From: Patescibacteria group bacterium | GTDB lineage: Bacteria > Patescibacteriota > Minisyncoccia > Moranbacterales > DUUL01 | Assembly: GCA_034660175.1 (NCBI GenBank) | Contig: JAYEIQ010000004.1 | Span: 4,152 to 68,151 of the forward strand | DNA length: 64,000 nucleotides | Reading direction: 5' to 3' | Shown here: positions 1-64,000 of the stretch, piece by piece | Numbering within the stretch: position 1 is the first letter of the stretch | How the letters are laid out: every line of letters starts with the position of its first letter | Notes under the pieces: model-generated | Told to the model about the DNA's origin: nothing | The model's database searches: none | What the model saw: only the letters and a program-made list of their open reading frames with translations | Translations under genes and position numbers: made by a program

Positions 1-97
1 CACATGAGCAGGAGGTTGCAGTTTTGACAGTAATCGAAATGATGGTTAAATAGGAAACAATTCAACAAACATTTGAAAGAGAAAAGGAGAAACGAAA

Positions 98-421
98 ATG
101 AAGAAGATCATGAAAAGTATGATGGTAGTAGTAGTTTATTTGGTGATATCTGGAGCAGTTTGCTGGGCTGGAGAGTATCAGTTTCAGGCAGGTGACAAGT
201 TTCCACAATTTCATCTTACACCAGTTGGACTTTCTATTTGGGGTAGTGCTATAGATAATGCAACGGGATTTAACAATCTAACTGTTCTAGAAGAAGACGT
301 TCCGTATGAGACAATTAAAGCTTGGTATGGGACCATGTTGGTAGCAAGGATAGCAGACAGAGTTGTTCGTATTATTTATGATGACAGTTCTGGCAAAATC
401 ACCAAGGTGATTCCATGGTAA
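98..421 (+). CDS. small secreted hypothetical protein
   Basis: 107-aa ORF with hydrophobic N-terminus (MKKIMKSMMVVVVYLVISGAVCWAG) resembling a signal peptide; AAGGAG RBS about 12 nt upstream; no recognisable family. Confidence 0.4.
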   Translation: MKKIMKSMMVVVVYLVISGAVCWAGEYQFQAGDKFPQFHLTPVGLSIWGSAIDNATGFNNLTVLEEDVPYETIKAWYGTMLVARIADRVVRIIYDDSSGKITKVIPW

Positions 422-465
422 AAGCTGTATATTAACGTTTTAAATATTTGGAGGGACAACGAGAG

Positions 466-513
466 TAGATCCCCTGACTTGGAAAAGTAACAAGCAGGGG
501 ATTTTATTTTGGC
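466..513 (+). terminator. hairpin followed by T-rich run downstream of ORF 98..421
   Basis: ATCCCCTG ... CAGGGGAT inverted repeat (8-bp stem, long loop) followed by TTTTATTTTGG. Confidence 0.35.
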
Positions 514-600
514 TGGATTTTTTTGCTTGTGAGATAGAATCAAAGTATTATTTTTAATTTGTTAGTTTCGTGAAAACAAATTAATCATAAAAAACAGAAA

Positions 601-759
601 AATGGAAAAGGTAGTGATGAAACTGAAAAAAGTTAATCGCTATAGTTATTCTTTAATTATTCCAAAAGAATTTATTGCAAAATACAGTTGGAGAGAGCGT
701 CAAAAATTTGTAATCAAGGATAAGGGAGGAGGGGCTGGAAATAAGAGATTGGAAAAATA
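601..759 (+). CDS. AbrB/MazE/SpoVT-type (swapped-hairpin) small DNA-binding protein
   Basis: 52-aa ORF (below ORF-track cutoff): MEKVVMKLKKVNRYSYSLIIPKEFIAKYSWRERQKFVIKDKGG...; pattern K-V-x-x-x-YS-l-IP-x-E-f and +E+QK-f-V-I matches the AbrB N-domain fold; paralogous to ORF 5923..6105. Confidence 0.5.
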
Positions 760-862
760 GATAGCTATCAAGTCTGGATTTTGTCATTGTTTCAATGTAT
801 ACTTATCGTATGTGACGCTGGATTGTGTCAGATGTGGTTTGTTATGATAAAAATAATAAAAA

Positions 863-1413
863 ATGAATATAAAAGGATACATCAAAGAATCAATTAAAGT
901 AAAGCAAATCATTCTTGAGAGTGAGAAGTTGATGGAGTTATTAAAATTTTGAATGGATGTTTTGTTGATTTGGGAAGATGTTGGTTACTTGGAATGGCGG
1001 AAGCATTGTTGATTCACAACACTTTGTTGCTGAGATTGTTGGCAGGTACAAGTTGGGGCGAAGGGGCTATCCAGTAATTGTTCTAACTACAGACACTTCC
1101 ATTTTGACTGCTTGGACAAATGATTATGAATACGATACTGTATTTGAGAGGCGAATTGAAGCTTTAGGAGAAGAGAAGGACGTTTTTTTGGAATTTCAAC
1201 TAGTGGTAATTCAAAAAGTATTGTTTTAGGTGTTGAAAAAGCGAAAAAAATGGAATGAGCACAGTTTATTTGTTGGGCAAAAATGAAGGTGAGCTGAAAG
1301 ATTTGGCAGATATATCGATTATTATTCCATCGAAAAACACACTAAGGATTCAAGAGGCATATATAATGATAGTTCATATTATTTGTGAAGAAATTGAAAA
1401 GAGTTTTAAATAA
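863..1413 (+). pseudogene. gmhA: phosphoheptose isomerase (GmhA/DiaA-family SIS domain) pseudogene with multiple frame disruptions
   Basis: GmhA-like segments spread over three frames: MNIKGYIKESIKVKQIILESEKLMELLKF (then TGA at 950), ...[39 protein letters not shown]...[19 protein letters not shown] (frame shift in T7 run 1183-1189), [19 protein letters not shown] (shift in A7 run 1244-1250), GMSTVYLLGKNEGELKDLADISIIIPSKNTLRIQEAYIMIVHIICEEIEKSFK; NGGSxxDSQHF, ISTSGNS and C-terminal motifs align to E. coli GmhA; N-terminal region additionally shortened. Confidence 0.65.
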
Positions 1414-1418
1414 AAAGT

Positions 1419-2936
1419 ATGAAAAAAGAAAACAGAAGATTCTTTAAAATTATTAAAAGATTTGATAAGAGAAGCATCTGTGTAATCGGGGATTTGATGC
1501 TTGATCAATTTATTTGGGGAAAAGTTAAGAGGATTTCCCCAGAAGCTCCAGTTCCGGTTGTGCTTGCGCAGAAAGAGACCTTTGTCCCTGGTGGTGCAGG
1601 TAACACTGCATTTAACATCGCATCTCTGGGAGGTAAAGTTACTTTAGTTGGTGTTGTTGGTGATGATTTATGTGGTGAACAATTGAAAAAGGAGCTTGAA
1701 AAAAGGAGAGTAAATGTTATGGGGATTGTTGTTGACAAAGGAAGACTAACCACACAAAAAACTAGAATTGTGGCAGAGAATCAGCACGTTGTGCGTGTGG
1801 ACAGGGAAAATGTTGAGAAGGTTGATGCTAAGATTTCAAAAGATATTTTTGATTTTGTCGTTAAGAACATTACGTATTTTGATTGTTTGGTTGTTTCTGA
1901 CTATGCGAAAGGGATGATTGAGAAAGAGTTGGCGCAGGGACTTATTGGACTTGCCAAAGAAAATAAAAAAATGATTGTGGGGGACATTAAACCTTGGCAC
2001 GCGTCGTTTTTTCAAAATATAGATCTCATTACTCCAAATTTAAAGGAAGCTCAAGAAATTTCAAAGAGAGATAATGTTGAGAGGATGGGGAGGGTTATTC
2101 AGTCGAAATTACATTGTAATGTTATCATCACTAAAGGCGCAGGAGGATTAAGCGTTTTTGAGGGTAAAAATATTAGTAATTTCTCAACTCAAACGAGGGA
2201 GGTCTATGATGACCCAGATGTCTATTATAAAAAAGATGACAGTCCCTTGACCAAGGCGGATTTGGCGTCAGAGAAAGTTCTTCTTGATCGTCTCAAAGAA
2301 TTTGGTGATTTTGGATTTTTGTCTGAGGAAAGTGCCGATGATAAATCAAGGTTGGACAAAGAATATACTTGGATTATCGATCCATTGGATGGAACAATGG
2401 ACTTTATTCAAAAGACAGGAGAATTTTCAGTGATGGTTGGTTTGGTGAAAGGTGGGTTGCCAGTAATGGGTGTGGTCTATCAACCATCAATTGAGAAAAT
2501 ATATTTTGCAGAGAAAAGCAAAGGGGCTTTTGTGCGAATCGGTCAGGGAGCTGAGATCAAACTACGAGTTTCGCAAGTTTCTGACTTGAAGGAGGCTCGT
2601 TTGGTGGTGAGTCGCAATCACTTGAGCAAAAGGGATAGCTCTGTTGCAATTGATATGGGATTGGGTAACTATGTTCAAGCAGGCTCGAATGGAGTGAAGA
2701 TGTGTTTTATTGCTCAGGGGAATGCAGAACTGTTTTTCAACTCATGGACAGGATTTGGTGAATGGGACAGTTGTGGTCCGGATTTGATCTTGAGAGAGTC
2801 TGGAGGAGTGGTAACTGGTATGGATGGAAAACCGCTCAAATATAACAAAGAAGTTCCAAAAAGCGATCGTGGCATTGTTGCCAGCAACGGATTGCTTCAC
2901 GATGACATAATCAACAACTTTGCAAAAAGGAAATGA
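1419..2936 (+). CDS. fusion protein: HldE domain-I-like heptose-7-phosphate kinase (pfkB family, C-terminally truncated) fused to CysQ/inositol-monophosphatase-family phosphatase
   Basis: N-terminal 300 aa align to E. coli HldE kinase domain (ISPEAPVPVV, PGGAGNTAFNIASLGG, VVSDYAKG, TPNLKEA ... TQTREVYD); C-terminal half aligns to CysQ (EVYDDPDVYYKKDDSPLTKADLASEKVLL..., WIIDPLDGT, WDSCGP); junction at shared VYD; ribokinase GAGD motif absent. Confidence 0.7.
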   Translation: MKKENRRFFKIIKRFDKRSICVIGDLMLDQFIWGKVKRISPEAPVPVVLAQKETFVPGGAGNTAFNIASLGGKVTLVGVVGDDLCGEQLKKELEKRRVNVMGIVVDKGRLTTQKTRIVAENQHVVRVDRENVEKVDAKISKDIFDFVVKNITYFDCLVVSDYAKGMIEKELAQGLIGLAKENKKMIVGDIKPWHASFFQNIDLITPNLKEAQEISKRDNVERMGRVIQSKLHCNVIITKGAGGLSVFEGKNISNFSTQTREVYDDPDVYYKKDDSPLTKADLASEKVLLDRLKEFGDFGFLSEESADDKSRLDKEYTWIIDPLDGTMDFIQKTGEFSVMVGLVKGGLPVMGVVYQPSIEKIYFAEKSKGAFVRIGQGAEIKLRVSQVSDLKEARLVVSRNHLSKRDSSVAIDMGLGNYVQAGSNGVKMCFIAQGNAELFFNSWTGFGEWDSCGPDLILRESGGVVTGMDGKPLKYNKEVPKSDRGIVASNGLLHDDIINNFAKRK

Positions 2937-4618
2937 TTAGTCCTCATGGTGGCAAATTGGTTGACAAGACTTTTGTTGGTGATGCAAGTGCTGAGACTGC
3001 TCGATTGAGAAAGATTGTGGCAACATTGAAAATTGGTCCGAATCAAATTCAAGATATTGTCAATATAGCTCAAGGGGTGTTTTCGCCCCTTGATGGTTTT
3101 TTGAGGGAGAACGAATTTCTATCTGTTTTGAATGAAATGCGTTTGAATGATGGGACGGTTTGGCCGATTCCTATTGTTTTAGATGTTCTAACGGCTGAGA
3201 AAAAAAGATTAGAACAACAAGAAAAAATTCTTTTGATTGATTCAAAAAATCAGCCAGTTGCTTTTTTGTCGAACTCTTCTTTTTTTCGTTTTGATAAAGA
3301 AGAATTTGCTTTGAAAGTTTTTGGAATCACGGATCAAAATCATCCTGGAGTCAGGGATGTTTTTGAGATGAAGGAATTTTTAATTGGAGGGAAGATTGAG
3401 TTGATTGGGCAGTTTCGAGAAAGTGTTGTCCTAAAGAGTCCTGCAGAGATTAGAAGTGAATTTTTGAAGAGGGGTTGGGAATCAATTGTTGCTTTTCAAA
3501 CTCGCAATGTTCCACACAGGGGGCATGAATTTTTACAGAAGGAGGCTTTAAAAAAAGTAGACGGATTGTTTGTCCAGCCAGTGATTGGAGAAAAGAAAAT
3601 GGATGATTTCAAAGATGAGTATATTATTGGGAGCTATGAGATTTTGATTGAAAAGCATTTTCCTGCTGGTAAGGCAATGCTTGGTGTATTGCCACTCAAA
3701 ATGCGTTATGGTGGACCAAAGGAAGCGTTGCTTCATGCAATCATTCGCAAAAATTTTGGTTGCACCCATTTCATTGTTGGTCGTGATCATGCTGGGGTGG
3801 GTGATTTCTATCATCCAACGGAAGCACAGGAAATATTTGAACAATTTGGTCCAAGCGAGCTTGGAGTTGAGATCTTGAAATTTCCAGAGGTGGTGTTCGA
3901 CAAAGAAAAAGGAAAACACTGTTTTGTTGACGAATGCTCTGAATCGAATAGGATAAGGTTCAGTGGCACAAAGTTGAGAGATTTTGTGAAAAACAAGAAA
4001 GAGCCTCCAAGACACTTGATCAGGCGTGATGTGTTCGAGTTGCTCTCGAGTAGTGATAATTCGTTAGTTGATGAAAATTACAAAATGAAAACAAGCAAAA
4101 GAGGATTTGTTCTTTGGTTCACAGGATTGTCTGGTGCAGGAAAAAGCACTGTTGCGGATTTGGTTTTTGAGCATCTGAGGGGTAATGGCACCAGAATTGA
4201 GAGGCTTGATGGTGATGTTGTCCGGGAGAATTTGGCTCAAGATCTTGGTTTTTCCAAAAAAGATCGTGACGAGAACATTCGTCGAATTGGTTTTGTAGCA
4301 GACCTGCTTTCTCGCAATGGAGTGGGAGTGATTGCTTCTTTTATTTCTCCCTACCAAAAACAGCGAGATGAGCTGCGCAAAGAAGTCGAGAATTTCATTG
4401 AAGTTTTTGTGAATGCTCCTTTGGAGATCTGTGAGGAGCGAGATCCAAAGGGAATGTATAAAAAAGCTCGAGCGGGTGAGATCAAGAACTTTACTGGAAT
4501 TTCTGATTCCTATGACTCACCAAAAGACCCAGACATTGAACTGAGAACTGACAAGGGAACACCAAGAGAGTGTGTACAGCAGGTGATAGATTATTTAGAC
4601 GAAAAAGGCTTCATTTAG
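2933..4618 (+). CDS. bifunctional sulfate adenylyltransferase (ATP sulfurylase) / adenylylsulfate kinase (PAPS synthase)
   Basis: N-domain motifs QTRNVPHRGHEFL and VGRDHAGVGDFY (ATP sulfurylase); C-domain P-loop GLSGAGKSTVA and APS kinase-like region; ATG overlaps upstream TGA (ATGA) indicating translational coupling. Confidence 0.85.
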   Translation: MISPHGGKLVDKTFVGDASAETARLRKIVATLKIGPNQIQDIVNIAQGVFSPLDGFLRENEFLSVLNEMRLNDGTVWPIPIVLDVLTAEKKRLEQQEKILLIDSKNQPVAFLSNSSFFRFDKEEFALKVFGITDQNHPGVRDVFEMKEFLIGGKIELIGQFRESVVLKSPAEIRSEFLKRGWESIVAFQTRNVPHRGHEFLQKEALKKVDGLFVQPVIGEKKMDDFKDEYIIGSYEILIEKHFPAGKAMLGVLPLKMRYGGPKEALLHAIIRKNFGCTHFIVGRDHAGVGDFYHPTEAQEIFEQFGPSELGVEILKFPEVVFDKEKGKHCFVDECSESNRIRFSGTKLRDFVKNKKEPPRHLIRRDVFELLSSSDNSLVDENYKMKTSKRGFVLWFTGLSGAGKSTVADLVFEHLRGNGTRIERLDGDVVRENLAQDLGFSKKDRDENIRRIGFVADLLSRNGVGVIASFISPYQKQRDELRKEVENFIEVFVNAPLEICEERDPKGMYKKARAGEIKNFTGISDSYDSPKDPDIELRTDKGTPRECVQQVIDYLDEKGFI

Positions 4619-4645
4619 AGTTGAATACTTGGTCTGATTTTTGGA

Positions 4646-4666
4646 CAGCCTCCAGGCTGGTTTTCG
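4646..4666 (+). terminator. putative intrinsic terminator after PAPS synthase gene
   Basis: CAGCC-TCCA-GGCTG hairpin followed by GTTTTCG. Confidence 0.35.
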
Positions 4667-4739
4667 TTAGGAATGTGATATATAATGTTTTTTATAGCAG
4701 AAAAATAGAGAAGTGAACATCAAGCAGTAAACAAGTGCC

Positions 4740-5858
4740 ATGAAGGTTTTGTTGTTAAATTATGAATTTCCACCAATTGGAGGGGGTGCAGCCACTGCCA
4801 CCCTCAATTTATTGAGGGAGTTTTCCAAAAGAAACGATGTTGAAGTGGATTTGATCACTTCATCTGTTGATAAAGAGAGGCAGGAGCAATTCAGTGAGAA
4901 TATCAAGATATATTTTTTGGACATTGAAAAAAATGGAAGATTGCACAATCAATCCAATGCTGATCTTTTGAAATATAGCTGGAAGGCTTGGAGACTTGCA
5001 AGGAAGCTGAGAAAGGAGAAAAAGTATGATCTGATCCATTCGTTTTTTGGAATTCCGTGTGGATTCGTTGCGATGTTGTTAGGGATGTCATATGTTGTGT
5101 CACTGCGAGGGTCTGATGTTCCGTTCTACAGTGAAAAATACAAATTGTTGGACACTTTGCTTTTTCAAAGATTGAGCAGAAGAATCTGGAAAAAAGCAGA
5201 TGTTGTTATTGCGAACTCTGAAGGTTTGAAAAAACTTGCGTTAAAGAGCTCACCAAAGCAAGAAATTGGTGTGATTTACAATGGGGTGGATACGGAAATT
5301 TTTGCTCCATCACAAAAAAAGCCAGAGGAGTTCACAATTATTTCAACTTCAAGACTTGAAAAACGCAAAGGGCTTGAATTTTTAGTTGAAGGGTTTGGAA
5401 AATTTAACAAACAATACAAGGACAGTAGATTGATCTTGATTGGTGGTGGTGATCAAGAGAATAAGCTTAGAAAAATATCTCATGATTTGGGTGCTGAGAG
5501 TGTAGTTGATTTTGTGGGCGTTCTTGATTTAGGCGAGCTTTCAAAGTGGTATAAGAAAGTGGATGTTTTCTCGTTGCCTTCATTCAACGAAGGCATGAGC
5601 AACTCTCTTTTGGAAGCAATTGCAAGCGGGTTGGCAATTGTTGCGACTGACACTGGAGGAACAAAAGAGTTAATAAATGATTCAAACGGTATTATTGTTG
5701 AAAAAGGTAGCAGTGAGGATGTTTTCAGGGCGTTTGAGAAACTGTACACGGACAGGCAATTGCTTGAATCAATGAAAGAGAAAAGTCGAGAAAAAGCACT
5801 TGTGATGAGTTGGATAAATATGTCAAATCAGTATTTAGAGGTATATAAAAAAGTATAG
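4740..5858 (+). CDS. GT-B glycosyltransferase, family 4-like
   Basis: 372 aa; N-terminal EFPPIGGGAATATLNL (GT4 N-domain), C-terminal FSLPSFNEGMSNSLLEAIASGLAIVATDTGGTKELI (Glycos_transf_1 E-x7-E region). Confidence 0.8.
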   Translation: MKVLLLNYEFPPIGGGAATATLNLLREFSKRNDVEVDLITSSVDKERQEQFSENIKIYFLDIEKNGRLHNQSNADLLKYSWKAWRLARKLRKEKKYDLIHSFFGIPCGFVAMLLGMSYVVSLRGSDVPFYSEKYKLLDTLLFQRLSRRIWKKADVVIANSEGLKKLALKSSPKQEIGVIYNGVDTEIFAPSQKKPEEFTIISTSRLEKRKGLEFLVEGFGKFNKQYKDSRLILIGGGDQENKLRKISHDLGAESVVDFVGVLDLGELSKWYKKVDVFSLPSFNEGMSNSLLEAIASGLAIVATDTGGTKELINDSNGIIVEKGSSEDVFRAFEKLYTDRQLLESMKEKSREKALVMSWINMSNQYLEVYKKV

Positions 5859-5896
5859 AGCTAGCTCTATACCTAGCTCTATACCCATGTTATAAT
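5854..5896 (+). promoter_or_regulatory. operator-like repeat array plus extended -10 upstream of AbrB-like ORF
   Basis: 18-bp perfect palindrome TATAGAGCTAGCTCTATA (5854-5871) followed by a direct repeat of the half-site TAGCTCTATACC (5874-5885), then TGtTATAAT extended -10 (5888-5896) 27 nt upstream of start 5923. Confidence 0.4.
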
Positions 5897-5922
5897 CATG
5901 CTGTAGAATTGAAACGAAAACT

Positions 5923-6105
5923 ATGGCTCAAACAAAAAAAGAAGAAAGAATAACAAGAAAGCTTCAAAGAGTAGGTAGGGGGAGAACTTACAGCATCACA
6001 ATTCCAATCGAAATTATTCGTTCTTTTGGTTGGAAAGAAAAACAAAAGTTGGTTTTTGAAGCAGATAAAAGAAGAAATGTGATCAAGATCAGAGATTGGG
6101 AATAG
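5923..6105 (+). CDS. AbrB/MazE/SpoVT-type small DNA-binding protein (paralog of 601..759)
   Basis: 60 aa: ...RKLQRVGRGRTYSITIPIEIIRSFGWKEKQKLVFEADKRRNVIKIR matches swapped-hairpin AbrB N-domain pattern (R+V...-IP.E+R......+..+......I.I). Confidence 0.55.
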   Translation: MAQTKKEERITRKLQRVGRGRTYSITIPIEIIRSFGWKEKQKLVFEADKRRNVIKIRDWE

Positions 6106-6142
6106 AATATTAATTAATTTGGAGAGATAACAATAAACTTCA

Positions 6143-6859
6143 ATGTTGAAGCTGATTAAAGACAACTGGGCCAAACTAGCTGATCAATTGGCGGGCAAGA
6201 AGCTTTACTGGTTCAAGAGTCCTTCTGGGATCTTACTTCTGGGTGCCACCGAAAAGATCTTAAATAAATATTGTAGAGGAAAAGTTTTGGATGTTGGAGC
6301 AGGGAGATTGGCATACAAATCATTGCTAGAGAAACATTGCGAGGAATATAAAAGCATTGATTTTAAGGCAACCAGTCCTGAACTTGATTTTGTTGGTGAC
6401 GTACAAGACATGGAAGTTTTGAATGATGATCAATTTGACACAGTTTTTTGTTCTCAGGTACTGGAACATATTCCAGAACCTCAAAAAGCAATGAACGAGA
6501 TCAGTCGAATCTTGAAACGCGGTGGAAAGGCGATAATCTCAGTTCCTTTTTTGGGGTATTTACACAATGAGCCTTATGATTTTTTTCGTTATACGAAACA
6601 TTCTTTGAGATTTATTTCTAAGAGAGCGGGATTTGAAGTTGTGGAAATAAATGAGGTTGGTGGATTGTTTTCCTTTCTCGGCTACATTTGGTCTACTTTT
6701 TTTATTGGGTTATTTGCTGGAATTCCATTTTTGGGATATATAGTATTGTTAGTAAATATTCCGCTTTCATATTTTTTTATTTTACTTGATGTTGTTACGA
6801 TGAATAAGAAACTGATGCCATTGAACTATCTTTTTATTCTTAAAAAAAGGGATGTATAA
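6143..6859 (+). CDS. class I SAM-dependent methyltransferase with C-terminal hydrophobic segment
   Basis: motif I VLDVGAGRLAYKSL, FDTVFCSQVLEHIPEPQKAMNEISRILKRGGKAII (Methyltransf_11-like); C-terminal TM-like stretch. Confidence 0.7.
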   Translation: MLKLIKDNWAKLADQLAGKKLYWFKSPSGILLLGATEKILNKYCRGKVLDVGAGRLAYKSLLEKHCEEYKSIDFKATSPELDFVGDVQDMEVLNDDQFDTVFCSQVLEHIPEPQKAMNEISRILKRGGKAIISVPFLGYLHNEPYDFFRYTKHSLRFISKRAGFEVVEINEVGGLFSFLGYIWSTFFIGLFAGIPFLGYIVLLVNIPLSYFFILLDVVTMNKKLMPLNYLFILKKRDV

Positions 6860-7961
6860 AATAGGGTTTGTTGTAAGAGCAATAAACAAGGGTGGAGGTG
6901 TAAAAATGGTTGTAAAAAATTTGCTGAAAAAAATTGATTTGTTGATGTTCACAAAGAGAGATTTGCAATTCATTGTCTATGCTGACAAGGAATATGATTT
7001 CTTGAGAGGATTGAAAAATATTAAAGTGGAAATTATTAAAAAACACAATGTGCTGCTGTGGGATAATATTTATCTGTATTGGAAACTAAAAGGAGATGGT
7101 TTGGATTGTGTTGTTTATCCCAAAAATGTTATCCCTCCTTCAAATCTCTCTTTAAAGTGCAAAAAGATGATTATTGTTCACGATTTAGCACATTTCAAAC
7201 AAGGTCTTAATGCATATAAATTTTGGGATGTTGTTTATATGAAAATGATGATAGGTGCTTCTTGTAGAAAAAGCAACCATATATTTTCAATTTCAGAGTT
7301 TACTAAAGAGAAAATAGTGAAAGAATTTAACATGAATGAAAGTAAAATCACGGTAATTCATGAGGGGGTAGAAAAAAAATTCAAAGAAATAAATAACAAA
7401 AAATTATTAAGCGAGGTGGTTGATAAGTATGGATTACAATTGCCTTTTTTTCTATATCCTGGATCAATCAGCCCGCGGAAAAATATTCTCAGAATTTTGG
7501 AGGTTTTCAATAATATCAAACATGAGATTCCTCACATGCTCTATTTTACGGGAGCGCGAGGGTGGAAAAATAAAGAGGTTTGGGAATATATAAGAGAAAA
7601 AAATTTGCAAAAAAGAGTTAAAAAAATAGGATATGTCAAGGAGAATGAACTCCCAATCTTTTATAATCTTGCAGATCTGTGTTTGTATCCAAGTCTCTAT
7701 GAGGGTTTTGGGTTGCCTATTCTTGAGGCACAGGCATGTGGGTGTCCCGTATTGACGTCCAATGTTTCAAGCTTGCCGGAAGTTGCAGGAAATGGAGCTG
7801 CTATTGTTGATCCATACTCAACGGAAGATATAAAAAAAGGTATATTGAAAATACTCAGAGACGGTAAATATCGAGAGGTGTTGGTAAAAAGTGGTATGGA
7901 GAATGTAGGAAGGTATAGCTGGAAAACATCTGCGAAGAAGATTGTTGAAAAAGCATCTTAA
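6852..7961 (+). CDS. GT-B glycosyltransferase, family 4-like
   Basis: 369 aa; C-domain motif YPSLYEGFGLPILEAQACGCPVLTSNVSSLPEVAG; start overlaps upstream gene by 8 nt. Confidence 0.8.
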   Translation: MYKIGFVVRAINKGGGVKMVVKNLLKKIDLLMFTKRDLQFIVYADKEYDFLRGLKNIKVEIIKKHNVLLWDNIYLYWKLKGDGLDCVVYPKNVIPPSNLSLKCKKMIIVHDLAHFKQGLNAYKFWDVVYMKMMIGASCRKSNHIFSISEFTKEKIVKEFNMNESKITVIHEGVEKKFKEINNKKLLSEVVDKYGLQLPFFLYPGSISPRKNILRILEVFNNIKHEIPHMLYFTGARGWKNKEVWEYIREKNLQKRVKKIGYVKENELPIFYNLADLCLYPSLYEGFGLPILEAQACGCPVLTSNVSSLPEVAGNGAAIVDPYSTEDIKKGILKILRDGKYREVLVKSGMENVGRYSWKTSAKKIVEKAS

Positions 7962-7979
7962 ATTTAGGTAAAATCTTTT

Positions 7980-8864
7980 ATGGCAGAGAGTGATTTCAAA
8001 ATTGACTTTGTTGGTGTCGGGGCGGAAAAAGCGGGTAGTTCATGGGTTGCTGCCATGCTTGATGCGCATCCTGAAATTTGTCTTTCGCAACCGAAAGAAG
8101 TGCAGTATTTTAATGAAAAATCAAGTTATACAAGGGGATTGAATGCAAACTTCAACAAGGGTTTTGGTTGGTATGAAAAGCACTTTATCCATTGCAAAAA
8201 AAACTCAATTAAAGGTGAGTTTTCCACTGCCTATTTGCCAGATAAAACTGCTCCTAAAAAAATATTTCAGAGTTTTCCGGGAGTAAAATTGATCGTCTGT
8301 TTGAGAGATCCCGTTGATAGAATGTACTCCCAGTATTGGATGTATAAGAATTATTTTCTCAAAGAAAAAAGACCTTTTAGTGAGGTCGTGAGAGAGGAGA
8401 AAGAATATACAGAAAAAAGTCTGTATTTTAAACAGATAAAAGAATATCTGAAATATTTTTCACTTGAGAATATCCTATTTATAACACTTGATGAGATAAA
8501 GGAAAATCCGAAGATATGCCACAAAGCGTTATACAAGTTCGTTGGGACAAGGAATGTGGACTTTGTTCCAGGGAAAGGTGTCTTTGGGAGAAAAAATAAG
8601 GCGAAGAGAGTTAGATTTAGGTCTGGGCTTGTTCTAATTAACAGATTATCAAAGATATTCATATTTTTAGGTTTCTCTCGAGTTTTGAAAGTTCTTGTTA
8701 AGTACGGGTTCAAGGACTTTTGTTTGAGAATAATTTCGGATGAAAGTAGATATCCTCCAATAGACAAAGGATTGAGAAGCGAGTTGATTAAAAAATTTAT
8801 TTCTGATATTGACGATTTTGAGAGACTGACGGGAAAGAACTTAAGTTCATGGAAAAAAACATGA
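7980..8864 (+). CDS. sulfotransferase-family protein (PAPS-dependent, Sulfotransfer_3-like)
   Basis: N-terminal 5'-phosphosulfate-binding-like loop GVGAEKAGSSWVAAML (cf. PKSGTTW) and 3'-phosphate-binding-like RDPVDRMYSQYW; size and layout typical of bacterial sulfotransferases; co-located with PAPS synthase. Confidence 0.6.
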   Translation: MAESDFKIDFVGVGAEKAGSSWVAAMLDAHPEICLSQPKEVQYFNEKSSYTRGLNANFNKGFGWYEKHFIHCKKNSIKGEFSTAYLPDKTAPKKIFQSFPGVKLIVCLRDPVDRMYSQYWMYKNYFLKEKRPFSEVVREEKEYTEKSLYFKQIKEYLKYFSLENILFITLDEIKENPKICHKALYKFVGTRNVDFVPGKGVFGRKNKAKRVRFRSGLVLINRLSKIFIFLGFSRVLKVLVKYGFKDFCLRIISDESRYPPIDKGLRSELIKKFISDIDDFERLTGKNLSSWKKT

Positions 8865-9994
8865 GACATTCAAAAAAATTAAGAGTAGCTCTTTTGACGC
8901 CAGATTTTCCTCCAAACCCGCGAGGTGGTTGTGGTGTAAGTTCTAACTTACTTGTGCAAGAGCTTAGAAAGTTGGGTTTATGTGTTGATGTGTATAGAGT
9001 AGGAAAGAAGGAGATAGCAGAGAAAAGCTCAAGTGGCAACATTTATCACTTTGTTGGTTTTCGGAAAGTTCCTATGATCAATAATTTGTTTGCGGTTATT
9101 CTTCTTCGCGGGAGGCTAAAAAAATATGATATAATACATGTCTACAATATGAGTCTTATCCCTGCAGCTGTACTCCTGAAGGGGAGAGATTCAAAAATAT
9201 TTGCCACTATCAACAACACAAATGGAGCTGTCGCTAGTACCTTTGTTGGAAAAAGAAAATTCAAGAATAAGATTAATGACTGGTTAACAACGTGGATGAT
9301 TAAACTTTTTAGAGGTGGTGTAGATTGCTATATTGCGCTCACTGCTTTTTTGAGGAGGCTGTATATTGAAAATGGTTATGTTGGTCACAAAATCAAAATG
9401 GTGCCGAATATGTATGATGAAATTTTTGTGGCAAAGCGCAATAAAGAGAGCAGAAAAGATGGGCATGTAAGGATTTTGTACGTTGGTCAGCTTGGTGACA
9501 ATAAGGGCGTATTGGATTTAGCTGTAGTGTGTAAGGATTTGTTAAATGACAAAAAATGGAAAGATAAACTGAAGGTAAAAATAATAGGAGATGGAAAGTT
9601 GAGGGGGGTAATTGAGACAATTTTAAAGAGGGAGATAGAGAGTGGTTCGGTCGAGATCTTTAACGAGCAATATGAAGATCTCCCTGATGAATATTGGAAC
9701 TCAGATCTGCTTATTCATCCTGCAAAATGGGATGAGCCCTTTTCAAGAACCTGGCTTGAAGCCATGGCTTCAGAGTTACCCATTTTATCATCGGACAATT
9801 CTAGTGCCAAAGAAGTTCTTGCTGGTTATGCTATTTTTTTCAAAATGGGAGATAGAGAGAGTTTGAAAAGAGCCATGTTGGAATTTTTAAAAAACAAAAC
9901 AAGGGAAGACGACGGTTTTTTTGTTGAAAGATTTAACCCGAAGAAGGTAACGAATAAAATAGTAAAATATTATCAAATAGAACATGAAATATAA
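8849..9994 (+). CDS. GT-B glycosyltransferase, family 4-like
   Basis: 381 aa; N-domain LLTPDFPPNPRGGCGVSS; C-domain AKWDEPFSRTWLEAMASELPILSSDNSSAKEV; alternative start at 8861. Confidence 0.75.
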   Translation: MEKNMRHSKKLRVALLTPDFPPNPRGGCGVSSNLLVQELRKLGLCVDVYRVGKKEIAEKSSSGNIYHFVGFRKVPMINNLFAVILLRGRLKKYDIIHVYNMSLIPAAVLLKGRDSKIFATINNTNGAVASTFVGKRKFKNKINDWLTTWMIKLFRGGVDCYIALTAFLRRLYIENGYVGHKIKMVPNMYDEIFVAKRNKESRKDGHVRILYVGQLGDNKGVLDLAVVCKDLLNDKKWKDKLKVKIIGDGKLRGVIETILKREIESGSVEIFNEQYEDLPDEYWNSDLLIHPAKWDEPFSRTWLEAMASELPILSSDNSSAKEVLAGYAIFFKMGDRESLKRAMLEFLKNKTREDDGFFVERFNPKKVTNKIVKYYQIEHEI

Positions 9995-11198
9995 CATTCA
10001 CTACTTTAACGAGGCTTTGTATCCTGGCATGTCGGCAAATAAAGTTGCAAGAGTAGAGATGGCCAATTCATTCTTGAGGGTTGATAAGGTTGAAGGAGTG
10101 TTTTTTTGGTTTCTCAGTAATCGATATTTTTTTAACGAAAGGTCCTGTTTTGCAAATCAGTCACTGGATAAAGGGGTTACCCCTAAGAGAGTTTGGGTAC
10201 CTTTTTTCTCTGACCCTCTTGAAGTGACTGGAACAAAGATTGATAAGGCTGTCAGATTTGTAACAAAAAGGGTATTGTTTCTATGGGCTCTAGTTTTTTT
10301 TGCTATAAAAAGATTTGAAAAAAGTGACCTGGTTTTCATTAGAGGAGAACAATTTGTTCTTGCTTTTTGTCTGGGGGCTTTATTGAAAAATGTGAAATTT
10401 TCTTTTGAAGTTCACAATTATGAATTCGGAAAATTTTTTTTAAGAGATTTTCTCTATAGGAGAGCCAGCAAAAAGGCGAACGTTATAATTGTCATATCTG
10501 GCTATTCAAGAAATCACATGGTCAGAAATGGTGGTATCAAAAGCAGTGCAATTGTGAACCTTCCAAGCGGAGTTAATATCCAGAGATTCTCTGAACTTAG
10601 TGGAGACAATGCAGACTATGATTTAAGATTGGAGATTGGTGCTAGAGAAAATGCTAAAATAGCCATCTATACTGGAAGTTTACATAAGAACAGAGGGATA
10701 GAAGACATTTTGTTCTGTGCTAAAAAAACTCCCAACATCGAATTTGTTATTGTGGGAGGTAATAAGAGTCAAATAGAAGAGTATTTATCAAAACCTGATG
10801 GTGATGCAAAAAATATTCATTTTGTTGGCTATAAATCTAATAAATTGATTCCATCTATTGTAAGTCAAGGGGACGTATTGTTGGCGCCATATTCAAAAAA
10901 AATTAAAACTGTTATGCATATGAGCCCAGTGAAACTTTTCGAATATGCAGCAGCTGAAAAACCAGTGGTGGTTTCTAATATATCAGCTATAAGAGAGATT
11001 TTCAACGATGACGAGGTTAATTATTTTACTCCTGATGATAGGCGTGATTTGCTGAGATGCACAAGAGAAGTTTTCGATAACTATGATGTTTGTCTAGCTA
11101 AAGCAGGAAGGGCAAAAAGAAAAGCTGAGCTCCATTCTTGGGATAATCGAGCGAAAACAATCTTTAAATTATTAAAGAAGGATAATGAACAAAAATAA
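9984..11198 (+). CDS. GT-B glycosyltransferase, family 4-like
   Basis: 404 aa; C-domain APYSKKIKTVMHMSPVKLFEYAAAEKPVVVSNISAIREIF (Glycos_transf_1-like); overlaps neighbours at both ends. Confidence 0.7.
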   Translation: MKYNIHYFNEALYPGMSANKVARVEMANSFLRVDKVEGVFFWFLSNRYFFNERSCFANQSLDKGVTPKRVWVPFFSDPLEVTGTKIDKAVRFVTKRVLFLWALVFFAIKRFEKSDLVFIRGEQFVLAFCLGALLKNVKFSFEVHNYEFGKFFLRDFLYRRASKKANVIIVISGYSRNHMVRNGGIKSSAIVNLPSGVNIQRFSELSGDNADYDLRLEIGARENAKIAIYTGSLHKNRGIEDILFCAKKTPNIEFVIVGGNKSQIEEYLSKPDGDAKNIHFVGYKSNKLIPSIVSQGDVLLAPYSKKIKTVMHMSPVKLFEYAAAEKPVVVSNISAIREIFNDDEVNYFTPDDRRDLLRCTREVFDNYDVCLAKAGRAKRKAELHSWDNRAKTIFKLLKKDNEQK

Positions 11199-11910
11199 AT
11201 TTGATTTGCAGAATAATCAATACAATTTTCCATATCACTATCTTGTTAATTTGAGAGAATATTCGAACTATAAGGAGCTTTCCTGGGGAATAATTTACTA
11301 TGCTTATATGAAGTATACAGTAGGGTATGTTTATAAGTCGGGCTGTAAATCATTGTTAGACGTTGGCTGTGGTGATGGGAGGTTGATAAGTGAGCTTGCT
11401 TCCAGTGATAGCAGTGGGAGTTATGTGGGGGTGGATCTCTCCGAATCGGCTATATTGTTGGCCAAGGCAATGAACCAGAATCTTAAGAATGCTAAGTTCT
11501 TACTGAAAAATGTTGGTCAGATAGAGGGAGAGTTCGACATCGTTGTGTTGAATGAAGTCTTGGAGCATATTCCTGACGAAGATCTTGGTGTTTTTACCGG
11601 GAACGTCATGAATAAGGTTAAATCAGGTGGTGTGTTAATAGTAACTGTCCCTTCGGTTAACGTGAAACTCAACGAGAAACATTTTAGGCATTATAATCTT
11701 GAGATGCTAAGAAAGCAGTTCGAGAAATTAAAATTACTAGAGAATGAAACAAAATATCTTTTTAAGAAAAATCTTTTTTACAAAATAATTAGAATATTTG
11801 CAAAAAGATTTAGATGTCCAAAATTGGAGTTGTTTCTGGCAAAAAAATTTTTATTTAATGCCAGAGATAAAAACTGTACCGACATTTTTGTTGTTTTTAA
11901 AAGAAAATGA
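11185..11910 (+). CDS. class I SAM-dependent methyltransferase
   Basis: LLDVGCGDGRLISELA (motif I), FDIVVLNEVLEHIPDED, SGGVLIVTVP. Confidence 0.7.
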   Translation: MNKNKFDLQNNQYNFPYHYLVNLREYSNYKELSWGIIYYAYMKYTVGYVYKSGCKSLLDVGCGDGRLISELASSDSSGSYVGVDLSESAILLAKAMNQNLKNAKFLLKNVGQIEGEFDIVVLNEVLEHIPDEDLGVFTGNVMNKVKSGGVLIVTVPSVNVKLNEKHFRHYNLEMLRKQFEKLKLLENETKYLFKKNLFYKIIRIFAKRFRCPKLELFLAKKFLFNARDKNCTDIFVVFKRK

Positions 11911-11913
11911 ACC

Positions 11914-12810
11914 ATGAGTAATAATTTTATTAGAAGAACTTGTTGTCCTGTTTGTGGAGGAAGAAAGAGAAGGGCTATTTATTTAAAGTCTTTCTCAGAT
12001 GACGATATTTGGGATTATTTGAATGAATTCTATGAGTCGAAAATCTCCAAGGACATTATAAAAGATGATTTTTACAGCATTGTAAAGTGTAAGAATTGTA
12101 GTTTGTTGTACCAGGAGTATATACTCAGTGATAAAAACATGTATTTGCTGTATGAAAATTGGATTTCCGCAGAAAGTAGTCTCCAGAAGAAAATGGTCTC
12201 TGATATTAAATTGTTTGAACAGTATGTTCTTGAGCTTAGGAGAATTTATTTGTTTCTCAAAAAGATGCCACATGAGATTAATGTTTTGGAGTATGGAATG
12301 GGGTGGGGATTCTGGTCAAGATTGGCCAAAGCATTAAATTTTAAAGTAACTGGAGTTGAGCTTTCCGAATCCAGGGTTGAATTTGCTAGGAGGAATGGAG
12401 TTAAAGTGATTGATGATATAAAAAAAGAATTGGATTGTGTTTATGATTATGTTTATTCGAATCAGGTTTTTGAGCATCTAACAGAACCAAAGAAAGAATT
12501 GATTGAATTGGCTAGAGTTTTGAAGCCAGGAGGCATTATAGATATCAAGGTTCCTAATTGTCAAAATTTTGAGAAAAAATTTGGTAAAATTAATTGGAGA
12601 TTAGGATCAAAACCAGTTCATCCACTAGAGCACATAAACTGTTTCAGTCGTCAATCTTTGAAGATATTAGCTAATCAAGCCAAGCTAAGTCTTGTTAGGC
12701 GTCCGTATTCTTTCGCGTGCTTCGGGATAAATTCATGTATAAAGGGTCATATCGAGTATATTAACGATGCATTTTTTTCAACAAACGTTTATATGAGGAA
12801 GAATAAGTAG
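11914..12810 (+). CDS. SAM-dependent methyltransferase with N-terminal Cys4 zinc-ribbon
   Basis: CCPVCGG ... CKNC zinc-ribbon; MTase motifs VLEYGMGWGFWSRLA, VFEHLTEPKKELIELARVLKPGGII. Confidence 0.65.
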   Translation: MSNNFIRRTCCPVCGGRKRRAIYLKSFSDDDIWDYLNEFYESKISKDIIKDDFYSIVKCKNCSLLYQEYILSDKNMYLLYENWISAESSLQKKMVSDIKLFEQYVLELRRIYLFLKKMPHEINVLEYGMGWGFWSRLAKALNFKVTGVELSESRVEFARRNGVKVIDDIKKELDCVYDYVYSNQVFEHLTEPKKELIELARVLKPGGIIDIKVPNCQNFEKKFGKINWRLGSKPVHPLEHINCFSRQSLKILANQAKLSLVRRPYSFACFGINSCIKGHIEYINDAFFSTNVYMRKNK

Positions 12811-12831
12811 TAAGAGTATAAAGAAAGTGTC

Positions 12832-14145
12832 ATGAAGAAAACAAAGAAGTGGATTAAAAACAGATTGGGAACCAAAAACAGGGAAAGATTTTTTTTTCTT
12901 TTCAGGCTAATCAAATATCTCAGGAAACAGACAAGGAGAATTTTCAGAGATCTTGGATCTGATGGTAGGTCAGAATTATTGCTTCCTAGTGAAGAATATT
13001 TCATTGAAGACAAGAATGTCTTTTTCGGTTATTATGATAAAAGTCCTTTTAGTGATAATGGAGAAGTTATTCTGGTACAAGTTGCTAAAGGTCAAAACAA
13101 ACATCCTCAAGTGGGTGATGAATTGATTGTTGGCTTTTTTTGCAGGCAGGCAGGCTCTTCTGGAAGAGGAATTGTTGAGTTAGGCAGGACTACCACATGG
13201 TGCTGGCAACAAGGTTGCAGATTGCAGTGGTTTCCTGGGGATGGGAGCAAAAAAATTATCTACAACAAATTGATAAATAAACGGTTTTCCTCGGTGGTTC
13301 AAGACACAGAAAGCAAAAGAGTGGTTAAGTCGCTTAGTTTTCCTGTGTATGATGTTGATCCAAGCGGGTCTTGTGCCTTAACATTGAGTTTTTCCAGACT
13401 ATATCGGTTAAGGCCAGGGTATGGCTATGCTGGGATTATTGATGAGACAATAGATGAAAAGATACCGTCTAGTGATGGAATCTGGCTTGGAAATATCAAG
13501 AAAAACGAAAAGAGTCTTTTATTAAGTTTAGAAAAAATTTCACAGATGGATTGGAATGAGAAGATGGTTGGGGCACAGCACTATGTAAATTTTATTTCTT
13601 ACAACAAGGATGGTAGTAAGTTTGCTTTTTTGCACGTTTGGGAAGGGGGGGAGGGGAGATCTGTGAGGTTAATGATTTTTGATTTTGCAAGAGGTGAGCT
13701 ATCTGTTGTTGGACAAGGTCATGAGATGGTTTCTCATTACTCTTGGATTGATGATAGTTCAATAATTTTTACATCATTAGCGAAAAAAGGATATGGAATA
13801 TACTACACATACAATACAATCTCAAAAGAAACTATAGTTGTAGGGGGGAACGAACTGACTGGAGACGGGCATCCGAGTGCTTGTGGTGATTCCTCTCTTT
13901 TCATTACAGACACGTCTGCTGATGAATATGGTGAGCGAAAATTGATTCTATTCGATGGACTTAAGGGCAAAAAGAGAGAACTTTTTAGGTTAGTCGATCC
14001 GATTGGATTTTGGGGTGAGGTGAGGTGTGACTTCCATCCAAGGTGGGATAGTTCTGGGCGCTATGTTTGTATTGATTGTCCTGTAAGTGGGAAAAGGAGA
14101 ATGTCGGTTTTTGATCTCAGTGTTGTTCTGAGGGATTTTTCTTGA
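12832..14145 (+). CDS. hypothetical protein (possibly beta-propeller-like), part of glycan island
   Basis: 437-aa ORF, no confident family; repeated hydrophobic/Gly-Asp turns; contains in-frame G7 tract at 13645-13651. Confidence 0.4.
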   Translation: MKKTKKWIKNRLGTKNRERFFFLFRLIKYLRKQTRRIFRDLGSDGRSELLLPSEEYFIEDKNVFFGYYDKSPFSDNGEVILVQVAKGQNKHPQVGDELIVGFFCRQAGSSGRGIVELGRTTTWCWQQGCRLQWFPGDGSKKIIYNKLINKRFSSVVQDTESKRVVKSLSFPVYDVDPSGSCALTLSFSRLYRLRPGYGYAGIIDETIDEKIPSSDGIWLGNIKKNEKSLLLSLEKISQMDWNEKMVGAQHYVNFISYNKDGSKFAFLHVWEGGEGRSVRLMIFDFARGELSVVGQGHEMVSHYSWIDDSSIIFTSLAKKGYGIYYTYNTISKETIVVGGNELTGDGHPSACGDSSLFITDTSADEYGERKLILFDGLKGKKRELFRLVDPIGFWGEVRCDFHPRWDSSGRYVCIDCPVSGKRRMSVFDLSVVLRDFS

Positions 14146-15331
14146 GGGCAAAGTAATTATAAAAAGTTTGGAATACAAAAAAGATAATCGAAGAGATTAC
14201 CCCACCCAATACTCCAACAAGAGGTATAAGCAAAAGATATGAAACAAATACAAGTAACATAGCAAGAATTCTGCTGTGGTTAATCTCCTTGTTCATATTA
14301 TTCTTGATTAAGAGAGAAAGGGTTATGTTATACGAAAAATAGAATGGTATAACAATGAGATATATTTGTGACAAAAAAACAACGTCTTCATATCCTGGTC
14401 CATAAAGTAGTGTGACTGGGTATTTTATTATTGGAATTATCATTAAAGGAATAATGAACGACAGGGCAAATGGTTTGTAAAAATATTTAAGAGTTATTGA
14501 CAGATCTTTGTAGATTTTTGGCAGTACTGACTCGATGGTCCCCTTGATAAACTTGAAAAAGATATCGCCCAGTTTCATTGTTAGACCATAAATTGCTATT
14601 TGCTCTGGAGCTAGGATTAATCCCATAATGAAAATATCTGCTTTACCAAAAACTATCCCTGATAAATTTGAGATTGTTAGAGCATAACTTTGCTTCTTCC
14701 AATGAATGTCTATTTTTCCATCTAATTTAAATGAGCGAGAAGATGTTATAAAAAATAATATATTGAAGAAGGATTGCACTGCTACATAACAAAAGACAAT
14801 CACCACCAAATTGTTACTGAAATTGCTAATTGCCAAAATCATACTCAACAGCAGAATTGGGTACAAAATGAGATTGTAGATTGTGAGTGTTTTGAAATCT
14901 CCTCGGCCTTTCAGAGCTGGAGTCCATGTTTTGAGGCTTGTTAGGAAAGGAAACAAGAAAGAGCATGCAATTAATGAGGTACCAATTGAACTTTTTTCTT
15001 GGAGCAGGAAGATGAAACCTATAAATAGAAGAAAGGGAACTCCCCAAAGGGAGTGTTTGAAAGAAAAGTAAGTTCCTTTTCTATAAACTCCATCATATCC
15101 TTGGGCAATTGACTTGACAATTATCGTATTAACTCCAGTGATGGAGATTAGGGAAAGCAGATTAAAGATTGACAAAACAAAGAGATATTCTCCGTATCTT
15201 TCTGCTCCGGCGATTCTTATAAAAAATACAGAAAGAGACACCCCGAAGAGTGCTCCTATCAAATAATTCGTGTTCGATAGAACAGCATTGGCGCCGTGTT
15301 TTTTGTTTTTTTCTATAAATTTTTTTATCAT
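14117..15331 (-). CDS. Wzx-like oligosaccharide flippase / polysaccharide biosynthesis protein (MOP superfamily)
   Basis: 404 aa, about 12 predicted hydrophobic helices throughout, MATE/Wzx-like architecture; located between GT cluster and GT-C transferase. Confidence 0.6.
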   Translation of the reverse strand: MIKKFIEKNKKHGANAVLSNTNYLIGALFGVSLSVFFIRIAGAERYGEYLFVLSIFNLLSLISITGVNTIIVKSIAQGYDGVYRKGTYFSFKHSLWGVPFLLFIGFIFLLQEKSSIGTSLIACSFLFPFLTSLKTWTPALKGRGDFKTLTIYNLILYPILLLSMILAISNFSNNLVVIVFCYVAVQSFFNILFFITSSRSFKLDGKIDIHWKKQSYALTISNLSGIVFGKADIFIMGLILAPEQIAIYGLTMKLGDIFFKFIKGTIESVLPKIYKDLSITLKYFYKPFALSFIIPLMIIPIIKYPVTLLYGPGYEDVVFLSQIYLIVIPFYFSYNITLSLLIKNNMNKEINHSRILAMLLVFVSYLLLIPLVGVLGGVISSIIFFVFQTFYNYFALKKNPSEQH

Positions 15332-15357
15332 CGCACTCTCTTATATTATGAGATTTG

Positions 15358-17391
15358 CTATTTACAATAAAAAAGATTTGGCCAAAAAAGATTTTTATTT
15401 TCATACCAGCCGACATAATTATACTTTTTTACGCCTAGATCTTTTGAAATATTTTCACAATTTTCCATTAAATAATCCAAGAGGTCCCTATCTAGCAAGT
15501 GGGCATAAGTTGTTACTAAGTAGCTCTCTCCTTGCTTCTTGCTCATCAACTCAAAGAAGTCAATGCTTTTTTTTGTCTTTTCATTTGTCAATTCCTTGCT
15601 TTTTCTCCGCAGTAAAAAATAAGTTACTCTTGGATTTGTTTGTAAATAATATTCTCCACTGTCTGTTATCACGAAGTCTCCATCTTTTTGGTTTTTGTTA
15701 ATGTGTTGATATATTTTTGAATATTCTGGAGCAATGGCTCTGCGGTGTAGCTCTGTTTTTCCGTAGTCATCGCTCCAAACGCTGGGCGATTCTTTGGTTA
15801 GACCTTGGATTTCTTTTATTGGTAGAAGTGGGTAAAACACGAATAATAGTGCCAGAAAGATGCTTATGAAAGCAGGAATAGCCTTGTTTCTTTTTTTTGA
15901 AAGAGCTTTTGTTATATTCTCGACAATAGAATAGAGTCCTAACATTGCAATACTATAGATAAAAGGTATCAAAAAGTAGCAATATCTAAAATCTTCGTAT
16001 CTATTTAATAAATATATGACAAAAAATAAGGGCACAAAAGTGAATAAAAGCAAATGGAAAGCTCCGAAATCTTTTTTAAGAAAACTCCTCCACAACAAGA
16101 AAAAGGTTCCAACAGAAAACGATAGATACATCAAAAAGGGGAATTTTGTGTATTTTGAAAAGAGGTATTGATAATATGTTTTTTCTGGATTTTTTATGTT
16201 CTCGTAGGATAAATGATTTAAAAACTGTTTACCAGTAATGGAAATATTTGTAATTCCTGTAATTTCTAAGATAATTACGCTAGCAAAAAACAGGAACCCA
16301 AGAGTGAGTAGCGCATTTCTTTTTTTGATTGTATTTTTAAGAATATTTTTATTGATTATCATTGAGAATATCCACGAGACTGGAATGAGAAGAAGCAAGA
16401 TTTTACTAGTTTGGTTTGCTTGGATTGCTCCTGTTACAGAAACTAGCAATAGAGATAAGCACATTGCTAGTGCTTTTTTGTTCCTATCATTCTTAATTAG
16501 AACTAAAAATAAATAGGAGAAATAAAAGGACAAAAGATAGAAAGCGAGAAAAGTAGTGTATGGACGGAGAAATCTGGCTAAAAAAACTGCAGGTGGACTA
16601 AACGCAAAACCAATTGATGTCAAAAGTGCTGGAATATTTCCAATTATTTTGCGAAGAGAAAAGAAGATAACTGGGATGAGTAATACTCCAAATATTGCTG
16701 GTATCAATCTTAGAGTAAAATTGTTTTGTCCGAATGTCTTTGTAGTTAGATAAGTCGAGCTGTTTAAGAAGAGACCCCTTCTGTATCTTTTTTCAGATTC
16801 CCCAGAAAGAAAATTCCATTTTTTAAATCCCTCGCCATGCTTGAGGCTTTCTATTACTTGTACATGCCACTTTTCATCGTGAAATATATCATTCTTATTA
16901 ATGTCGTGAAAGATAAGAAGTCCTTCCCACAAGATGATCGTAAAGAGCAGAAGGTAAATTAATCGGGCAATTTTTCTATTTGATGTCATTACGCGCTTTC
17001 TTTTCTGGTTTCTGTGTGTTAGTAGAACGATTGTGATTAAACTAAAAACAGAGAGTGTAAGAGAATATATTAAAAACAGATTATTTTCTGAGGAGGAGTG
17101 GTGAAGTATTAGAGCTATTATAATAAACAGGATAGAGGACAGAGCAAGTGTTATTGAGTCTACTTTTTCAAGGTTATTTCTCAATTTATATCTGTTCTGA
17201 ATCCCAAAGATGGTTAAGAATGCAACGAAGGCTATTAAGAATATGTTTATATTGATGTAGTAAGAGATTGAAAAGGGAAGTCTCCATTCAAACCAGAAAA
17301 AGACCAAGTATACAGTGATTGAAACAAGACACAAGTCTTTGATGATTACCCTTGATAATTCATTTTTTTCTTTATCTGTTTTTTTTTGCAT
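15358..17391 (-). CDS. GT-C fold membrane glycosyltransferase (PMT / ArnT-like, GT39/GT83-type)
   Basis: 677 aa, many TM helices; first extracytoplasmic loop contains HDEKWH (DE motif typical of PMT/ArnT); central region LIPAIFGVLLIPVIFFSLRKI...AFSPPAVFLARFLRPYTT PMT_2-like; about 130-aa N-terminal extension with 3-4 extra helices. Confidence 0.5.
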   Translation of the reverse strand: MQKKTDKEKNELSRVIIKDLCLVSITVYLVFFWFEWRLPFSISYYININIFLIAFVAFLTIFGIQNRYKLRNNLEKVDSITLALSSILFIIIALILHHSSSENNLFLIYSLTLSVFSLITIVLLTHRNQKRKRVMTSNRKIARLIYLLLFTIILWEGLLIFHDINKNDIFHDEKWHVQVIESLKHGEGFKKWNFLSGESEKRYRRGLFLNSSTYLTTKTFGQNNFTLRLIPAIFGVLLIPVIFFSLRKIIGNIPALLTSIGFAFSPPAVFLARFLRPYTTFLAFYLLSFYFSYLFLVLIKNDRNKKALAMCLSLLLVSVTGAIQANQTSKILLLLIPVSWIFSMIINKNILKNTIKKRNALLTLGFLFFASVIILEITGITNISITGKQFLNHLSYENIKNPEKTYYQYLFSKYTKFPFLMYLSFSVGTFFLLWRSFLKKDFGAFHLLLFTFVPLFFVIYLLNRYEDFRYCYFLIPFIYSIAMLGLYSIVENITKALSKKRNKAIPAFISIFLALLFVFYPLLPIKEIQGLTKESPSVWSDDYGKTELHRRAIAPEYSKIYQHINKNQKDGDFVITDSGEYYLQTNPRVTYFLLRRKSKELTNEKTKKSIDFFELMSKKQGESYLVTTYAHLLDRDLLDYLMENCENISKDLGVKKYNYVGWYENKNLFWPNLFYCK

Positions 17392-17461
17392 TTATGGTTT
17401 AATCATTGATATTTCTGTTATTTGTTGTGTGTTTCGAAAGAGCGTCTGATAAAGCCCAAGT

Positions 17462-18427
17462 CTACCATATCATTTTTTTCAACTTTCTCAATGCTTGTTT
17501 GGTTGTTGGTTTTTTAGTTAAGTTGATGGTAATTGAGCTAATAGAATTTTCAGGGATTCCATACACGAAGATGGAATAAGAGTTTCCTGCTAAATCTAAC
17601 TTGTCTCTCTCGAGTTTTCCATTACACACAACTTGTTTATCTTCAGGAAATAGGAGACAAGGAATGTTTTTTGTGTCTTTTTTTTTGATACTATTAGTTT
17701 CTATGAACGCAAAATTTTTCCAGACTCTTGAAATTAAATTTTCAGAAAACAAAGGGTACAAATTATTTGACCCAGTAATGAAATAATCATTTCCAGCTTT
17801 AACAATTAATCCACTTGGATATATTTTGTCTTTCTTTCTAAAATTCAAATTATCTCCTATTTCTAGGGTATTTAAAATTTCTTTGTTGACCGATATGATA
17901 TTCTTTTTATCAAATCCCATTTCTTTGAAAGTGGTAATTGACTGGAATGGTCTTAATTTTCCTTTCTCAATAAAATAAAGTACTCTATTACTTTTAAGAA
18001 TGCTCCCATTTGGATATTTTGAGTGATTGTTTTCGAAGAGTCTGTTTTTTACTTGTTGAGTTTCAGTTAGCATGTTTCTTCTGTGAATTAGCATCGGCTC
18101 AAGTGTTTTTGTTGCGTGAACCTCAATTTCTGAAAAATCAAAATCTTCTTTTGGCTCAATGAGGATTTCAAATTCTACTAAATCCTCGTTTGATATCACG
18201 GAAACCACATTATGTGTGAGAAAAGAGTCTTTATTAAAAACATAATACTCTTTTATCGGAAGGGTAGTGCTTGTTAATACCACAGAAGCCACTAAAAATA
18301 GACCACCAGAATAAATAAAACGTCTTAGAAGAGTGGATTTTTTTCTTTCATTCATTGACTGTAGCATCAGTCGTATTTTACTTTTTGTAATTCTAGATGT
18401 ATTTGACATATTTAGAGGATACAACAA
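17462..18427 (-). CDS. hypothetical membrane-anchored protein
   Basis: 321 aa, single N-terminal TM (LFLVASVVLTSTTL), no recognisable domain. Confidence 0.4.
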   Translation of the reverse strand: MLYPLNMSNTSRITKSKIRLMLQSMNERKKSTLLRRFIYSGGLFLVASVVLTSTTLPIKEYYVFNKDSFLTHNVVSVISNEDLVEFEILIEPKEDFDFSEIEVHATKTLEPMLIHRRNMLTETQQVKNRLFENNHSKYPNGSILKSNRVLYFIEKGKLRPFQSITTFKEMGFDKKNIISVNKEILNTLEIGDNLNFRKKDKIYPSGLIVKAGNDYFITGSNNLYPLFSENLISRVWKNFAFIETNSIKKKDTKNIPCLLFPEDKQVVCNGKLERDKLDLAGNSYSIFVYGIPENSISSITINLTKKPTTKQALRKLKKMIW

Positions 18428-18531
18428 TTTTATCTCTTAGTCCACGAGATGGGGTATTACCCAAAAAGATAAACGCACTATTTCACTTAGTGAAATAGTG
18501 CGTTATTTATGTAATTGTTTGTTGATGCAAG

Positions 18532-19716
18532 TTAAGGAATCACTGCATCATCGATGTGAAAATATCTGTCAGCGTTGGTCTTAATGACGAACAGCGAACG
18601 TTCATTCCTGCGGTGTAACACAAAGATGTCATAGGAACTTCCAAGATTGATACTGTACTGGAATCTGTCGTGCCAGTCTCCATCAAAACCTTGACTAGCG
18701 TACTTTATGTATAGCTTCTTTTTGTCTGTTCTGAAGACACCAATGTCCATTTGATCGTCGGAGTCCCAATAGCCCAGAACGGGAACAGCAAGTGGTCCAC
18801 CTGAATTATATGGTTCAGAATCCCAGTCACCCAATCCGTTTTGAGCATCATCGATGTGAAAATATCTGTCAGCGTTGGTCTTAATGACGAACAGCGAACG
18901 TTCATTCCTGCGGTGTAACACAAAGATGTCATAGGAACTTCCAAGATTGATACTGTACTGGAAGATGTCGTGCCAGTCTCCATCAAAACCTTGACTAGCG
19001 TACTTTATGTATAGCTTCTTTTTGTCTGTTCTGAAGACACCAATGTCCATTTGATCGTCGGAGTCCCAATAGCCCAGAACGGGAACAGCAAGTGGTCCAC
19101 CTGAATTATATGGTTCAGAATCCCAGTCATCAAGTTGAGGCGTAGTAGATGCTTGTGCTGGTTCACTGTCGCTTCCATCGACTATTCCATCACCGTCGGA
19201 GTCATCGTCCAAGATGTTGATGTATCCATCACCGTCAATGTCGGTGCTCCAAGTTGAGCCATGCGTGATCCAGAAATCGATTTCGTCATCATCGTTTATC
19301 CCATCATTATCAGTGTCATCAAGGTATTTGTCTGTTCCGTAAAGATGAATCTCTTCATAGTCGAGAAAAGAATCAGCGTCATTATTCCATGTTGGAACGT
19401 GAAGTTCATTTGAGAACACACTATCACCGTCAAAATTGAAAGCAACCACAATGAAATAATAGTCCTGTTCCGGATCGAGAACTGCTGGTAGAGTGAAACT
19501 TGTGTCCAAGTCGCATGTGTCGATCTCGGAGTCATAAATTTCGTCTGCTCCACCACCGCTCTCATTGTCATATAAAAGCTTATAACCGATTGGAGCATCT
19601 CCAGTAGTTGGAGCATCCCAGGAAAAGGTTGGGGTTAATGTTGCCATGGTTGGTTGTGCCAACAGCAAGAAAATAACTGTCAGGCACAGTAGCCAAATTT
19701 GCTGAATTCGCTTCAT
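18532..19716 (-). CDS. secreted protein with fibronectin-III-like N-domain, thrombospondin-type-3 Ca-binding repeats and two FG-GAP/VCBS-like C-terminal repeats
   Basis: signal peptide MKRIQQIWLLCLTVIFLLLAQPTMA; DTDNDGINDDDE, DIDGDGYINILDDDSDGDGIVDGSD (DxDxDG); duplicated 100-aa unit LGDWDSEPYNSGGPLAVPVLGYWDSDDQMDIGVFRTDKKKLYIKY... Confidence 0.6.
   Translation of the reverse strand: MKRIQQIWLLCLTVIFLLLAQPTMATLTPTFSWDAPTTGDAPIGYKLLYDNESGGGADEIYDSEIDTCDLDTSFTLPAVLDPEQDYYFIVVAFNFDGDSVFSNELHVPTWNNDADSFLDYEEIHLYGTDKYLDDTDNDGINDDDEIDFWITHGSTWSTDIDGDGYINILDDDSDGDGIVDGSDSEPAQASTTPQLDDWDSEPYNSGGPLAVPVLGYWDSDDQMDIGVFRTDKKKLYIKYASQGFDGDWHDIFQYSINLGSSYDIFVLHRRNERSLFVIKTNADRYFHIDDAQNGLGDWDSEPYNSGGPLAVPVLGYWDSDDQMDIGVFRTDKKKLYIKYASQGFDGDWHDRFQYSINLGSSYDIFVLHRRNERSLFVIKTNADRYFHIDDAVIP
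18545..19137. repeat. 300-bp-period tandem duplication (2 copies, 2 mismatches) inside secreted-protein gene
   Basis: 18545-18837 equals 18845-19137 except 18664-18665 (tc) vs 18964-18965 (ga); read directly from sequence. Confidence 0.9.
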
Positions 19717-20058
19717 ACTCGATTACCTCCTTTCGTGGATTTTTTTTGTTGATTTCCTTTTACTTTCATCTTAATTACCTCTCTTTTTCCTAAAAAGTTT
19801 GTGGGTCTCGAACAAAAAAACATTTCATTCCTGAAACACGGTAATACCACAGTTGGCAAATTTTCAAGGAACAACAAAAACATAGAACTTTTGTTCCAAA
19901 GAACTGTACTTTCTTTCCATCCTCCCTTGCTTCATATTATAGCTCTTTCTTTCAAATTTACAACATTTTGGAATAGATGGAGATATCTTCTTGGATCAGT
20001 TTCAATGAAAAGTGGAAGCGCGCCTAAGGATTTCCTTAAACGCGCTTCTTTGGTTTTT

Positions 20059-20973
20059 TTATTGATCATATTTGTCTTTTGATGCCACGAAGAAAAACTC
20101 AGCTGAATCTGCAAAAGCTCCAGTTGGTGAAACTGCTCTGATAACGAAATAATAGCCAATTTTTTCTTTCAGTTTTTTCACTAGGGCTGTTGTTTTCAGA
20201 GTCTCAACTTCCCACAGGTTGTAGTTATAGGGTTTGTTTTTTTCTCTGGAATAGATTCTATACCTCGTAGGTCTTGAAGTGTGGCCCGAAGTGTGGCCCG
20301 GATCCCATTTAAGAGTGGCTTGGCATTTGCCGTTCCGAAAGTCGCTTGCCACTTTTGTCTTTTTAAAGAGATGCACGAAGGCGTGTTGTCCACTTGAAAG
20401 TAAGGCTTGCGAAGTTTGGAATAGGGAAGTGATTCTTCTAATCTCATGGTCTTTTCCGTCTGGAATGCCATCGTTATCAGAATCCTTGTCTAAAATGTTT
20501 ATCTTTCCGTCTTCGTCAAAATCAATATTCCATTTTTTTCCCCAAGTTGCATATTCCTCACCGTCGGGGATTCCGTCATCATCTGAATCCTTTTTGTTTG
20601 GTAGAGTGTGTGTGACTTGTTTCTCAAACTCATCGGTGAGGCCGTCGTTATCAGAATCCAGATCGTCACTGGTCCAGAGAATGATAATTTCGCTTGAATA
20701 CACATGATCTCCGTCGATTTTTGCAGAGATGAAATTTGGAGAGTTTACTTGCAGTGGCAATTTTCCGATGTTAATTGCCAACGTTTTCTTTTTACAATGA
20801 AACTTTTCGCTATACTTGTGACTTTCAATGCCAATATAGATTGTACAATCTGATTCTGAGACTGGTCTACTGCCTATGTCTTCCCAATCCAATTTCATTT
20901 CTTGGGAATTTGCTGCAGAAGCAATTATCAGTAAGACAATTGCAAAACTGATGACTTTTGAGATCATTTCCAT
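20059..20973 (-). CDS. secreted thrombospondin-type-3 repeat Ca-binding protein with FN3-like domain (paralog-like of 18532..19716)
   Basis: signal peptide MEMISKVISFAIVLLIIASAANS; DLDSDNDGLTDEFE, DSDDDGIPDGEEY, DFDEDGKINILDKDSDNDGIPDGKD; 12-bp in-frame tandem duplication GAAGTGTGGCCC x2 at 20276-20299 (GHTSGHTS). Confidence 0.55.
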   Translation of the reverse strand: MEMISKVISFAIVLLIIASAANSQEMKLDWEDIGSRPVSESDCTIYIGIESHKYSEKFHCKKKTLAINIGKLPLQVNSPNFISAKIDGDHVYSSEIIILWTSDDLDSDNDGLTDEFEKQVTHTLPNKKDSDDDGIPDGEEYATWGKKWNIDFDEDGKINILDKDSDNDGIPDGKDHEIRRITSLFQTSQALLSSGQHAFVHLFKKTKVASDFRNGKCQATLKWDPGHTSGHTSRPTRYRIYSREKNKPYNYNLWEVETLKTTALVKKLKEKIGYYFVIRAVSPTGAFADSAEFFFVASKDKYDQ

Positions 20974-21288
20974 GGCTTGCTCCTTTCGTGCTTGTCAATG
21001 TTGTTGTTTGAATTTGGTCCTGAATTTTTAAAAAACTACGAAAATCGATATTTTCGTTTGAGTTTAAGTATATAACAAATTTTGGTTTTTGGCAAGAGAT
21101 ATTCATACTTCTTTTGTAAAAGAGGGGTATGGAGGTTTTTAGCAATTAAGTGAAATTTTTTTATAGTCTCCATTATCTTGATGAAGGGAATCAAGAGTAC
21201 TAACTATACAAAAAGAAAAGAGCCTCTCACATGGTTGTGTGAAAGGCTCTTGGGTTATGTTCTGTTTGACATGGTTTGCCAAACAAAA

Positions 21289-23181
21289 TCAGTTAACGGA
21301 TTTTTGTACATGTTCAAATTGGTTGAATCCAATAATACTGGTTGTGCGTTTTTCTCCATGGACTTGCACGACGGTTGCATATTCAGGCAAATATCCTCTT
21401 TTTTGAGGTTTGTCCTGATGCATGTCGTTATAACCGAACCCCGTTGGCTCCGTATATGCCAGCACGATTCTTTTCCCGTTTATCGGGAAAAGCACATGAT
21501 TGGGGAATGGGTCTGTTACAAGTTCATGCCAAATCGGGAGCAGTGGCACTACATGTCCGATACTTCCATAATCTAAAGATACTAAGGCAAAGACGTTGTT
21601 GATATCCCGCAAAGTTGGATGCTCGGAAGCGACAAAATAGGCTGCTCCTGAGATTGCATGTCCTTCACAGTCTTCTCCTCTGTTAAACAGTGCCACCAAA
21701 GGAGACATCGGAATCTCAATTGGTCCATTGTATCCAGGCTTACTTTTATCACCTTTGTGGTCAGAGACATAGGGGAGGTTTTCGACGATGAACTTCATTT
21801 GTCTTTCCTCGGCTTCCTGCGGAGTTTGAGCGTCGCCAATGATCTTGTCGGCGATTTGGGTCAGGCGGGCAGTTTTGGTGACATATGGTGAAAAATCATA
21901 TCCGATGTGTGAATTGTGACTGTTGCCACGCGAAGCATAGATTTTCTTGTTTTGCCCTTGTCTGTTTTTACGAACCTGTTGGATCTCATCAAGGATGTCT
22001 TGCATGGTAATGTCAACAGCACCGTCAGCTAACAAGATCGGATCGTCATCTTCCATTCTGAAAAGGTAGGAAAAAGGGATAATAATAGATTGATCCGGTT
22101 GGTGGCTACCCCAAAAACAAAGCTCGTGGTTAGAATTTGTTACTGAAACAGGTACACCAACAACAATGTTCTTTTTACCGAATTCCCATTTGGGATCCAA
22201 TTGGTTTTTGGCCAAGTGAACAATGACATGTTCAACATCTAATTTCTTTTTGTAGATGAAGCGGGTTTGCAGACCTTTGCCGATAATCTCAATGGCAGAT
22301 GGTTCGATGTAGATGCCATATGAGATAGCATAATTTCTTGCAATAACCCATTGTGTTTTTTCGATATCCCATTGTCCGGTTTTGTGGTCGCAAAGGTTAC
22401 TGAAACTATAGAACGCGACCGGCAGTGATTCTTCCGGTTCCACTGAAGGCGCTCCAAGTTCCAAATCAATTCGGTTTTTTCTCCACATTCCATGGGTGTT
22501 GGGACGCAGGCAGAGCCAGGTGTCTTCGGGTTTGACAAGGCGTGTCTGTCCATCGGCAAACTTACGTTTAAAACCTTTTTCCAGGCCTTGCATTCTGTCG
22601 AGCTTCAGAAACGGCTCCATCATGTGACTTTTGACGTTGTGCACATTTCCTGTCACGACCTTGAACTGTCCATAGGGAATGATTTGAAATGCCATTGCCA
22701 AGTTTTCAGAGCCTACGACTTCGGTCATCTTTTTGCCGATCTTCAAGAGGCGAGACTGGGAGACCCAGTCGGTTGCTGGATAGTTCAAGTAGCTCATCGC
22801 AACGTTATACCCGGCGAATCGCAAAGCATCCAAGTCGGTTCCCAATTTTTCACCGTTGCCTTTTTTCACAATGGAAATTGTATCACCAAAAGAAAATATC
22901 CCTTTGACAAAATTTGCGAAGTTTTCCCGCTTTGTAATACGGAAATTCAACGGTTTGTCTGGTGCAGTTGCATAAGCGAGACCGCACACTCCTTTGTACG
23001 AATCGAAATAGCTCCCTGTGTGTTGCAATAAATGATTTCCGGTCATGATTCCAACCAACAGAAATGCCGCTGATACGATTGTCACAAGGCGGAGTTTTTC
23101 CCACAAATTGACCTTCTGAATTCCTTTCGATTCTGGAGAGAATTTAACCTTCTTCCAGGGCTTCTTTTCTAAGTAAGACAT
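21289..23181 (-). CDS. hypothetical membrane-anchored protein (630 aa), compositionally atypical
   Basis: long ORF with one N-terminal TM (LRLVTIVSAAFLLVGIMTG); visibly GC-richer codon usage than flanks; no family recognised. Confidence 0.45.
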   Translation of the reverse strand: MSYLEKKPWKKVKFSPESKGIQKVNLWEKLRLVTIVSAAFLLVGIMTGNHLLQHTGSYFDSYKGVCGLAYATAPDKPLNFRITKRENFANFVKGIFSFGDTISIVKKGNGEKLGTDLDALRFAGYNVAMSYLNYPATDWVSQSRLLKIGKKMTEVVGSENLAMAFQIIPYGQFKVVTGNVHNVKSHMMEPFLKLDRMQGLEKGFKRKFADGQTRLVKPEDTWLCLRPNTHGMWRKNRIDLELGAPSVEPEESLPVAFYSFSNLCDHKTGQWDIEKTQWVIARNYAISYGIYIEPSAIEIIGKGLQTRFIYKKKLDVEHVIVHLAKNQLDPKWEFGKKNIVVGVPVSVTNSNHELCFWGSHQPDQSIIIPFSYLFRMEDDDPILLADGAVDITMQDILDEIQQVRKNRQGQNKKIYASRGNSHNSHIGYDFSPYVTKTARLTQIADKIIGDAQTPQEAEERQMKFIVENLPYVSDHKGDKSKPGYNGPIEIPMSPLVALFNRGEDCEGHAISGAAYFVASEHPTLRDINNVFALVSLDYGSIGHVVPLLPIWHELVTDPFPNHVLFPINGKRIVLAYTEPTGFGYNDMHQDKPQKRGYLPEYATVVQVHGEKRTTSIIGFNQFEHVQKSVN

Positions 23182-23204
23182 GTCAGTTCTCCTTTTTTCT
23201 GGGG

Positions 23205-23600
23205 TTATTTTTTTGTAAAACTGGTTAGAACAGTGCTATCCCAAGCAACTCTTAATTTTTTGCCGTCAGAATGCTTTTCAATTTTGGCTGATAGCGCTGT
23301 GTTCTTGATTCGATCAACGTATCCATAAGGAATGTCTTCTTCGATCATGGCAATTACTTGAACTTGCTGAACTCCTTCGTTGAATGACGATTGGATGATA
23401 TTTGAGAGTTCTCTGGTTTCAACGTAACGACCATTACATTTGGTTCCGTAGTCTCCTTCTGTTTTTTCGATGAAAATGTGAATTTTTGGAACGGGCCTAT
23501 CGCTAGCATTGGATTCCTTGGTCTCGACTTGAGCAGCGATCAGAAAAGCAATACAAAGCAACATGAATGTATCTAGGAATACCCAAATTGTTTTTTTCAT
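23205..23600 (-). CDS. ExbD/TolR-family protein
   Basis: likely start at MKKTIWVFLDTFMLLCIAFLIA (single N-terminal TM followed by about 100-aa periplasmic domain), typical ExbD/TolR size; ORF track's longer 168-aa version overlaps upstream gene. Confidence 0.5.
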   Translation of the reverse strand: MKKTIWVFLDTFMLLCIAFLIAAQVETKESNASDRPVPKIHIFIEKTEGDYGTKCNGRYVETRELSNIIQSSFNEGVQQVQVIAMIEEDIPYGYVDRIKNTALSAKIEKHSDGKKLRVAWDSTVLTSFTKK

Positions 23601-24388
23601 TGATTTCTCCTGTTTTCTGCAATTCGGAAGAGCACCAAAACGGTCTTCAATTGGATATTCTTCTCCGAGATAATTGCTTGGGTCAACGTTGAAATGACAA
23701 CTCTTGCCCAAATGGCAAAAACTGTTGTTCCAATGGCATTGCCAACGCCGGCAAACATCGAAACTCCTCCGGCTTTGCTGAGAGTTGCCTCTGCAAGTCC
23801 AAGAGCGGTTCCAAGTAATCCGAGAAGAGGTAGCAGATCTTCCAAGTTCCCAAGTATTTTTGTGCCTTGAAATGTTCTTTCCTCCAGATATCCTTCCAGG
23901 CTAGATTTCACCTCATCAGACCAGTCTGAATGTTCAGAAGTTGCAAACTTTCTAAAGTGCTTCACAAAAAGTGATTTTGCGAAATACTTTTTGGCTGGGA
24001 TCTCTACTCTTGAGAAATCAATGCCATCTTGGTCGACCACCATTTTCTCAACCAACTTTGCTTCTCTTGAAGTATTGATTGAGAGTAGTATTGATCCAAT
24101 AATACCAATGATCGAAAGCAGTACAATGGGGAACATTAACCAGTTTTTTAAGGCGATGAACGCCAAGTGTTGAACAATTGCCATTTTTCCCAAAAGAAAA
24201 GATGAGCAGAACAATACCATAAGTATTGTCCAATATTTCATGGTAAAAATTGCTGATTGAGAAACTTCTTTCCTCATCCTTTTTTTGGTTGTTCTAGGTT
24301 CGTCTTTCACTTTAATTGTCAATTCAGCTTCTTTTGCTCTCATGTTCTCCACCTCTCTTTTGTTGACGTGATATATTTTTTCAACCAA
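23597..24388 (-). CDS. MotA/TolQ/ExbB-family proton-channel protein
   Basis: C-terminal LLPLLGLLGTALGLAEATLSKAGGVSMFAGVGNAIGTTVFAIWARVV matches ExbB/TolQ/MotA conserved TM2-TM3; true start may be internal. Confidence 0.6.
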   Translation of the reverse strand: MVEKIYHVNKREVENMRAKEAELTIKVKDEPRTTKKRMRKEVSQSAIFTMKYWTILMVLFCSSFLLGKMAIVQHLAFIALKNWLMFPIVLLSIIGIIGSILLSINTSREAKLVEKMVVDQDGIDFSRVEIPAKKYFAKSLFVKHFRKFATSEHSDWSDEVKSSLEGYLEERTFQGTKILGNLEDLLPLLGLLGTALGLAEATLSKAGGVSMFAGVGNAIGTTVFAIWARVVISTLTQAIISEKNIQLKTVLVLFRIAENRRNQ

Positions 24389-24644
24389 AAAAACAACAGA
24401 CTCTTTGTTTTTTGTCTCCCTTATTTTTAAAGTACTAAAGGTACAGGTACTGTTATTTAGTTATCCTTTCTCTAAATAAAAGTACTGCCAATAGTAAATC
24501 GTCTTTTTGCTTTTGTCAAGATTGTTTACTATGCCACGATTATAGCAAAATCACTGCTTGACTACAAGGCAGATGTTTGCAAATATTGATTTGAAAAAAA
24601 GTACCTAATATTCACAAAAATATACTCATAAAAAGGAGCTGGAT

Positions 24645-25961
24645 ATGGAAATTGCGATTTTTGGAACAGGATATGTTGGATTGGTGTCTGGAGCGTGCTT
24701 GTCTAATAAAGGTAGTCGTGTCACATGTGTTGATGTTGATAAGGGAAAAATTGAAATCCTCAACGGTGGTGGTTGTCCAATTCACGAAAAAGATCTTCCT
24801 GCGCGACTTGCAAAGGGCTTTGAATTGGGCACTCTCTCTTTCGCGACTGATGCCATTGAAGCGATTCACAAAAGTGATGTGATCTTCATCACAGTTGGAA
24901 CCCCATCTGGTAGCGGTGGCGAGGCAGATCTGAGTGCAGTCTTTCAAGTGGCCAGGACAATTGGTCAGTCGCTTGAAAAGGACAGTGTCATTGTTCAAAA
25001 ATCAACTGTGCCGGTGGGAACAAGTGACGAGATCGAGCGGATCATCAAGGAGGAGCTTTCCAATCGTGGTGAAGAAATTGATTTCTGGGTTGTATCCAAT
25101 CCAGAGTTTCTCAAAGAAGGAAATGCTGTTCGTGATTTTGAAAGTCCGGACAGGGTGATTATTGGAACCGATAGCGCGTATGCCGAAGAGATTATGCGGA
25201 AAATTTACAAGAGTTTTATGCGCAAAGGTGATCGGATCGTTGTTATGAAAAGGAAAAGCGCCGAAGCAACTAAGTATGCTGCTAATGTGATGTTGGCACT
25301 CAGGGTATCTTTTATAAATCTCATGGCTCGGTTTACTGAGGTTATTGGTGCTGATATTACTGAGGTGAGGGTTGGCGTTGGCAGTGACAAAAGAATTGGA
25401 TCAGACTTTCTTTTCCCCGGTGTTGGCTTTGGTGGTTCTTGTTTTCCAAAAGACGTGAGAGCAATGATCCAGATGTTGCGTGACTGTGAAATAGAGACTG
25501 ACCTGGTTGATGCAATTTTGTCGATCAATGCTTCACAACGGGAATGGTTCATTCGCAAGATCACGAGAACTTTTCCTGATATGGAAAACAGGAGATTTGC
25601 TGTTTGGGGTCTTGCTTTCAAATCAGACACAAACGATGTGCGTGAAGCCCCATCGTTGGACATTGTCAGAGCTATTTTAGTCAATGGTGGAACAGTTGTT
25701 GCCTTTGATTCTGTCGCTGTGGAAAGGTTTGCTGCTGAATTTGGCAGAAACAAAAGATTGAGTTATTCAGCTGACCAATATCAAACGCTGGAAGATTGTG
25801 ATGCACTGGTCATTTTGACAAAAGATGACTGCTATGAAAATCCTGACTTTGTGCGAATGACAAATTTGCTCAGAAAGCCAATAATCTTTGACGGGCGCAA
25901 CCTTTTTGATCCGAAGGAAATGCAGGACTTAGGAATTAAATATTTTTGTGTTGGGAGGTGA
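24645..25961 (+). CDS. ugd: UDP-glucose 6-dehydrogenase (nucleotide-sugar dehydrogenase family)
   Basis: MEIAIFGTGYVGLVSGACL Rossmann N-terminus; catalytic GGSCFPKDV; 438 aa. Confidence 0.85.
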   Translation: MEIAIFGTGYVGLVSGACLSNKGSRVTCVDVDKGKIEILNGGGCPIHEKDLPARLAKGFELGTLSFATDAIEAIHKSDVIFITVGTPSGSGGEADLSAVFQVARTIGQSLEKDSVIVQKSTVPVGTSDEIERIIKEELSNRGEEIDFWVVSNPEFLKEGNAVRDFESPDRVIIGTDSAYAEEIMRKIYKSFMRKGDRIVVMKRKSAEATKYAANVMLALRVSFINLMARFTEVIGADITEVRVGVGSDKRIGSDFLFPGVGFGGSCFPKDVRAMIQMLRDCEIETDLVDAILSINASQREWFIRKITRTFPDMENRRFAVWGLAFKSDTNDVREAPSLDIVRAILVNGGTVVAFDSVAVERFAAEFGRNKRLSYSADQYQTLEDCDALVILTKDDCYENPDFVRMTNLLRKPIIFDGRNLFDPKEMQDLGIKYFCVGR

Positions 25962-25990
25962 AAACAATCAACTGATTGAATAAGAAAAAA

Positions 25991-26019
25991 GCAGTCCGGA
26001 AACTCCAGGACTGCTTTTT
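25991..26019. terminator. bidirectional intrinsic terminator between ugd and convergent membrane-protein gene
   Basis: GCAGTCC-ggaaactcca-GGACTGC followed by TTTTT. Confidence 0.5.
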
Positions 26020-26045
26020 ACACTTGAAGAGTGCAATTGGCAAGA

Positions 26046-26645
26046 TCAGATCATTCTACCGATCAACATGATGATGAAAATTCCAAAAGCATTGAAGATG
26101 AAAGAAACCGTTGCAAAGATTGGATAAGACATATTCTTTGATGCATGGACAAGTGCTGCAGAGAATTCATCAGGGAGGGGAGTTGCAGAAATGATTCCTG
26201 CGAAAACAGGCAGAACATAGCTGCGAACAAACATAGGAGTGAAGCGATCAAGTATTCCGATTACCCATTTGTAGAGTGGATGAGAGGAAATATCATAAAC
26301 CTCTTTTTCAAATGAAATTTTAAGAGTTTTGAAAATGAAATAGTTTCCAAACAACGAGCCAACTGTGGCAATCACTCCTGATACGAAGAAATTTTGTTTT
26401 TCGGAAATAAGCAAAAGAGTGGCAACTGCAGGTCCTGTAGTGAATCCGTGAGAAAAAAACATTCCAGCAAGAAAAGTTCCGACATAGCCAAGTCTGTCAA
26501 GTACTGCATGAAAGTGAAAATTGTTCTCGTCTTTGAAGATCAAATAGCCCAAGAAGATCGAAACAGTTAGAAGCAACAGTTTTGGATATTTGATTCGAAA
26601 AGCAATTCTTTTAAGGATGAGAAATGGATTCAATGAAGCAGACAT
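26046..26645 (-). CDS. hypothetical polytopic membrane protein
   Basis: 199 aa with 5-6 hydrophobic helices; no confident family. Confidence 0.4.
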   Translation of the reverse strand: MSASLNPFLILKRIAFRIKYPKLLLLTVSIFLGYLIFKDENNFHFHAVLDRLGYVGTFLAGMFFSHGFTTGPAVATLLLISEKQNFFVSGVIATVGSLFGNYFIFKTLKISFEKEVYDISSHPLYKWVIGILDRFTPMFVRSYVLPVFAGIISATPLPDEFSAALVHASKNMSYPIFATVSFIFNAFGIFIIMLIGRMI

Positions 26646-26797
26646 GGACTTATTTTTTATTTTTAGTTGAGGTAATTTTATGCGAATATCTGGAGCATGT
26701 TCCAGATAAAATGAGTGAACCGACCGTGGGAATCAAGTTCCGATATCACAAAGCTTTATAGGTAGGCCCACAACCTATGTTTATCCCGTTACACTTG

Positions 26798-26871
26798 AGC
26801 CGAAGATGAGATTCGAACTCACGACCTACGCATTACGAGTGCGTTGCTCTAGCCAACTGAGCTACTTCGGC
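26798..26871 (-). tRNA. tRNA-Thr (anticodon CGT)
   Basis: reverse complement GCCGAAGTAGCTCAGTTGGCTAGAGCAACGCACTCGTAATGCGTAGGTCGTGAGTTCGAATCTCATCTTCGGCT: 7-bp acceptor, D-arm, anticodon loop CT-CGT-AA, GTTCGAATC T-loop. Confidence 0.8.
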
Positions 26872-27023
26872 GCTCAAGTGTAATGGGACATTGCTCCTCG
26901 CCCGACTGAACGACGTCAATCGTTCGGGCGGGTACCAACTGAGTTATATTGGCTAAATGTAGAATTTGAGCTGGTAACGGAAATTGTCTATCTATTATAG
27001 ATAAAAATCCTTTACTTATCTTG

Positions 27024-27095
27024 AGCGGGTGAGCGGAATCGAACCGCCGTGTCAAGCTTGGGAAGCTTACATAATAACCACTATATGACACCCGC
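27024..27095 (-). tRNA. tRNA-Gly (anticodon CCC)
   Basis: reverse complement GCGGGTGTCATATAGTGGTTATTATGTAAGCTTCCCAAGCTTGACACGGCGGTTCGATTCCGCTCACCCGCT: acceptor GCGGGTG/CACCCGC, anticodon stem TAAGC/GCTTG with loop TT-CCC-AA, GGTTCGATTCC T-arm. Confidence 0.8.
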
Positions 27096-27104
27096 AAGTT
27101 TTTT

Positions 27105-27175
27105 CTTTTCAATCTTGCCTGCCCATTCGCCGAGCTTGCGAGGTGGGTGGGGGAAGGTCGTATTTTACCACTAAA
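27105..27175 (-). other. tRNA-like remnant (intact acceptor 5' strand and D-arm, no foldable anticodon/T-arm)
   Basis: reverse complement begins GCGGGTATAGTTTAGTGGTAAAATACGACCTTCC (tRNA-Gly-like 5' half) but continues CCCACCCACCTCGCAAGCTCGGCGAATGGGCAGGC with no complementary acceptor 3' strand or T-loop. Confidence 0.3.
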
Positions 27176-27228
27176 CTATACCCGCAATGAGAGCTTTTCA
27201 CTGTACAAAACAATTCTATCTTGAATCG

Positions 27229-27257
27229 TTGATTTTTTCAACAAGCTGAGGTACAAT
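27229..27257 (+). promoter_or_regulatory. candidate sigma-70 promoter for prfB
   Basis: TTGATT - 17 bp - TACAAT about 170 nt upstream of prfB start. Confidence 0.35.
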
Positions 27258-27425
27258 CAAGTTTGTATCAAGAGTCAAATATCGAATTGGAACGTCAAAT
27301 CATTATTGCTTCATAAAAATTTTCAGACACTGTTTTTGTTAGTCACTACGCTCTAAAAATTTTTATTCATCAACAATAATTTGGCAAAAAGAAAGACTAT
27401 GTTTTTGTCTTTCAAAATCAAAAAA

Positions 27426-28536
27426 ATGACCTTTGACGAACTGAAGAAAAATACAAAGCAATTGAAAAATAAAACCCGCACTTTAGCGGACTGTCTTTGA
27501 CTGGGACGAAAAGAAAACAAAACTTGAGCAGTTGGAAAAACAAACGGGAGAAGGGGGTTTCTGGAATGACTATGAAAAGGCTGGCAAAATTTCCAAAGAA
27601 ATTGAATCTCTCAAAAAAGAAATTAAGTCTTGGGAGGGACTCAGTGCTCAAGTTGATGATCTGGAGAAGTTTGTGGGAGAGATCTATGCTGAAGATGCAG
27701 AAGAGATCGATTTGGCTAGTCAGCAAATCTTTGAAACTCAGCAGCAGTTTGATGTTCTTGAAAAGCAAACGCTTTTTTCTGAGCTACATGACAGAAATGA
27801 TGCAGTGCTTTCAATCCATGCAGGTGCAGGAGGAGATGATGCCCAAGATTGGGCAGGAATGCTTTTGAGAATGTTCTTGCGTTTTGCTGAGCGGAAGGAT
27901 TTTGGTGCAAAGATCATCAGCGAATCAAAGGGGGCTGAAGCTGGGATTAAAAGTGCAACAATCGAAATTTCTGGCAATTTGGCATTTGGAAATTTGCGAT
28001 CTGAAGCTGGAGTGCACAGATTGATTCGTCTTTCACCTTTTAATTCTGACAATTTGCGACAAACATCTTTTGCTCTGGTTGAAGTGATTCCTCTGTTGGA
28101 AGGAAATGATGAGATCGAAATTTCTCCAGCTGATTTGAAGATTGATACATATCGTTCAAGCGGAGCGGGAGGGCAAAGCGTGAACACGACTGACAGTGCT
28201 GTGCGTGTCACTCATGGGCCAACTGGAATTGTGGTTACTTGTCAAAATGAACGCTCACAGCTTCAAAATAAGGAAAAGGCATTGGCGATTTTGCGTTCAA
28301 AACTGATTCAGAGGAAAGAGCAGGAAGAAATTGACGAAACAAAAAAATTGAAAGGAGAACACAAAAGCGCTGAGTGGGGAAATCAGATTAGGTCATATGT
28401 TTTGCATCCATACAAAATGGTGAAAGATCACAGAACCGGAAATCAAACATCAGATGTTGAAAATGTGTTGGATGGGGATTTGGAAGAATTTGTTGAGAGT
28501 TGGTTGCGTTTGCAACAAAAGGGAGTTGAGGGGTAA
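27426..28536 (+). CDS. prfB: peptide chain release factor 2, expressed via programmed +1 ribosomal frameshift
   Basis: frame 0 from ATG 27426: MTFDELKKNTKQLKNKTRTLADCL-TGA; +1 frame continues DWDEKKTKLEQLEKQTGEGGFWND... through GGQ-containing RF2 body to 28536; canonical CTT TGA C at 27495-27501. Confidence 0.9.
27495..27501 (+). promoter_or_regulatory. RF2 programmed +1 frameshift site CTT TGA C
   Basis: exact CUU-UGA-C autoregulatory motif at codon 24 of prfB. Confidence 0.8.
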
Positions 28537-28623
28537 TAATTTCATGAATGGACAGAAGGTGTAATAATGTTAAAATGTTAAAAGAAACAACAAAATAAAA
28601 AGTTATCAGATCCAAATAAAAAA

Positions 28624-29304
28624 ATGATCGTTTACGAAAATATTTCAAAAATATATCTAGGAAGTGCTCCAGCGCTGGAAAACATCAATCTCGAAATTCG
28701 TGAGGGCGAGTTTGTTTCTGCTGTTGGTCAATCTGGTGCTGGCAAATCAACGCTTCTGAAAATGCTCTATGCAGAGGAGGCGCCATCAACAGGAAACATC
28801 TATTTCCACAGGAAAAACATAGTCAATCTCAAGAACAAAGAGCTTCCATATCATCGTCGCAACATTGGAACTGTTTTTCAGGACTACAAACTGTTGCCAA
28901 AGAAAACTTTGTTTGAAAATGTTGCTTTTGCAATGGAAGTTGGGGGGAGAACGAACGAAGAGATTGATGAAGCTGTGCCACAAATTTTGGATATTGTCGG
29001 ACTTGGGAAAAAGACCGACAAATATCCGACAGAAGTTTCTGGTGGTGAGCAACAGCGAGCAGCTCTTGCTAGAGCTTTGGTGAACAAACCAAAGGTGCTT
29101 TTGGCTGATGAACCAACAGGAAATCTTGATCCAATTTCAACCTGGGAAATTGTTCAGTTGCTTTTAAAAATCAATGAATTTGGAACGACCGTGATTTTAG
29201 CAACACATGACAAGGGAATCGTGGATAAAATCTGTCGTCGAGTTATCGCAATGGACAGAGGAAAAGTTATTCGAGACGAAGAGAACGGAAGATACTGTAT
29301 TTGA
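28624..29304 (+). CDS. ftsE: cell division ABC ATPase FtsE
   Basis: Walker A GQSGAGKST, signature LSGGEQQRAALARAL, Walker B LLADEPTGNLD; followed by ftsX. Confidence 0.85.
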   Translation: MIVYENISKIYLGSAPALENINLEIREGEFVSAVGQSGAGKSTLLKMLYAEEAPSTGNIYFHRKNIVNLKNKELPYHRRNIGTVFQDYKLLPKKTLFENVAFAMEVGGRTNEEIDEAVPQILDIVGLGKKTDKYPTEVSGGEQQRAALARALVNKPKVLLADEPTGNLDPISTWEIVQLLLKINEFGTTVILATHDKGIVDKICRRVIAMDRGKVIRDEENGRYCI

Positions 29305-29340
29305 CCGATTTAAAAGTTAAAAGTTGAAAGAAAAACAAAA

Positions 29341-30279
29341 ATGTTTGTAAAACTAACTCGAACTTTCCGTGCTGGTGTTCAAAACTTTATTCGCAATGGG
29401 TGGTTGTCTATTGCAACTGTCAGTGTGATTGTGACTGCCATGTTCATTATCAATGTTCAAGTGGCGGTTGTGACGGCCAATGAACTTTTGCTCAAAGATG
29501 TGCAAGAAAGAGTGAACATCTCGGTCTATTTTAAAACTCAAACAGAGGAGAACAGAGTTCTTGAGGCGAAGAGAGAATTTGAAGTGATTTCCAATGTGAC
29601 CAAAGTGGTATATATTTCAAAAGAACAAGCACTTGAGAACTTCAAGGCAAGCACAAATGACAACGAGACAATTAGGAAGTCAATTGAAGAGCTGGGAACA
29701 AATCCTTTGGAATCAGTGCTAAATGTTAGCGCTACTGATCCTGATGAGTACGAAGCTATAGCAGGTCAAATTGATCGAAGTAGCTTTGCCGAAGATATTT
29801 CAAAAGTGAACTATCAAAAATATCGAGGAATTATCAACAGCTTGAATAAAGAAATCAAGTCAAATCAGAGAGTAGCTATTTTGCTCGGGTTGACTCTTTC
29901 GATTGTTGCGATTCTGATCACTTTCAACAGCATACGCATCAACATGTATTCTCATAGACAGGAGATCGAGATCATGCGATTGGTTGGTGCATCAAATAAT
30001 TATGTGAGATTGCCGTTTATTTTTGAAGGAATTTTCTATGGTTTTGCAGCTGCGGGCATTGCAGTTCCACTGGCGTTTTTCTATTTGAATTTTATTTCTA
30101 GTGGTGAGACCTCAAATTCAATCTTGCCATTTTCGAACACAAAGTTTATTCAGACGTTTCTCAATGATTATTTCATAAAAAATATTATCCTGATTGTTCT
30201 GGCACAATTCTTTCTGGGAATTTTTCTTGGTGTGGTCAGCAGTGCAATTGCAATCAGAAAGTATTTGAAGATCAGATAG
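29341..30279 (+). CDS. ftsX: cell division permease-like protein FtsX
   Basis: N-terminal TM, large extracytoplasmic loop, three C-terminal TMs; FtsX-like conserved region MRLVGASNNYVRLPFIFEG. Confidence 0.8.
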   Translation: MFVKLTRTFRAGVQNFIRNGWLSIATVSVIVTAMFIINVQVAVVTANELLLKDVQERVNISVYFKTQTEENRVLEAKREFEVISNVTKVVYISKEQALENFKASTNDNETIRKSIEELGTNPLESVLNVSATDPDEYEAIAGQIDRSSFAEDISKVNYQKYRGIINSLNKEIKSNQRVAILLGLTLSIVAILITFNSIRINMYSHRQEIEIMRLVGASNNYVRLPFIFEGIFYGFAAAGIAVPLAFFYLNFISSGETSNSILPFSNTKFIQTFLNDYFIKNIILIVLAQFFLGIFLGVVSSAIAIRKYLKIR

Positions 30280-30334
30280 GTTTACATGGAATTCTAGTTG
30301 TGATATAAAATGTTTGCACGAATATAAAGTATAA

Positions 30335-30685
30335 TTGATTAAATGTAGTTCAATGGGAATCAAAGATCTATTCAAAAAGAAAAAAGAAAGATCAGCTGAG
30401 GAAAAATATGAAGAAACATTGAAAGGTGGGGGAGCCGAGAAAGTGAGTGAAGCGCTTTCAAATGTTGACAAGTCCAAGTTGTCTTTCAAGGAAAAGATGG
30501 GAATGAAGATGTTTCAAAAGATGTCGCGTGAAAAACAAGAGGAAGTTTTGCGAAAGGCGATGAATCCAGCTGAGGTTCAGAAAAATAAAGACAAGATTTT
30601 GGCTCAGGTTGATGAAATGGTCAGAAGTGGACAGATCGACAAGGGTCAAGCAGAAGCAGTGAAGAGTAGAATGGGCTTGAGATAG
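30335..30685 (+). CDS. hypothetical small charged protein
   Basis: 116-aa K/E-rich ORF without recognisable domain. Confidence 0.3.
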   Translation: MIKCSSMGIKDLFKKKKERSAEEKYEETLKGGGAEKVSEALSNVDKSKLSFKEKMGMKMFQKMSREKQEEVLRKAMNPAEVQKNKDKILAQVDEMVRSGQIDKGQAEAVKSRMGLR

Positions 30686-30721
30686 TTCAAAACAAATTAT
30701 TCAAAACTTTTTTATAGAAAG

Positions 30722-30746
30722 GACCGGCAATTTGCCGGTTTTTTTG
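30722..30746 (+). terminator. intrinsic terminator
   Basis: ACCGGCAA/TTGCCGGT hairpin followed by TTTTTTT. Confidence 0.55.
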
Positions 30747-30795
30747 TTGAAATGTGGAAAAGCTTGATAAGTTGTGGATAAGTGGGATAACTAAA

Positions 30796-30832
30796 ACATG
30801 AAAAAGGCTTAGAAAAGCCTTTTTCATGTTTT
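30796..30832 (+). terminator. strong intrinsic terminator upstream of mraZ promoter
   Basis: 14-bp perfect stem CATGAAAAAGGCTT-agaa-AAGCCTTTTTCATG followed by TTTTT. Confidence 0.6.
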
Positions 30833-30854
30833 TGAGAAGAATGGGGCATTGTTA

Positions 30855-30883
30855 TTGACCGTGTCATCAAAGTGGAGTAGAAT
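30855..30883 (+). promoter_or_regulatory. sigma-70-type promoter of the dcw (mraZ) operon
   Basis: TTGACC - 17 bp - TAGAAT; overlapped/followed by AAGTGG direct repeats (30870-30907) consistent with a MraZ operator. Confidence 0.5.
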
Positions 30884-31040
30884 ATAACTGAAGTGGTGAA
30901 AAGTGGGGAAATCGCATCACATCATCTCTGCTGATTGTTTTTCTTACAGAGATGCGCAGGGGGCTCTGGGTTATTGACTCTGGCCCCCTCGTGTGAACTC
31001 AGAAGAGAAAGCTAAATTAATCCGCCAAAGAACAACGCAC

Positions 31041-31475
31041 ATGTTTATAGGCGAGTATCAACACATTCTCGATCAAAAGAAAAGGGTGGCAATACCATCC
31101 AAGTTTCGTTCAAAATTCAAGCGTGGAGCTGTTGTGACGAGAGGGTTGGATAATTGTCTTTTTATTTATACAAAAAGTGAATGGGAATCAATTGCATCAA
31201 AGCTTGGAAGCATGCCAGTGGGGGAGCGGAGCACGAGAAGTTTTGTGAGGTTGATGTTGGCGGGAGCTGTTGATGTTGGTCTAGATTCTCAAGGAAGAGT
31301 TTTGGTGCCGGAATATTTGAAAGACTATGCAAAGTTGTCGAAGAATGTTGTGATTGCTGGCTTGTTCAATCGTTTGGAGATGTGGGATGAGAATGCGTGG
31401 AACAAATACAAGCAATCCGCAGAGAAGAGTCAGGATGAGATTGCAGAGCAACTGGGAAAATTGGGGATGTACTAG
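31041..31475 (+). CDS. mraZ: transcriptional regulator MraZ
   Basis: MFIGEYQHILDQKKRVAIPSKFR... two tandem MraZ (SpoVT/AbrB-like) repeats; start chosen at MFIGEY (E. coli MraZ begins MFRGA); ORF track extends to GTG at 30993. Confidence 0.8.
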   Translation: MFIGEYQHILDQKKRVAIPSKFRSKFKRGAVVTRGLDNCLFIYTKSEWESIASKLGSMPVGERSTRSFVRLMLAGAVDVGLDSQGRVLVPEYLKDYAKLSKNVVIAGLFNRLEMWDENAWNKYKQSAEKSQDEIAEQLGKLGMY

Positions 31476-31593
31476 TGTAGCCTTGCTGGAATTTTAAATT
31501 TTTAATAAAGTTCAAATTGATTAATTTGAAATGTTGGAATGAGTTTTTGCTGGAGGTTTGGATTTGGAAATTGAGAATTAGAAATTAAAAGTA

Positions 31594-32532
31594 ATGCATA
31601 AATCTGTTTTGTTGGGGGAGACAATTCAGTTTCTTGATTTGAAAGATGGTGATGTTGTGGTTGACGCAACCGTTGGCTCTGGTGGACACACCAAAGAGCT
31701 TGCAAGAAAGGTTGGCGATAGTGGCAAAGTGATTTCAATTGATGTTGATCAAAGTGCGATTGATTTCGCAAAAAAAAGATTGACTGAGCAGGACAAAGAT
31801 TTGTTGAATCGAGTTGTTTTTGTGCACGACAATTTTTGCAATTTGGAAAAAATTGTTCAGCAAGAGGGACTTTCTGGCGTGAACGCAATTTTGGCAGATC
31901 TTGGTTGGAGGATTGAGCAGATTGAGGATCCAAAAAGAGGAATGAGTTTTTTGCGAGAAGCAAAACTTGACATGAGGTTGGATCAAGAAAGAAACAGCTT
32001 AACTGCTCATGAAATTGTCAACGAATGGAGTGAGAAGAAATTAAGGGACATTTTTTGGGGGTTTGGTGAGGAGAAAAATGCGAAAACAATTGTGGCAGAG
32101 ATTGTCAGAAAAAGAAAAGAAAAACAGATTGAAACAACAACGCAATTGGCAGAAATAGTTGAATCTAAATGTGTAGCAAGAAAAAAAGGCAGGTTGCATT
32201 GTGCAACAAAAGTTTTTCAGGCATTGCGAATTGCTGTGAATGATGAACTTGGAAATCTTGAAAAGTTTTTGACTCAGTCAGTTTCTGTTTTGGAGAAAAA
32301 GGGACGAATTGCAGTTATTTCGTTTCACTCACTTGAAGATCGAATTGTGAAGAAATTTTTTCAGACAAATGCTAGGGGATGTGTTTGTCCGAAAGAGTTT
32401 CCAGTGTGCATTTGTAAAGGTAAGAGCAAATTGAAGATCTTGATGAGAAAGCCCATTGTTGCAGGTGAGGATGAACTGAAACAAAACAAGCGATCAAGAA
32501 GTGCGAAATTGAGAGTTGCACAAAAAATTTGA
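31594..32532 (+). CDS. rsmH: 16S rRNA (cytosine1402-N4)-methyltransferase RsmH (MraW)
   Basis: LLGETIQFLDLKDGDVVVDATVGSGGHTKEL SAM motif; MraW family length; follows mraZ. Confidence 0.85.
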   Translation: MHKSVLLGETIQFLDLKDGDVVVDATVGSGGHTKELARKVGDSGKVISIDVDQSAIDFAKKRLTEQDKDLLNRVVFVHDNFCNLEKIVQQEGLSGVNAILADLGWRIEQIEDPKRGMSFLREAKLDMRLDQERNSLTAHEIVNEWSEKKLRDIFWGFGEEKNAKTIVAEIVRKRKEKQIETTTQLAEIVESKCVARKKGRLHCATKVFQALRIAVNDELGNLEKFLTQSVSVLEKKGRIAVISFHSLEDRIVKKFFQTNARGCVCPKEFPVCICKGKSKLKILMRKPIVAGEDELKQNKRSRSAKLRVAQKI

Positions 32533-32599
32533 AAAAAAGTTTCAAATAAAAAAACAAAAAGAAAATAAAAACTAAAAAGGTCTGGGGGCGGACAATTAA

Positions 32600-32959
32600 G
32601 TGGCGCTAAAATTGTGCATGACACAAGGGGGTGTCAGATGCAACAAAAGAACTGAGGCTGTGGCCGAAAAGCCAAAAAAGGTGAGCAAATTCACCATGGT
32701 TTGCGTGCTCATGTTTTTTGTTTTCTGTGCAGGAGTGATGTATATTTTTCAGGTGAACAGGCTAGCTACAATGGGATATGAGATCAAAAAAACAGAAAAA
32801 ACCATCGAGGATTTGAAGAGGCAAAACGAGTCATTAAAAATTGAGGTTGCGGAGTTGAAGTCAATGCACAATTTGGAATCTGATAAGGATAGGATGAACA
32901 TGAGGAAGCCTGACGAAATCGGATATATTGAGATTGATGAGTCTGTGGCAATGAAATAA
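32600..32959 (+). CDS. ftsL: FtsL-like cell division protein (single TM plus coiled coil)
   Basis: TM segment FTMVCVLMFFVFCAGVMYIF followed by heptad-like region TIEDLKRQNESLKIEVAELK; position between rsmH and ftsI. Confidence 0.45.
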   Translation: MALKLCMTQGGVRCNKRTEAVAEKPKKVSKFTMVCVLMFFVFCAGVMYIFQVNRLATMGYEIKKTEKTIEDLKRQNESLKIEVAELKSMHNLESDKDRMNMRKPDEIGYIEIDESVAMK

Positions 32960-33050
32960 ACTATTTCAGATATTTATGTAGTATTGGGGATTTACGTAAA
33001 TAATTACGTAAATGTTTTTTGTGTCTTTTTGTTATTGATTTACAAAACAA

Positions 33051-34925
33051 GTGTCTCCAAAAAAAACAAAAATCAGCAAGATAAATGGACAAGGTTGTGA
33101 GAACTGTCTTTCAAGGTTCAGGATATACACAACCATCTTCATGATCTTAATTTCCAGCGGTCTGGTTTTTTTTCGTCTCTATGCGCTTCAGGTGAGAGCA
33201 CATGATGAATATAAAAGCATTGCTTCAAATCAGCACAAATTCAAGCAAGAGATCTTGCCTGTCAGGGGAGAGATTTTCTTGCGAGAAAAGAACAATGAAT
33301 TTCCAGTCGCGGTCAATCGAGAGCTTATGACTGCTTTTGCCGTTCCGAAGGAAATAGAAGACCTCGAGCGTGCAACTGTTGTTGTGAGCGAAGCTTTAAG
33401 TCTTGACCAGAGCGAGGTTGCTAGAAAACTTTCAAAGAAGGATGATTTCTATGAAGTTCTGAAGCGAAAACTTTCCAATCATGAAGTTGAAAAAATTCGG
33501 CAGTTGAAAGAGAAGGGAATTTTTCTCGAGGGGGAGAATTGGAGATATTATCCCAGTGGGAGCTTGGCTTCTAATGTTGTTGGCTATGTTGGATATCAGG
33601 ACAAGGTTTTAGAGGGAATCTATGGTGTTGAACGATATTTTGAGGATGAGCTTCAGGGAAAATCAGGAATGCTGGAACAAGAGAGAGACACATTTGGAAG
33701 GTGGATTTCTGTTGGTTCAAAATCTGTCACTCCTGCGCGCGATGGAAGAAGTATTGTATTGACACTTAATCATGTTCTTCAGTTCAAGGCAGAGACTGTT
33801 TTGAAAAATGCCGTGAAAAGACACGGTGCAGACAGCGGAAAAATTGTCATTTCCGATCCATACAGTGGGCAAATTCTTGCATTGGCATCATTTCCAACAT
33901 TCAACCCAAATGAATATTCCGATGTTGAAAATGTGAGTGTTTTCCGCAATCCAATAGTTTCGGATGAATATGAATGTGGATCTGTTTTCAAAACAATAAC
34001 CATGGCCGCTGGTCTTGACACGGGGAAGGTAACACCAGAGACAACATATATTGATACAGGTCAAGTCGTTGAGGCTGGGTTCAAGATCAAGAATTCCGAT
34101 GAGAAGTCCTATGGAGAGCAGACCATGACCAACGTGATCGAAAAATCTCTCAACACCGGGGCGATTCATGTGGTTAGGGAAGTTGGAAATCAACAATTCA
34201 TTCGCTATGTGAAGGATTTTGGGTTTGGGAGTAAAAGTGGAATTGAGCTACCTGGGGAGATTTCTGGAAATATTTCAAATCTGAGAACAAACAGGGACAT
34301 TGAATTTTATACAGCGTCTTTTGGGCAGGGCATCACCGTGACTCCATTGCAATTGGTGATGGCATATGGAGCTATTGCAAATGGTGGCGAACTTCTCAAG
34401 TCGCATATTATATATTCCATTCAAAATTCTGCAGGGGAAGAGAAGAAATTTGAAAAAGAGGTTGAAAGAACTGTCATTTCAAGAGAAACTGCGAATCAGT
34501 TGACTTTGATGTTGGAAAGCAATGTTGTTGATGGTCACGGAAAACTTGCTGGAGTTCCTGGATATCGCGTTGCAGGAAAAACTGGAACGGCTCAGATCCC
34601 AGACAAGGAGAAGGGAGGATATCTTGAAAACGCAACGACTGGAACGTTTGCTGGTTTTGGTCCTGTTGAGAACCCTGTTTTTTCAATGGTTGTGATAATT
34701 GATTATCCTAAGGACGTTGAGTGGGCAGAGAGCACTGCGGCTCCAGTTTTCGGTGAAATGTCAAAGTTCATGTTTGATTATTATGGTATTGAGCCGACTC
34801 AGGAATACTCACAAAAGGATTTTGAGAAATTCACTCGAACACACAATTATTTGGCTGACAAAAAGGAGATTGAGGATGATGATGAGTTTGACAAAGAGGA
34901 GAATGAGGTTGAGGAAAACGACTAA
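33051..34925 (+). CDS. ftsI: peptidoglycan D,D-transpeptidase (class B PBP, FtsI-like)
   Basis: N-terminal TM, PBP dimerisation domain, transpeptidase motifs SVFKT (SxxK), SLN (SxN), KTGT; dcw position. Confidence 0.8.
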   Translation: MSPKKTKISKINGQGCENCLSRFRIYTTIFMILISSGLVFFRLYALQVRAHDEYKSIASNQHKFKQEILPVRGEIFLREKNNEFPVAVNRELMTAFAVPKEIEDLERATVVVSEALSLDQSEVARKLSKKDDFYEVLKRKLSNHEVEKIRQLKEKGIFLEGENWRYYPSGSLASNVVGYVGYQDKVLEGIYGVERYFEDELQGKSGMLEQERDTFGRWISVGSKSVTPARDGRSIVLTLNHVLQFKAETVLKNAVKRHGADSGKIVISDPYSGQILALASFPTFNPNEYSDVENVSVFRNPIVSDEYECGSVFKTITMAAGLDTGKVTPETTYIDTGQVVEAGFKIKNSDEKSYGEQTMTNVIEKSLNTGAIHVVREVGNQQFIRYVKDFGFGSKSGIELPGEISGNISNLRTNRDIEFYTASFGQGITVTPLQLVMAYGAIANGGELLKSHIIYSIQNSAGEEKKFEKEVERTVISRETANQLTLMLESNVVDGHGKLAGVPGYRVAGKTGTAQIPDKEKGGYLENATTGTFAGFGPVENPVFSMVVIIDYPKDVEWAESTAAPVFGEMSKFMFDYYGIEPTQEYSQKDFEKFTRTHNYLADKKEIEDDDEFDKEENEVEEND

Positions 34926-35007
34926 GCGGAAAAGGACCAAAGAACCATAAAAAACCGTAAATTAGCAAAAAACAGAAGTTTATTGTATTATAAAAATAAA
35001 GAAAATA

Positions 35008-36345
35008 ATGAAAAACATGGCTAAGTCAAGAAAACTGAGAATGTTGGAAATGATACTTCGATTTATGTCGAGCTCTATTTTGCGCAAATATAAACCAAAA
35101 GTGATTGCAATAACTGGAAGCGTGGGAAAAACGACAACCAAAGAAATGGTTTGGGAATTGTTATCCAACTATTACAGAACGCGCAAAAATGAGAAAAACT
35201 ATAACAACGAGATCGGTGTTCCATTGACGATTATTGGCTCGGAGTCAGGAGAAAGTTCTATCTTTGGTTGGTTGGCTGTTTTTTTCAAGTGGTTGTTTGT
35301 TATTGTTTTTCCGGTTAAATATCCAGAAATTCTTGTTCTGGAAATGGGGGCTGATAGGCCGGGAGATATAAAATATTTGTGCAGTTTCGTACCAATAGAC
35401 GTTGGCGTGATCACAAATATTGGTATTTCGCATCTTGAATATTTCAAAACAAAAAAAGCATTGGGCAAAGAAAAAGGAATTATTTTAAAAAGTGTTCCAG
35501 CACAGGGACTAGCTATTATGAATTATGATGACAAAGAGGTCAAAGCAATCCGTGAGCAGGTCAAAGCTAATGTGATCTCTTATGGTTTGGAGGAGGGTTG
35601 TCAGATGCAAGCAACTGACATTACCTATAGCTACAAGACATTCATGACAAATCACAAAGAAAAGATTGAGCTTGTCAAAGGTGTTCAATTCAAACTTAAT
35701 TATCGTGGAAAAATTATTCCTGTGAAATTAGGACATGCACTGGGATATCCTCAAGTGTATGCCAGTTTGATAGCTCTATCAGTTGGTGAGTATTTCAAGT
35801 TGAATTTGATCGAGGTTGTTCAGACTTTTGAGGATTTCTGTCCTCCTAAAGGGAGGATGGTTTTATTGGACGGAATTAAACACACAGCCATAGTTGATGA
35901 TACATATAATAGTGCTCCTGATAGTGTGGACGCATCACTCGAAACTCTTAAGAATATCAAAGTTAACAGGAAAATTGTTGTTCTAGGTGACATGTTGGAA
36001 TTGGGTGACGAAGAGGAGAGAGGACATCGACAAGTTGGTGAGGCTGTTGCCAGCGCGGAAGTGGACTATTTCGTGTCAGTTGGACAAAGAACGAAACATT
36101 CTGCTGATGAGTTTCGAAAAAAAGCGAGGAATAATGGTGCAGTGACAGAATTCAATACGCCAATGGAGGCAGGAATTTTTATTCAACATTTATTAGAAGA
36201 AGGCGATGTTGTTCTTGTCAAAGGTTCACAGGGTATGAGAATGGAGAAAGTTGTTGAAGAAATAATGGCAAAACCTAGCTTGAAACACAAATTGCTGGTT
36301 CGACAAGACAAGACTTGGCTGGAGAAGGAATTTATTCAACCCTAA
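35008..36345 (+). CDS. murF: UDP-N-acetylmuramoyl-tripeptide--D-alanyl-D-alanine ligase (MurF-like Mur ligase)
   Basis: P-loop IAITGSVGKTTTKEM; Mur ligase central and C-terminal domains; 445 aa. Confidence 0.7.
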   Translation: MKNMAKSRKLRMLEMILRFMSSSILRKYKPKVIAITGSVGKTTTKEMVWELLSNYYRTRKNEKNYNNEIGVPLTIIGSESGESSIFGWLAVFFKWLFVIVFPVKYPEILVLEMGADRPGDIKYLCSFVPIDVGVITNIGISHLEYFKTKKALGKEKGIILKSVPAQGLAIMNYDDKEVKAIREQVKANVISYGLEEGCQMQATDITYSYKTFMTNHKEKIELVKGVQFKLNYRGKIIPVKLGHALGYPQVYASLIALSVGEYFKLNLIEVVQTFEDFCPPKGRMVLLDGIKHTAIVDDTYNSAPDSVDASLETLKNIKVNRKIVVLGDMLELGDEEERGHRQVGEAVASAEVDYFVSVGQRTKHSADEFRKKARNNGAVTEFNTPMEAGIFIQHLLEEGDVVLVKGSQGMRMEKVVEEIMAKPSLKHKLLVRQDKTWLEKEFIQP

Positions 36346-36365
36346 AAATCTTTTCAAATAAAAGA

Positions 36366-36391
36366 GCCGCCTCTCGAAGAGGCGGTTTTTT
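36366..36391. terminator. bidirectional intrinsic terminator between murF and convergent gene
   Basis: CCGCCTC-tcgaa-GAGGCGG followed by TTTTTT. Confidence 0.7.
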
Positions 36392-36399
36392 GATCTGGA

Positions 36400-37266
36400 C
36401 TATTGATTTTCAGAAGGTTTTTCTTTGTGTGGTTGTTCAAAACTTCTCTTGAGCACTTGAAACTCATCAAGAGAATTATATGCACCTAATACGCCCATAT
36501 CATATAAGCGAACTGCTGCTCGAAAACTTCGAAGGGGATTGTCATCATAAACAATGATTCTTCTTGTTGGTAGTTCTCTCTTTCTCCTTTCCAGCTCTTC
36601 GAGAGGAATGTTAATGGCACTTGTGATGTGATTTTGGTCATAAAGATATTGCTGTCTTGTGTCTACAAAAGCAATCAATTCTCCATCCATGATCTTCTCT
36701 CCTATCTGCTGCGCATTCAATGTGGTGACTTTGGCAAGGTCTTGATTTGAGGTTGGGTTGCCTTTCGTGATCAGTGAATAGTCTTCTTGGGCATATTTAA
36801 CAATTCCACCTTCAAGGTATTTTGCTATTGCACCTTCTTTCTCAAGATGGGCAGCAAAAATTTTTCCTTCATTTCCTTCTCCTCTGTCGATTATAATTAT
36901 AATCTTTTCTTGATCAATCAAATGAACTTCCTCGTTAATCGATGACAGGGGAATGCTGATAGAAGACTCAATGTGCTTCAGCTCAAATTCTTCTGGTTGA
37001 CGAATGTCAACAAGCTGATAGGACTTATTCCTGATTGCTTTGAAGGTTTCTTTGGTTGAGGCATAAGAAACTTCAATTCCCACTTCTTTTTTTGATTCTT
37101 GTTCGATTTTTGCGCGAACATCTTCAATCTCCTTTTCTTTAATGTTTTTTTTGTATAAGAAGAAAGCCATTATGCTTGCAATCAAAGCGAAGCCAATAAT
37201 GATTGGTTTCAATGAAGGTGCATTCATGGAAGGTGGTTGTGGTTTTTTAAATTGATATTGTTGCAA
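36400..37266 (-). CDS. membrane-anchored tandem rhodanese-like domain protein (apparently lacking catalytic Cys)
   Basis: N-terminal TM; two rhodanese-like repeats (QLVDIRQPEEFELKHIESSISIPL; IAFVDTRQQYLYDQNHITSAINIPL) but no Cys at the CX5R loop positions. Confidence 0.5.
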   Translation of the reverse strand: MQQYQFKKPQPPSMNAPSLKPIIIGFALIASIMAFFLYKKNIKEKEIEDVRAKIEQESKKEVGIEVSYASTKETFKAIRNKSYQLVDIRQPEEFELKHIESSISIPLSSINEEVHLIDQEKIIIIIDRGEGNEGKIFAAHLEKEGAIAKYLEGGIVKYAQEDYSLITKGNPTSNQDLAKVTTLNAQQIGEKIMDGELIAFVDTRQQYLYDQNHITSAINIPLEELERRKRELPTRRIIVYDDNPLRSFRAAVRLYDMGVLGAYNSLDEFQVLKRSFEQPHKEKPSENQ

Positions 37267-37337
37267 GTTTTTAGTTTATGAGCAAAGGGTTGATTCTATT
37301 GTGTATTCTAGCACATAAGAGATCAAAACAAACTTTT

Positions 37338-38297
37338 TTATTCAAATTTGCTACCGATAAAATGTGGTTTGCCATTCACGAATTCTTGAATCTTCATTTC
37401 ATTTTTTCCTTCGGGGGTGATGATTTTCAGGATGATTGCACCATTGTTTGTAGCAATCAAGACTTTGTTATCAATTTGGAAAATCTCACCCGGTTTTTTC
37501 TCAGGAAAGGTTTGGCTAGTGACTTGAATCTGATTGAAAATAATTTTCTTTTTTGATTTTTTGTCATTCCAAAATGAATATATTTTTGGCCACTTACTGA
37601 ATGCTCTATACTGGTTGAATATTTGATATGATGTTTGTTTCCAGTCGATAAAACCGTCTCTTTTTGAGATTATTTCACAAAAAGATGCTTTGCTTTCATC
37701 CTGTGTTTTTGGAGTGATTTTTTTTGTAATCCACTGTTTCATCGTATCTAGCAAAAGATCTTTGGATATCTCAATAATATGTTTCTCCAACTCTTGATAG
37801 TTTTCATTTTTACCTACCTCAATTTTTTTCTGTGCAAGAATTGGACCAGCATCCATTTTTTTGCTCATTAGCATGATCGAGATTCCAGTTTGGCTTTCTC
37901 CCTTGAGCAGAGCTGTTTGGATGGGTGATGGACCTCTGAATTTTGGTAGCAGTGAAGGATGAATGTTGATGCTACCAAATGTTGGAATTTCTAACAATTC
38001 ATTTGGTAGAAGTATCCCGAAAGCAACCAAAATAATTAGATCTGGTTTTTTTTCTTTAAAAAAAGCAATTGTTTCGTGGTCTATTTTCTCTGTCTGAAAA
38101 ACTTCAATTTCATTTTGCAATGCCATGTTTTTCACAAGTGAGGGAATTGTTTCTTTTTTGCGTCCAAAAGGTCTGTCAGGCTGTGTCACTACGCATGTGA
38201 TGTTGAGATTTGAATCAATCAAAAAGGCAAGGATCTCCATCGCAATGTGGGGTGTGCCCATGAAAATTATTTTGAGATCTTTGACATTTCTTTTCAT
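37338..38297 (-). CDS. fmt: methionyl-tRNA formyltransferase
   Basis: KIIFMGTPHIAMEILAFL N-terminus; formyltransferase HPSLLPKFRG motif; C-terminal Fmt domain; adjacent to def. Confidence 0.85.
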   Translation of the reverse strand: MKRNVKDLKIIFMGTPHIAMEILAFLIDSNLNITCVVTQPDRPFGRKKETIPSLVKNMALQNEIEVFQTEKIDHETIAFFKEKKPDLIILVAFGILLPNELLEIPTFGSINIHPSLLPKFRGPSPIQTALLKGESQTGISIMLMSKKMDAGPILAQKKIEVGKNENYQELEKHIIEISKDLLLDTMKQWITKKITPKTQDESKASFCEIISKRDGFIDWKQTSYQIFNQYRAFSKWPKIYSFWNDKKSKKKIIFNQIQVTSQTFPEKKPGEIFQIDNKVLIATNNGAIILKIITPEGKNEMKIQEFVNGKPHFIGSKFE

Positions 38298-38336
38298 AGA
38301 CTGTCTTTATTGTAAATTTGTTTACGTTCGTTTTTG

Positions 38337-38795
38337 TTACACCGCAACTTTATTTTCGGCCTTTGCCCTGTCGATGAACAGTGTGCCGTCAAGATGATCT
38401 ACTTCGTGTTGAAGAACTCTTGCGAGCAATCCCTTTGCTCGAATTACTTGTTTTTTGCCATTTGCATCAAGAGCTTTGATCTTGATCTTTTTTGGTCTTT
38501 GAATAGGCAAAAACTTTCCGGGAAAAGACAAACAACCCTCTTCCATCAAAACTTGTTCTCCGGAAACATTCTTGACTTTAGGGTTGATGAGGACGAAAAG
38601 TTCGTCGTCAACTTCAATAATGCATAACTGAAGACTATGGCCAATTTGTGGTGCCGCCAAACCCAAACCTTCATGAGCTCTCAATGTAGCAGTCATGTCG
38701 GCGATTAGTCGTTTGATTTTTGAGTCTGTTGGATTTTTTACCTCTTCAGATTTCTGTCTCAGGACGGGATCGGGGTATTTAACTATTTCAAGCAT
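38337..38795 (-). CDS. def: peptide deformylase
   Basis: motifs GLGLAAPQIG, EGCLSFPG, QHEVDHLDG. Confidence 0.9.
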   Translation of the reverse strand: MLEIVKYPDPVLRQKSEEVKNPTDSKIKRLIADMTATLRAHEGLGLAAPQIGHSLQLCIIEVDDELFVLINPKVKNVSGEQVLMEEGCLSFPGKFLPIQRPKKIKIKALDANGKKQVIRAKGLLARVLQHEVDHLDGTLFIDRAKAENKVAV

Positions 38796-38862
38796 GTTTG
38801 ATGTGTTATTTTATATTGAATTTCTAAAGATCTTCAAAACGAAGGCTCTGATTAATATTGTA

Positions 38863-40818
38863 TCAAAAAACATTCTCGGGGTCGATATCTATGCTCCATT
38901 GACTCTTGAGTTTTGCCAATGTTCGCCTTAAGGACTTGGAAACATGTTTATTGGACTTGATCAGGATGTTTTTTTGCCATGTCCTGCGGTTTCTCTGTTT
39001 AATACCCCAAGAAGGAGGATATACTTCCAATACTCCGCTCGGTTTGTTTTTCAAAAATGAATTGTACACTGTTTTAGTATTTTTTTCAACCTTTTGCTTT
39101 GTATCTTCTTTGCAGGTGAGTTTTATCAATTTTTGAAATGGTGGATAGTTGAGTTTCTTTCTATTCTTGAGCTGTTGATGAGCAAACTTGTTCCAGTCCC
39201 ATTTTTTTAAAAAAAGCCAAAATTCACTTTCTGGTCGATATGTTTGAATTAGACAAACTCCACGTTTGTTTCTTGGTGGTCTGCCAACTCGACCAGCTAA
39301 TTGAAAAAAATTGCTCATGTGATGCTCGTCAAATCGGAATTCTGTTTTTCCTGACCAGTTTTCTGCGTTCAAAACGCAAGCAAGCGTTGCATGTTCAATG
39401 TCAAGTCCTTTTGCAATCGCATAGGTCCCAACCAGAAAATCAAGTTTGTTTTCAAGTAAAGAGTTCATGATGAAGCTCCTTTTTCTTTTGTTCTTAAAGG
39501 TGTCTTGGTCTGCTGTTTCGATTTTTGCTTTTGGGAATCTATTTTTTAGGAGATCAGCGACATTTCTAGTTCCAAAACCCACGTTAACTAATCTGAAACT
39601 TCCACATTTTGAACATTGGGCAAAGCTGGAAGATCTAAATTTACAATGAAAACAACGATATTCATCACCATGATTATTGAGTGGCATCGTACAATTTGGA
39701 CACTCCAGAATATTTTTGCAATCACTGCAGACAACAAGTTTACTTTGTCCCCTGTGAGGAACAAGAATGTATGCAATACCGTTTTGTTTAATAGTGCGTG
39801 CCAATTCTTTTTCGAGCTCTTTTGTTATGACGGCGTTTTGTTTTTTCGTGTGGTGAATGCGAAGATTGGAAAAAATAAATTTTGGAGGCAAAACTCTAAT
39901 ATTATTGGTTTTGAGCATCGGGAGCTTGATCCTTTTACAATATGGATTTTTTGACCATTGAATACTTTCAAGCGATGGCGTGCCAGAGACCATTAGCAAT
40001 TTAGCTTTGTGAGATCGAGCAAGGTACTTGGAAACTTCGCGAGCATGATAGTGCGGGCTTTGGTCCCATTGTTTGAAAGAGACGTCTTGTTCTTCGTCAA
40101 CGGCGATTAGTCCAAGATTTTGAAAAGGCAGAAACAGGCCCATTCGTGTTGAGATAATGATCTCCGCAGATCCGTCTTTAACCTGGTTATAAACATGAGA
40201 TGTCTCTGATGGTTTCAGCCCAGAGTGGAAAAGCACAACGTTGTTCTTTTCAAAACGGCTGGTATAACGAGCGATTTCTTGGTGCGATAGAAAAATTTCA
40301 GGAATCAAAAGTAAAATTTGTCTTTTTTGTCTTAGCACTTCTTTGATAACACCCATGATAACTTCTGTTTTACCACAGGAAGCTGGTCCAAAAAGAAGAA
40401 AGGAGGAGACCTTTTTTGAATTGCAAATAGAATAAATTGCTTGTTTCTGATTTTTGGTTAAAGTTAGTTGAACGTCCTTTTTTTTGTTGGCTAGTTTCTG
40501 TTTGGATTGTTTCTTTGTCAAATTGTGCACAAAAAATCTAAGCACAACGCCAAGAGGTGAGAAATATTCTTTCGATATATTCTTGGCAAGGGAAAGTTGT
40601 TTGACTGTCAAAAGTTGTAACACGACAACTTTCTCAATACTTTTTATTTGAAATCGTGGAGTGAATTGAGTTTTTTTTGATACTATTCCTCGAAGTTTCT
40701 TTCCAGCAAAATCAATTTTGACAAGAGTTCCTGGCGACAACTGTTCGTCGTGCTTGTATGTAAACTCCTGATTTTTTGTTAGAGGGAGTTTCGTCAATGG
40801 GATGATGTTGTAGTACAT
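38863..40818 (-). CDS. priA: primosomal protein N' (replication restart helicase PriA)
   Basis: Walker A GPASCGKTEV, DEEQD box, Cys4 zinc-binding insertion (CSDCKNILECPNC...CFHCK...CSKC), 3'BD N-domain. Confidence 0.85.
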   Translation of the reverse strand: MYYNIIPLTKLPLTKNQEFTYKHDEQLSPGTLVKIDFAGKKLRGIVSKKTQFTPRFQIKSIEKVVVLQLLTVKQLSLAKNISKEYFSPLGVVLRFFVHNLTKKQSKQKLANKKKDVQLTLTKNQKQAIYSICNSKKVSSFLLFGPASCGKTEVIMGVIKEVLRQKRQILLLIPEIFLSHQEIARYTSRFEKNNVVLFHSGLKPSETSHVYNQVKDGSAEIIISTRMGLFLPFQNLGLIAVDEEQDVSFKQWDQSPHYHAREVSKYLARSHKAKLLMVSGTPSLESIQWSKNPYCKRIKLPMLKTNNIRVLPPKFIFSNLRIHHTKKQNAVITKELEKELARTIKQNGIAYILVPHRGQSKLVVCSDCKNILECPNCTMPLNNHGDEYRCFHCKFRSSSFAQCSKCGSFRLVNVGFGTRNVADLLKNRFPKAKIETADQDTFKNKRKRSFIMNSLLENKLDFLVGTYAIAKGLDIEHATLACVLNAENWSGKTEFRFDEHHMSNFFQLAGRVGRPPRNKRGVCLIQTYRPESEFWLFLKKWDWNKFAHQQLKNRKKLNYPPFQKLIKLTCKEDTKQKVEKNTKTVYNSFLKNKPSGVLEVYPPSWGIKQRNRRTWQKNILIKSNKHVSKSLRRTLAKLKSQWSIDIDPENVF

Positions 40819-40832
40819 GAGAAGTTTGTTAT

Positions 40833-41627
40833 CTAGCTAATCTTCCATTCTCCTACGAGATAGCCTACTCCAATGGGTCCTTCATATGAATATTGTTTGA
40901 ATGAGTGTTTGAGGTCGGTCAGCGCGCTAAGCGCGATGATGATTGAACGAAGTCCACACTCACCAGCTTCGTCACAAAAATCTGGATTGAGATTTTTTAT
41001 TTTTTCGAGTTCACTTTTTTTCAGCAGATCAATCAATGCATGGTCAAACTTTATACCGTAGGGAGAAAATCCGGCAGGAGCATCCTCTGTCAATCGGTGT
41101 GAAAGGTCTGCGCTGGCAATGAGAGCAATGTTGTGTTCTTGTTGGTTGAGAATCGAACCAATTGCTTTGCCGAATATCTCATGTGTAGACCAATTCAGTG
41201 ATGTAAAAGTGAGAGGAATGACATTTGGTATTTGCTCAAGTTTCGAGATGAGATAATGTAAGGGAACCAAGGTACCATAATCTAGCATTGTTTCTCTAAT
41301 GATTTCAACTGGTATCTGTTTTTCCTTGAGGAAGCTGAACATTTGTCGTGCAACAGCAATGTCATTTTTGAATTCATAATTATCACTGTCTCCACCATAG
41401 TTTGCAAAACTTCCCTTGAGGCGCTCTTCAAGGTTTACTGTGAATTTGTCATATCTCATTGGTCCATGAGGTGAAATAACAACGATTGTTTCAGGCTTGT
41501 GCTTTTTCAATTCGTTTGCAAGTTCTTCCATTCCATCCACGGTTTTTTTTAGGATGGACATTTGGGATCCCCCAACTTGAGGAACGATGAGCGCTGGGTG
41601 GGGGCATATTGCGGCAAAATTTATCAT
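40833..41627 (-). CDS. MEMO1 / LigB-family protein (AmmeMemoRadiSam system protein B-like)
   Basis: 264 aa; N-terminal ICPHPALIVP and VVISPHGPM His-containing motifs characteristic of MEMO1/class-III extradiol dioxygenase B-subunit fold. Confidence 0.65.
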   Translation of the reverse strand: MINFAAICPHPALIVPQVGGSQMSILKKTVDGMEELANELKKHKPETIVVISPHGPMRYDKFTVNLEERLKGSFANYGGDSDNYEFKNDIAVARQMFSFLKEKQIPVEIIRETMLDYGTLVPLHYLISKLEQIPNVIPLTFTSLNWSTHEIFGKAIGSILNQQEHNIALIASADLSHRLTEDAPAGFSPYGIKFDHALIDLLKKSELEKIKNLNPDFCDEAGECGLRSIIIALSALTDLKHSFKQYSYEGPIGVGYLVGEWKIS

Positions 41628-41832
41628 TACAGAAAGTTATAGTGTTATTTTTTCACTTCTGCATTATAGCGGTATCTTTGGCTAAATTCAAATTATTTAG
41701 GCTTTTTTGTTGCAACATCAAAATGACAAAAGATCAAATCTTGATTTTTGTTCATTTTTGATTTAAGATGACTATGTTTACAAGAGCTCTTGACACATTT
41801 TTCGTGTAGTAGTAGTCTAAGAAGGAGCTGTA

Positions 41833-41848
41833 ACACAAGATGTTGTGG
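41833..41848 (+). promoter_or_regulatory. candidate NrdR box upstream of nrdR
   Basis: ACACAAGATGTTGTGG, near-palindromic, resembles NrdR-box consensus acaCwAtATaTwGtgt. Confidence 0.3.
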
Positions 41849-41987
41849 TTTACACAGAAATATAGTACAATATAGATAAACTGACTTACGCAAACAATGT
41901 CAGCAGAATAACAAGACGATATGGGGAGTAGATTAGAAATGGTCTTCATATCGTTTTGTTTTTCATTAAAAAACAAAAAAACATTTC

Positions 41988-42437
41988 ATGAAATGTCCAT
42001 ATTGCAATTTTGAAGATACTCGAGTCATTGACTCAAGAGAGATCAATGAGGGAAGAACAATTCGAAGAAGGAGAGAATGTCCAACTTGTAAAGCGAGATT
42101 TTCAACATATGAGCAGGTTGAAATTCTCAATCTTCTCGTGACCAAGAAAAATGGGAGCAAAGAGGAATACAAAAAAGAAAAACTTGAAGAGGCGATTAGG
42201 ATAGCAACAAACAAAAGAATGAGCGAGGAAGATATCACTCAGCTCGTGACTGACATTGAGGCTGAAATTCACGCAAGAGGGAAATGTGCGATCAGCTCGA
42301 GATATATTGGTGATATTGCACTCAAAAGAATAAAAAGCAAGGACGAAGTTTCGTATTTGAGATTTGCTTCAGTTTTCAAATCTTTCGGAAGTGGCAAACG
42401 TTTTGTGAAAGAGTTGAATAGATTGGAAAAGGAATAG
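41988..42437 (+). CDS. nrdR: transcriptional repressor NrdR
   Basis: MKCPYCNFEDTRVIDSRE...CPTCKARFSTYE zinc ribbon plus ATP-cone. Confidence 0.9.
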   Translation: MKCPYCNFEDTRVIDSREINEGRTIRRRRECPTCKARFSTYEQVEILNLLVTKKNGSKEEYKKEKLEEAIRIATNKRMSEEDITQLVTDIEAEIHARGKCAISSRYIGDIALKRIKSKDEVSYLRFASVFKSFGSGKRFVKELNRLEKE

Positions 42438-42516
42438 CATGTCGAAGGAAGAGTAATTGAAAAAAATTCAAAAATAACAAAAAATCATTAATTAATTTTC
42501 GGGGGAGAAAACAAAA

Positions 42517-44658
42517 ATGAAAAAAAGGAAAACGAGCGTGAAAAAAAGTGTGAAGAAAACTGTAAGAAAGACAGCAAAGGCACGCAAGGCTGTGCGACCA
42601 AAAAACAAAATCAGAAAAATCGTCAAACGTGATGGTTCGGTTGTGTCATTCAGTCAGCAGAAAATTATTGAGGCTGTTTATAAGGCTTTCAAAGAGACGG
42701 ATGAAGGTGGAGTGAAAGAAGCTCGTTTGGTTACCAAAAAGGTTGTTCAGATGATGAATAAAAACTCTCGTCCGGGATATATTCCACATATTGAGGAAGT
42801 TCAAGATCATGTTGAAAAAGTTTTGATGATTCTTGATTTTGATGAGACAGCTAAGGCTTATATACTTTATCGAGACAAGCGACGCAAATTGCGAGACGCT
42901 GATGCCTCTTTAGAAGAGGCAGTTGACTTGATTGAACAGTACCTCAAAGAAATTGATTGGCAGGTGAAAGAGAATTCTAATATGGCATATTCTTTGCAAG
43001 GTCTCAATAATTATATTTCCTCAATTGTTTCAAGCAAATACTGGATGGACAGGGTTTATGCAAAATCTATCAAGCGAGCTCACGAAGAAGGAGATTTCCA
43101 CATTCATGATCTCGACAAGTTGGCTGCATATTGTTGTGGTTGGGATTTACAAGATCTGCTCACTCGTGGTTTCACTGGTGTCACTGGAAAGATATCTTGC
43201 AAACCACCAAAACACTTTCGCAGTGCATTGGGTCAAATTGTAAACTTTTTCTACACAACACAAGGGGAAACTGCTGGTGCACAGGCGTTCTCCAATTTTG
43301 ACACGCTCATGGCTCCTTTTGTGAGATATGACAAACTGAACTATAAAAATGTTAAACAAGCAATTCAGGAATTTGTTTTCAATCTCAATGTTCCAACTAG
43401 GGTTGGTTTTCAGACTCCTTTCACAAATATTACAATGGACTTGGAGCCTCCAAAGATATATAAAAATCAAAATGTCATCTCTGGTGGCCAGCCTCAAAAA
43501 GAGAAATATGGTGATTTCCAGCACGAAATGGATCTTATTAACATGGCTTTTGCTGAAGTGATGAGCGAAGGTGATGCGAATGGAAGAGTTTTCACTTTTC
43601 CAATTCCAACATATAACATCACCAAAAAATTCGATTGGAACAATAAGAATTTGGATAAAGTTTGGGAGATGACAGCAAAATATGGAATTCCTTATTTTGC
43701 CAATTTCATCAATTCGGACATGGATGCAGATGATGCTCGTTCTATGTGTTGTCGTTTGAGACTTGACAATCGAGAGCTTCATAAGAGAATGGGTGGATTG
43801 TTTGGTGCAGCTCCACTGACTGGGTCAATCGGAGTTGTGACAATTAACTTTCCTCGTATTGGATATTTAGCTAAAAACAAAAAAGATTTTTTCAAAAGAT
43901 TGGACAAGCTTATGGATTTGGCAAAAGAGAGTCTTGAAGTGAAAAGGAAAATAGTAGAAAATTTCACACAAAAAGGATTGTACCCGTACTCAATGTTCTA
44001 TTTGAATTCGATTTATAAGAAACTCGGCAGTTATTGGGGCAATCACTTTTCAACGATCGGTTTGGTGGGAATGAATGAAGCACTGGTGAATTTTAAGGAC
44101 ATTACAACAGCAACAAAGGCTGGTGTGAAGCTCGCAGAAGAAATTTTGGTTCACATGCGTGAGAGAATGGTGAAGTTTCAGGAAGAAACAGGAAATCTCT
44201 ATAATTTAGAGGCAACTCCGGCGGAAGGGACAAGCTATCGACTGGCAATCAAAGATAAGAAACGCTTTCCGAAAATGGTGTTTGCTAACAACGGTGCTGT
44301 TCTGAAAGGAGCTCAGCCATACTACACTAACTCTTCGCAGCTTCCTGTTGGACATACTGATGACATTTTTGAGGCGCTGGATTTGCAGGACAAGCTTCAG
44401 ACTAAATATACTGGTGGGACAGTTTTGCACGGATTCTTGGGTGAGCGGGTTACAGACATTGAAACAACCAAAAAAATGGTCAAGAAAATTGCCAAGAATT
44501 ATAAATTGCCTTATTTCACGCTCACTCCAACATTCAGTGTGTGCCCGGTTCATGGATATATAGCTGGAGAACACAATATTTGTCCGGAGTGTGTGATTGA
44601 CCAAAAAACCAAGGTTTTTTCACAAGTGAAGAGGAAAAATACGCAAGTTACAAATTAA
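42517..44658 (+). CDS. nrdD: anaerobic ribonucleoside-triphosphate reductase (class III), catalytic body without glycyl-radical motif
   Basis: Lys-rich 35-aa leader, ATP-cone (IVKRDGSVVSFSQQKIIEAV), NrdD core motifs (CCGWDLQDLL, NITMDLEPP), C-terminal CPVH...CPEC metal site; no RxxGY...NxGK motif before stop. Confidence 0.85.
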   Translation: MKKRKTSVKKSVKKTVRKTAKARKAVRPKNKIRKIVKRDGSVVSFSQQKIIEAVYKAFKETDEGGVKEARLVTKKVVQMMNKNSRPGYIPHIEEVQDHVEKVLMILDFDETAKAYILYRDKRRKLRDADASLEEAVDLIEQYLKEIDWQVKENSNMAYSLQGLNNYISSIVSSKYWMDRVYAKSIKRAHEEGDFHIHDLDKLAAYCCGWDLQDLLTRGFTGVTGKISCKPPKHFRSALGQIVNFFYTTQGETAGAQAFSNFDTLMAPFVRYDKLNYKNVKQAIQEFVFNLNVPTRVGFQTPFTNITMDLEPPKIYKNQNVISGGQPQKEKYGDFQHEMDLINMAFAEVMSEGDANGRVFTFPIPTYNITKKFDWNNKNLDKVWEMTAKYGIPYFANFINSDMDADDARSMCCRLRLDNRELHKRMGGLFGAAPLTGSIGVVTINFPRIGYLAKNKKDFFKRLDKLMDLAKESLEVKRKIVENFTQKGLYPYSMFYLNSIYKKLGSYWGNHFSTIGLVGMNEALVNFKDITTATKAGVKLAEEILVHMRERMVKFQEETGNLYNLEATPAEGTSYRLAIKDKKRFPKMVFANNGAVLKGAQPYYTNSSQLPVGHTDDIFEALDLQDKLQTKYTGGTVLHGFLGERVTDIETTKKMVKKIAKNYKLPYFTLTPTFSVCPVHGYIAGEHNICPECVIDQKTKVFSQVKRKNTQVTN

Positions 44659-44687
44659 CATAATTAAAAAAAATAAAAAATAAAAGT

Positions 44688-44715
44688 CTTGGTCTCGATG
44701 CGACATCGGAACAAG
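44688..44715 (+). other. stem-loop in nrdD / glycyl-radical ORF spacer
   Basis: CTTG-gtct-CGATG-cga-CATCG-gaa-CAAG nested inverted repeat. Confidence 0.3.
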
Positions 44716-44726
44716 GCGACAAAAAA

Positions 44727-44990
44727 ATGAAAGAAGAAAAAACAATTGAGGGGGAAGTGGTCTGCCATGACTGCAAGAGTAAATTAGGAGAAGGTGCTAA
44801 ATATGTAACATACAATACTCCTAGCGGAAATTTCTACAAGTGCGAAGCTTGCTATAAGCAGGATAGCAAATTGAAGGATTTTCAAAAGACGGAAGTTTAC
44901 TCACGTATTGTGGGATATATTCGACCAGTTCAGCAATGGAATGTTGGAAAGGTTGAGGAATATGCAGATAGAAAAGAATTTGTGGTATGA
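44727..44990 (+). CDS. standalone NrdD C-terminal module: Cys4 zinc ribbon plus glycyl-radical domain
   Basis: 87 aa: CHDC...CEAC zinc ribbon then SRIVGYIRPVQQWNVGKVEEYADRKEF matching class III RNR glycyl-radical signature (RxxGY...NxGKxxExxxR). Confidence 0.6.
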   Translation: MKEEKTIEGEVVCHDCKSKLGEGAKYVTYNTPSGNFYKCEACYKQDSKLKDFQKTEVYSRIVGYIRPVQQWNVGKVEEYADRKEFVV

Positions 44991-45042
44991 AAAAGCTGTT
45001 GCGCAGGATAATTATTTTGTGGATCAGAAGCATTCCATATAG

Positions 45043-45077
45043 AAACACTGCCTTTTTTGAGGCAGTGTTTTGTTTTT
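45043..45077 (+). terminator. intrinsic terminator after nrd genes
   Basis: AAACACTGCC-ttttttga-GGCAGTGTTT followed by TGTTTTT. Confidence 0.6.
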
Positions 45078-45206
45078 AACAAGGAAGGTTTTGTAAGATA
45101 GACTTCAAGATTATGAAGGGGTTAATTGTGACCATTGTGAAAAACAAGTTTTTTCACTCAACATATTTAAGAGGAACAAGTTTTTCTCTTCGGAAAGGAA
45201 TTAGTC

Positions 45207-45668
45207 GTGGTTAAAACAATGAAGGATAACATTATAGGTTTTCTTGATGAGGATGAGGTTTGTTTTATGGTAATATTTGATCATACTGATAATCTTTCTG
45301 CGTGTGCCACATTCAATTTTTGTTTTCATTTATATTTTTTGAGAAAAGGCAAGGTGAAGTTTGCTCACGGTAAAGAGGATATGAATTTATGTGGTGACAC
45401 TTTAATTACTGATTTCTTTCAAATCCTGCTCAAGATGATTGACACAATCAATGTTTCATTTGAAGAGATTGGTGATGTTTCCATGAAGGTCGATGGTGAT
45501 TTTCCAGATAGTGTGATTATCAATTGTTGGATGAATCATCCAGACTATGTTTGTTTTGAGTTGGTAGAGTGGTACCCATGTCATTTTGGCAAGGATAATG
45601 GCTTGTATATTGAACAGCGAAAACCACAAATTTTCGAGTGCATTATGAAATTGAAATGTTACAATTAA
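45207..45668 (+). CDS. hypothetical protein
   Basis: 153-aa ORF, Cys/His-containing, no family recognised. Confidence 0.3.
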   Translation: MVKTMKDNIIGFLDEDEVCFMVIFDHTDNLSACATFNFCFHLYFLRKGKVKFAHGKEDMNLCGDTLITDFFQILLKMIDTINVSFEEIGDVSMKVDGDFPDSVIINCWMNHPDYVCFELVEWYPCHFGKDNGLYIEQRKPQIFECIMKLKCYN

Positions 45669-45812
45669 TATTATCAGTTTTTTTTCTGAAACAAGGAGTG
45701 GTTCGAAACTCAAATCGCTCCTTTTGTTGAATGTGAAGTAGAATCGTGCTATTTTATAGATAACGAGAATGAAAATTTAGTTGATGAAATAAGAAATAAA
45801 CAAGACAGTGCT

Positions 45813-46481
45813 ATGGAAATGAAAACTTTTCTGAAATATTTTTTGATTGTTATTGCTTTGGCAATTGTGTCAATTATAATCACTTTTCTTATGAGAATAC
45901 TCAAAGGAGGTTCTGTTGTTGAGAAGGGTCCAGCGGTGTTAACAGGTTCTTCTAAAGAATTTCCAGAGATAGAGAGAGCTAAAAGAGATGAAGTGTTACT
46001 GGTTGTTCCAAAGGATTCTCAAAAGGATTCAAATGAATTGAAGGAAGACTTTGATGATGACTCAGGTTTTCTCGATCAGCAGGAGAAGGAGAAGCAAGAC
46101 AATGCCTCGGTTGATGAAATTCTCGAAAAAATAAAAAACAACTACGCTTTGGATAACTTAAATAACACGAGTGTTGCTTTTGAGTGGATATCCATTGATG
46201 GTGAATCGAAGAAAAATAACAAGATTTCTGGCAAGGGGTTTACGGCTGATGGCAATCTTCAGCACATAGCCGAGATCGAACAATTTTTGAGAGAACAAGG
46301 TTTTGGATCTAGCAAAGAAAATTCTCGAGACGATGACAGGATAAAAATCAATGGCTTTGGCAAAGAAAATTTGGTTTGTTTAGTGACGGCAGCGACAGTG
46401 CGACAAGATGTCACTTTTGAGTTGCATGAGCAGGAGGCGAAAATGGAGGTTCGTTGTGGGGTGATAAGTGTTGGATTCTGA
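45813..46481 (+). CDS. hypothetical membrane-anchored protein
   Basis: N-terminal TM (FLIVIALAIVSIIITFLM), acidic low-complexity region. Confidence 0.35.
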   Translation: MEMKTFLKYFLIVIALAIVSIIITFLMRILKGGSVVEKGPAVLTGSSKEFPEIERAKRDEVLLVVPKDSQKDSNELKEDFDDDSGFLDQQEKEKQDNASVDEILEKIKNNYALDNLNNTSVAFEWISIDGESKKNNKISGKGFTADGNLQHIAEIEQFLREQGFGSSKENSRDDDRIKINGFGKENLVCLVTAATVRQDVTFELHEQEAKMEVRCGVISVGF

Positions 46482-46527
46482 TTGGTGTTAATTCTTTACA
46501 TCAACATCATAATCTTCTAAAATAGGA

Positions 46528-47610
46528 GTGTATCGACAGATGCATAAAAATAAAAAACGAAGAATGGATAAAATAAAAATCATCTTGATGGCTGTTTGCG
46601 TGCTGATTTTTTCAGGTTGTAGTTTTCAAGGAAAAGCTGACGGTGGTTTTTTCAAATCGTTTAACGGTGGAGCAAGCTTTGAGCAAAAAACGAAAATTGG
46701 AGAATCAAGCTCATTTGCAAGTGGTAGTGTTCTTGATCTCGAAATTGATCCTAGCAATTCGGACATTCTCTATGCAGGCACGATATCATATGGAATCATG
46801 AGATCAACGAACGGTGGTGATGATTGGATAAGAGATGTTAGTGGATTCACGAGTGTTGAAGACATCGTGATTAATCCAAAAAATTCAAATGAAATTTATA
46901 TTACAGTGGTTCTTGGTGGAATAGGGAAGATCATGAAAACAAATGATGGTGGAGTTGAATGGGAAGAGGTTTTCACGCAAAGAACAAGTGGCGCTAGAAT
47001 GATGGCCCTTGCAATGGACAAAAACAATTCAGATATACTCTATGCTGGTGACACGTTGGGTGGAATATACAAGACATATAATGCTGGAGCAACATGGCAG
47101 TCTCTGTTGTGGGCAGACAGCTCTATCGAGAAAATAGAAATTGACAATGTGAACACATCAAAAATATATTTTGTCACTTATTCGACAGGAGCACTCAGAA
47201 CTGATGATGCAGGAGGGAACTTTGTTGAAATTGAAACGTCTGGAGTTGTGTATAATGTAGTTGCACATCCAACAAAAGAGGGAGTGGTGTTTGTTAGTGA
47301 CAAGAAAGGTTTGCATCGAAGTGGGGATAGCGGAGGAACACTGAATGAGATCAATACCATTGTTCAACCAGAAAAGTTGGGGTCGATAGGTCTTGCGGTC
47401 AATCCAAAGAATGATAATGAAATATATTTTGCGTCTGGAAGGGCTTTCTATAAGACTACAGATGGAGGACAAACATGGAAATCAGTGCAATTCAATTCAA
47501 CCAAGACAGTGGAAAGTATTGTTGTTAATCCAGAAAATACCGATATAATTTATGTTGGTACGAGCAAACAAGGAAAGTTATCGGGATTTTCCGTATTCCC
47601 GGATCTTTAG
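46528..47610 (+). CDS. lipoprotein with BNR/Asp-box beta-propeller repeats
   Basis: lipobox LIFSGC; repeated S/T-x-D-x-G-x-T/E-W motifs (TNDGGVEWEEV, YNAGATWQSL, TDDAGGNFVEI, SGDSGGTLNEI, TTDGGQTWKSV). Confidence 0.55.
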   Translation: MYRQMHKNKKRRMDKIKIILMAVCVLIFSGCSFQGKADGGFFKSFNGGASFEQKTKIGESSSFASGSVLDLEIDPSNSDILYAGTISYGIMRSTNGGDDWIRDVSGFTSVEDIVINPKNSNEIYITVVLGGIGKIMKTNDGGVEWEEVFTQRTSGARMMALAMDKNNSDILYAGDTLGGIYKTYNAGATWQSLLWADSSIEKIEIDNVNTSKIYFVTYSTGALRTDDAGGNFVEIETSGVVYNVVAHPTKEGVVFVSDKKGLHRSGDSGGTLNEINTIVQPEKLGSIGLAVNPKNDNEIYFASGRAFYKTTDGGQTWKSVQFNSTKTVESIVVNPENTDIIYVGTSKQGKLSGFSVFPDL

Positions 47611-47654
47611 GAAAGGATTAGTGCTGTTTTATTAATAATTCTTCAAAAATATTT

Positions 47655-48212
47655 ATGAAAAATGAAGATATGCAGATCATTAGACTTGAATTGGAGGGCG
47701 CGGTGGAGTTTTTTCAAGAAGAATTAATAAACATTCGAACGGGAAGGGCTAATCCGTTATTGGTGGAGGATTTGGAAATGGAGTATTATGGATCGAAGAC
47801 GCCATTGAAACAGGTAGCTTCTATTTCTGTACAAGACGCAAGGACAATTGTGATTACTCCATGGAGCAAAGATTCTTTGGTGGACATTGAAAAGGCAGTT
47901 AGTGAATCTGATTTGAATTTAAATCCTGTCAATGATGGAAATGTGATTCGATTGGTATTTCCACAACTGACAGAAGAGCGAAGAATGGAACTGGTCAAAG
48001 TGATGAAGAAGAAAACGGAGGAGGCAAGAATAAAAGTGAGAAAAGTGAGAGAGGATGCTTGGGATGGGATTCAGAAGAAAGAGAAAGATGGAAAAATTTC
48101 CGAAGATGATAAATTTCGTCAAAAAGACTCTTTGCAGGGAATCATTGATGAATTCAACAAGAAAATTGAGCAATTAAGCGATAAAAAAGAAGAAGAAGTC
48201 ATGCAAGTCTAA
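47655..48212 (+). CDS. frr: ribosome recycling factor
   Basis: 185 aa, RRF family conserved regions (IRTGRANPLLVEDLEMEYYGSKTPLKQVASISVQDARTIVITPW). Confidence 0.9.
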   Translation: MKNEDMQIIRLELEGAVEFFQEELINIRTGRANPLLVEDLEMEYYGSKTPLKQVASISVQDARTIVITPWSKDSLVDIEKAVSESDLNLNPVNDGNVIRLVFPQLTEERRMELVKVMKKKTEEARIKVRKVREDAWDGIQKKEKDGKISEDDKFRQKDSLQGIIDEFNKKIEQLSDKKEEEVMQV

Positions 48213-48435
48213 ACTTTCTTAAACACATTAAACATATAAGTCTTCTGACATTGTTGATGGTTTTTCAATGGTTTTACCGATTGCAGTGGTCATTTTTTTC
48301 TTTATCTCGTCGGTTAATTTAGAAAAGAGTGTTTATCTTTCTACGAAGCCTTGTTGCTAAGTTGAATGTTTGTAGTTTATAAGATAGTCTAATTAATATA
48401 TTTTTAAATAATAGTTATTGATAATTAAATAAAAA

Positions 48436-49611
48436 ATGTTATTAACGATAGTTGTGTTTTTGTTGATCTTGGGAACTTTGGTTTTGGTTCATGAACTGGG
48501 CCATTTTTTGGTTGCAAAGAGAAATGGTGTGCCATCAGAAGAATTTGGTTTTGGTTTCCCTCCTCGTCTTGTCGGGACATATCGTGATGCTAATGGAAAG
48601 AGAAAATGGATTTTTGGGAACAAGGAAATTGAGGAGGAAATAAAAAAAAGAGAAGAAACCGTATATTCAATAAATCTGATTCCTTTGGGCGGTTTTGTCA
48701 AGATCAAAGGAGAGGACGGTGGTAATAAGAGTGACCCAAAAAGTTTTGCTGTTCAAAGTATCTGGACACGATTCAAAATTCTTGTTGCTGGTGTGACAAT
48801 GAATGCAATTTTGGCAGTGTTTCTGTTTGGATTTGCTTTTTGGATTGGATTGCCAGAAGCTCTTGAAGATGGAGATGTCGTTGCTAAAAGCAAGGTCCAG
48901 ATTTCTGCGGTGAAAGCTGATGGTCCAGCAAAAGAAGCTGGATTGCAGCTTGGAGATGAGATTGTTTCAATTGTTACAAGTGACGGCAGTTTTGAGATAG
49001 ACAGCATTGTTTCATTGCAAGAGATTGTTAGTATTAACTCCAATCAAGAGATTACCATAAACGTTGTTCATCCAGGGGAAGAAGCGTCAGTTGCCATGAA
49101 TGTGATTCCAAAAGAGGATGAAGAAAGCGGCAGAGGCTTGGTTGGAATCGAAATTGTCAGAACAGCTCTTGTGCGACACGGTTTTTTTGAATCTTTTTGG
49201 CTTGGATTGAAAACAACAGTTTCAATGATCGGTGCGATTGTGATGTTTCTCGGGGGTTTGATAGTTAAGCTTTTTACATCTGATCCTGTTCAAACAGAGG
49301 TGGCAGGTCCAATAGGAATTGCCGTTCTTACGGGTCAGATGACTAAAATGGGGTTTGCTTTTATTTTGCAGTTTACAGCGATTCTTTCTGTGAACTTAGC
49401 AGTGATAAATCTTCTTCCTTTGCCAGCACTTGATGGTGGGAGAATTTTGTTCTTGATAGTTGAAAAAATCAAAGGTTCTCCTATAAGTCAAAAAGTTGAG
49501 GGCTTGATGCATACTGTCGGTTTTGTTTTGCTCATGGTCTTGATGGTTTTTGTTACCGCTCGAGATTTTGTGAATTTTGAAATTGTAGATAAAATAAAGG
49601 GGCTTTTTTGA
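48436..49611 (+). CDS. rseP: RIP site-2 zinc metalloprotease RseP (M50 family)
   Basis: HELGHF (HExxH) in TM1, PDZ domain, LDGG motif (ALDGGRILFL) near C-terminus. Confidence 0.85.
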   Translation: MLLTIVVFLLILGTLVLVHELGHFLVAKRNGVPSEEFGFGFPPRLVGTYRDANGKRKWIFGNKEIEEEIKKREETVYSINLIPLGGFVKIKGEDGGNKSDPKSFAVQSIWTRFKILVAGVTMNAILAVFLFGFAFWIGLPEALEDGDVVAKSKVQISAVKADGPAKEAGLQLGDEIVSIVTSDGSFEIDSIVSLQEIVSINSNQEITINVVHPGEEASVAMNVIPKEDEESGRGLVGIEIVRTALVRHGFFESFWLGLKTTVSMIGAIVMFLGGLIVKLFTSDPVQTEVAGPIGIAVLTGQMTKMGFAFILQFTAILSVNLAVINLLPLPALDGGRILFLIVEKIKGSPISQKVEGLMHTVGFVLLMVLMVFVTARDFVNFEIVDKIKGLF

Positions 49612-49814
49612 TAGTTTTGATGAGAATAACCAAAGATCTCGCTCTACAGGCGAGATCTTTTGATAGCGTTGCAAACAATTAAATTTGCGCACGTTTTATT
49701 TTGACAAAAGGTTTTGTCTGGAATTGTTGTGTGATATAATAAGTCTAGATAAGTTACAAATAAAAAAATAACAAATCCTAGTTTAGACAGGTTGTCTTAA
49801 CAGGACAAAGAAAC

Positions 49815-50477
49815 ATGAACAAAAAATTGTTGATTGTTGCTGTTTTGTGTGCGAGTGTTGGTTTTGCTGGTCTTGCACTTGCGGACAATGACACAAAAAA
49901 AACAAAAGAAGAAAGAAAAGAAGAAGTTAAACAGAAGATTGAAGAGAAAAAAGAAAAGATAGAAAAGAAGAAGGAAGAAAGAGTTGAAAAAAGAGAAGAA
50001 AAGAGAGAGAAACGTTGTGATAACATTGAAAAAAGGATTCAAACTAGGATCAATCGCTATGAAAACAACCATAGCCGACATGTGAAAATTTTGGACAAAT
50101 TAGAGGCAAGACTCTCAAAAGTTACAACATTTTTTGAAGGAAAAGAACTTGATGCTTCACAACTGAAAATTGACACAGCAATTCTCTCTACGATGATTGA
50201 CGATGTTGTGGTCACACACAAGATATTCATTGATAAGCTCAAAGAAACTAAGAACTATGTTTGTGGAGAATCTGAAGGAGATTTCAAGAGTCAACTTGGT
50301 GAGGCCAGAAAAGTTCTTCCAGAGGTCAAGAGGGGAATAGAAGAAATACGCACTTTCTATAAAGACACAATTCGACCGGAAATTTTGGATTTGCGAGCAC
50401 AACTTGAAGACGAAGATGACGACAATGACGATGACGATGACAATGACGATGACGATGACGATGAAAAAGGTGAATAA
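49815..50477 (+). CDS. secreted K/E-rich coiled-coil protein with poly-Asp/Asn tail
   Basis: signal peptide MNKKLLIVAVLCASVGFAGLALA; charged heptad-like region; C-terminal DEDDDNDDDDDNDDDDDDE encoded by (GACGAT)n-like repeat. Confidence 0.4.
   Translation: MNKKLLIVAVLCASVGFAGLALADNDTKKTKEERKEEVKQKIEEKKEKIEKKKEERVEKREEKREKRCDNIEKRIQTRINRYENNHSRHVKILDKLEARLSKVTTFFEGKELDASQLKIDTAILSTMIDDVVVTHKIFIDKLKETKNYVCGESEGDFKSQLGEARKVLPEVKRGIEEIRTFYKDTIRPEILDLRAQLEDEDDDNDDDDDNDDDDDDEKGE
50407..50464 (+). repeat. imperfect hexanucleotide (GACGAT/GACAAT) coding repeat
   Basis: gaagacgaagatgacgacaatgacgatgacgatgacaatgacgatgacgatgacgatgaa. Confidence 0.7.
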
Positions 50478-50513
50478 CGGTAATTAGAAAAATAAAAAAT
50501 AAATTTCAAAAAA

Positions 50514-50849
50514 ATGGAAGAAGAACTCTCAAAAACAAAAATAATTTTCGTAGCTGCAGTTGGGATAGTTTTTGTTGTGATGATAGGTCTTTTCATTGTT
50601 ACTATCACAAAGCAAAAGGTGCAACTAAATTCAACTGGAAATGAGATGCAAGATGTTTCTTCTGAAGCAAAAAGCGAGAATCTTGATTCAATAAAAATTG
50701 ACGAAATAGAATTCGAGGATCCTGGTGATGATGAGGTTGGAAAGGAGATCAAAGAGTTGGACGAGTTGATCAACAATACTAGACCAAGCGAACTCAGTGG
50801 TGATGATTTGTCAGATGATTTGGTTAGTGGAGAATTGGAACTTGAGTAG
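50514..50849 (+). CDS. small membrane-anchored acidic protein
   Basis: 111 aa, one TM (IIFVAAVGIVFVVMIGLFIVTI), acidic tail. Confidence 0.3.
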   Translation: MEEELSKTKIIFVAAVGIVFVVMIGLFIVTITKQKVQLNSTGNEMQDVSSEAKSENLDSIKIDEIEFEDPGDDEVGKEIKELDELINNTRPSELSGDDLSDDLVSGELELE

Positions 50850-50871
50850 TTTTCAGGAAAGTAGCTTATAA

Positions 50872-50898
50872 AATCCCGCGTTTGCGGGATTTTTTTTA
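50872..50898 (+). terminator. intrinsic terminator
   Basis: ATCCCGC-gttt-GCGGGAT followed by TTTTTTTT. Confidence 0.65.
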
Positions 50899-50935
50899 TT
50901 GGAGATGTTATAATGAAAAAAATTAACATATCAAA

Positions 50936-52885
50936 ATGCAAAATTCAAAGTGTCTAAAAAAGATTGAAAAATCCTTTCTGTTGTTGTTTGTTGGATTGTG
51001 TTTGGCTGGTTGTCTTTTCTCACTTCAAAAAGCGAAAGCTGTTGAAAATTTAGGGGCTTTTGAGATCAATGATTTTGTTGTCGATATTCACTTGGATGAA
51101 AAGGGTGTCATGATCGTGAGAGAGGAGATCGTTGTTGATTATTATGAACCAAGACATGGGATTTTCAGGAACATACCCATCAAATATCGAGATGATAAGG
51201 CTTTTTTGCACAATTTTCGATTCAAGTTGCTTTCTGTGACCAATAAAGATGGGAGCAAGTGGAAATACACCAAATACGGAGAAGAGGAAGACATGGTTAT
51301 AAAAATTGGAGATCCAAACAAAAAAGTAGACGGTAGACAGGTATATATTATTGAGTACAAAATAACTCGTGGGTTGAGATTTTTTGAGGATCATACAGAG
51401 ATCTATTGGAATCCAGTTGGTACTGGTTGGCCGACAACAATCGATCATGCAATCGCAAATGTGCACATTCCTGGAGATGTAGTTTTTGTTGATGATGATC
51501 TGATTTGTTTCACTGGTTCTTTTGGAAGCAAGAAACAAAATTGCACTCAAAAAGTGATAAGTGCAAATCATCTTCAGTTTGAAACAAGAGACAAGCTTGA
51601 GGCACATGAGGGATTGACTTTTGCTGTAAGGTTTCCGACAGAAATTGTGCAAAGACCTGGTCTTTGGATGAGAATTTTGTGGTTTGTGAGTGACAATTGG
51701 GGTTTCGCTATGCCCATTGTTGTTTTTGGCTTGATTTATGCTGTTTGGAAAAAAAGAGGCCAGGAACTGAATTTGCAAAAAACTACAATTGTTCAATATG
51801 AACCACCTGAGAACTTAACACCAGGTGAAGTGGCCTATTTGGTGAAGGAAAGATATTTAAATAACAGTGTTACTGCTGACATTGTGAATTTGGCAGTGAA
51901 AGGTTTTTTGAAAATCAATGAAATAGAAGACAACTCAACTATCGGAAAAATAAAAAAGAACACAAAGATCATCCCGATCATCATCAGTTTGGGTATTCTT
52001 GTGATGGCACTTTTCTTTGTTGTGTCTGCAATGTTTCTTGTAGGAGATGAAAGCAAGAGTCCACTTATTTTTTCAGTTGTTTTTATGAGTTTCTTTGTTT
52101 TCATAGCGTTTGCAAATTCTAAAAAATTCAAGAAGGTTATGACATCGTCTGAATATGAAGTCGAAAATATCAAAGATTGGAGAGGGGATTCGAATTTGAC
52201 AATTCATGAACAGATATTGATGAAAGGGATGTTTGGTAGCCAGGTTGGAAAAAAGGTCTTGGTAAAAAAAATGAAAAAATTTCACGAAAAAGTAACGGAT
52301 GCTCGGAAAAAGCTAAAAAAACAGATCAAAGAAAAGGGATATTTTGAAAACCACCTTCTCAACTCAAGGGTTGTTTGGATTTTACTGGGAATTGCTGTGG
52401 GTGTTGGAACTTTGATGTGTGGATCTGTATTTGAGCGTGTTGATATTGTCATAGGAGGTTTTCTGTCGTCTATAGTCTTGTTTATTTTTGGCGCAGTGAT
52501 GTCAAAAAAGACACACAAAGGAGCAGAGGCGTATCGTTGGGCAAAAGGATTTGAGGATTATATAAAGACAGCAGAACGTTATCGGGTTAAATTTCAGGAA
52601 GATGAGAAGATTTTCGAGAAAGTTTTGCCATACGCCATGGTTCTTGGTTTGGCAGACAAGTGGGCAAAGGCATTTGAAGGTATATATGAAAATAATCCTG
52701 ATTGGTATTCATCTTTGTCTGCGCAGGCATTTCATCCAGCGCTTTTTGCATCATCATTGAATGACAATTTTGGCTCTGCAACACAATCTGTTTCAAATCC
52801 TCCAAGCTCATCTTCGTCTGGATTCTCTGGTGGAGGTGGATCCTCTGGTGGCGGAGGTGGCGGAGGTGGAGGAGGAAGTTGGTAA
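50936..52885 (+). CDS. DUF2207-family membrane protein with Gly-rich C-terminal tail
   Basis: signal peptide, large extracytoplasmic domain, multiple TMs, C-terminus SSSSGFSGGGGSSGGGGGGGGGGSW typical of DUF2207/YciQ-like proteins. Confidence 0.6.
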   Translation: MQNSKCLKKIEKSFLLLFVGLCLAGCLFSLQKAKAVENLGAFEINDFVVDIHLDEKGVMIVREEIVVDYYEPRHGIFRNIPIKYRDDKAFLHNFRFKLLSVTNKDGSKWKYTKYGEEEDMVIKIGDPNKKVDGRQVYIIEYKITRGLRFFEDHTEIYWNPVGTGWPTTIDHAIANVHIPGDVVFVDDDLICFTGSFGSKKQNCTQKVISANHLQFETRDKLEAHEGLTFAVRFPTEIVQRPGLWMRILWFVSDNWGFAMPIVVFGLIYAVWKKRGQELNLQKTTIVQYEPPENLTPGEVAYLVKERYLNNSVTADIVNLAVKGFLKINEIEDNSTIGKIKKNTKIIPIIISLGILVMALFFVVSAMFLVGDESKSPLIFSVVFMSFFVFIAFANSKKFKKVMTSSEYEVENIKDWRGDSNLTIHEQILMKGMFGSQVGKKVLVKKMKKFHEKVTDARKKLKKQIKEKGYFENHLLNSRVVWILLGIAVGVGTLMCGSVFERVDIVIGGFLSSIVLFIFGAVMSKKTHKGAEAYRWAKGFEDYIKTAERYRVKFQEDEKIFEKVLPYAMVLGLADKWAKAFEGIYENNPDWYSSLSAQAFHPALFASSLNDNFGSATQSVSNPPSSSSSGFSGGGGSSGGGGGGGGGGSW

Positions 52886-53254
52886 AGAGTTCTTTGTAAT
52901 TTACAAATCTTCAAATAAAGTGTATAAATAAAATTCAACTGAATCATTAACTATCATATGAGGAGATGACCATTGCTGAGCAGTGAGTTTTGATAAAAAC
53001 GGGGGATATTACTATTGTTAATGGTTTGTCAATTGACCAGTATAATTCTTGTGCTGATCAAATTATGGAAGCGAATTCATTCAAGACGAATGAAGATCTT
53101 GCTTCGGAGACAATTGTATCTTGGAAGGGGTGGCAACTATTTTATTGAGCAGCTTCTCCATGGTAGCAACACGAAGATCAGACTCGATCACAAAAAATTA
53201 CTCATTCTGATTTTGAATGAGTAATTTTTAATTGTGGAAAGCTGGATTTGTTGT

Positions 53255-54487
53255 TTATTGAGTTTCTTCTGTTTGTGGGGGTACAGTGGCAGCTTCAGCT
53301 TCTTTCTCCAGTCTTTCGTCACGTTTTTCAGCGTCTTCATGGCTGATTCTTTGGTCATGACCGAGAACGTGCATCCAAATCTGTCCTGGGACAAATTTGA
53401 TTTCTTCTCCGTTTTTGTCAAAGAATTGAAAGCGATTTTCCATTCCCTTATCACGTTTCCAGGTTCCTTCAATGTGTTGGCCGTTGATGAAAAAATCTGC
53501 CTCGTCTTGGTGCTTTCTGTCAAACCATGGGTCTCCCAATTGCATGTTGGGATATCCGTTGTTATCATTGAGACGATGTTGTTGGTCTATTCCTTCCCAT
53601 GGATCCCAAAAACCTTGGGACACGTAGTCAGTGTCTAGCAGCCAGGCATCTTTTTTGGTGATTATGGTAATCAGATTTTTCGGGGAGTGTTGTTGTTCGT
53701 TTGCATAGTCCACGCTTGGGTTTCCAAATAGATGTCTTTTGTATGAATTTGTTTGTTTGTCATATAGATACTCGGCAACATAACCGTCTTTGTTATATTT
53801 CACGCTTACTTTTGCATATTCTGGTCGTTGGTCGAGCGGAATGTCGTTTTGGTGTGGAAATTTCTTTGTTTGTGACTCCATTCGGTAGTTGTTTTTGCGA
53901 GCAACATTAATCAATTCTAGTGGATTGGAGGATGCGGATGACAAGTGACTCATTGGACCTTCTCGGCGAAAACAGGCAGGATATCCTCCTCCCGGAGCAA
54001 CCTCTCCATTGCAATCGATGTGGTCAATGACATCTTTTTTTAGGAGAGCTTTCCCCACACTGGAACCTCCCCAAGGGACAAAAATCGCATCAAGTGAGCC
54101 GGCAACGGAAATGTGATCTGTTCTACCAGAGCGCATTGGTCCAACGATCTGGGGAAGATTGCATTGAAATACTCCCATGATGCGTGGGATGCCGTGCACT
54201 GCGCGATGAGGCATTTCAAGCACAAAATCAGCGCTTGAAAGACCTGACATATAGGCATGGTCAATGTCTGAATACATTATTGCAAATGCTCTTTTGTTGT
54301 AGTTGTCGCAAGGAAGTGCTGTGATTGGTGAAGCGTCCTGTGGCCAATCAAACTTCTCTTGTTGCCTGATGGGATCTTGCTCGATGACGAGTTGTTTTTG
54401 TGGCTCTTTTCTATTCAACAAGAAAAGGGCAATGCATGTGATCAACAACAAAACGACAGCTGTAATAAGAAGCTTTTTGTTTTTCAT
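53255..54487 (-). CDS. DUF3048-domain secreted protein (YerB-like)
   Basis: N-terminal signal/TM; RAFAIMYSDIDHAYMSGLSSADFVLEMPHRAVHGIPRIMGVFQ resembles DUF3048 core. Confidence 0.55.
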   Translation of the reverse strand: MKNKKLLITAVVLLLITCIALFLLNRKEPQKQLVIEQDPIRQQEKFDWPQDASPITALPCDNYNKRAFAIMYSDIDHAYMSGLSSADFVLEMPHRAVHGIPRIMGVFQCNLPQIVGPMRSGRTDHISVAGSLDAIFVPWGGSSVGKALLKKDVIDHIDCNGEVAPGGGYPACFRREGPMSHLSSASSNPLELINVARKNNYRMESQTKKFPHQNDIPLDQRPEYAKVSVKYNKDGYVAEYLYDKQTNSYKRHLFGNPSVDYANEQQHSPKNLITIITKKDAWLLDTDYVSQGFWDPWEGIDQQHRLNDNNGYPNMQLGDPWFDRKHQDEADFFINGQHIEGTWKRDKGMENRFQFFDKNGEEIKFVPGQIWMHVLGHDQRISHEDAEKRDERLEKEAEAATVPPQTEETQ

Positions 54488-54659
54488 TTTTTATTTCTCT
54501 TGATTTTTTTATTTGCGACTTGTTGAGTCGCTTAATTATTTTATTATATCAGAATTCATGATTGTTTGAAAAGGAACTTTTTTGTTGTATATTGAATATA
54601 GGCTTGTCGATAGCAATCAAACTCTTCAAGGACTATTATTTATTATTTTATGTTCAGCT

Positions 54660-55217
54660 ATGAAAGAAAAAAGAAAAAAACGCATTGTGCTCATTCCGTT
54701 TCTTTTGTTATTCACACTGCTTCTTTGTGGTTGTGACAGGAAGGGGATTGAAGCTGAAAACACCTTTCAAGTAGATGAGATCGAGAATAGGCAACAAGAG
54801 CTTTTCAATGTTCTGCATGTCGTTGATGGCGACACTTTTTCTGTGTGGATGAATGATAAAATCGAAACAGTGAGGGTGATCGGAATTGATTCACCAGAAA
54901 CAGGAGAAAAATATCGACGAAAGGAATGTTTTGGACGTGAGTCGACACAAATGGCAATTGAAGTTCTAAGTGACAAGAAAGTTTTATTGAAAACTGATTT
55001 GACTCAAGATGATCGTGACCAATATGACAGACTTTTGCGTCATGTTTTCTTAGAGGATGGAACAAACTATGGTTTGAAAATGATTGAAATTGGATTTGCT
55101 GAAGAGTTGACCTTCAAGGGCAGACAATATGAGCATCAGGATGAATATAAAAGCGCACAAGAAAAAGCAAAACAAGATAAACAGGGACTATGGGAGGTCT
55201 GTAAAAGTAAACAATAG
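54660..55217 (+). CDS. staphylococcal-nuclease-like (thermonuclease) lipoprotein
   Basis: lipobox LLLCGC; SNase core VLHVVDGDTFSVWMNDKIETVRVIGIDSPETGEKYRR...; start taken at internal ATG 54660. Confidence 0.7.
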   Translation: MKEKRKKRIVLIPFLLLFTLLLCGCDRKGIEAENTFQVDEIENRQQELFNVLHVVDGDTFSVWMNDKIETVRVIGIDSPETGEKYRRKECFGRESTQMAIEVLSDKKVLLKTDLTQDDRDQYDRLLRHVFLEDGTNYGLKMIEIGFAEELTFKGRQYEHQDEYKSAQEKAKQDKQGLWEVCKSKQ

Positions 55218-55882
55218 AAACACGAAGTGTTGCAAGATAGTTCAATTTTATATATTATTTTCTTTCATTACTTTTTTTGATAACCTCAAACTTTAACGGA
55301 GGCATTTATGAAAAGAGTTTATGGTGATTTCAAGAAGGGTGACACATCTTTTTTGCTGGTGGTGTGAAGTTGACCATTGTTTGGACCATGATTGTTTTTT
55401 GTTGATTACAGAAAATGCTCATTTTTGAGAAATGAGAGTGTCTATGCTGTCAGCTAAGCAATTAGCAAAGAAAGAAGCGAAAGAAATAAAGGAGAGAAAA
55501 AGGCAACAGCAAATAAAAAAGGTCAACAGTGGAACAAAACGTGGTTATCCGATTTTTCTTGGTGGATGGAGCAGAAAGAACAAGACCAAGGATAAAGGCA
55601 AAAGAAAGCGAAGCAGGCGATGGTATGAAGTTTAAACATTTCTGTTATAAAGACCATATGGAAAGTCAGGATGGGTCAATTGACTATTTTCTAGACTTTT
55701 GTTTTTGGAAAAAGAATGATCTCTATTTTTGACAAGGCCCCAAATGTCCGATAAGATAGGGGAAGCTGAGGCTTTTTAGTCCATAGTTTTTTGGTTTCTT
55801 CGAGTATTATTGATTGGATTGAAATCAAAAAAGACAGGACTAGACTTTATTCAAAAATAAATTAAATATTGGAAACAAAAGG

Positions 55883-57583
55883 ATGAAACAGTCAAAATTG
55901 TTTGGAAAAACAACAAAAACAGTGTCAAAAGATTTGAAGGCACCAAGTCATAGATTTTTAATCCAAGGGGGTTTCATCGCAGAGTCTGTTGCTGGACGTT
56001 ACTATTTCTTGCCATTGGGAATGAAAGTTCGTGACAAAATTGTGAAGGTGATCGAAGATGCAATGAACAATTCTGGAGCTGAAAAGATGATCACTCCAGT
56101 GCTTCATCCACTTGAGCTTTGGCAGGAAACAAACAGAACAAGTACAGCAGGGTTTGAGCTTATGAGGCTGGAGGATAGAAGGGGTTCAGAATTTGCTCTT
56201 GGTGGAACCGCTGAAGAAATGATAGTTGACGTTGTTCGCAAATATAACATTAGCTATAAAGATCTGCCTTTTCATATCTATCAATTTTCTCAAAAATTTC
56301 GTGATGAGCTTCGTGCCCGAGGAGGGCTTTTGAGAGTGCGTGAATTTTTAATGAAAGATGGATATTCTTTTCATGTTGATGAGGAGGATTTCAAAAAAGA
56401 ATATGAAAAAATGAGGCAAGTTTATCTGGAGATCTTTGAGAAACTTGGAATGGATGCTTTTGTTGTTGAAGCGGACAACGGATATATTGGTGGAGATTAT
56501 TGTCATGAATTTGTTGTGGAATCTGAAAATGGTGAAAGTGTGTTCTTTGTTTCTGAGGACGGAAAATATGTTGCTCATGAGGATGTTGCAAAATTCAAGA
56601 GAGATGAAATAAATATCGATGAGCAAGAGAAAGAATTTGAGATCATCTCACAACCTGAGTGGGTCAAAACAATGGACGATGTCGCCAAGCACTATAAGCT
56701 TCCAACATCAAGATTTTTGAAAAACGTTGTATATAAGAACAGAGTCAGCGAAGAGATCGTGATTGCGACTATCAGGGGTGATTTGGAAGTCAACAAAACA
56801 AAATTGGAGCAGGTGTTGGATTGTGTTGGTGCTCTTGAGGAAGCGACGGCTGAGGATTTGGAAAAAATTGGAACAAAACCAGGATATGTTCATGCTTGGG
56901 GACATGAAAATTGCAAATATGTAGCCGATCTTTCACTTAAGACAGTCAAGAATTTCATTGGAGGACAAAAGGAAGAAAAAACAGATTCGATCAATGTGAA
57001 CTATGGTCGTGATTTTGAGCATGAAATAATTGATGACATTGCTTTGGCGAAGGATGGTTTTTTGACTGAAGATGGAAAACAAAAATTGACTCAGAAAAAA
57101 GGAATCGAGGTTGGAAACATTTTTCAACTTGGTCAGCACTACTCGTCAAAAATGAAAGCAACTTTTGTTGATGAGAAAGGTGAAGACAAGTTTTATTATA
57201 TGGGTTGTTATGGAATTGGAATTGGGCGGAACATGGCAACGGTTGTTGAGACGCATCACGACGAAAAGGGAATAGTGTGGCCTGAAGAAATTGCTCCTTT
57301 CAAAGTTCATATTGTTGAATTGGTAAGTGATGATGAAAATGTGAAAAAGACCGCACAGGACTTGTATGATGAATTGGTCGGTGTTGGAGTCGATGTGCTT
57401 TATGATGACAGAGCAGATCTCACTGCAGGTGAAAAGTTTGCAGACGCTGATCTCATTGGATGTTCATATCGAGTTGTGATCAGTGCAAAAACTCTTGAGA
57501 ATGAAAAGTTTGAATTGAAAAAGAGAAGTGAACAAGATGTGGAGATGTTGTCAAAAGAAGATCTCCTCAAAGTTCTAAAATAG
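55883..57583 (+). CDS. proS: proline--tRNA ligase
   Basis: class II aaRS motifs, ProRS N-terminal region (HRFLIQGGFIAESVAGRYYFLPLGMKVRDKI), C-terminal anticodon-binding domain; 566 aa. Confidence 0.9.
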   Translation: MKQSKLFGKTTKTVSKDLKAPSHRFLIQGGFIAESVAGRYYFLPLGMKVRDKIVKVIEDAMNNSGAEKMITPVLHPLELWQETNRTSTAGFELMRLEDRRGSEFALGGTAEEMIVDVVRKYNISYKDLPFHIYQFSQKFRDELRARGGLLRVREFLMKDGYSFHVDEEDFKKEYEKMRQVYLEIFEKLGMDAFVVEADNGYIGGDYCHEFVVESENGESVFFVSEDGKYVAHEDVAKFKRDEINIDEQEKEFEIISQPEWVKTMDDVAKHYKLPTSRFLKNVVYKNRVSEEIVIATIRGDLEVNKTKLEQVLDCVGALEEATAEDLEKIGTKPGYVHAWGHENCKYVADLSLKTVKNFIGGQKEEKTDSINVNYGRDFEHEIIDDIALAKDGFLTEDGKQKLTQKKGIEVGNIFQLGQHYSSKMKATFVDEKGEDKFYYMGCYGIGIGRNMATVVETHHDEKGIVWPEEIAPFKVHIVELVSDDENVKKTAQDLYDELVGVGVDVLYDDRADLTAGEKFADADLIGCSYRVVISAKTLENEKFELKKRSEQDVEMLSKEDLLKVLK

Positions 57584-57652
57584 CTTCCAATTCTCCAACC
57601 AAAGAACATGTTATGTTCATATAAGCATATATGAAAGTGCGGAAAAAGGAAT

Positions 57653-58090
57653 ATGGCAAAGGTGATTACTCATGTTTCGGATGATGGCTATGAAATGTTG
57701 TGCAAGCAGAAAATTTTTTGGAACCTGGATGTGCGTGAAAAATATGAATTTGAGCAAGAGCGTATCAAAGGTGCAAAGCTGGTTCCAGCGACTCATTTTG
57801 ATGAAGAGTTCGAAAAATTGAAGGTGAAGAAAACTGACAAAATTGATCTCTATTGTCAAACTGTAAGCTGAAGTGTCTTCATTGCTGAAAAATTGAGAGG
57901 ACAAGGTTTCAAAAGTATTTTCAACTTGGAACTCGGAATTATTGACTGGACAGATCACAACAAAAGGCCATTTGATTTTTTTTGTACAAAGTTATGTGTT
58001 TGTTTTGAGCATGCTCCAAACAAAACTCAAAAAACATGGAAGAAGCAAAAAATACAAATTGTCATAATTGCAAATCCGAATTCACAATAG
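57653..58090 (+). pseudogene. single-domain rhodanese gene interrupted by in-frame TGA at the active-site loop
   Basis: ...KIDLYCQTVS-TGA(57869-57871)-SVFIAEKLRGQGFKSIFNLELGIIDW aligns to rhodanese CRSGNRSAKAAELLKEAGFKNVYNLEGGILAW with TGA at the conserved Arg; 8-T homopolymer 57984-57991 downstream. Confidence 0.5.
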
Positions 58091-58519
58091 AATCGGAGGA
58101 TTTTGAATTCTACAAAAAGATCAATGTGCCAGCGCAGATATTTTGTCCGCTTACATAAAAGACGTTGAAGATTCAATTTTGAAAGAGATCATCGAATGTG
58201 CCAATGAATCAAATTGGTCGTGTCATGGGTCGGGTGTTTTCAGAATGATTCCATCAGAATTTGAATTTTATGAAAGGATGAATATTTCTTTGCCGAGAAT
58301 TTGTTCTGATTGTTGTCATGCAGAGCGAGTCAAGTAAAGAAACCCAATGAAACTGCAAAAAAGGAACTGCATGTGTGATCACAAAAATTATAAAAACAGA
58401 CAGTTACACTTTTACGGGAATAAGCAGTGCGAAAACACTCTTGAATCAACATATTCACCAGACAGTCTTGAGATCGTCTATTGTAAAAATTGCTATCAAA
58501 AGGAAACAGAATAGTTTAT
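58016..58519 (+). other. string of short Cys-rich ORF fragments in different frames (probable gene remnant)
   Basis: three pieces each with CxxC pairs: ...NCHNCKSEFTIESEDFEFYKKINVPAQIFCP; ...CANESNWSCHGSGVFRMIPSEFEFYERMNISLPRICSDCC; ...NCMCDH...CENTLE...YCKNCYQKE; first two share a C-x2-C...SEFEFY-x-+-x-N...C module but lie in different frames. Confidence 0.3.
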
Positions 58520-58559
58520 TTATGAATTGTTTTAATATTACTATTAATTTCCCTTAAAC

Positions 58560-58772
58560 ATGGAAGAGCAAAGCGATATAAACAAAATGCAAAAACGAGC
58601 AATGGAGATTTGCAACAAATATGAAAAAATTGAGCTCAAATCATGGTCGGAGCACGAGATAGTAGATGTTTTTTGGTCTTCTCTGGTCCTTGCCAAAAAA
58701 CTATATGTCAATTTGAAAGAAAAGTTCTATCAAGCGATGAATGAGTTGGATGGGAAAATATCGAATAAATAA
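58560..58772 (+). CDS. hypothetical small protein
   Basis: 70-aa ORF upstream of mreB, no family. Confidence 0.3.
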   Translation: MEEQSDINKMQKRAMEICNKYEKIELKSWSEHEIVDVFWSSLVLAKKLYVNLKEKFYQAMNELDGKISNK

Positions 58773-58794
58773 TTTTTGAAAAGAGGGAAAAATA

Positions 58795-59847
58795 ATGTTG
58801 AATAAAATATTTGGGAAAATTTCGAAAGATGTTGGTATAGACCTTGGTACAGCAAATACTCTTGTCTATGTGAAAGGCAAGGGAATTGTTATCAATGAGC
58901 CATCCGTTGTTGCTGTCAACAAAAGAACGGGACAGGTTTTGGCAATTGGCAAGGAAGCACGAAAGATGGTCGGCAAAACGCCTGGGCATATCATGGTGTC
59001 GCGTCCTCTTGTGGATGGTGTGGTTTCGGACTTTGAAACAACCGAGCAAATGTTGAAATACTTTATTGAGAAAGTTCATCGAGATTCATTTGCACTTTTG
59101 CCACGTCCAAGAGTAGTCGTGGGGATTCCATCAGGAGTCACGGAAGTTGAAAAGCGAGCAGTGGTTGATGCTACAATCAATGCTGGAGCAAGGCAAGCTT
59201 TTCTGATTGATGAACCAATGGCAGCAGCGATTGGGGCAAGACTTCCAGTTCAAGAACCGGCAGGAAACATGATTGTTGATATTGGTGGAGGAACAACTGA
59301 AGTTGCTGTAATCTCTTTGGGCGGTGTCGTGACAGCCAGAAGTCTTCGAATTGCAGGTGATGAAATGAATGAAGATGTGATCAGTTTTGCAAGAGACGAA
59401 TACAATCTTTTATTAGGTGAAAGGAGTGCAGAGGATATTAAAATTGCTATTGGCAGTGCATATCAATTGAATGAGAAACTTGACATGATGATCAGAGGAA
59501 GAGACCTGATCAGTGGTTTGCCAAAAGAATTGAAAGTGACAGACAAGGAAATTCGCACTGCACTTTCAAGATCTATCAAGATAATCATCAACAACATCAA
59601 AGCTGCAATCGAAGAAACACCTCCTGAGTTGATTGGAGACATCATGCAAAGCGGAATCATTCTTGCTGGTGGAGGAGGGTTAATCAGAGGACTTGATCGA
59701 CTGATTGCAGAACAAACAGAAATGCCAGTCAAGAGAATGGAAGATCCTTTGACCGCGGTTGTTAGGGGAACAGGAATTGTTTTGGAAGATCTTGATTCAA
59801 TGGTCGATGTTTTGATTGAATCAAGTGATGAGAAAAGATTGAGATAG
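58795..59847 (+). CDS. mreB: rod shape-determining actin homolog MreB
   Basis: IGIDLGTANTLVYV phosphate-1 motif, DIGGGTTEVAVIS, actin/Hsp70 fold; 350 aa. Confidence 0.9.
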   Translation: MLNKIFGKISKDVGIDLGTANTLVYVKGKGIVINEPSVVAVNKRTGQVLAIGKEARKMVGKTPGHIMVSRPLVDGVVSDFETTEQMLKYFIEKVHRDSFALLPRPRVVVGIPSGVTEVEKRAVVDATINAGARQAFLIDEPMAAAIGARLPVQEPAGNMIVDIGGGTTEVAVISLGGVVTARSLRIAGDEMNEDVISFARDEYNLLLGERSAEDIKIAIGSAYQLNEKLDMMIRGRDLISGLPKELKVTDKEIRTALSRSIKIIINNIKAAIEETPPELIGDIMQSGIILAGGGGLIRGLDRLIAEQTEMPVKRMEDPLTAVVRGTGIVLEDLDSMVDVLIESSDEKRLR

Positions 59848-59869
59848 GAGTTATTCAAAAATAAAACAA

Positions 59870-60679
59870 ATGAAAACAACACCAAGAAAAAAAATTATTG
59901 TTTTGGCAGTCGTGGTCTTAGCTATGTTTTTATTTGCTTTTTTGTCTCGAGACAGACAGCAAAAGCCTTTTGTGGGTTTATTTCAGAGTGTAATCAAACC
60001 TTTTTCATGCTTTTTTTCAGCTGCTGGTGGTTGGACAGGTGAGAGAGTTTCATTTTTCGGATCGATTGGGGAGCTGAAAACTGACAATGAAAAACTTTTA
60101 GAAGAAAACATGAATCTCAAATCGCAATTGGCGAATTTTCAAGATGTGAAAAAAGAGAATGAGCAATTGAGAAAACAAATCGATCTTGCCCCTCGCGGTG
60201 AATATGATCTTGAAGCAGCAATTGTTATTGGGAAGGATCTGAGTGGTCAGACGGAATTTGTTTATATTGACAAGGGGAGTAAACATAGAATCAAAGAACA
60301 AATGGCAGTTATTGTTGGGGAAGGAACTTTGATTGGGAAAATTTCAAAAACATTTCCAACCACCTCTCAAGTTGAGCTTCTGTTTGGAAAAAACTCAAAA
60401 GTGAATGCTGAAATTGTTGAGTCGGGAGCAAAAGGTATTGTTCGTGGTCAATATGGAACCGCAGCTGTTCTTGACATGATTCCCCAAACGTTTGAAATTA
60501 ACAAAGGTGACTCTGTGATCACGTCTGGAGTTGGAAATTTGATGCCCAGAGGGTTGTTGATCGGATATACTCAAGATCCAGTTGCAACAGCAGATCAATT
60601 GTTTCAGCAGGCATCTCTCGTTTTCCCAGTACAGATTCAAACAATTAGAGTCGTTTGGGTTGTCAGAGGGGCGAAATAG
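59870..60679 (+). CDS. mreC: rod shape-determining protein MreC
   Basis: N-terminal TM, coiled coil (LEENMNLKSQLANFQDVKKENEQLRKQ), C-terminal beta domains ending GDSVITSGVGNLMPRGLLIG. Confidence 0.75.
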   Translation: MKTTPRKKIIVLAVVVLAMFLFAFLSRDRQQKPFVGLFQSVIKPFSCFFSAAGGWTGERVSFFGSIGELKTDNEKLLEENMNLKSQLANFQDVKKENEQLRKQIDLAPRGEYDLEAAIVIGKDLSGQTEFVYIDKGSKHRIKEQMAVIVGEGTLIGKISKTFPTTSQVELLFGKNSKVNAEIVESGAKGIVRGQYGTAAVLDMIPQTFEINKGDSVITSGVGNLMPRGLLIGYTQDPVATADQLFQQASLVFPVQIQTIRVVWVVRGAK

Positions 60680-60700
60680 TTTTCCAAAAAACTTTTTTAC

Positions 60701-61237
60701 ATGAAAAAAACACTACTCATTTTTATTATTGTCGCATTCTTTTTGGACTATTCTTTTTTGCCAATGTTGCAGATGGATATTTCTTTTGGCGCAAACTTTT
60801 CTCTTTTGGTCTTGGTGGTGGTTTTTCTCAAAAGACAATATGTCGAAAGTTTCTGGTGGGCAGTTTTGGGTGGAGTGTTGCTTGATTATGTTTCATCTGT
60901 TCCTCTTGGCATGTTTGTTTTCTCTTTTTTACTTGTTGGATTTGGCTTGGAGTTTTTTCAGAAAAAACTTCAAACAAAAGCTCCAAATTCTTTTTCTCTG
61001 TTGTTCTTGTTTATCTCTTCTTTTGTTGTTGTTGAAACGTCTTGTTTTATTGTTCAGCAGGTAGCACATTTTTTGGGAATAATCTCATACACTGTCGTGT
61101 TTGAATTTGAGAGCATCAGACAATTGTTGTTTCTGAAAGTGACATTGTCATTTCTTGGAATATTTCTATTTACGATTGTTGATAAAATCGAATGGTTTGC
61201 AGGTGAGAAATCATTGAAATTGAAAATTGATAGCTAA
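60701..61237 (+). CDS. mreD: rod shape-determining protein MreD (polytopic membrane protein)
   Basis: 178 aa, 5 hydrophobic helices, position between mreC and mrdA. Confidence 0.55.
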   Translation: MKKTLLIFIIVAFFLDYSFLPMLQMDISFGANFSLLVLVVVFLKRQYVESFWWAVLGGVLLDYVSSVPLGMFVFSFLLVGFGLEFFQKKLQTKAPNSFSLLFLFISSFVVVETSCFIVQQVAHFLGIISYTVVFEFESIRQLLFLKVTLSFLGIFLFTIVDKIEWFAGEKSLKLKIDS

Positions 61238-61272
61238 AAATAGTTTTTGAAAATAAAAAGTTTTAATAATCC

Positions 61273-63234
61273 ATGGTTTTTTCATTCAAAAAAGGCCAAA
61301 AAGGTTTCGATATAGACAATCCTCTTGAAGTTCCAAGCAGGGTCGCGGAAACGCCAGAAGAAATGCAAGAGGACTTGATTTTGTGTGGAAAAAACAAGTT
61401 TGTTTTTTGGTCTGCAATAACGATTTTTATTGTGTTATTGTTGTCTAGGACTTTTTATTTGCAGGTTGTTAAAGGTGCATACTATAAAGATATTGCGGAA
61501 AACAATCGAATTCGAGAAGTTGTGATCAAGGCTCCTCGAGGCAAGATCGTTGGTCAACATGGACGGGTGTTGGCACAGAACATTCCCAGCTTTGAAGTAG
61601 TTTTTGTTGCTGCCCATTTGCCAAAGAACGAATTGAAGCAAAAAAAGATTTGTGATGAGTTGAGTTTTGTTATTGACATTGATCCAAATGAGATTTTTGA
61701 ATCATTTTCAAAAGTGAAAGACCATGATCGAAACATGTATTTGATCAAAGAGTCAATTGATCAAGACTCTGCACTTGAGATCATGGAAAGATCAAAGTAT
61801 TTGCCTGGGATTTACATTGGGAAAACTGCCAGAAGGGAGTATGTTGATGGAAAGATATTTTCTCACATTATTGGATATGATGGAAAAGTGACTGAAAGTG
61901 AGCTTGAAAAAAATCCTTCATACTTGATGACGGACTATATTGGAAAAGATGGATTGGAACTTACTTATGAAAAACTTTTGCATGGAACCCATGGAATTCA
62001 TCGATATGAAGTTGATTCAAACAATAACATCAAAGAGGATCTGGGGATGATCAATCCAGTGTCTGGGGATGGGTTGACCTTATATGTCGATGCAGGATTG
62101 CAGAGAAAAATTACTGAGGAATTGGAGAAGGTTCTTTCGGAAAATGAGGATGCGACGGGAGCAGTTGCAATTGCTGTTGATCCTCGAAGTGGTGGAATTC
62201 GAGCATTGGTCAGTTTGCCGAGTTTTGACAATAATCTTTTTGCAAAAGGAATTGAAACAGATGAGTATGCAGGTTTGATCAATGACAAAGGCCGACCTCT
62301 TTTGAACAGGGCCATTGCAGGAGAGTATCCTCCAGGTTCAATATTCAAGCCGTTTGTTGCAGCAGCAGCTTTGCAAGAGGGTACAATAACAGAGCAGACC
62401 TCATTGAATTGTAGTGGTGGTATTTCTGTTGGTGCTTGGACTTTTCCAGACTGGAAGGCTCATGGTCACACTGATGTTAAAAAAGCAATTGCTGAAAGTT
62501 GCGACGTGTTTTTCTATGCGGTTGCCGGAGGCTGGGGAAATATTACCGGGCTCAACATAACTCGTATTGAACAATATGGAAAAATGTTTGGATTTGGAGA
62601 TGTCAGTGGAGTTGATTTGCCGGGAGAATCGAATGGAAATCTTCCCAATGAAAGTTGGAAGTTCAAAAAGTTTGGAGAAAAATGGTATATTGGTGATAGC
62701 TATCATGTGGGAATTGGACAAGGATATTTGACGGTGACACCACTTCAGGAGGTGATGATGACTTCTATGATTGCGAATGGTGGAACACTCTATCGCCCAC
62801 AACTGGTGGCGGAAATTGTTTCTTCGACCACTGGAGAGAGACGAAAGATTGAACCACTGCTGATCGAACGAGACATCATATCGAGTGCAAACATCAATAT
62901 TGTCAAAGAAGGAATGAGGCAAACTGTGACCTCTGGAACGGGTGTCTCTCTATCAAGTCTTGAAGTTGCTACTGGCGGAAAAACAGGCACTTCTCAATTT
63001 GGGGCAAATGATAAGACTCATGCTTGGTATGTCTCATTCGGTCCATATGAGAAGCCAGAACTGGCGATGGTTGTCTTGATCGAAGGTGGAGGGGAAGGAC
63101 ATGAATGGGCTGTGCCAGTGACAAAGGAGACGTACAAGTGGTACTTTGATCAAGAACGTGGAACAATTAATTTGGAGGAAGAAGAAGAGATGATTGAAGT
63201 TTTGGAAACAGAAATTAAAGACACTCAGCAATAA
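61273..63234 (+). CDS. mrdA: peptidoglycan D,D-transpeptidase PBP2 (elongasome class B PBP)
   Basis: N-terminal TM; motifs SIFKP (SxxK), SCD (SxD/N), KTGT; follows mreBCD. Confidence 0.85.
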   Translation: MVFSFKKGQKGFDIDNPLEVPSRVAETPEEMQEDLILCGKNKFVFWSAITIFIVLLLSRTFYLQVVKGAYYKDIAENNRIREVVIKAPRGKIVGQHGRVLAQNIPSFEVVFVAAHLPKNELKQKKICDELSFVIDIDPNEIFESFSKVKDHDRNMYLIKESIDQDSALEIMERSKYLPGIYIGKTARREYVDGKIFSHIIGYDGKVTESELEKNPSYLMTDYIGKDGLELTYEKLLHGTHGIHRYEVDSNNNIKEDLGMINPVSGDGLTLYVDAGLQRKITEELEKVLSENEDATGAVAIAVDPRSGGIRALVSLPSFDNNLFAKGIETDEYAGLINDKGRPLLNRAIAGEYPPGSIFKPFVAAAALQEGTITEQTSLNCSGGISVGAWTFPDWKAHGHTDVKKAIAESCDVFFYAVAGGWGNITGLNITRIEQYGKMFGFGDVSGVDLPGESNGNLPNESWKFKKFGEKWYIGDSYHVGIGQGYLTVTPLQEVMMTSMIANGGTLYRPQLVAEIVSSTTGERRKIEPLLIERDIISSANINIVKEGMRQTVTSGTGVSLSSLEVATGGKTGTSQFGANDKTHAWYVSFGPYEKPELAMVVLIEGGGEGHEWAVPVTKETYKWYFDQERGTINLEEEEEMIEVLETEIKDTQQ

Positions 63235-63257
63235 GAATTAATTCAAGCATTAGTCAC

Positions 63258-63974
63258 ATGTCTGGACATTCAAAGTGGTCAACAATCAAACATAAAAAAG
63301 CGATCAATGATGCCAAGCGAGCAAACATTTTCACGAAACTTGCAAAGGATGTGACAATAGCAGCTCGTGATGGAGGTGATCCGGAAATGAACTTCAAGTT
63401 GCGCATGGCAATTGACAAGGCACGTTCAATGAACATGCCGAAAGATAACATTGAGCGAGCAATCAAAAGTGGAACGGGAGAATTGAAAGAAGGTGCCCAA
63501 ATTGAAGAGATTCTCTACGAGGCATATGGTCCGGGTCAAGTTGCCATACTGATAAAAACAGCAACAGACAACAAAAACAGGACATTGAGCGAAGTTCGTA
63601 ATATTTTGAACAAAAATGGAGGTAAGCCAGTTGAAGGCGGAGGAGTGAGTTGGCAGTTTGAGCAGAAGGGAGTCATCGAGGTAGAGCTGGGTTCAAAAGA
63701 CGAGGAAAGTGTTGAAATGTTGATCATTGAAAGTGGAGCTGACGACTATGAACTTGAAGACAAAGTTTTTGTTGTGTATACGAAAGTTTCTGAGCTTCAA
63801 AAAGTAAAGGAAGCTTTGGAGAGAGGAAATTTGAAAATTCAAGAAGCATCACTTGCGTTTATTCCAAAAGACACAGTGTCTGTTGATTGTGCAACAAGGG
63901 AGAAGTATGAAAACTTGCTCGAGGTCTTGGATGAGCAAGATGATGTGGTGGACGTTTTTGACAATCTTGGTTAG
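63258..63974 (+). CDS. yebC: YebC/PmpR-family transcriptional regulatory protein
   Basis: MSGHSKWSTIKHKKA...AKRANIFTKLAKDVTIAARDGGDPEMNFKLRMAIDKAR, three-domain YebC architecture. Confidence 0.9.
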   Translation: MSGHSKWSTIKHKKAINDAKRANIFTKLAKDVTIAARDGGDPEMNFKLRMAIDKARSMNMPKDNIERAIKSGTGELKEGAQIEEILYEAYGPGQVAILIKTATDNKNRTLSEVRNILNKNGGKPVEGGGVSWQFEQKGVIEVELGSKDEESVEMLIIESGADDYELEDKVFVVYTKVSELQKVKEALERGNLKIQEASLAFIPKDTVSVDCATREKYENLLEVLDEQDDVVDVFDNLG

Positions 63975-64000
63975 TTAGCATTCAGAATAGTTTCAACAGT

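What the first reader, a model, noticed from the sequence alone, without database searches (positions are those of the whole stretch)
18532..23181. Compositionally distinct block of secreted proteins: two thrombospondin-type-3/FN3-like Ca-binding paralogs plus a 630-aa unknown
By eye these minus-strand genes are markedly GC-richer than their AT-rich surroundings (not computed). Both smaller proteins carry signal peptides and DxDxDGxxD calcium-binding repeats typical of thrombospondin type 3 / calcium-binding adhesins. The second carries a 12-bp in-frame tandem duplication (GHTS)2. The 630-aa gene has a single N-terminal TM and no recognisable family. Together they suggest a horizontally acquired set of cell-surface/host-interaction proteins.
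Basis: partly seen in the sequence, partly recalled or inferred. Interest (0 to 1): 0.5.

Follow-up and report, generated by a model that had tools for sequence, protein, structure and literature searches.

The report
Proton-motor-linked surface protease module in CPR bacteria
The three flagged genes are not a foreign island: they are the far end of a rare gene module, conserved in ultra-small Patescibacteria, that pairs an ExbB/ExbD-type proton-driven motor with a membrane-anchored LapG-like cysteine protease and secreted calcium-binding surface proteins.

Summary
The ORFs, signal peptides, DxDxDG motifs, the (GHTS)2 duplication and the N-terminal TM of the 630-aa protein are all real. GC is only modestly raised (0.417 against 0.377 for the window). 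The excess comes from the 630-aa and 394-aa genes and looks larger because the neighbouring glycan genes are AT-rich.

Horizontal acquisition is not supported. The 630-aa family is tiny (about 12 strong hits among 1.84 billion representatives) and, by source labels, confined to Patescibacteria. In 12 of 12 distinct loci it sits directly behind a MotA/ExbB-like gene and an ExbD-like gene. In 9 of 12 a 304-aa-type TSP3/FN3 gene lies next to it, usually within glycan-synthesis loci. The 630-aa homolog is 4-9 GC points richer than its surroundings in 10 of 10 loci and tracks host GC, so the bias belongs to the gene.

Best reading (inferred, about 0.4): a proton-motive-force-coupled, probably Ca-dependent, extracytoplasmic cysteine protease or transamidase that processes the co-encoded Ca-binding surface proteins or the glycan coat. 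This is a new variant of known kinds. The 394-aa gene is a lineage-specific orphan with a near-perfect 285-bp tandem duplication.

The parts
23597..24343 (-). MotA/ExbB/TolQ-like A subunit (248 aa from ATG 24343; the ORF listing extends it to TTG 24388). About 4 TM segments; invariant G175-x2-G178-T179-x2-G182 and A203-x2-T206-T207 in the last two TMs.
   Evidence: Pfam MotA_ExbB 24.1 bits (cutoff 22.9). The family profile hits MotA/PomA/TolQ/ExbB chains in the PDB (E 0.002-0.4). Invariant columns; hydrophobic segments. Gene call in L001. Present in 12/12 loci.
23205..23600 (-). ExbD/TolR-like B subunit (131 aa). Single N-terminal TM carrying the only invariant residue besides Met1: Asp10 (codon 23571-23573). 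Overlaps the upstream gene by 4 nt.
   Evidence: The family profile's best PDB hits are ExbD (7ajq_F E 0.016; 6tyi_Y E 0.084), aligned on the FxD...TM motif. Pfam ExbD is sub-threshold at 15.7 bits. Invariant D10 across 8 divergent members. Overlap.
21289..23181 (-). 630-aa single-pass membrane protein. It has a conserved cytoplasmic N-terminus (M1-x-Y3-L4), a TM helix at about residues 28-52 (23026-23100), a confidently modelled ~370-aa ectodomain with no detectable relatives, and a C-terminal LapG/BTLCP-like domain.
   Evidence: Starts 23 nt downstream of the ExbD-like gene.
21322..21900 (-). Transglutaminase-fold (LapG/BTLCP-like) cysteine peptidase domain, residues ~428-620. Nucleophile Cys505 (21667-21669) sits in an invariant D504-C505-[E/D]506 motif. 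Also His543 (21553-21555), Asn/Asp561 (21499-21501), and invariant D474, N500, E578, T580.
21218..21251 (-). Terminator-like hairpin (14-bp stem plus T tract) after the 630-aa gene. A promoter-like site for the next gene lies at 21095-21067.
   Evidence: consensus scan only.
20059..20973 (-). 304-aa secreted protein: signal peptide (~1-23), conserved N-terminal beta-rich domain, TSP3-type Ca-binding repeats (residues ~104-176; 20446-20664), linker, FN3-like domain (~219-285). It is the recurrent accessory gene of the module.
   Evidence: Pfam TSP3_bac 33.6 bits; fn3 22.4 bits. Motifs. Full-length homologs at 33-48% identity occur only in related CPR loci.
20276..20300 (-). 12-bp in-frame tandem duplication giving (GHTS)2, in a loop that is gapped or variable in homologs, at the start of the FN3-like domain.
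20015..20048 (-). Terminator-like hairpin (15-bp stem) after the 304-aa gene. A promoter-like site lies at 19963-19936.
18532..19716 (-). 394-aa secreted orphan: signal peptide, FN3-like domain (30-106), TSP3-like Ca-binding segment (~110-185), then two ~100-aa repeats (196-295, 296-394).
   Evidence: Pfam fn3 22.6 bits. BLASTP to the 304-aa protein: 39% over 109 aa. Only itself plus one weak TSP3 hit among 5.8 billion proteins. An FN3 gene with 45% identity to its N-terminus follows the 304-aa homolog in the closest locus, L010.
18545..19129 (-). Near-perfect tandem duplication (2 x 285 bp at period 300; 283/285 identical) encoding the two C-terminal repeats.
   Evidence: Not independently confirmed: the only other contig (L001) ends before it.
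18472..18504 (-). Terminator-like palindromic hairpin (15-bp stem) after the 394-aa gene.

Best explanation
The flagged ORFs are the distal genes of a conserved Patescibacteria envelope module. The core operon encodes three proteins.

1. A MotA/ExbB-like protein and an ExbD-like protein, which together should form a proton-conducting 5:2-type stator.
2. The 630-aa protein. Its N-terminal TM helix anchors it beside that motor, much as TonB and TolA sit beside ExbBD and TolQR. Its ectodomain ends in a LapG/BTLCP-like Cys-His-Asn/Asp transglutaminase-fold domain with a LapG-like D-C-E motif at the nucleophile.

The neighbouring, separately transcribed genes encode secreted Ca2+-binding TSP3/FN3 surface proteins.

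I propose that the motor uses the proton-motive force to switch or position the ectoenzyme (mechanotransmission). The enzyme would then cleave, or transamidate, surface proteins such as the co-encoded TSP3/FN3 proteins. This would control what is displayed on, or released from, the cell's acidic and probably sulfated glycan coat.

Shown here: component identities, conserved catalytic residues, strict gene linkage, taxonomic restriction, and the absence of an HGT signature. Inferred: physical coupling of the 630-aa protein to the motor, Ca dependence, protease versus transamidase chemistry, and substrate identity.
For: Gene linkage:
- The order A subunit / B subunit / 630-aa homolog is found in 12 of 12 distinct loci, including members only 21-28% identical.
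- Gaps are -4 nt and 23 nt in the window.
- More remote Transglut_core relatives lack the motor genes, so the linkage is specific to this family.

Motor:
- Pfam MotA_ExbB is above threshold.
- PDB profile hits are to MotA/PomA/TolQ/ExbB and to ExbD.
- The TM Asp of the B subunit is invariant, as are Thr-containing motifs in the A subunit.

Enzyme:
- AF2 model with pLDDT 83.5 and pTM 0.83.
- LapG chains are the only natural PDB sequences hit by the domain profile.
- C505, H543, D504 and E578 are invariant, and N/D561 is conserved. The spacings (38 and 18) resemble HvyA's C192/H226/D241. C-H-N triads are known in BTLCPs (PMC4241560).

Substrate and context:
- A TSP3/FN3 gene is adjacent in 9 of 12 loci. 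A Calx-beta protein and FN3/PKD proteins lie near the two most divergent members.
- Glycan-synthesis genes flank most loci. In the window these include PAPS synthesis, a sulfotransferase and UDP-glucose dehydrogenase.

Precedents:
- LapG releases a Ca-binding adhesin by N-terminal cleavage (PMC3032545).
- The BTLCP HvyA is embedded in a capsule locus and controls capsulation.
Against: - No experiment or complex prediction links the 630-aa protein physically to the motor; co-operonic order is the only evidence.
- The TM helix lacks a TonB/TolA-like SHLS motif.
- All Pfam hits of the catalytic domain are sub-threshold, and PDB profile E-values are marginal (0.013-0.24).
- I could not inspect model coordinates, so the triad geometry is inferred from sequence spacing and secondary structure.
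- The TSP3/FN3 genes have their own promoter- and terminator-like signals and are missing from the visible flanks of 3 loci, so they need not be the substrates.
- No LapA-like di-alanine site or retention module is evident.
- About 370 ectodomain residues remain unexplained.
Confidence: 0.4

Rival explanations
1. HvyA-like glycan regulator. The transglutaminase-fold enzyme acts on the polysaccharide synthesis or export machinery, or on glycan-linked proteins, to switch the surface glycan coat on or off according to energy state. The TSP3/FN3 proteins would be merely co-located coat components.
For: The module lies inside or beside glycan loci in most genomes. UDP-glucose dehydrogenase is adjacent in several. 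The Caulobacter BTLCP HvyA sits in the capsule locus and blocks capsulation through its catalytic triad.
Against: The two most divergent loci (L016, L017) and L009 show no glycan genes in their flanks. HvyA's direct target is itself unknown. HvyA is a small soluble periplasmic protein with no motor.
Confidence: 0.2
2. Anchoring transamidase. The enzyme works in the transglutaminase direction, covalently cross-linking the secreted TSP3/FN3 proteins to each other, to an S-layer or to the wall (a sortase-like role). The motor would supply directionality or gating.
Against: The closest structural and sequence matches are to the protease LapG, not to cross-linking transglutaminases. No conserved Gln/Lys acceptor motif was identified.
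Confidence: 0.15
3. Cell-wall hydrolase under mechanotransmission control. This would be a proton-motive-force-driven analogue of FtsEX-PcsB/CwlO, or a monoderm Tol-like system, cutting peptidoglycan stem peptides during growth or division.
Against: The 630-aa family has no peptidoglycan-binding domain. The module co-localises with glycan and surface-protein genes rather than dcw genes in the other loci. The family is far too rare (about 12 representatives) for a core wall function.
Confidence: 0.12
4. One reading: a recently horizontally acquired island of adhesin or host-interaction genes, compositionally foreign to the genome.
For: The 630-aa and 394-aa genes have the highest GC and GC3 in the window. 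The 394-aa gene has no homologs. Two tRNA genes lie 2.4 kb beyond the module.
Against: The gene order is found in related CPR genomes. The GC excess of the 630-aa gene recurs in 10 of 10 loci and scales with host GC. Third-position skew is native-like. The 304-aa gene is compositionally ordinary. No mobility genes were found among the neighbouring ORFs scanned.
Confidence: 0.05
5. Zorya-like anti-phage defence, with a MotAB-type sensor and an effector.
For: Zorya also couples a MotA/MotB-family complex to extra proteins (general knowledge; Zorya is mentioned in PMC12505986). Capsule and BTLCP biology is linked to phage susceptibility in Caulobacter.
Against: No PADLOC model hits any of the five proteins. 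The A subunit has no long ZorA-type tail. The effector is extracytoplasmic, and there are no nuclease or helicase genes.
Confidence: 0.03

Closest known systems
LapG / BTLCP family (Pfam Peptidase_C93, DUF920); the Lap adhesin-release system of Pseudomonas and Legionella
   Same: - LapG chains are the only natural PDB profile hits.
- Cys...His...Asp/Asn order and spacing agree.
- An acidic D-C-E motif surrounds the nucleophile.
- Extracytoplasmic location.
- Neighbouring genes encode Ca-binding repeat surface proteins.
- Activity is presumably controlled from the membrane (inside-out).
   Different: - 630 aa with an N-terminal TM anchor and a ~370-aa extra ectodomain, against a ~200-270-aa soluble periplasmic enzyme.
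- Below the Pfam threshold for PF06035.
- No LapD/c-di-GMP receptor; an ExbB/ExbD-like motor takes its place.
- The candidate substrates are small (300-400 aa) TSP3/FN3 proteins, not giant RTX adhesins with a T1SS retention module.
- The host is a CPR bacterium, generally regarded as lacking an outer membrane.
HvyA, the BTLCP of the Caulobacter crescentus capsule locus
   Same: A transglutaminase-like cysteine peptidase embedded in a surface-polysaccharide locus. Function depends on the triad, and D-to-N at the third position is tolerated.
   Different: HvyA is small and soluble, is regulated by the cell cycle, and has no associated motor. It is found in alphaproteobacterial diderms.
Ton (ExbB-ExbD-TonB) and Tol (TolQ-TolR-TolA) systems; 'generic ion transporter' 5:2 motors
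   Same: - Operon of A subunit, B subunit and a third protein with a single N-terminal TM and a large extracytoplasmic part.
- Invariant TM Asp in the B subunit.
- Conserved Thr motifs in the A subunit.
   Different: - The third protein has no SHLS motif, Pro-rich spacer or TonB/TolA C-terminal domain. It carries an enzyme domain instead.
- The A subunit appears to have 4 TMs with a short cytoplasmic loop (MotA-like topology) and scores slightly better against MotA/PomA than against ExbB/TolQ.
- There are no outer-membrane partners.
FtsEX-PcsB/CwlO/RipC mechanotransmission systems
   Same: The concept is shared: a membrane energy-transducing complex controls an extracellular papain-like/CHAP-type cysteine hydrolase in a monoderm envelope.
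   Different: The energy source there is ATP (an ABC transporter), not the proton-motive force. The proteins are unrelated, and the substrate there is peptidoglycan.
Bacterial TSP3-repeat proteins (Pfam PF18884), e.g. OmpA-family TSP3 proteins and the Myxococcus CglD/MtsC adhesins
   Same: DxDxDGxxD calcium-binding repeats in secreted or envelope proteins. The 304-aa protein passes the Pfam threshold.
   Different: - There are only about 3-4 repeats, flanked by a family-specific N-terminal domain and an FN3-like domain.
- There is no OmpA, MYXO-CTERM or lipoprotein anchor.
- NCBIfam hits to CglD and MtsC are far below cutoff (19-21 bits against 350-400) and reflect the repeats only.

Membership tests
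BTLCP / LapG (PF06035 Peptidase_C93) | Conserved Cys-His-Asp(Asn) catalytic triad in that order, with about 35 and about 15-18 residue spacing | tested here: met
   C505 and H543 are invariant and N/D561 is conserved in 15 of 15 divergent members, with spacings of 38 and 18. For comparison, HvyA has C192/H226/D241, and C/H/N variants are known.
BTLCP / LapG (PF06035 Peptidase_C93) | Transglutaminase-like fold closest to LapG | tested here: met
   [not shown]
BTLCP / LapG (PF06035 Peptidase_C93) | Calcium site formed by acidic residues next to the nucleophile | tested here: inconclusive
   D504-C505-[E/D]506 and D474 are invariant and align with LapG's ...YVED...GDCEDYA. LapG's Ca ions lie near the active site. 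Metal binding itself cannot be tested here.
BTLCP / LapG (PF06035 Peptidase_C93) | Scores above the Pfam gathering threshold | tested here: not met
   Only 1 of 15 domain sequences hits PF06035, at E 0.039. The window protein does not hit it at all.
BTLCP / LapG (PF06035 Peptidase_C93) | Small soluble periplasmic protein partnered with a LapD-type c-di-GMP receptor and a LapA-type adhesin with a di-Ala site | tested here: not met
   The protein is 630 aa and TM-anchored. No LapD-like gene is present in any locus; the partner is an ExbB/ExbD-like pair instead. No AA/TAAG-type site is conserved in the 304-aa family alignment.
Transglut_core (PF01841) | Scores above the gathering threshold (23 bits) | tested here: not met
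   The window domain scores 12 bits (E 0.27). 7 of 15 members are sub-threshold, with best E 0.0038. The remote relatives P0023-P0027 do pass.
MotA/ExbB/TolQ A subunit (PF01618) | Pfam hit above threshold, plus conserved Gly/Thr motifs in the last two TM helices | tested here: met
   24.1 bits against a cutoff of 22.9. G175, G178, T179, G182, A203, T206 and T207 are invariant. PDB profile hits are to MotA/PomA/TolQ/ExbB.
ExbD/TolR B subunit (PF02472) | Single N-terminal TM with an essential conserved Asp; gene immediately downstream of the A subunit | tested here: met
   D10 is the only invariant residue besides M1 across 8 members. The genes overlap by 4 nt. ExbD chains are the top PDB profile hits (E 0.016 and 0.084).
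ExbD/TolR B subunit (PF02472) | Scores above the Pfam gathering threshold | tested here: not met
   15.7 bits against 25.4.
TonB / TolA (third component of Ton/Tol) | N-terminal TM anchor encoded next to the motor genes | tested here: met
   TM at about residues 28-52. The gene starts 1-25 nt after, or overlaps, the B-subunit gene in all loci.
TonB / TolA (third component of Ton/Tol) | SHLS-type TM motif, Pro-rich or long helical spacer, TonB_C/TolA_C domain | tested here: not met
   The TM has no conserved Ser/His. There are no Pfam TonB or TolA hits. The model shows globular domains rather than a spacer.
Bacterial TSP3 repeat (PF18884) | DxDxDGxxD repeats scoring above threshold | tested here: met
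   The 304-aa protein scores 33.6 bits against 25 and has 3 canonical motifs. The 394-aa protein has the motifs and 39% identity to that segment but no Pfam TSP3 hit.
Fibronectin type III (PF00041) | Scores above the gathering threshold (25 bits) | tested here: inconclusive
   22.6 bits (394-aa protein) and 22.4 bits (304-aa protein), E about 1e-4, both just below the cutoff. Several homologs carry PF00041 in precomputed annotation.
Recently acquired genomic island | Foreign composition not shared by orthologs; absent from relatives; mobility genes at the borders | tested here: not met
   The GC excess is family-wide and scales with the host. The module is syntenic in relatives. No mobility genes were found among the neighbouring ORFs scanned.
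Zorya and other known defence systems | Match to PADLOC models | tested here: not met
   0 hits for all five proteins at E <= 0.1.

The most novel reading that the evidence does not exclude
This would be a previously undescribed class of envelope machine. In bacteria generally regarded as lacking an outer membrane, an ExbB/ExbD-type 5:2 proton motor is coupled directly to a membrane-anchored LapG-like ectoenzyme rather than to TonB, TolA or a flagellar rotor. Such a machine would let an energy-poor episymbiont tie the display or release of Ca-binding adhesins and its sulfated glycan coat to its own proton-motive force. It would be a new output type for the 5:2 motor family, and a new mode of regulation for BTLCP proteases.
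Probability: 0.3. Interest if true: 0.75.

Novelty: new variant of a known kind. Interest (0 to 1): 0.55.

Why it matters
5:2 ion-driven motors are known to power flagella, TonB-dependent uptake, Tol-Pal, gliding/T9SS and Zorya. Many 'generic ion transporter' homologs still have no known output (PMC12505986). This module gives one such orphan motor a concrete and testable output: a LapG-like cysteine peptidase domain with clear catalytic residues.

It occurs in Patescibacteria, whose surface biology governs attachment to host cells and is almost entirely unknown. It also extends the BTLCP/LapG theme of regulated shedding or remodelling of Ca-binding surface proteins, and the BTLCP link to capsule loci, to a different envelope type and a different regulatory input.

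For the scan itself, the result is a caution. A gene that looks GC-rich beside AT-rich glycan genes need not be foreign.

Tried and rejected
- Direct Pfam, NCBIfam and PADLOC scans of the 630-aa protein gave nothing usable. So did phmmer and full-length profile searches against PDB sequences.
- The first AF2 run, with 9 sequences, was poor (pLDDT 51.3). I replaced it with a 20-sequence alignment.
- Foldseek against the PDB gave only weak hits (E >= 0.012), though these were to vasohibins, a TGase and CPR-C4. Foldseek against viral structures gave nothing significant. The afdb50 library was unavailable.
- NCBIfam hits of the TSP3 proteins to CglD and MtsC are repeat-only and far below cutoff, so I rejected them as family assignments.
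- The homolog search for the 394-aa protein returned only itself and one weak TSP3 hit. Its 100-aa repeat looks FG-GAP/VCBS-like by eye, but no HMM supports that.
- The recurrent small gene pair next to DUF2304 in related loci, and the 157-160-aa gene after the 304-aa homolog, have no Pfam hits.
- Literature searches for ExbB/ExbD in Patescibacteria, for motors linked to transglutaminase-like genes, and for CPR TSP3 adhesins found no description of this module.
- I discounted the 'Bdellovibrionales' label on two MAGs, because those contigs are gene-for-gene syntenic with a Moranbacteria contig.

Full report
**1. What is there**

The window (GC 37.7%) comes from a Patescibacteria MAG. The 630-aa protein is 100% identical to an NCBI entry named 'MAG: hypothetical protein U9O20_00500 [Patescibacteria group bacterium]'.

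Both smaller proteins start with a hydrophobic signal-like segment and carry canonical DxDxDGxxD motifs: three in the 304-aa protein and two in the 394-aa protein, plus degenerate copies.

Pfam TSP3_bac is above threshold in the 304-aa protein (33.6 bits). fn3 is just below threshold in both proteins. The (GHTS)2 12-bp duplication is real and unlikely by chance, with about 0.004 expected in the window. It lies in a loop that is gapped in homologs.

The two proteins share only the TSP3 segment (39% over 109 aa, E 2e-14), and their domains are in different orders.

The C-terminal half of the 394-aa gene is a tandem duplication of 285 bp at period 300, with 283/285 identity.

**2. Composition**

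| Region | GC |
|---|---|
| Block 18532-23181 | 0.417 |
| Whole window | 0.377 |
| Left flank | 0.355 |
| Right flank | 0.382 |

The left flank is an AT-rich glycan locus.

- The 630-aa and 394-aa genes rank first and second of 49 ORFs (GC z about 1.9; GC3 z 3.5 and 2.6).
- The 304-aa gene is ordinary (z 0.6).
- In 10 of 10 homologous loci the 630-aa homolog is 4-9 GC points richer than the rest of its locus, and its GC scales with the host: 0.32 in a 0.27 background up to 0.49 in a 0.44 background. The excess is therefore a property of the gene family, not a donor signature.
- Third-position GC skew of these genes (-0.18 to -0.34 in coding sense) matches that of other minus-strand genes in the window.

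**3. The block is part of a larger conserved module**

Immediately upstream on the same strand lie two more genes.
- A 248-aa MotA/ExbB-like gene at 23597-24343 (Pfam 24.1 bits, above cutoff).
- A 131-aa ExbD-like gene at 23205-23600. It overlaps the first by 4 nt and ends 23 nt before the 630-aa gene.

The 630-aa family is very small.
- 9 proteins among 5.8 billion.
- 12 strong hits and 7 weak hits among 1.84 billion cluster representatives.

I retrieved 12 distinct loci.
- All 12 have the order A subunit / B subunit / 630-aa homolog. This includes the most divergent members, at 21-28% identity: L016, where Pfam itself flags MotA_ExbB, and L017.
- Still more remote Transglut_core relatives lack the motor genes.
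- A 304-aa-type TSP3/FN3 gene lies adjacent in 9 of 12 loci, with full-length homologs at 33-48% identity.
- In the closest locus (L010) a second gene follows, whose N-terminus is 45% identical to the FN3 part of the 394-aa protein.
- L016 instead has a 1422-aa Calx-beta protein two genes away.
- Most loci sit in glycan-synthesis clusters (GT4/GT2, Wzx/Wzy/Wzt, UDP-glucose dehydrogenase, sulfotransferases). In the window this cluster includes PAPS synthesis and a sulfotransferase.

Source labels are Patescibacteria, Moraniibacteriota/Moranbacteria or plain 'bacterium'. Two MAGs are labelled 'uncultured Bdellovibrionales'. They are gene-for-gene syntenic with a Moranbacteria contig, so I regard that label as doubtful.

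The 394-aa protein has no homologs beyond a weak TSP3 hit.

Terminator-like hairpins follow each of the 630-aa, 304-aa and 394-aa genes, and promoter-like sites precede the two smaller genes. This suggests three transcription units, but these are consensus scans only.

**4. The motor**

- The A-subunit family profile hits MotA, PomA, TolQ and ExbB chains in the PDB, across the last two TM helices (E 0.002-0.4).
- Its invariant residues are G175, G178, T179, G182, A203, T206 and T207. These are the Gly/Thr motifs of the ion pathway in this superfamily (from established knowledge of ExbB and TolQ).
- The B-subunit profile's best PDB hits are ExbD (E 0.016 and 0.084), aligned on the F-x-D TM motif.
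- Across eight divergent B-subunit members, the only invariant residues are Met1 and the TM Asp (D10). That Asp is the hallmark proton-accepting residue of ExbD, TolR and MotB.
- The A subunit seems to have four hydrophobic segments with a short loop between TM2 and TM3, which is a MotA-like topology.

I therefore place the pair in the MotA/ExbB superfamily, among the 'generic ion transporters' of PMC12505986, without assigning a subfamily.

**5. The 630-aa protein**

With 20 family members as the alignment, AF2 gave pLDDT 83.5 and pTM 0.83. A 9-sequence run had failed.

Evidence on the C-terminal domain:
- Foldseek gives the same families weakly.
- A profile of the C-terminal domain (residues 428-630) hits, among natural PDB proteins, only the two LapG sequences (E 0.013 and 0.24). 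The alignment runs ...Y-x-x-D...ALLNRGEDCEGHAIA against LapG's ...YVED...ALWKGAGDCEDYAIA.
- Pfam hits of the isolated domains are all sub-threshold, but all lie in the same clan: Transglut_core 7/15, DUF553, Peptidase_C93 and CEP76 peptidase.
- The weak hits of the family profile are bona fide Transglut_core proteins.

Conserved residues:
- Across 15 divergent members, D474, N500, D504, C505, H543, P558, E578 and T580 are invariant. Position 506 is always E or D, and position 561 is always N or D.
- The spacings are Cys to His 38 and His to Asn/Asp 18. Secondary structure agrees: a helix starts at the Cys, the His sits on a beta-hairpin, and the N/D opens the next strand.
- This fits the BTLCP triad. 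HvyA has C192/H226/D241, D241N is functional, and C/H/N members are known (PMC4241560).

Remaining regions:
- The extreme N-terminus (M1-x-Y3-L4) is invariant and predicted to be cytoplasmic.

**6. Mechanism (inferred)**

The strict A/B/630 linkage mirrors exbB-exbD-tonB and tolQ-tolR-tolA. There, a single-pass protein docks on the stator and transmits proton-motive-force-derived force or conformational change to its extracytoplasmic part.

Here that part is an enzyme related to LapG. LapG is a Ca-dependent protease that sheds the Ca-binding adhesin LapA by N-terminal cleavage, under inside-out control from the membrane (PMC3032545; PMC4359373). It is also related to HvyA, a BTLCP embedded in a capsule locus that shuts off capsulation.

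The most economical reading is a proton-motive-force-gated ectoprotease or transamidase. It would act on the co-encoded Ca-binding TSP3/FN3 proteins and/or the glycan-coat machinery. I put this at about 0.4.

The alternatives differ mainly in substrate or chemistry:
- an HvyA-like glycan regulator (0.2);
- an anchoring transamidase (0.15);
- a peptidoglycan hydrolase under mechanotransmission control (0.12).

A Zorya-like defence role has no support from PADLOC. The HGT-island reading is largely refuted.

**7. Comparison and novelty**

By membership tests the catalytic domain is not a member of PF06035 or PF01841, because the HMM thresholds are not met. It does share fold, triad and nucleophile motif with LapG/BTLCPs, so it is a new family within that clan.

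The motor subunits belong to the MotA/ExbB and ExbD/TolR superfamilies. The third protein works like TonB or TolA in gene organisation and topology, but fails their defining motifs.

I found no description of this combination in the searchable literature. I therefore rate it a new variant of known kinds rather than categorically new.

**8. Caveats**

- All functional statements are inferences from sequence, predicted structure and gene context.
- I could not read model coordinates, so the triad geometry is unverified.
- PDB profile E-values are marginal.
- Promoter and terminator calls are consensus matches only.
- The statement that CPR bacteria lack an outer membrane rests on general knowledge and was not tested here.
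- The 285-bp duplication rests on a single MAG assembly.

Noticed in passing
window 1419-17391: The left flank looks like a locus for a sulfated, methylated surface glycan. It holds a PfkB + inositol-monophosphatase/CysQ-like fusion (1419-2936), a trifunctional-looking PUA/ATP-sulfurylase/APS-kinase (2933-4618), a sulfotransferase (7980-8864), four GT4 glycosyltransferases, three methyltransferases, a Wzx-like flippase (14117-15331) and a PMT_2/Agl23-like protein (15358-17391). Sulfotransferases and APS kinase recur beside the module in L002 and L006. Sulfated glycans would be notable in CPR bacteria and could bind the Ca-loaded TSP3 proteins.
   Followed up: partly
window 18545-19129: A 2 x 285-bp tandem duplication (283/285 identical; the two mismatches are adjacent, at 18664-18665) forms the C-terminal half of the 394-aa gene. 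This is either a very recent duplication or an assembly artefact. The only other contig with this gene (L001, Logan SRR26901924) ends before the repeat.
   Followed up: partly
window 17462-18427: A 321-aa ORF (TTG start as listed) with one TM segment and the lowest GC in the window (0.306). It has no family hits and no counterpart in any related locus. It sits directly downstream of the 394-aa gene on the same strand.
   Followed up: no
L002 7241-8688; L004 17175-18675; L020 14001-15376: A recurrent trio lies near the module in several related loci: a 204-216-aa protein, a 118-121-aa protein, and a DUF2304 protein. The sizes resemble a second A/B-like pair. However, tblastn with the window's subunits and Pfam both find nothing.
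   Followed up: partly
L014 / L015 (= L004 / L008): Two MAGs deposited as 'uncultured Bdellovibrionales bacterium' are gene-for-gene syntenic over about 19 kb with a contig whose protein NCBI names Candidatus Moranbacteria (L020/L021). The taxonomic label is probably wrong. These loci also carry sigma-54-activator genes, which would be unusual for CPR.
   Followed up: partly
window 1-64000: GC skew is strongly and monotonically positive on the + strand across the whole window (cumulative skew rises throughout), and most genes are on the + strand. The minus-strand gene blocks (14117-24388, 36400-41627, 53255-54487) show skew near zero overall, but third-position skew is still G-rich on the + strand. 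This is consistent with one replichore and long residence of these genes.
   Followed up: partly
window 26797-27095: tRNA-Thr(CGT) and tRNA-Gly(CCC) sit between a 199-aa multi-TM protein (26046-26645, no family) and a release-factor gene. No integrase is nearby, so they do not mark an island border.
   Followed up: partly
window 12832-14145: A 437-aa ORF inside the glycan locus with no Pfam hit at E <= 1e-5. By position it could be a Wzy-type polymerase or another membrane protein. A 440-aa gene without Pfam hits occupies a similar place in L006.
   Followed up: no

Follow-up and report, generated by a model that had tools for sequence, protein, structure and literature searches.

A putative two-piece class III ribonucleotide reductase in Patescibacteria, with the glycyl-radical loop encoded as a separate small protein

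The window analyzed here is a 64-kb stretch of Patescibacteria DNA, and all six-frame and motif scans are limited to it. It probably encodes a class III ribonucleotide reductase (RNR) in two pieces: a NrdD body that appears to have lost its own glycyl-radical loop, and a co-transcribed 87-amino-acid protein that would supply this loop in trans. On the best reading of the locus, class III RNR had a spare part of the GrcA kind, which has here turned into an obligate second subunit. The family to which the small protein belongs probably began as spare parts of this type for oxygen-cleaved NrdD. With a little less confidence, the family can be put forward as the first autonomous glycyl-radical cofactors for an enzyme other than pyruvate formate-lyase (PFL), namely a class III RNR spare part that would be an obligate subunit in approximately a quarter of Moranbacteria-like NrdDs. 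An earlier note on this DNA had listed the open reading frames (ORFs), and their coordinates, lengths and sequences all hold. The features of the locus are as follows:

41988–42437, + strand: nrdR (149 aa); Pfam Zn_ribbon_NrdR, E = 3.8e-20, and ATP-cone, E = 1.4e-14
42517–44658, + strand: nrdD body, 713 aa; Pfam NRDD (PF13597) positions 1–537 of 562, E = 3e-186; Lys-rich leader (residues 1–33), ATP-cone (34–123) and catalytic barrel (152–702), without a glycyl-radical loop
44542–44592, + strand: the body's own zinc ribbon, CPVH...CPEC, residues 676–692, read from the sequence
44593–44658, + strand: putative remnant of the glycyl-radical loop of the body, VIDQKTKVFSQVKRKNTQVTN and a stop codon, colinear with the intact tails VIDQPCEVYSRIVGYIRPVQQW
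44659–44726, + strand: A-rich spacer of 68 nt with a hairpin at 44686–44717
44727–44990, + strand: small autonomous glycyl-radical protein, 87 aa; Pfam NRDD positions 510–562 of 562 only, E = 2e-11
44991–45011, + strand: in-frame KSCCAG plus TAA behind the TGA stop, by translation a lost Cys-Cys tail
45042–45081, + strand: strong intrinsic terminator, a 13-bp stem followed by a T-run, 3′ of the small ORF

The first gene of the cluster, nrdR, encodes a repressor with a zinc ribbon and an ATP-cone. The same nrdR-nrdD-small order is conserved in related loci (L001/L002, L169, L170 and L172). A single terminator (45042–45071 by the narrower delimitation) lies downstream of both the nrdD body and the small ORF and closes the operon.

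The body is a class III RNR by its family models, scoring 1039.6 bits on NCBIfam NF006126 (cut-off 548) and 537.9 on TIGR02487 (cut-off 326); both chains match class III models only. Near-invariant positions were defined as those at least 97% conserved among 35 intact NrdDs. All 160 of the 160 such positions are kept in the body, including Cys206, Cys411, Cys412 and Cys676, and the reading frame runs for 713 codons with zero frameshifts. The finger-loop/active-site cysteines Cys206, Cys411 and Cys412 are present in all 35 intact relatives as well as in the body, a three-Cys pattern that agrees with the NrdD2/3 definition (PMC4493059). The zinc-ribbon motif CPxHGY...CPxC likewise occurs in intact relatives. 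The glycyl-radical motif RxxGY...GK was not found on the body polypeptide, where the Pfam match stops at position 537 of 562. A scan for RxxG[YF] and NxGKxxE in the six frames of 44300–45100 located them only inside the small ORF. The earlier claim that the body carries no glycyl motif in any frame is thus borne out by both the scan and the HMM coverage; the alignment to NrdD HMMs that the note had proposed has now been run and finds the motif absent from the 713-aa protein. The Lys-rich (more exactly Lys/Arg-rich) N-terminal leader, which had been called unusual, is real, but it is shared by relatives in the clade: in several loci, tblastn alignments begin at query residues 2–9. An exact-sequence look-up of the 713-aa product returned nothing because the public gene call (P0270) begins 7 codons later.

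The final 21 residues of the body are probably the remnant of its own radical loop, decayed in place. Relative to the intact tails, the Gly codon GGT has become AGG and the Trp codon TGG has become a TAA stop. The DNA alignment of this relic is suggestive only, because the region is AT-rich. The body had previously been described as simply ending without the signature; this view is corrected here, with the tail read as a probable loop relic. The 68-bp gap with a stem-loop that had been reported behind it is present as described. The hairpin has a minimum free energy of −14.2 kcal/mol (z = −3.1) with no T-run after it, and the AAGG in front of the small ORF falls within the 3′ arm. Comparable hairpins are seen in about half of the related spacers. 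As the hairpins share no sequence and are missing in several loci, a conserved regulatory role was rejected and the hairpin was left out of the mechanism.

The small ORF had been assigned a zinc ribbon and a glycyl-radical loop, and the Pfam NRDD match to positions 510–562 agrees with this assignment. As the body covers positions 1–537, the two Pfam matches overlap only in the zinc-ribbon part. The zinc ribbon of the small protein is formed by Cys13/Cys16 and Cys39/Cys42, and the radical loop (residues 55–85) contains TEVYSRIVG63YIRPVQQWNVGK, with the codon of Gly63 at 44913–44915. An AF2 model of the protein alone, of moderate confidence (pLDDT 67.7), places Gly63 at the tip of a predicted β-hairpin with strands at residues 54–59 and 64–69. 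A Foldseek search of the PDB with this model gave nothing significant, only generic zinc-finger matches, and phmmer gave no matches among PDB sequences. When five family members were compared with the PFL-type Gly_radical model PF01228, no match was obtained at E ≤ 1, and PF13597 alone matched. No dedicated NCBIfam or PHROG family was found for the small protein. A relative that is 93% identical (P0001) ends in ...EFVVGKSCCAG, and such a Cys-Cys tail is present in many relatives. The protein of the window lacks the C-terminal cysteines because of a TGA stop. Recoding of UGA, or readthrough into KSCCAG, was considered and rejected, since TGA is the stop codon of 14 of the 48 long ORFs in the window.

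The 87-aa protein belongs to a large family of stand-alone NrdD-type radical modules. A word-index search with it returned 228 matches, the best 120 of which are all short, and in a search of cluster representatives the best 150 of 4287 matches are all 42–159 aa in length. Across 36 family members, with identity down to 43%, there are 20 invariant columns, every one of which is kept in the small ORF of the window, and the core CHDC...KCxxC...EVYSR[IV]VGY.RP..W..GK is invariant. The family, which extends over Patescibacteria, Desulfobacterota and phages, has apparently not been described so far; literature searches turned up no earlier account of a NrdD that is split or has a spare part, of NrdD from Patescibacteria or of a link with PerR/rubrerythrin.

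Members of the family occur in four settings. In the first, the gene lies 3′ of an intact nrdD and is always followed by nrdG (nine loci). In these loci, the loop of the small protein is 79% identical to that of its own NrdD versus 70% to the loops of other NrdDs, a weak covariation given that n = 9 and three of the loci are close relatives. In the second, it follows nrdD genes that have lost their own loop through decay of many different kinds. In the third, it is unlinked to nrdD and often stands beside genes of the oxidative stress response. A Fur-family gene is found directly upstream of seven unlinked copies (L003, L024, L027, L034, L035, L165 and L168) and an Rrf2 gene upstream of another (L048). 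Downstream there is rubrerythrin (L020, L034 and L048), hemerythrin (L031) or Fe/Mn-SOD (L024, L165 and L167). In the fourth setting, the copies reside on phage contigs, all from IMG/VR, where their neighbors are genes for a terminase or a tail lysozyme and no nrdD lies closer than 5 kb; GenBank phage records contained only NrdD C-termini and no full-length small homolog.

One alternative is an indel or chimera dividing a normal nrdD, in favor of which stands the A-rich region with its homopolymer runs. However, SRR26901924 yields an independently assembled Logan contig that shows 100% identity over 12 kb, split included. There is no glycyl motif in any frame between the zinc ribbon of the body and the small ORF. 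An indel cannot restore a normal NrdD, because the small ORF begins at a start of its own and encodes a second zinc ribbon; ORFs fused in this manner would carry two zinc ribbons, unlike any intact homolog. The layout of body and small gene also recurs across many samples and in dozens of other genomes. The frameshift concern raised in the earlier note is thereby answered: the split is real, and an artefact is so improbable that it was rejected as effectively refuted.

A mobile element, such as an intron, intein or homing endonuclease, could also have divided one ancestral gene into two ORFs. Homing endonucleases interrupt phage nrd genes, and in eight surveyed loci of other lineages (L057, L073, L080, L081, L041, L059, L065 and L079) the gene is simply divided, with no second copy of the zinc ribbon. 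There are also class II RNRs in two pieces, NrdJa/NrdJb (PMC9669993). Against this, the 68-nt spacer is empty of any element, the zinc ribbon is present twice, remains of the loop once borne by the body still seem visible, and sister genomes have an intact nrdD together with the small gene. This origin was rejected as very unlikely for the locus. The same observations suggest an order of events in which the duplication came first and the decay followed.

The survey of related genomes that had been called for shows the same split in many of them. Among the 120 closest NrdD homologs listed, 32 stop behind the zinc ribbon, and their relic tails are of many kinds. The truncated bodies keep at least 98% of the near-invariant NrdD positions and, judging from this conservation, are likely to be functional. 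They fall in at least four places of a neighbor-joining tree of NrdDs, which carries no support values. Separately, independent splits in front of the loop are found in Desulfuromonadaceae, Dojkabacteria and Saccharibacteria; like the phage copies, they speak for action in trans. The loss of the body loop was seen only with a separate loop ORF next door, in 10 surveyed loci and in three of three newly sampled truncated bodies.

This association also bears on the proposal that the small protein regulates, serves the activase as a decoy substrate or is sacrificed as a sink for radicals or oxygen, with the truncated NrdD obtaining its radical otherwise or having another role. The oxidative-stress neighborhoods of the unlinked copies would equally suit a protective or sink role. 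Yet in the surveyed loci loop loss was seen only in bodies with a loop ORF beside them, and the loop of the small protein is nearly identical to the cis loops of NrdDs at every conserved position. Furthermore, the class III barrel has no known route to a thiyl radical without a glycyl radical (PMC13450708, PMC9669993). A purely regulatory or sacrificial role is therefore considered unlikely.

Two readings had been offered for the pair, a spare part of the GrcA type and a two-piece RNR acting in trans, and both gain support. Relatives that pair the small gene with NrdDs retaining their own glycyl loop favor the former; other relatives and the window, in which the loop appears decayed and the catalytic body is fully conserved, favor the latter. 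The two layouts would be two stages of one story, as the comparison of loci supports. In the window, the enzyme is more plausibly an obligate two-piece one than one with an optional spare, because the body loop seems to have decayed while the catalytic body is conserved.

The activase would be encoded elsewhere. The earlier statement that no nrdG is adjacent is correct, and it extends further: the radical-SAM motif CX3CX2C is absent from all stop-to-stop frames longer than 45 aa across the 64 kb, so there is no nrdG in the window, neither after the operon terminator nor elsewhere. A NrdG-type activase would then have to be encoded outside the window. In most related loci nrdG lies directly downstream, as it does in four loci with a truncated body plus the small gene; it is not adjacent in 6 of the 10 truncated loci versus none of the nine with an intact nrdD plus the small gene.

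The lack of nrdG, in the window and beside several truncated bodies, could alternatively mean that the nrdD-small pair no longer functions and is decaying, with the activase gone, the small ORF left over, and another RNR or scavenged deoxynucleotides in use. Patescibacteria have a reduced metabolism, and the TGA codon has cut the Cys-Cys tail off the small ORF. A remnant, however, would hardly be expected to preserve every near-invariant position of the body over 713 codons without a frameshift and every invariant family residue in the small ORF. In addition, nrdR is retained upstream, and pairs of a truncated body and the small gene recur in many diverged lineages, including the four with nrdG directly downstream. 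Decay of the whole pair is thus an unlikely explanation. As a separate observation, the missing nrdG in the 64 kb, the six truncated loci without it and the absent Cys-Cys tail count against the best explanation, and there is a small chance that the system is heading to loss.

Under the two-piece reading, the 713-aa NrdD would supply a zinc ribbon, the ATP-cone and the catalytic barrel that bears the finger-loop cysteines. The NrdG-type radical-SAM activase would take a hydrogen from Gly63 of the small protein, whose hairpin would dock into the empty C-terminal barrel pocket of the body. The glycyl radical could then yield a thiyl radical at Cys411/Cys412 of the finger loop. What the sequences show is the layout of the genes and the distribution, conservation and neighborhoods of the family; the docking, the activation of the small protein and its activity in trans are inferred. 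With a spare part present, the enzyme's own loop may have become dispensable and been lost repeatedly.

Oxygen destroys all glycyl radical enzymes through backbone cleavage at the radical glycine. If the proposal is true, the spare-part principle extends to ribonucleotide reductase, on which the DNA synthesis of strict anaerobes depends. This would help to explain how anaerobes with tiny genomes, such as Patescibacteria, tolerate pulses of oxygen, and the phage copies would represent a new kind of auxiliary gene. The decisive genetic experiment would have been run many times by nature, turning a spare part into an obligate radical-carrying subunit. The truncated NrdDs would illustrate an evolutionary ratchet from repair factor to essential subunit. 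They would also offer a ready system for studying the delivery of a protein radical in trans, with body and loop already encoded by separate genes and no oxygen cleavage needed. The small proteins are labeled as NrdD fragments or missed by gene callers and family models (one is uncalled in L171), and the RNR content of metagenomes is therefore mis-scored.

The closest known systems are E. coli GrcA/YfiD and phage T4 Y06I, autonomous spare parts that carry a glycyl radical for PFL; according to a 2026 review, formate lyases are the only enzymes for which such parts are known. Like GrcA/YfiD, the present family consists of small stand-alone proteins that reproduce, in their C-terminal half, the glycyl-radical domain of a large glycyl radical enzyme; it is linked to stress and has copies carried by phages. 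It also coexists with the intact enzyme in nine related loci, though not in the window, where the body is truncated. The presumed logic may be shared too, in that the activase of the enzyme would activate the part, which would then dock into an enzyme without a working loop (PMC8683613, PMC13450708). For a rescue of oxygen-cleaved NrdD in this way, the oxidative-stress neighborhoods of the unlinked copies offer indirect support. Unlike GrcA/YfiD, the partner is a class III RNR and not a formate lyase, and the N-terminal half is a zinc ribbon and not a disordered region. The lack of a PF01228 match at E ≤ 1 means that the family has no sequence membership in the GrcA/PFL type. Finally, the window and about a quarter of the close relatives appear to have lost the enzyme loop genetically, a state not reported for PFL, and the "spare" would therefore be obligatory.

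The canonical NrdD and NrdG systems (E. coli, phage T4, T. maritima and P. copri) share with the window pair the ATP-cone, the barrel, the finger-loop cysteines, the C-terminal zinc ribbon and the glycyl motif RxxGY...GK, as well as nrdR upstream and, in most relatives, nrdG downstream. In contrast to them, the glycyl loop of the window is on a second polypeptide with an extra zinc ribbon, and neither its operon nor the window as a whole has nrdG. NrdA of phage Aeh1 is another RNR catalytic subunit that functions in two polypeptide pieces, as is proposed for the window. This enzyme differs in being class I and interrupted within the barrel by the gene of a mobile endonuclease, with no radical-carrying module. 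In the split class II enzyme NrdJa/NrdJb of Pseudomonas aeruginosa, a C-terminal module is likewise a separate chain encoded beside the catalytic barrel, and consists of a zinc finger and a cysteine pair (PMC9669993). The chains of the window match class III models and not NrdJ, and the small protein has no C-terminal cysteines to shuttle reductant. That system uses an AdoCbl radical, and its C-terminal piece delivers reducing equivalents and not a radical; it is a plain gene split, unlike the window pair, in which a duplicated module was probably followed by decay.

The anaerobic ribonucleotide reductase (class III RNR) gene nrdD of the window is split into two open reading frames (ORFs). Their lengths and the 68-nt gap given in the earlier note are confirmed, and both lie on the plus strand. 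The locus is organized as follows.

42517-44658, plus strand: 713-aa ORF, NrdD body (ORF call, Pfam NRDD)
44686-44717: spacer hairpin (-14.2 kcal/mol, z = -3.1)
44727-44990, plus strand: 87-aa ORF, small glycyl-radical protein (ORF call, Pfam NRDD)
45042-45071: strong terminator, 3′ of the small ORF

The Pfam NRDD profile matches the 713-aa protein at positions 1-537 of 562 only (E = 3e-186) and the 87-aa protein at positions 510-562 only (E = 2e-11), and NCBIfam agrees for both. The body has an ATP-cone at residues 34-123 and ends just past its zinc ribbon (CPVH...CPEC, residues 676-692). The small protein carries a separate zinc ribbon (CHDC...CEAC) and a class III glycyl-radical loop, TEVYSRIVGYIRPVQQWNVGK, as had been proposed. 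In a six-frame motif scan of 44300-45100, RxxG[YF] and NxGKxxE are confined to the small ORF, which bears out the claim of a body devoid of the radical motif. The two anatomies are complementary and the genes are co-transcribed, with nrdR directly 5′ of nrdD. The gene of the radical-SAM activase, nrdG, had been described as not adjacent; no CX3CX2C motif occurs in any open frame >45 aa across the whole 64 kb, and the window therefore holds no nrdG. A Lys/Arg-rich leader of ~33 residues (42517-42615) precedes the ATP-cone; regarded earlier as unusual, it is common to relatives. The true start of NrdD is uncertain because the public call of an identical protein (P0270) begins 7 codons later.

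An assembly or sequencing artefact is ruled out. A 45-kb contig, assembled independently by Logan from run SRR26901924, matches window 38001-50000 at 100% identity, split included, and no frameshift-correcting indel can rebuild a normal nrdD because the small ORF adds a second zinc ribbon. The last 21 residues of the body resemble a decayed loop (VIDQKTKVFSQV, compared with VIDQPCEVYSRI in an 80%-identical intact homolog). The underlying DNA aligns colinearly with that of intact tails; AGG stands in place of the radical Gly codon, and a TAA stop in place of the Trp codon of QQW. This colinearity is suggestive of a decayed loop and not proof of one, as the region is AT-rich.

Among the 120 closest NrdD homologs (71-100% identity to the window body), 88 are intact and 32 end directly after the zinc ribbon. 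The latter carry many unrelated tails, some stopping right before the glycine (...EVYSQIVS, ...QVYSRIVD), and fall at no fewer than four positions among intact proteins in a neighbour-joining tree without support values. Each of three extra truncated bodies, sampled regardless of neighbours, is directly followed by a glycyl-loop ORF; the gene caller missed one of these ORFs. Loss of the cis loop, that of NrdD itself, has recurred, and is seen only alongside a separate loop gene. Decay of the bodies into pseudogenes is contradicted by their conservation: the window body retains 160/160 positions that are ≥97% conserved in 35 intact NrdDs (including Cys206, Cys411/Cys412 and Cys676), and at least 98% of these are kept in every truncated body paired with a zinc-ribbon-type small gene. 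Judged from these sequences, truncated NrdDs are enzymes under selection and still functional.

The small proteins form a widespread and constrained family. A word-indexed search returned 228 relatives, the best 120 listed being all 52-130 aa. When 1.84 billion cluster representatives were searched with a profile, 4287 matched; the best 150 all fall between 42 and 159 aa in length and mostly span the whole profile. Twenty columns are invariant in 36 members (down to 43% identity), comprising both Cys pairs, EVYSR, VGY, RP, W, GK, E and R. Pfam, NCBIfam and PHROG hold no dedicated model; members align with full-length NrdD models over the final 50 positions alone and, even at E ≤ 1, do not match the pyruvate formate-lyase (PFL)-type Gly_radical model.

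Five settings emerged when loci were surveyed in one genome per species and in IMG/VR viral contigs. Firstly, an intact NrdD with its own loop is followed by the small gene and nrdG (9 loci: L006-L009, L012, L014, L016, L017, L022). Secondly, in the window and 9 further loci, an NrdD truncated past the zinc ribbon is followed by the small gene, with relic tails that all differ (e.g., VIEQKTEVFLKVGEEE..., KAEQSSTVYLKVVMAD, MAKARV). Thirdly, NrdD is intact and the small gene is not adjacent. Fourthly, the small gene stands alone with no nrdD within 5-6 kb (Patescibacteria, Desulfobacterales, Thermodesulfobacteriota, Syntrophales). Finally, it resides on phage contigs, adjoining the terminase small and large subunits (L088, L126) or a tail lysozyme (L104). 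IMG/VR contigs L085-L120 carry such stand-alone genes of the NrdD glycyl-radical type, nrdD being absent within 5 kb (e.g., L088:4929-5228, L126:4893-5111, L104:4842-5282); GenBank phage records yielded none. They are candidates for an auxiliary gene akin to T4 Y06I. The glycyl-loop ORF behind a truncated nrdD at L171:5137-5593, which lacks an ATG start and has half a zinc ribbon, is uncalled by the public gene finder, and ORFs of this type are probably under-counted in databases.

The unlinked copies are frequently found beside oxygen-defence genes, with 11 of the ~25 bacterial copies examined in oxidative-stress contexts. A Fur-family gene lies directly upstream in L003, L024, L027, L034, L035, L165 and L168, a position held by an Rrf2 regulator in L048. 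Directly downstream are rubrerythrin (L020, L034, L048) or hemerythrin (L031), and Fe/Mn superoxide dismutase is downstream in L024, L165 and L167. Glycyl radical enzymes exposed to air are known to be cleaved at the radical glycine (PMC8683613, PMC13450708), and these neighbours are as expected for a factor handling oxygen damage to NrdD. The 3′ end of the Fur-family gene overlaps the small-gene start by 30-45 nt (L003:7640-8312, L165:3113-3782, L168:3149-3788, L024, L027, L034, L035), which suggests one transcription unit and translational coupling.

The stem-loop noted earlier in the spacer is real and spans the small ORF's putative ribosome-binding site. It is no terminator, and relatives do not conserve it. 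About half of the related loci have an unrelated hairpin at the corresponding position (up to -51 kcal/mol, in L018), in no case followed by a T-run. Such hairpins may serve in processing, stability or the control of translation.

Plain splits before the loop, without a duplicated ribbon, have arisen independently in Desulfuromonadaceae, Dojkabacteria and Saccharibacteria. In L041, L059, L065 and L079 (Desulfuromonadaceae/delta-proteobacterial MAGs), the body ends CP[YH]... without the fourth zinc ligand, and the next small ORF begins M..KC..KTEVYSRV[VC]GFFRPV and precedes nrdG; the zinc site may be shared between both chains. Overlap of the two frames in L041, L065 and L079 leaves room for a frameshift, whether real, programmed or erroneous. 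Dojkabacterial L080 and L081 have 45-aa mini-ORFs with little beyond the loop (MTKKPKVVQRQRCEVYSRVVGY...) behind a truncated nrdD with a ~1-kb insertion, and L058 has an NrdD stop-to-stop frame of 1488 aa; inteins or introns are likely. A third autonomous form of 145-165 aa (L054:5713-6150, L055:3450-3905, L082:5671-6168) corresponds to the last ~140 NrdD residues (final barrel strands, zinc ribbon, glycyl loop) with its own Lys-rich start. It is flanked by a release-factor-like gene on one side and ftsE/ftsX on the other, and an NrdD body is absent within 5 kb.

The split noted earlier is real, and its interpretation as a separately encoded radical module is supported and considerably extended. 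In the proposed mechanism, NrdG would activate Gly63 on the small protein, whose own zinc ribbon would supply the element flanking the loop in NrdD. Its hairpin would dock into the vacant pocket of the NrdD barrel, and the radical would be relayed from Gly63 to the finger-loop cysteine. Modelled alone by AF2 (pLDDT 67.7), the small protein has, with moderate confidence, the expected topology: a zinc-ribbon-like N-terminal half, then a β-hairpin (strands 54-59 and 64-69) with Gly63 at its tip, and a helix. Small-protein loops are 79% identical to the loop of their own NrdD vs 70% to those of other NrdDs, which hints at co-adaptation.

Drift of the nrdD-small system toward loss is an unlikely alternative. 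The window has no activase gene, and adjacent nrdG is absent in 6/10 truncated loci against 0/9 loci where an intact NrdD accompanies the small gene. A further weak point is that the window small protein lacks the Cys-Cys tail of many relatives. Its TGA stop is followed in frame by KSCCAG and TAA (44988-45011), and in the 93%-identical P0001 that codon specifies Gly and the protein terminates in ...GKSCCAG. A CC or CxC ending is common to many family members, unlike cis NrdD tails, and recalls the C-terminal cysteine pairs that shuttle reductant in class I and II RNRs. A working two-piece class III RNR is still the likely product of the window, and the balance leans, a little less firmly, towards the whole family acting as trans-acting glycyl-radical modules for NrdD.

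Split RNRs are known from class I, in a phage enzyme, and from class II, as NrdJa/NrdJb; in neither case is the class III loop that carries the radical involved. Neither the small-protein family nor a split NrdD turned up as a described entity in literature searches. According to a 2026 review, formate lyases are the sole enzymes with known spare parts, and the 2021 YfiD paper only speculated on spare parts for other enzymes. The logic is that of GrcA/YfiD and T4 Y06I, the spare parts of PFL. The small proteins differ from GrcA/YfiD in not being family members by sequence, in their partner enzyme, and in a zinc-ribbon N-terminal half; moreover, PFL is not reported to exist as a genetically truncated enzyme for which the spare part is obligatory. 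On this reading, the spare-part idea would extend to class III RNR, along with a derived form in which both pieces are obligate.

What the first reader, a model, noticed from the sequence alone, without database searches (positions are those of the whole stretch)
57653..58519. Gene-decay patch: rhodanese with TGA at its active-site Arg codon, followed by frame-scattered Cys-rich ORF fragments
The rhodanese aligns through the catalytic loop (YCQTVS-TGA-S vs C-R-S-G-N-R-S), so TGA replaces the conserved Arg (consistent with CGA to TGA). Because UGA is a bona fide stop here (prfB), this is a nonsense mutation. Downstream, three short ORFs in different frames each carry CxxC pairs. Two share a C-x2-C...SEFEFY-x-K/R-x-N...C module, suggesting a once-longer zinc-ribbon protein broken by frameshifts. 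Together with gmhA, the truncated HldE and the tRNA remnant, this indicates ongoing genome erosion.
Basis: partly seen in the sequence, partly recalled or inferred. Interest (0 to 1): 0.5.

Follow-up and report, generated by a model that had tools for sequence, protein, structure and literature searches.

The report
Three adjacent decaying genes upstream of mreB
In this small Patescibacteria (Moranbacteria-like) genome, three neighbouring non-essential genes between proS and mreB are recent pseudogenes carrying five separate lesions: a rhodanese, a ~590-aa zinc-ribbon protein and a 107-aa helical protein. This is an ordinary though unusually compact snapshot of gene loss, not recoding.

Summary

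**Rhodanese (57653-57975)**
- TGA at 57869-57871 sits where all 17 full-length homologs have Arg, encoded CGT in the relatives read.
- The invariant loop Gly is Val.
- A 1-nt deletion at about 57962-57965 puts the ancestral stop (57973-57975) out of frame.
- UGA is a true stop here: 14 of 52 long ORFs end in TGA, and prfB carries the CTT TGA C frameshift site.
- No SECIS-like fold and no tRNA-Sec were found.

**Cys-rich ORFs**
- They are not three frameshifted pieces. They are the first ~38 and last ~130 codons of a ~590-aa zinc-ribbon family that is widespread in environmental metagenomes and in the few Patescibacteria-type records that carry a name.
- The two parts are joined by an out-of-frame internal deletion of about 1.3 kb, near 58140-58150.
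- ORFs B and C share one frame and are split by a CAA-to-TAA nonsense codon (58335-58337).

**Downstream 70-aa ORF (58560-58772)**
- It is a 107-aa gene with an in-frame 111-nt deletion.

Closer relatives (L003, L137, L138) show each of these genes without these lesions, in contigs that overlap to give the order proS, rhodanese, zinc-ribbon gene, 107-aa gene, mreB. The frames are otherwise open and pairwise dN/dS is about 0.1, so the decay is recent. The feature is ordinary and of low interest. The GenBank record annotates at least three of the fragments as ordinary CDSs.

The parts
57653..57975 (+). Rhodanese pseudogene (single-domain, ancestrally ~107 aa), from the ATG to the ancestral stop, which is now out of frame
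   Evidence: Pfam PF00581 spans residues 24-101. 17 homologs of 105-111 aa align end to end. blastn of the intact L002 gene (153-476) matches window 57653-57975.
57863..57865 (+). GTA (Val71) at a Gly that is invariant in all 17 homologs (active-site loop C-x-x-G-x-R-S)
57869..57871 (+). In-frame TGA replacing the invariant loop Arg (CGT in L002, L003 and L004)
57962..57965 (+). A-run where 1 nt is missing relative to L002, L003 and L004 (conserved G-K-K codons). The ancestral stop TGA 57973-57975 falls out of frame, and the current frame runs on to TAA 58088-58090.
   Evidence: Restoring one base gives ...HNKKAI*, against HGKKVI* in P0001.
58036..58149 (+). 5' remnant of the ~590-aa zinc-ribbon gene (family residues ~1-38: MEEAKNTNCHNCKSEFTIESEDFEFYKKINVPAQIFCP)
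   Evidence: tblastn with P0019-P0024 residues 7-37. Alignment A3. L003 has the homologous start MKEAKNKSCQNCKDEFTI directly after its intact rhodanese.
58140..58152 (+). Junction of an internal, out-of-frame deletion of about 430 codons (~1.3 kb). TTTTGTCCG reads as FCP of the N-part and as L-S of the C-part, which suggests a microhomology-mediated deletion (inferred).
   Evidence: The N- and C-terminal tblastn matches abut and overlap at 58134-58149 in different frames, and no match to family residues ~38-460 exists anywhere in the window. Alignment to L137 and L138.
58134..58514 (+). 3' remnant of the zinc-ribbon gene (family residues ~465-594), one frame, natural stop TAG 58512-58514
   Evidence: phmmer E 8e-32, query 3-121 against residues 465-588 of 590-aa proteins. 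64-67% aa identity to the uninterrupted ORFs of L138 and L137.
58335..58337 (+). In-frame TAA nonsense codon where L138 has CAA and L137 has CAG (Gln). It splits the 3' remnant into 'ORF B' and 'ORF C'.
58560..58772 (+). 70-aa ORF: a 107-aa helical-protein gene (family of P0170/P0171) with an in-frame 111-nt (37-codon) internal deletion at about 58646-58649
55883..57583 (+). proS (prolyl-tRNA synthetase), intact upstream anchor of the conserved gene order
58795..59847 (+). mreB, intact downstream anchor (99% aa identity to the partial mreB genes of L137 and L138)

Best explanation
The 1.2-kb stretch between proS and mreB holds three consecutive, recently inactivated genes.

The ancestral order in this sub-lineage was proS, rhodanese (~107 aa), zinc-ribbon protein (~590 aa), small helical protein (107 aa), mreB. 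In the window's organism:
- **Rhodanese:** a premature TGA at the active-site-loop Arg, a Gly-to-Val change two codons earlier, and a 1-nt deletion that removes its normal stop.
- **Zinc-ribbon gene:** lost its middle ~430 codons through one out-of-frame deletion, probably at a short microhomology, and gained a CAA-to-TAA nonsense codon in the remaining 3' part.
- **107-aa gene:** lost 37 internal codons in frame.

No recoding is involved. UGA is read as stop by RF2, so the products are a 72-aa rhodanese stump and short Cys-rich peptides at most. The mechanism is ordinary mutational decay with deletional bias under relaxed selection, on three dispensable genes wedged between two essential ones.

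Shown: the lesions, their positions, and the same genes without these lesions in relatives. Inferred: that the genes are non-functional, that the decay is recent, and that the deletions arose by microhomology.
For: **Lesions and family membership**
- All 17 rhodanese homologs have Arg and Gly where the window has TGA and Val. Their codon is CGT in the relatives read.
- The 1-nt deletion is seen against L002, L003 and L004.
- The B+C translation matches the last ~125 residues of ~590-aa proteins: 617 hits at E<=1e-3, best 8e-32. ORF A matches their first ~37 residues, and the middle is absent from the window.
- TAA stands where the relatives have CAA or CAG.
- orf70 against the 107-aa P0170/P0171 shows a 37-residue gap flanked by 76-79% identity.

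**The same genes without these lesions in closer relatives**
- L003: end of proS, intact rhodanese, start of the zinc-ribbon gene.
- L137 and L138: uninterrupted 3' part of the zinc-ribbon ORF (running off the contig end in L137), then the 107-aa gene, then mreB at 99% aa identity.

**Standard genetic code**
- 14 of 52 long ORFs end in TGA.
- prfB has CTT TGA C.
- No tRNA-Sec and no SECIS-like fold.

**Recent decay**
- One stop in about 105 rhodanese codons and one in about 125 zinc-ribbon codons. Non-coding frames of this window carry roughly one stop per 10-45 codons.
- Pairwise dN/dS to relatives is about 0.1.

**Relaxed constraint**
- 7 window-specific replacements at 42 (near-)invariant family positions of the zinc-ribbon remnant. 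L137 and L138 have 2 each (of 50 and 42 positions), both shared.

**Assembly**
- An independently assembled Logan contig (SRR26901924) is 100% identical over 12.2 kb.

**Context**
- Pseudogenes were reported at about 5-10% of coding genes in two Parcubacteria MAGs (PMC11188291).
Against: - No reads were available. The NCBI MAG contig and the Logan contig may derive from the same sequencing run, so they may be two assemblies of one read set rather than independent samples. The organism was found in one sample only.
- The 1-nt deletion lies in an A-run and could be a sequencing error by itself.
- The MAG consensus could represent one strain variant in a population that also holds intact alleles.
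- Loss of function is inferred from sequence. No expression or activity data exist.
- The relatives are not very close (dS is about 1 or higher), so the order and timing of the lesions cannot be resolved.
- No single contig read here carries all five genes. The ancestral order is pieced together from L003 and from L137/L138.
Confidence: 0.88

Rival explanations
1. Assembly or sequencing artefact, or a minority-strain consensus: the living population carries intact genes and the lesions come from mis-assembly (collapsed deletions) and base-call errors.
For: - Only one sample carries this organism.
- The 1-nt deletion is in a homopolymer.
- MAG consensus sequences can mix strains (general knowledge).
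Against: - There are five different lesions of four kinds. CGT to TGA needs two substitutions.
- The copy also carries extra replacements at invariant residues, which errors would not concentrate here: G71V and 7 of 42 conserved zinc-ribbon positions.
- Two different assemblers give identical sequence over 12.2 kb.
- The flanking proS, mreB and mreC are clean.
Confidence: 0.07
2. Recoding: the UGA in the rhodanese is decoded (selenocysteine, read-through, or UGA as Gly or Trp as in some Patescibacteria and related lineages), giving a functional enzyme.
For: - Selenoprotein rhodaneses exist: NCBIfam NF041203 'rhodanese-related (seleno)protein' gives a weak sub-threshold hit (30 bits against a cut-off of 115).
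- Some Patescibacteria-related lineages (Gracilibacteria, Absconditabacteria) read UGA as Gly (my knowledge; see also PMC8629427 listed, not read).
Against: - The TGA is at the Arg position, not the catalytic Cys, and all 17 homologs have Arg.
- 14 of 52 long ORFs terminate at TGA, and the long ORFs contain no in-frame TGA.
- prfB is present with its UGA-dependent frameshift site.
- The downstream RNA folds no better than shuffles (z = +1.38). There are no Rfam SECIS hits and no tRNA-Sec in the window.
- The same gene has G71V and a frameshifted 3' end.
Confidence: 0.01
3. The remnants are functional mini-genes: the N-plus-C zinc-ribbon fusion, the 55-64-aa Cys-rich ORFs or the shortened 70-aa ORF are expressed as new small proteins, as the GenBank annotation implies.
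For: - NCBI annotates at least the 72-aa, 55-aa and 61-aa ORFs as CDSs.
- The 111-nt deletion in orf70 is in frame and leaves an intact ORF with its start region and stop.
- The zinc-binding CxxC pairs of the C-terminal module are partly retained.
Against: - The N and C parts are out of frame, and the C part is interrupted by TAA.
- Family-invariant residues next to the Cys ligands are replaced only in this copy: R to C, H to Y, F to L, T to S.
- No homolog with this short architecture was seen. The short database hits I read that are complete at their 3' end are cut by contig ends (P0030, L137).
- For orf70 the deletion removes the second of the four predicted helices and most of the loop after it (residues 30-66 of the 107-aa homolog).
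Confidence: 0.04

Closest known systems
Single-domain rhodanese sulfurtransferases (Pfam PF00581; GlpE/PspE-type, active-site loop C-x-x-G-x-R-S/T)
   Same: Domain match across the whole ORF. The catalytic Cys68 and the loop length are retained. There is an orthologous position between proS and mreB in at least five Moraniibacteriota-type relatives.
   Different: The loop Arg is replaced by a stop, the loop Gly by Val, and the 3' end is frameshifted. It is therefore a pseudogene, not a working member.
Uncharacterised ~590-aa double zinc-ribbon family of environmental metagenomes and Patescibacteria-type MAGs (e.g. MAF79457.1, HEY4525717.1 'hypothetical protein'). Only a weak Pfam PF13451 zf_Tbcl (probable treble-clef) hit at the N-terminus.
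   Same: The first ~38 and last ~130 residues align with 46-51% identity, including the CxxC pairs and the F-x-I-x3-E/D-x-x-F-Y module at both ends.
   Different: About 430 central codons are missing, the two parts are out of frame, there is an internal TAA, and 7 conserved residues are replaced. The family itself has no Pfam or NCBIfam model above threshold and no known function.
Bacterial pseudogene formation under deletional bias (Kuo and Ochman 2010, cited in PMC11188291). Pseudogenes were reported at about 5-10% of coding genes in two Parcubacteria MAGs.
   Same: A mix of nonsense mutations, a small indel and larger deletions in dispensable genes, with the essential neighbours untouched.
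   Different: It is unusually dense: five lesions in three adjacent genes within 1.1 kb. I did not test whether that exceeds the genome's background.
Selenoprotein rhodaneses (NCBIfam NF041203 rhodanese_LYCAU)
   Same: A rhodanese fold with an in-frame UGA.
   Different: There the UGA is thought to replace the catalytic Cys and to need a SECIS element and Sec machinery (my knowledge). Here it replaces Arg, with no SECIS-like structure and no tRNA-Sec found.

Membership tests
Rhodanese-like domain (PF00581), functional sulfurtransferase | Sequence match to the domain profile above the curated threshold | tested here: met
   46.3 bits against a gathering score of 22.2, residues 24-101, with the stop written as X
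Rhodanese-like domain (PF00581), functional sulfurtransferase | Uninterrupted ORF covering the domain | tested here: not met
   TGA at codon 73. A 1-nt deletion at codons 104-105 shifts the ancestral stop out of frame.
Rhodanese-like domain (PF00581), functional sulfurtransferase | Intact active-site loop C-x-x-G-x-R-(S/T) as in its own orthologs | tested here: not met
   The window has C-Q-T-V-S-stop-S. All 17 orthologs have G and R.
Selenoprotein (Sec-decoded UGA) | Stable SECIS hairpin immediately 3' of the UGA | tested here: not met
   MFE -9 kcal/mol, z = +1.38; 192 of 200 shuffles fold at least as well. No Rfam hit.
Selenoprotein (Sec-decoded UGA) | tRNA-Sec and selA/selB/selD in the genome | tested here: inconclusive
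   No tRNA-Sec in the 64-kb window. The rest of the genome was not available.
Selenoprotein (Sec-decoded UGA) | UGA aligned with Cys, or conserved as UGA, in homologs | tested here: not met
   Aligned with Arg in 17 of 17 homologs
Alternative genetic code (UGA as sense: tables 4 and 25) | UGA absent as a terminator, frequent in-frame UGA, no RF2 | tested here: not met
   14 of 52 long ORFs end in TGA. prfB is present with CTT TGA C.
~590-aa double zinc-ribbon family (unnamed) | N-terminal CxxC...FY...CPxCR module and C-terminal CxxC-rich module | tested here: met
~590-aa double zinc-ribbon family (unnamed) | Central ~430-residue region and one continuous reading frame | tested here: not met
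   No match to residues ~38-460 anywhere in the window. The two ends are in different frames, and there is an internal TAA.
MazG-like all-alpha NTP pyrophosphohydrolase (for the 107-aa family of orf70) | Significant sequence or fold match to MazG-type proteins | tested here: inconclusive
   No Pfam or NCBIfam hit. PDB sequence hits are weak only: 2gta E 0.025, 2q73 E 0.15. The AF2 model has four helices at pLDDT 69. Foldseek against PDB gave nothing at E<=0.001.

The most novel reading that the evidence does not exclude
The joint decay of three adjacent genes could be more than coincidence. It could mean that the rhodanese, the ~590-aa zinc-ribbon protein and the 107-aa helical protein form one functional module in this Moranbacteria sub-lineage, for example a sulfur-transfer or thiolation system. 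Loss of one part would then have released the other two from selection. That would give a first functional handle on a large, uncharacterised zinc-ribbon family.

Against this: none of 81 loci fetched with other family members has a rhodanese or a 107-aa homolog within the flanks fetched (up to 4 kb each side where the contig allowed). More distant relatives also keep the rhodanese alone between proS and mreB.
Probability: 0.07. Interest if true: 0.4.

Novelty: new member of a known kind. Interest (0 to 1): 0.15.

Why it matters
- **Annotation hygiene.** GenBank lists at least three of the fragments as ordinary CDSs. These are a 72-aa 'rhodanese-like domain-containing protein' MEA2006664.1, the 55-aa hypothetical protein MEA2006666.1 and the 61-aa U9O20_00700. 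They should be flagged as pseudogenes.
- **A dated example of gene loss.** Nonsense mutations, a small indel and microhomology-type deletions are removing dispensable genes from an already small Patescibacteria genome, while the essential neighbours (proS, the mreBCD-PBP2 genes) stay intact.
- **A check against over-interpretation.** An in-frame UGA in a Patescibacteria-group gene need not signal recoding.
- It does not open a new biological question.

Tried and rejected
1. **UGA as Gly or Trp (tables 25 and 4), my first suspicion for a low-GC Patescibacteria-like window.** Rejected by stop-codon usage and prfB.
2. **Selenocysteine.** Rejected.
3. **Word-indexed protein search with the concatenated Cys-rich translation.** It found nothing. 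The exhaustive phmmer search was needed.
4. **Handing the B+C DNA reference to the representative search.** It failed because of the internal stop. I re-entered the sequence with X.
5. **A mobile or viral origin for the extra 800 bp.** One marginal viral-contig hit only. No flanking repeats of note. Sister contigs show it is vertically inherited gene content.
6. **A conserved link between the rhodanese or the 107-aa gene and the zinc-ribbon family.** No co-occurrence in 81 loci.
7. **Naming the 107-aa family as MazG-like.** Only weak PDB sequence hits and an uninformative fold search, so it is left as a lead.
8. **Looking for the same organism in other samples through exact MreB and rhodanese-stump look-ups.** Only SRR26901924 was found, so population-level confirmation was not possible.
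9. **Accelerated dN in the window lineage.** dS is saturated (about 1 or higher), so only a qualitative 'recent decay' statement is possible.

Full report
**What is in the sequence**

The window has about 38% G+C and long ORFs on both strands. The finding lies between proS (55883-57583) and mreB (58795-59847), which is followed by mreC, mreD, a PBP2-type gene and yebC. NCBI holds the same sequence as a 'Patescibacteria group bacterium' MAG contig of 97.6 kb. The closest named relatives are Candidatus Moraniibacteriota MAGs. A Logan assembly of run SRR26901924 is 100% identical over 12,219 bases spanning the region.

**Genetic code**

My first suspicion for a Patescibacteria-like genome with an in-frame TGA was a reassigned UGA. 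That is excluded:
- 14 of 52 long ORFs end in TGA and none needs an internal TGA.
- prfB is present with the classical autoregulatory +1 frameshift site CTT TGA C at 27496-27502.
- ARAGORN finds only tRNA-Thr and tRNA-Gly, and no tRNA-Sec.
- The 71 nt from the TGA onward fold no better than shuffled sequence: -9 kcal/mol, z = +1.38.
- Rfam gives nothing relevant, even at E<=10.

**The rhodanese**

The ORF from 57653 stops at TGA 57869-57871, but Pfam's Rhodanese profile matches straight across it (residues 24-101, 46 bits).

Seventeen full-length homologs of 105-111 aa, up to 75% identical, align end to end:
- All 17 have Arg at the TGA column.
- All 17 have Gly where the window has Val71. The loop reads C-Q-T-V-S-stop-S, against C-Q-T-G-S-R-S in the closest homolog.
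- At the DNA level the relatives read here have CGT, so at least two substitutions separate them from TGA.

Near the 3' end the window lacks one base in an A-run (57962-57965) relative to L002, L003 and L004. Restoring it gives ...HNKKAI-TGA against ...HGKKVI-TGA. The ancestral stop is therefore still visible at 57973-57975, out of frame.

The gene thus carries two independent inactivating lesions plus a damaging loop substitution.

**The Cys-rich ORFs**

ORF A (58036-58158) is in one frame. ORFs B (58143-58337) and C (58347-58514) share another frame and are separated only by TAA 58335-58337.

A word-indexed search with the concatenated translation found nothing. An exhaustive phmmer search with B+X+C found 617 proteins at E<=1e-3, best 8e-32. 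The typical hit is about 590 aa, and the query covers its last ~125 residues without a break across the TAA. ORF A aligns with residues 1-38 of the same proteins.

Nothing in the 64-kb window matches residues ~38-460. So about 430 codons (~1.3 kb) are deleted, and the two ends are joined out of frame near 58140-58150. There the string TTTTGTCCG can be read as the end of the N-part (F-C-P) and as the start of the C-part (L-S, against L-P in relatives). This is consistent with a microhomology-mediated deletion, which is an inference.

Most full-length hits match the query in two stretches.

The family:
- It is abundant in environmental metagenomes, with at least 589 confirmed loci.
- It is essentially absent from viral contigs.
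- It has no Pfam or NCBIfam model above threshold, only a weak PF13451 treble-clef hit.
- The named records call it 'hypothetical protein'.

**The next ORF is damaged too**

The 70-aa ORF at 58560-58772 matches two 107-aa proteins at 76-79% identity on either side of a 37-residue gap. At the DNA level this is an in-frame 111-nt deletion at about 58646-58649.

I could not name that family:
- No Pfam or NCBIfam hit.
- Weak PDB sequence hits at E 0.025-0.28.
- A four-helix AF2 model at pLDDT 69.
- An uninformative fold search.

**Comparative anatomy**

Three short contigs from closer relatives give the ancestral state:
- L003 carries the end of proS, an intact rhodanese (P0001) and then the start of the zinc-ribbon gene, MKEAKNKSCQNCKDEFTI.
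- L137 and L138 carry an uninterrupted 3' part of the zinc-ribbon ORF, the 107-aa gene and mreB at 99% amino-acid identity to the window.
- At the TAA position they have CAG and CAA (Gln), a single C-to-T change.

More distant relatives (L004, L006, L008, L009, L012) have the rhodanese directly followed by mreB. The zinc-ribbon and 107-aa pair is therefore specific to the sub-lineage. Neither the rhodanese nor the 107-aa gene accompanies the zinc-ribbon family in 81 other loci.

**Timing and constraint**

- Apart from the listed lesions the frames are open: one stop in about 105 and one in about 125 codons. Non-coding frames of this window carry a stop roughly every 10-45 codons.
- Pairwise dN/dS to relatives is about 0.1 for all three genes, with dS saturated. 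Most of the divergence therefore accrued under purifying selection, and the inactivation is recent.
- Relaxation has begun. The zinc-ribbon remnant has 7 window-specific replacements at 42 (near-)invariant family positions: P to Q, T to I, D to A, R to C, H to Y, F to L and T to S. L137 and L138 have 2 each, both shared.

**Interpretation**

This is a compact patch of ordinary gene decay: three dispensable genes and five lesions, lying between essential genes that remain intact. There are two nonsense codons, one 1-nt deletion, one ~1.3-kb deletion and one 111-nt deletion.

The corrections are:
- There are two frames, not three.
- The zinc-ribbon gene was broken by a large deletion plus a nonsense codon, not by frameshifts.
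- The rhodanese has additional lesions.
- The patch extends to 58772.

ORF 1419-2936 is a complete fusion of a PfkB kinase and an inositol-monophosphatase-like domain, next to an ATP-sulfurylase/APS-kinase gene.

**Limits**

- I had no reads.
- The two assemblies may derive from one run, and the organism was found in one sample only. A strain-level polymorphism or a homopolymer error for the 1-nt deletion cannot be excluded.
- The substitutions, the large deletions and the extra changes at conserved residues argue against an artefact.
- Pseudogene fractions of about 5-10% of coding genes have been reported for two Parcubacteria MAGs (PMC11188291), so the phenomenon is expected.
- Whether this density exceeds the genome's own background was not tested.

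**Verdict**

The feature is real, well explained and ordinary, and the interest is low. The practical consequence is that at least three GenBank CDSs should be pseudogene features: MEA2006664.1, MEA2006666.1 and U9O20_00700. The 64-aa ORF B should be checked as well, since I did not see its entry.

Noticed in passing
window 27427-28536: prfB (RF2) with the canonical programmed +1 frameshift site CTT TGA C at 27496-27502. The 0-frame ORF starts at ATG 27427, and the main ORF is listed from 27532.
   Followed up: partly
window 1419-4618: ORF 1419-2936 (505 aa) is a fusion of a PfkB-family kinase and an inositol-monophosphatase/CysQ-like domain. It overlaps by 4 nt a fusion of PUA, ATP sulfurylase and APS kinase (2933-4618). 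This looks like a PAPS-making or PAPS-recycling unit ahead of what may be a surface-glycan gene cluster (the downstream ORFs were not scanned), not a truncated HldE.
   Followed up: partly
loci L056-L135 (e.g. L117 5780-5893, L086 9480-9593, L070 6225-6329): The ~590-aa double zinc-ribbon family often occurs as several copies per locus, some directly in tandem. There were 175 N-module and 235 C-module tblastn hits in 81 loci. The family has no Pfam or NCBIfam model and no known function, despite at least 589 metagenome loci.
   Followed up: no
L002 (RCNE010287601.1) against L003: Both contigs encode the identical rhodanese P0001 but diverge completely about 5 nt after its stop. L003 continues into the zinc-ribbon gene, while L002 continues into unrelated sequence with a minus-strand ORF. 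This may be a chimeric contig or a rearranged strain.
   Followed up: no
window 57999-58024: Near-perfect 26-nt palindrome TTTGTTTTGAGCATGCTCCAAACAAA in the spacer between the rhodanese remnant and the zinc-ribbon remnant. It is only partly conserved in L003 and is not followed by a T-run. Its function is unknown.
   Followed up: no
window 57653-58772 (GenBank MEA2006664.1, MEA2006666.1, U9O20_00700): The public annotation lists at least three of the pseudogene fragments as ordinary protein-coding genes: a 72-aa 'rhodanese-like domain-containing protein' and 55-aa and 61-aa hypothetical proteins.
   Followed up: yes
window 58560-58772; P0170, P0171: The 107-aa helical family has only two database relatives at E<=0.01. 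Its best (weak) PDB sequence hit is B. subtilis YpjD (2gta, E 0.025), which I recall as MazG-like. A conserved E-H-E-x-x-D motif survives the deletion.
   Followed up: partly
L009, L010 (CAYMNT010000016.1, CAZDHE010000001.1): Two MAGs labelled 'uncultured Bdellovibrionales bacterium' carry the Moraniibacteriota-type rhodanese, and L009 also has it followed by mreB and mreC (54-55% and 77% identity). This suggests a taxonomic mislabel or bin contamination.
   Followed up: no
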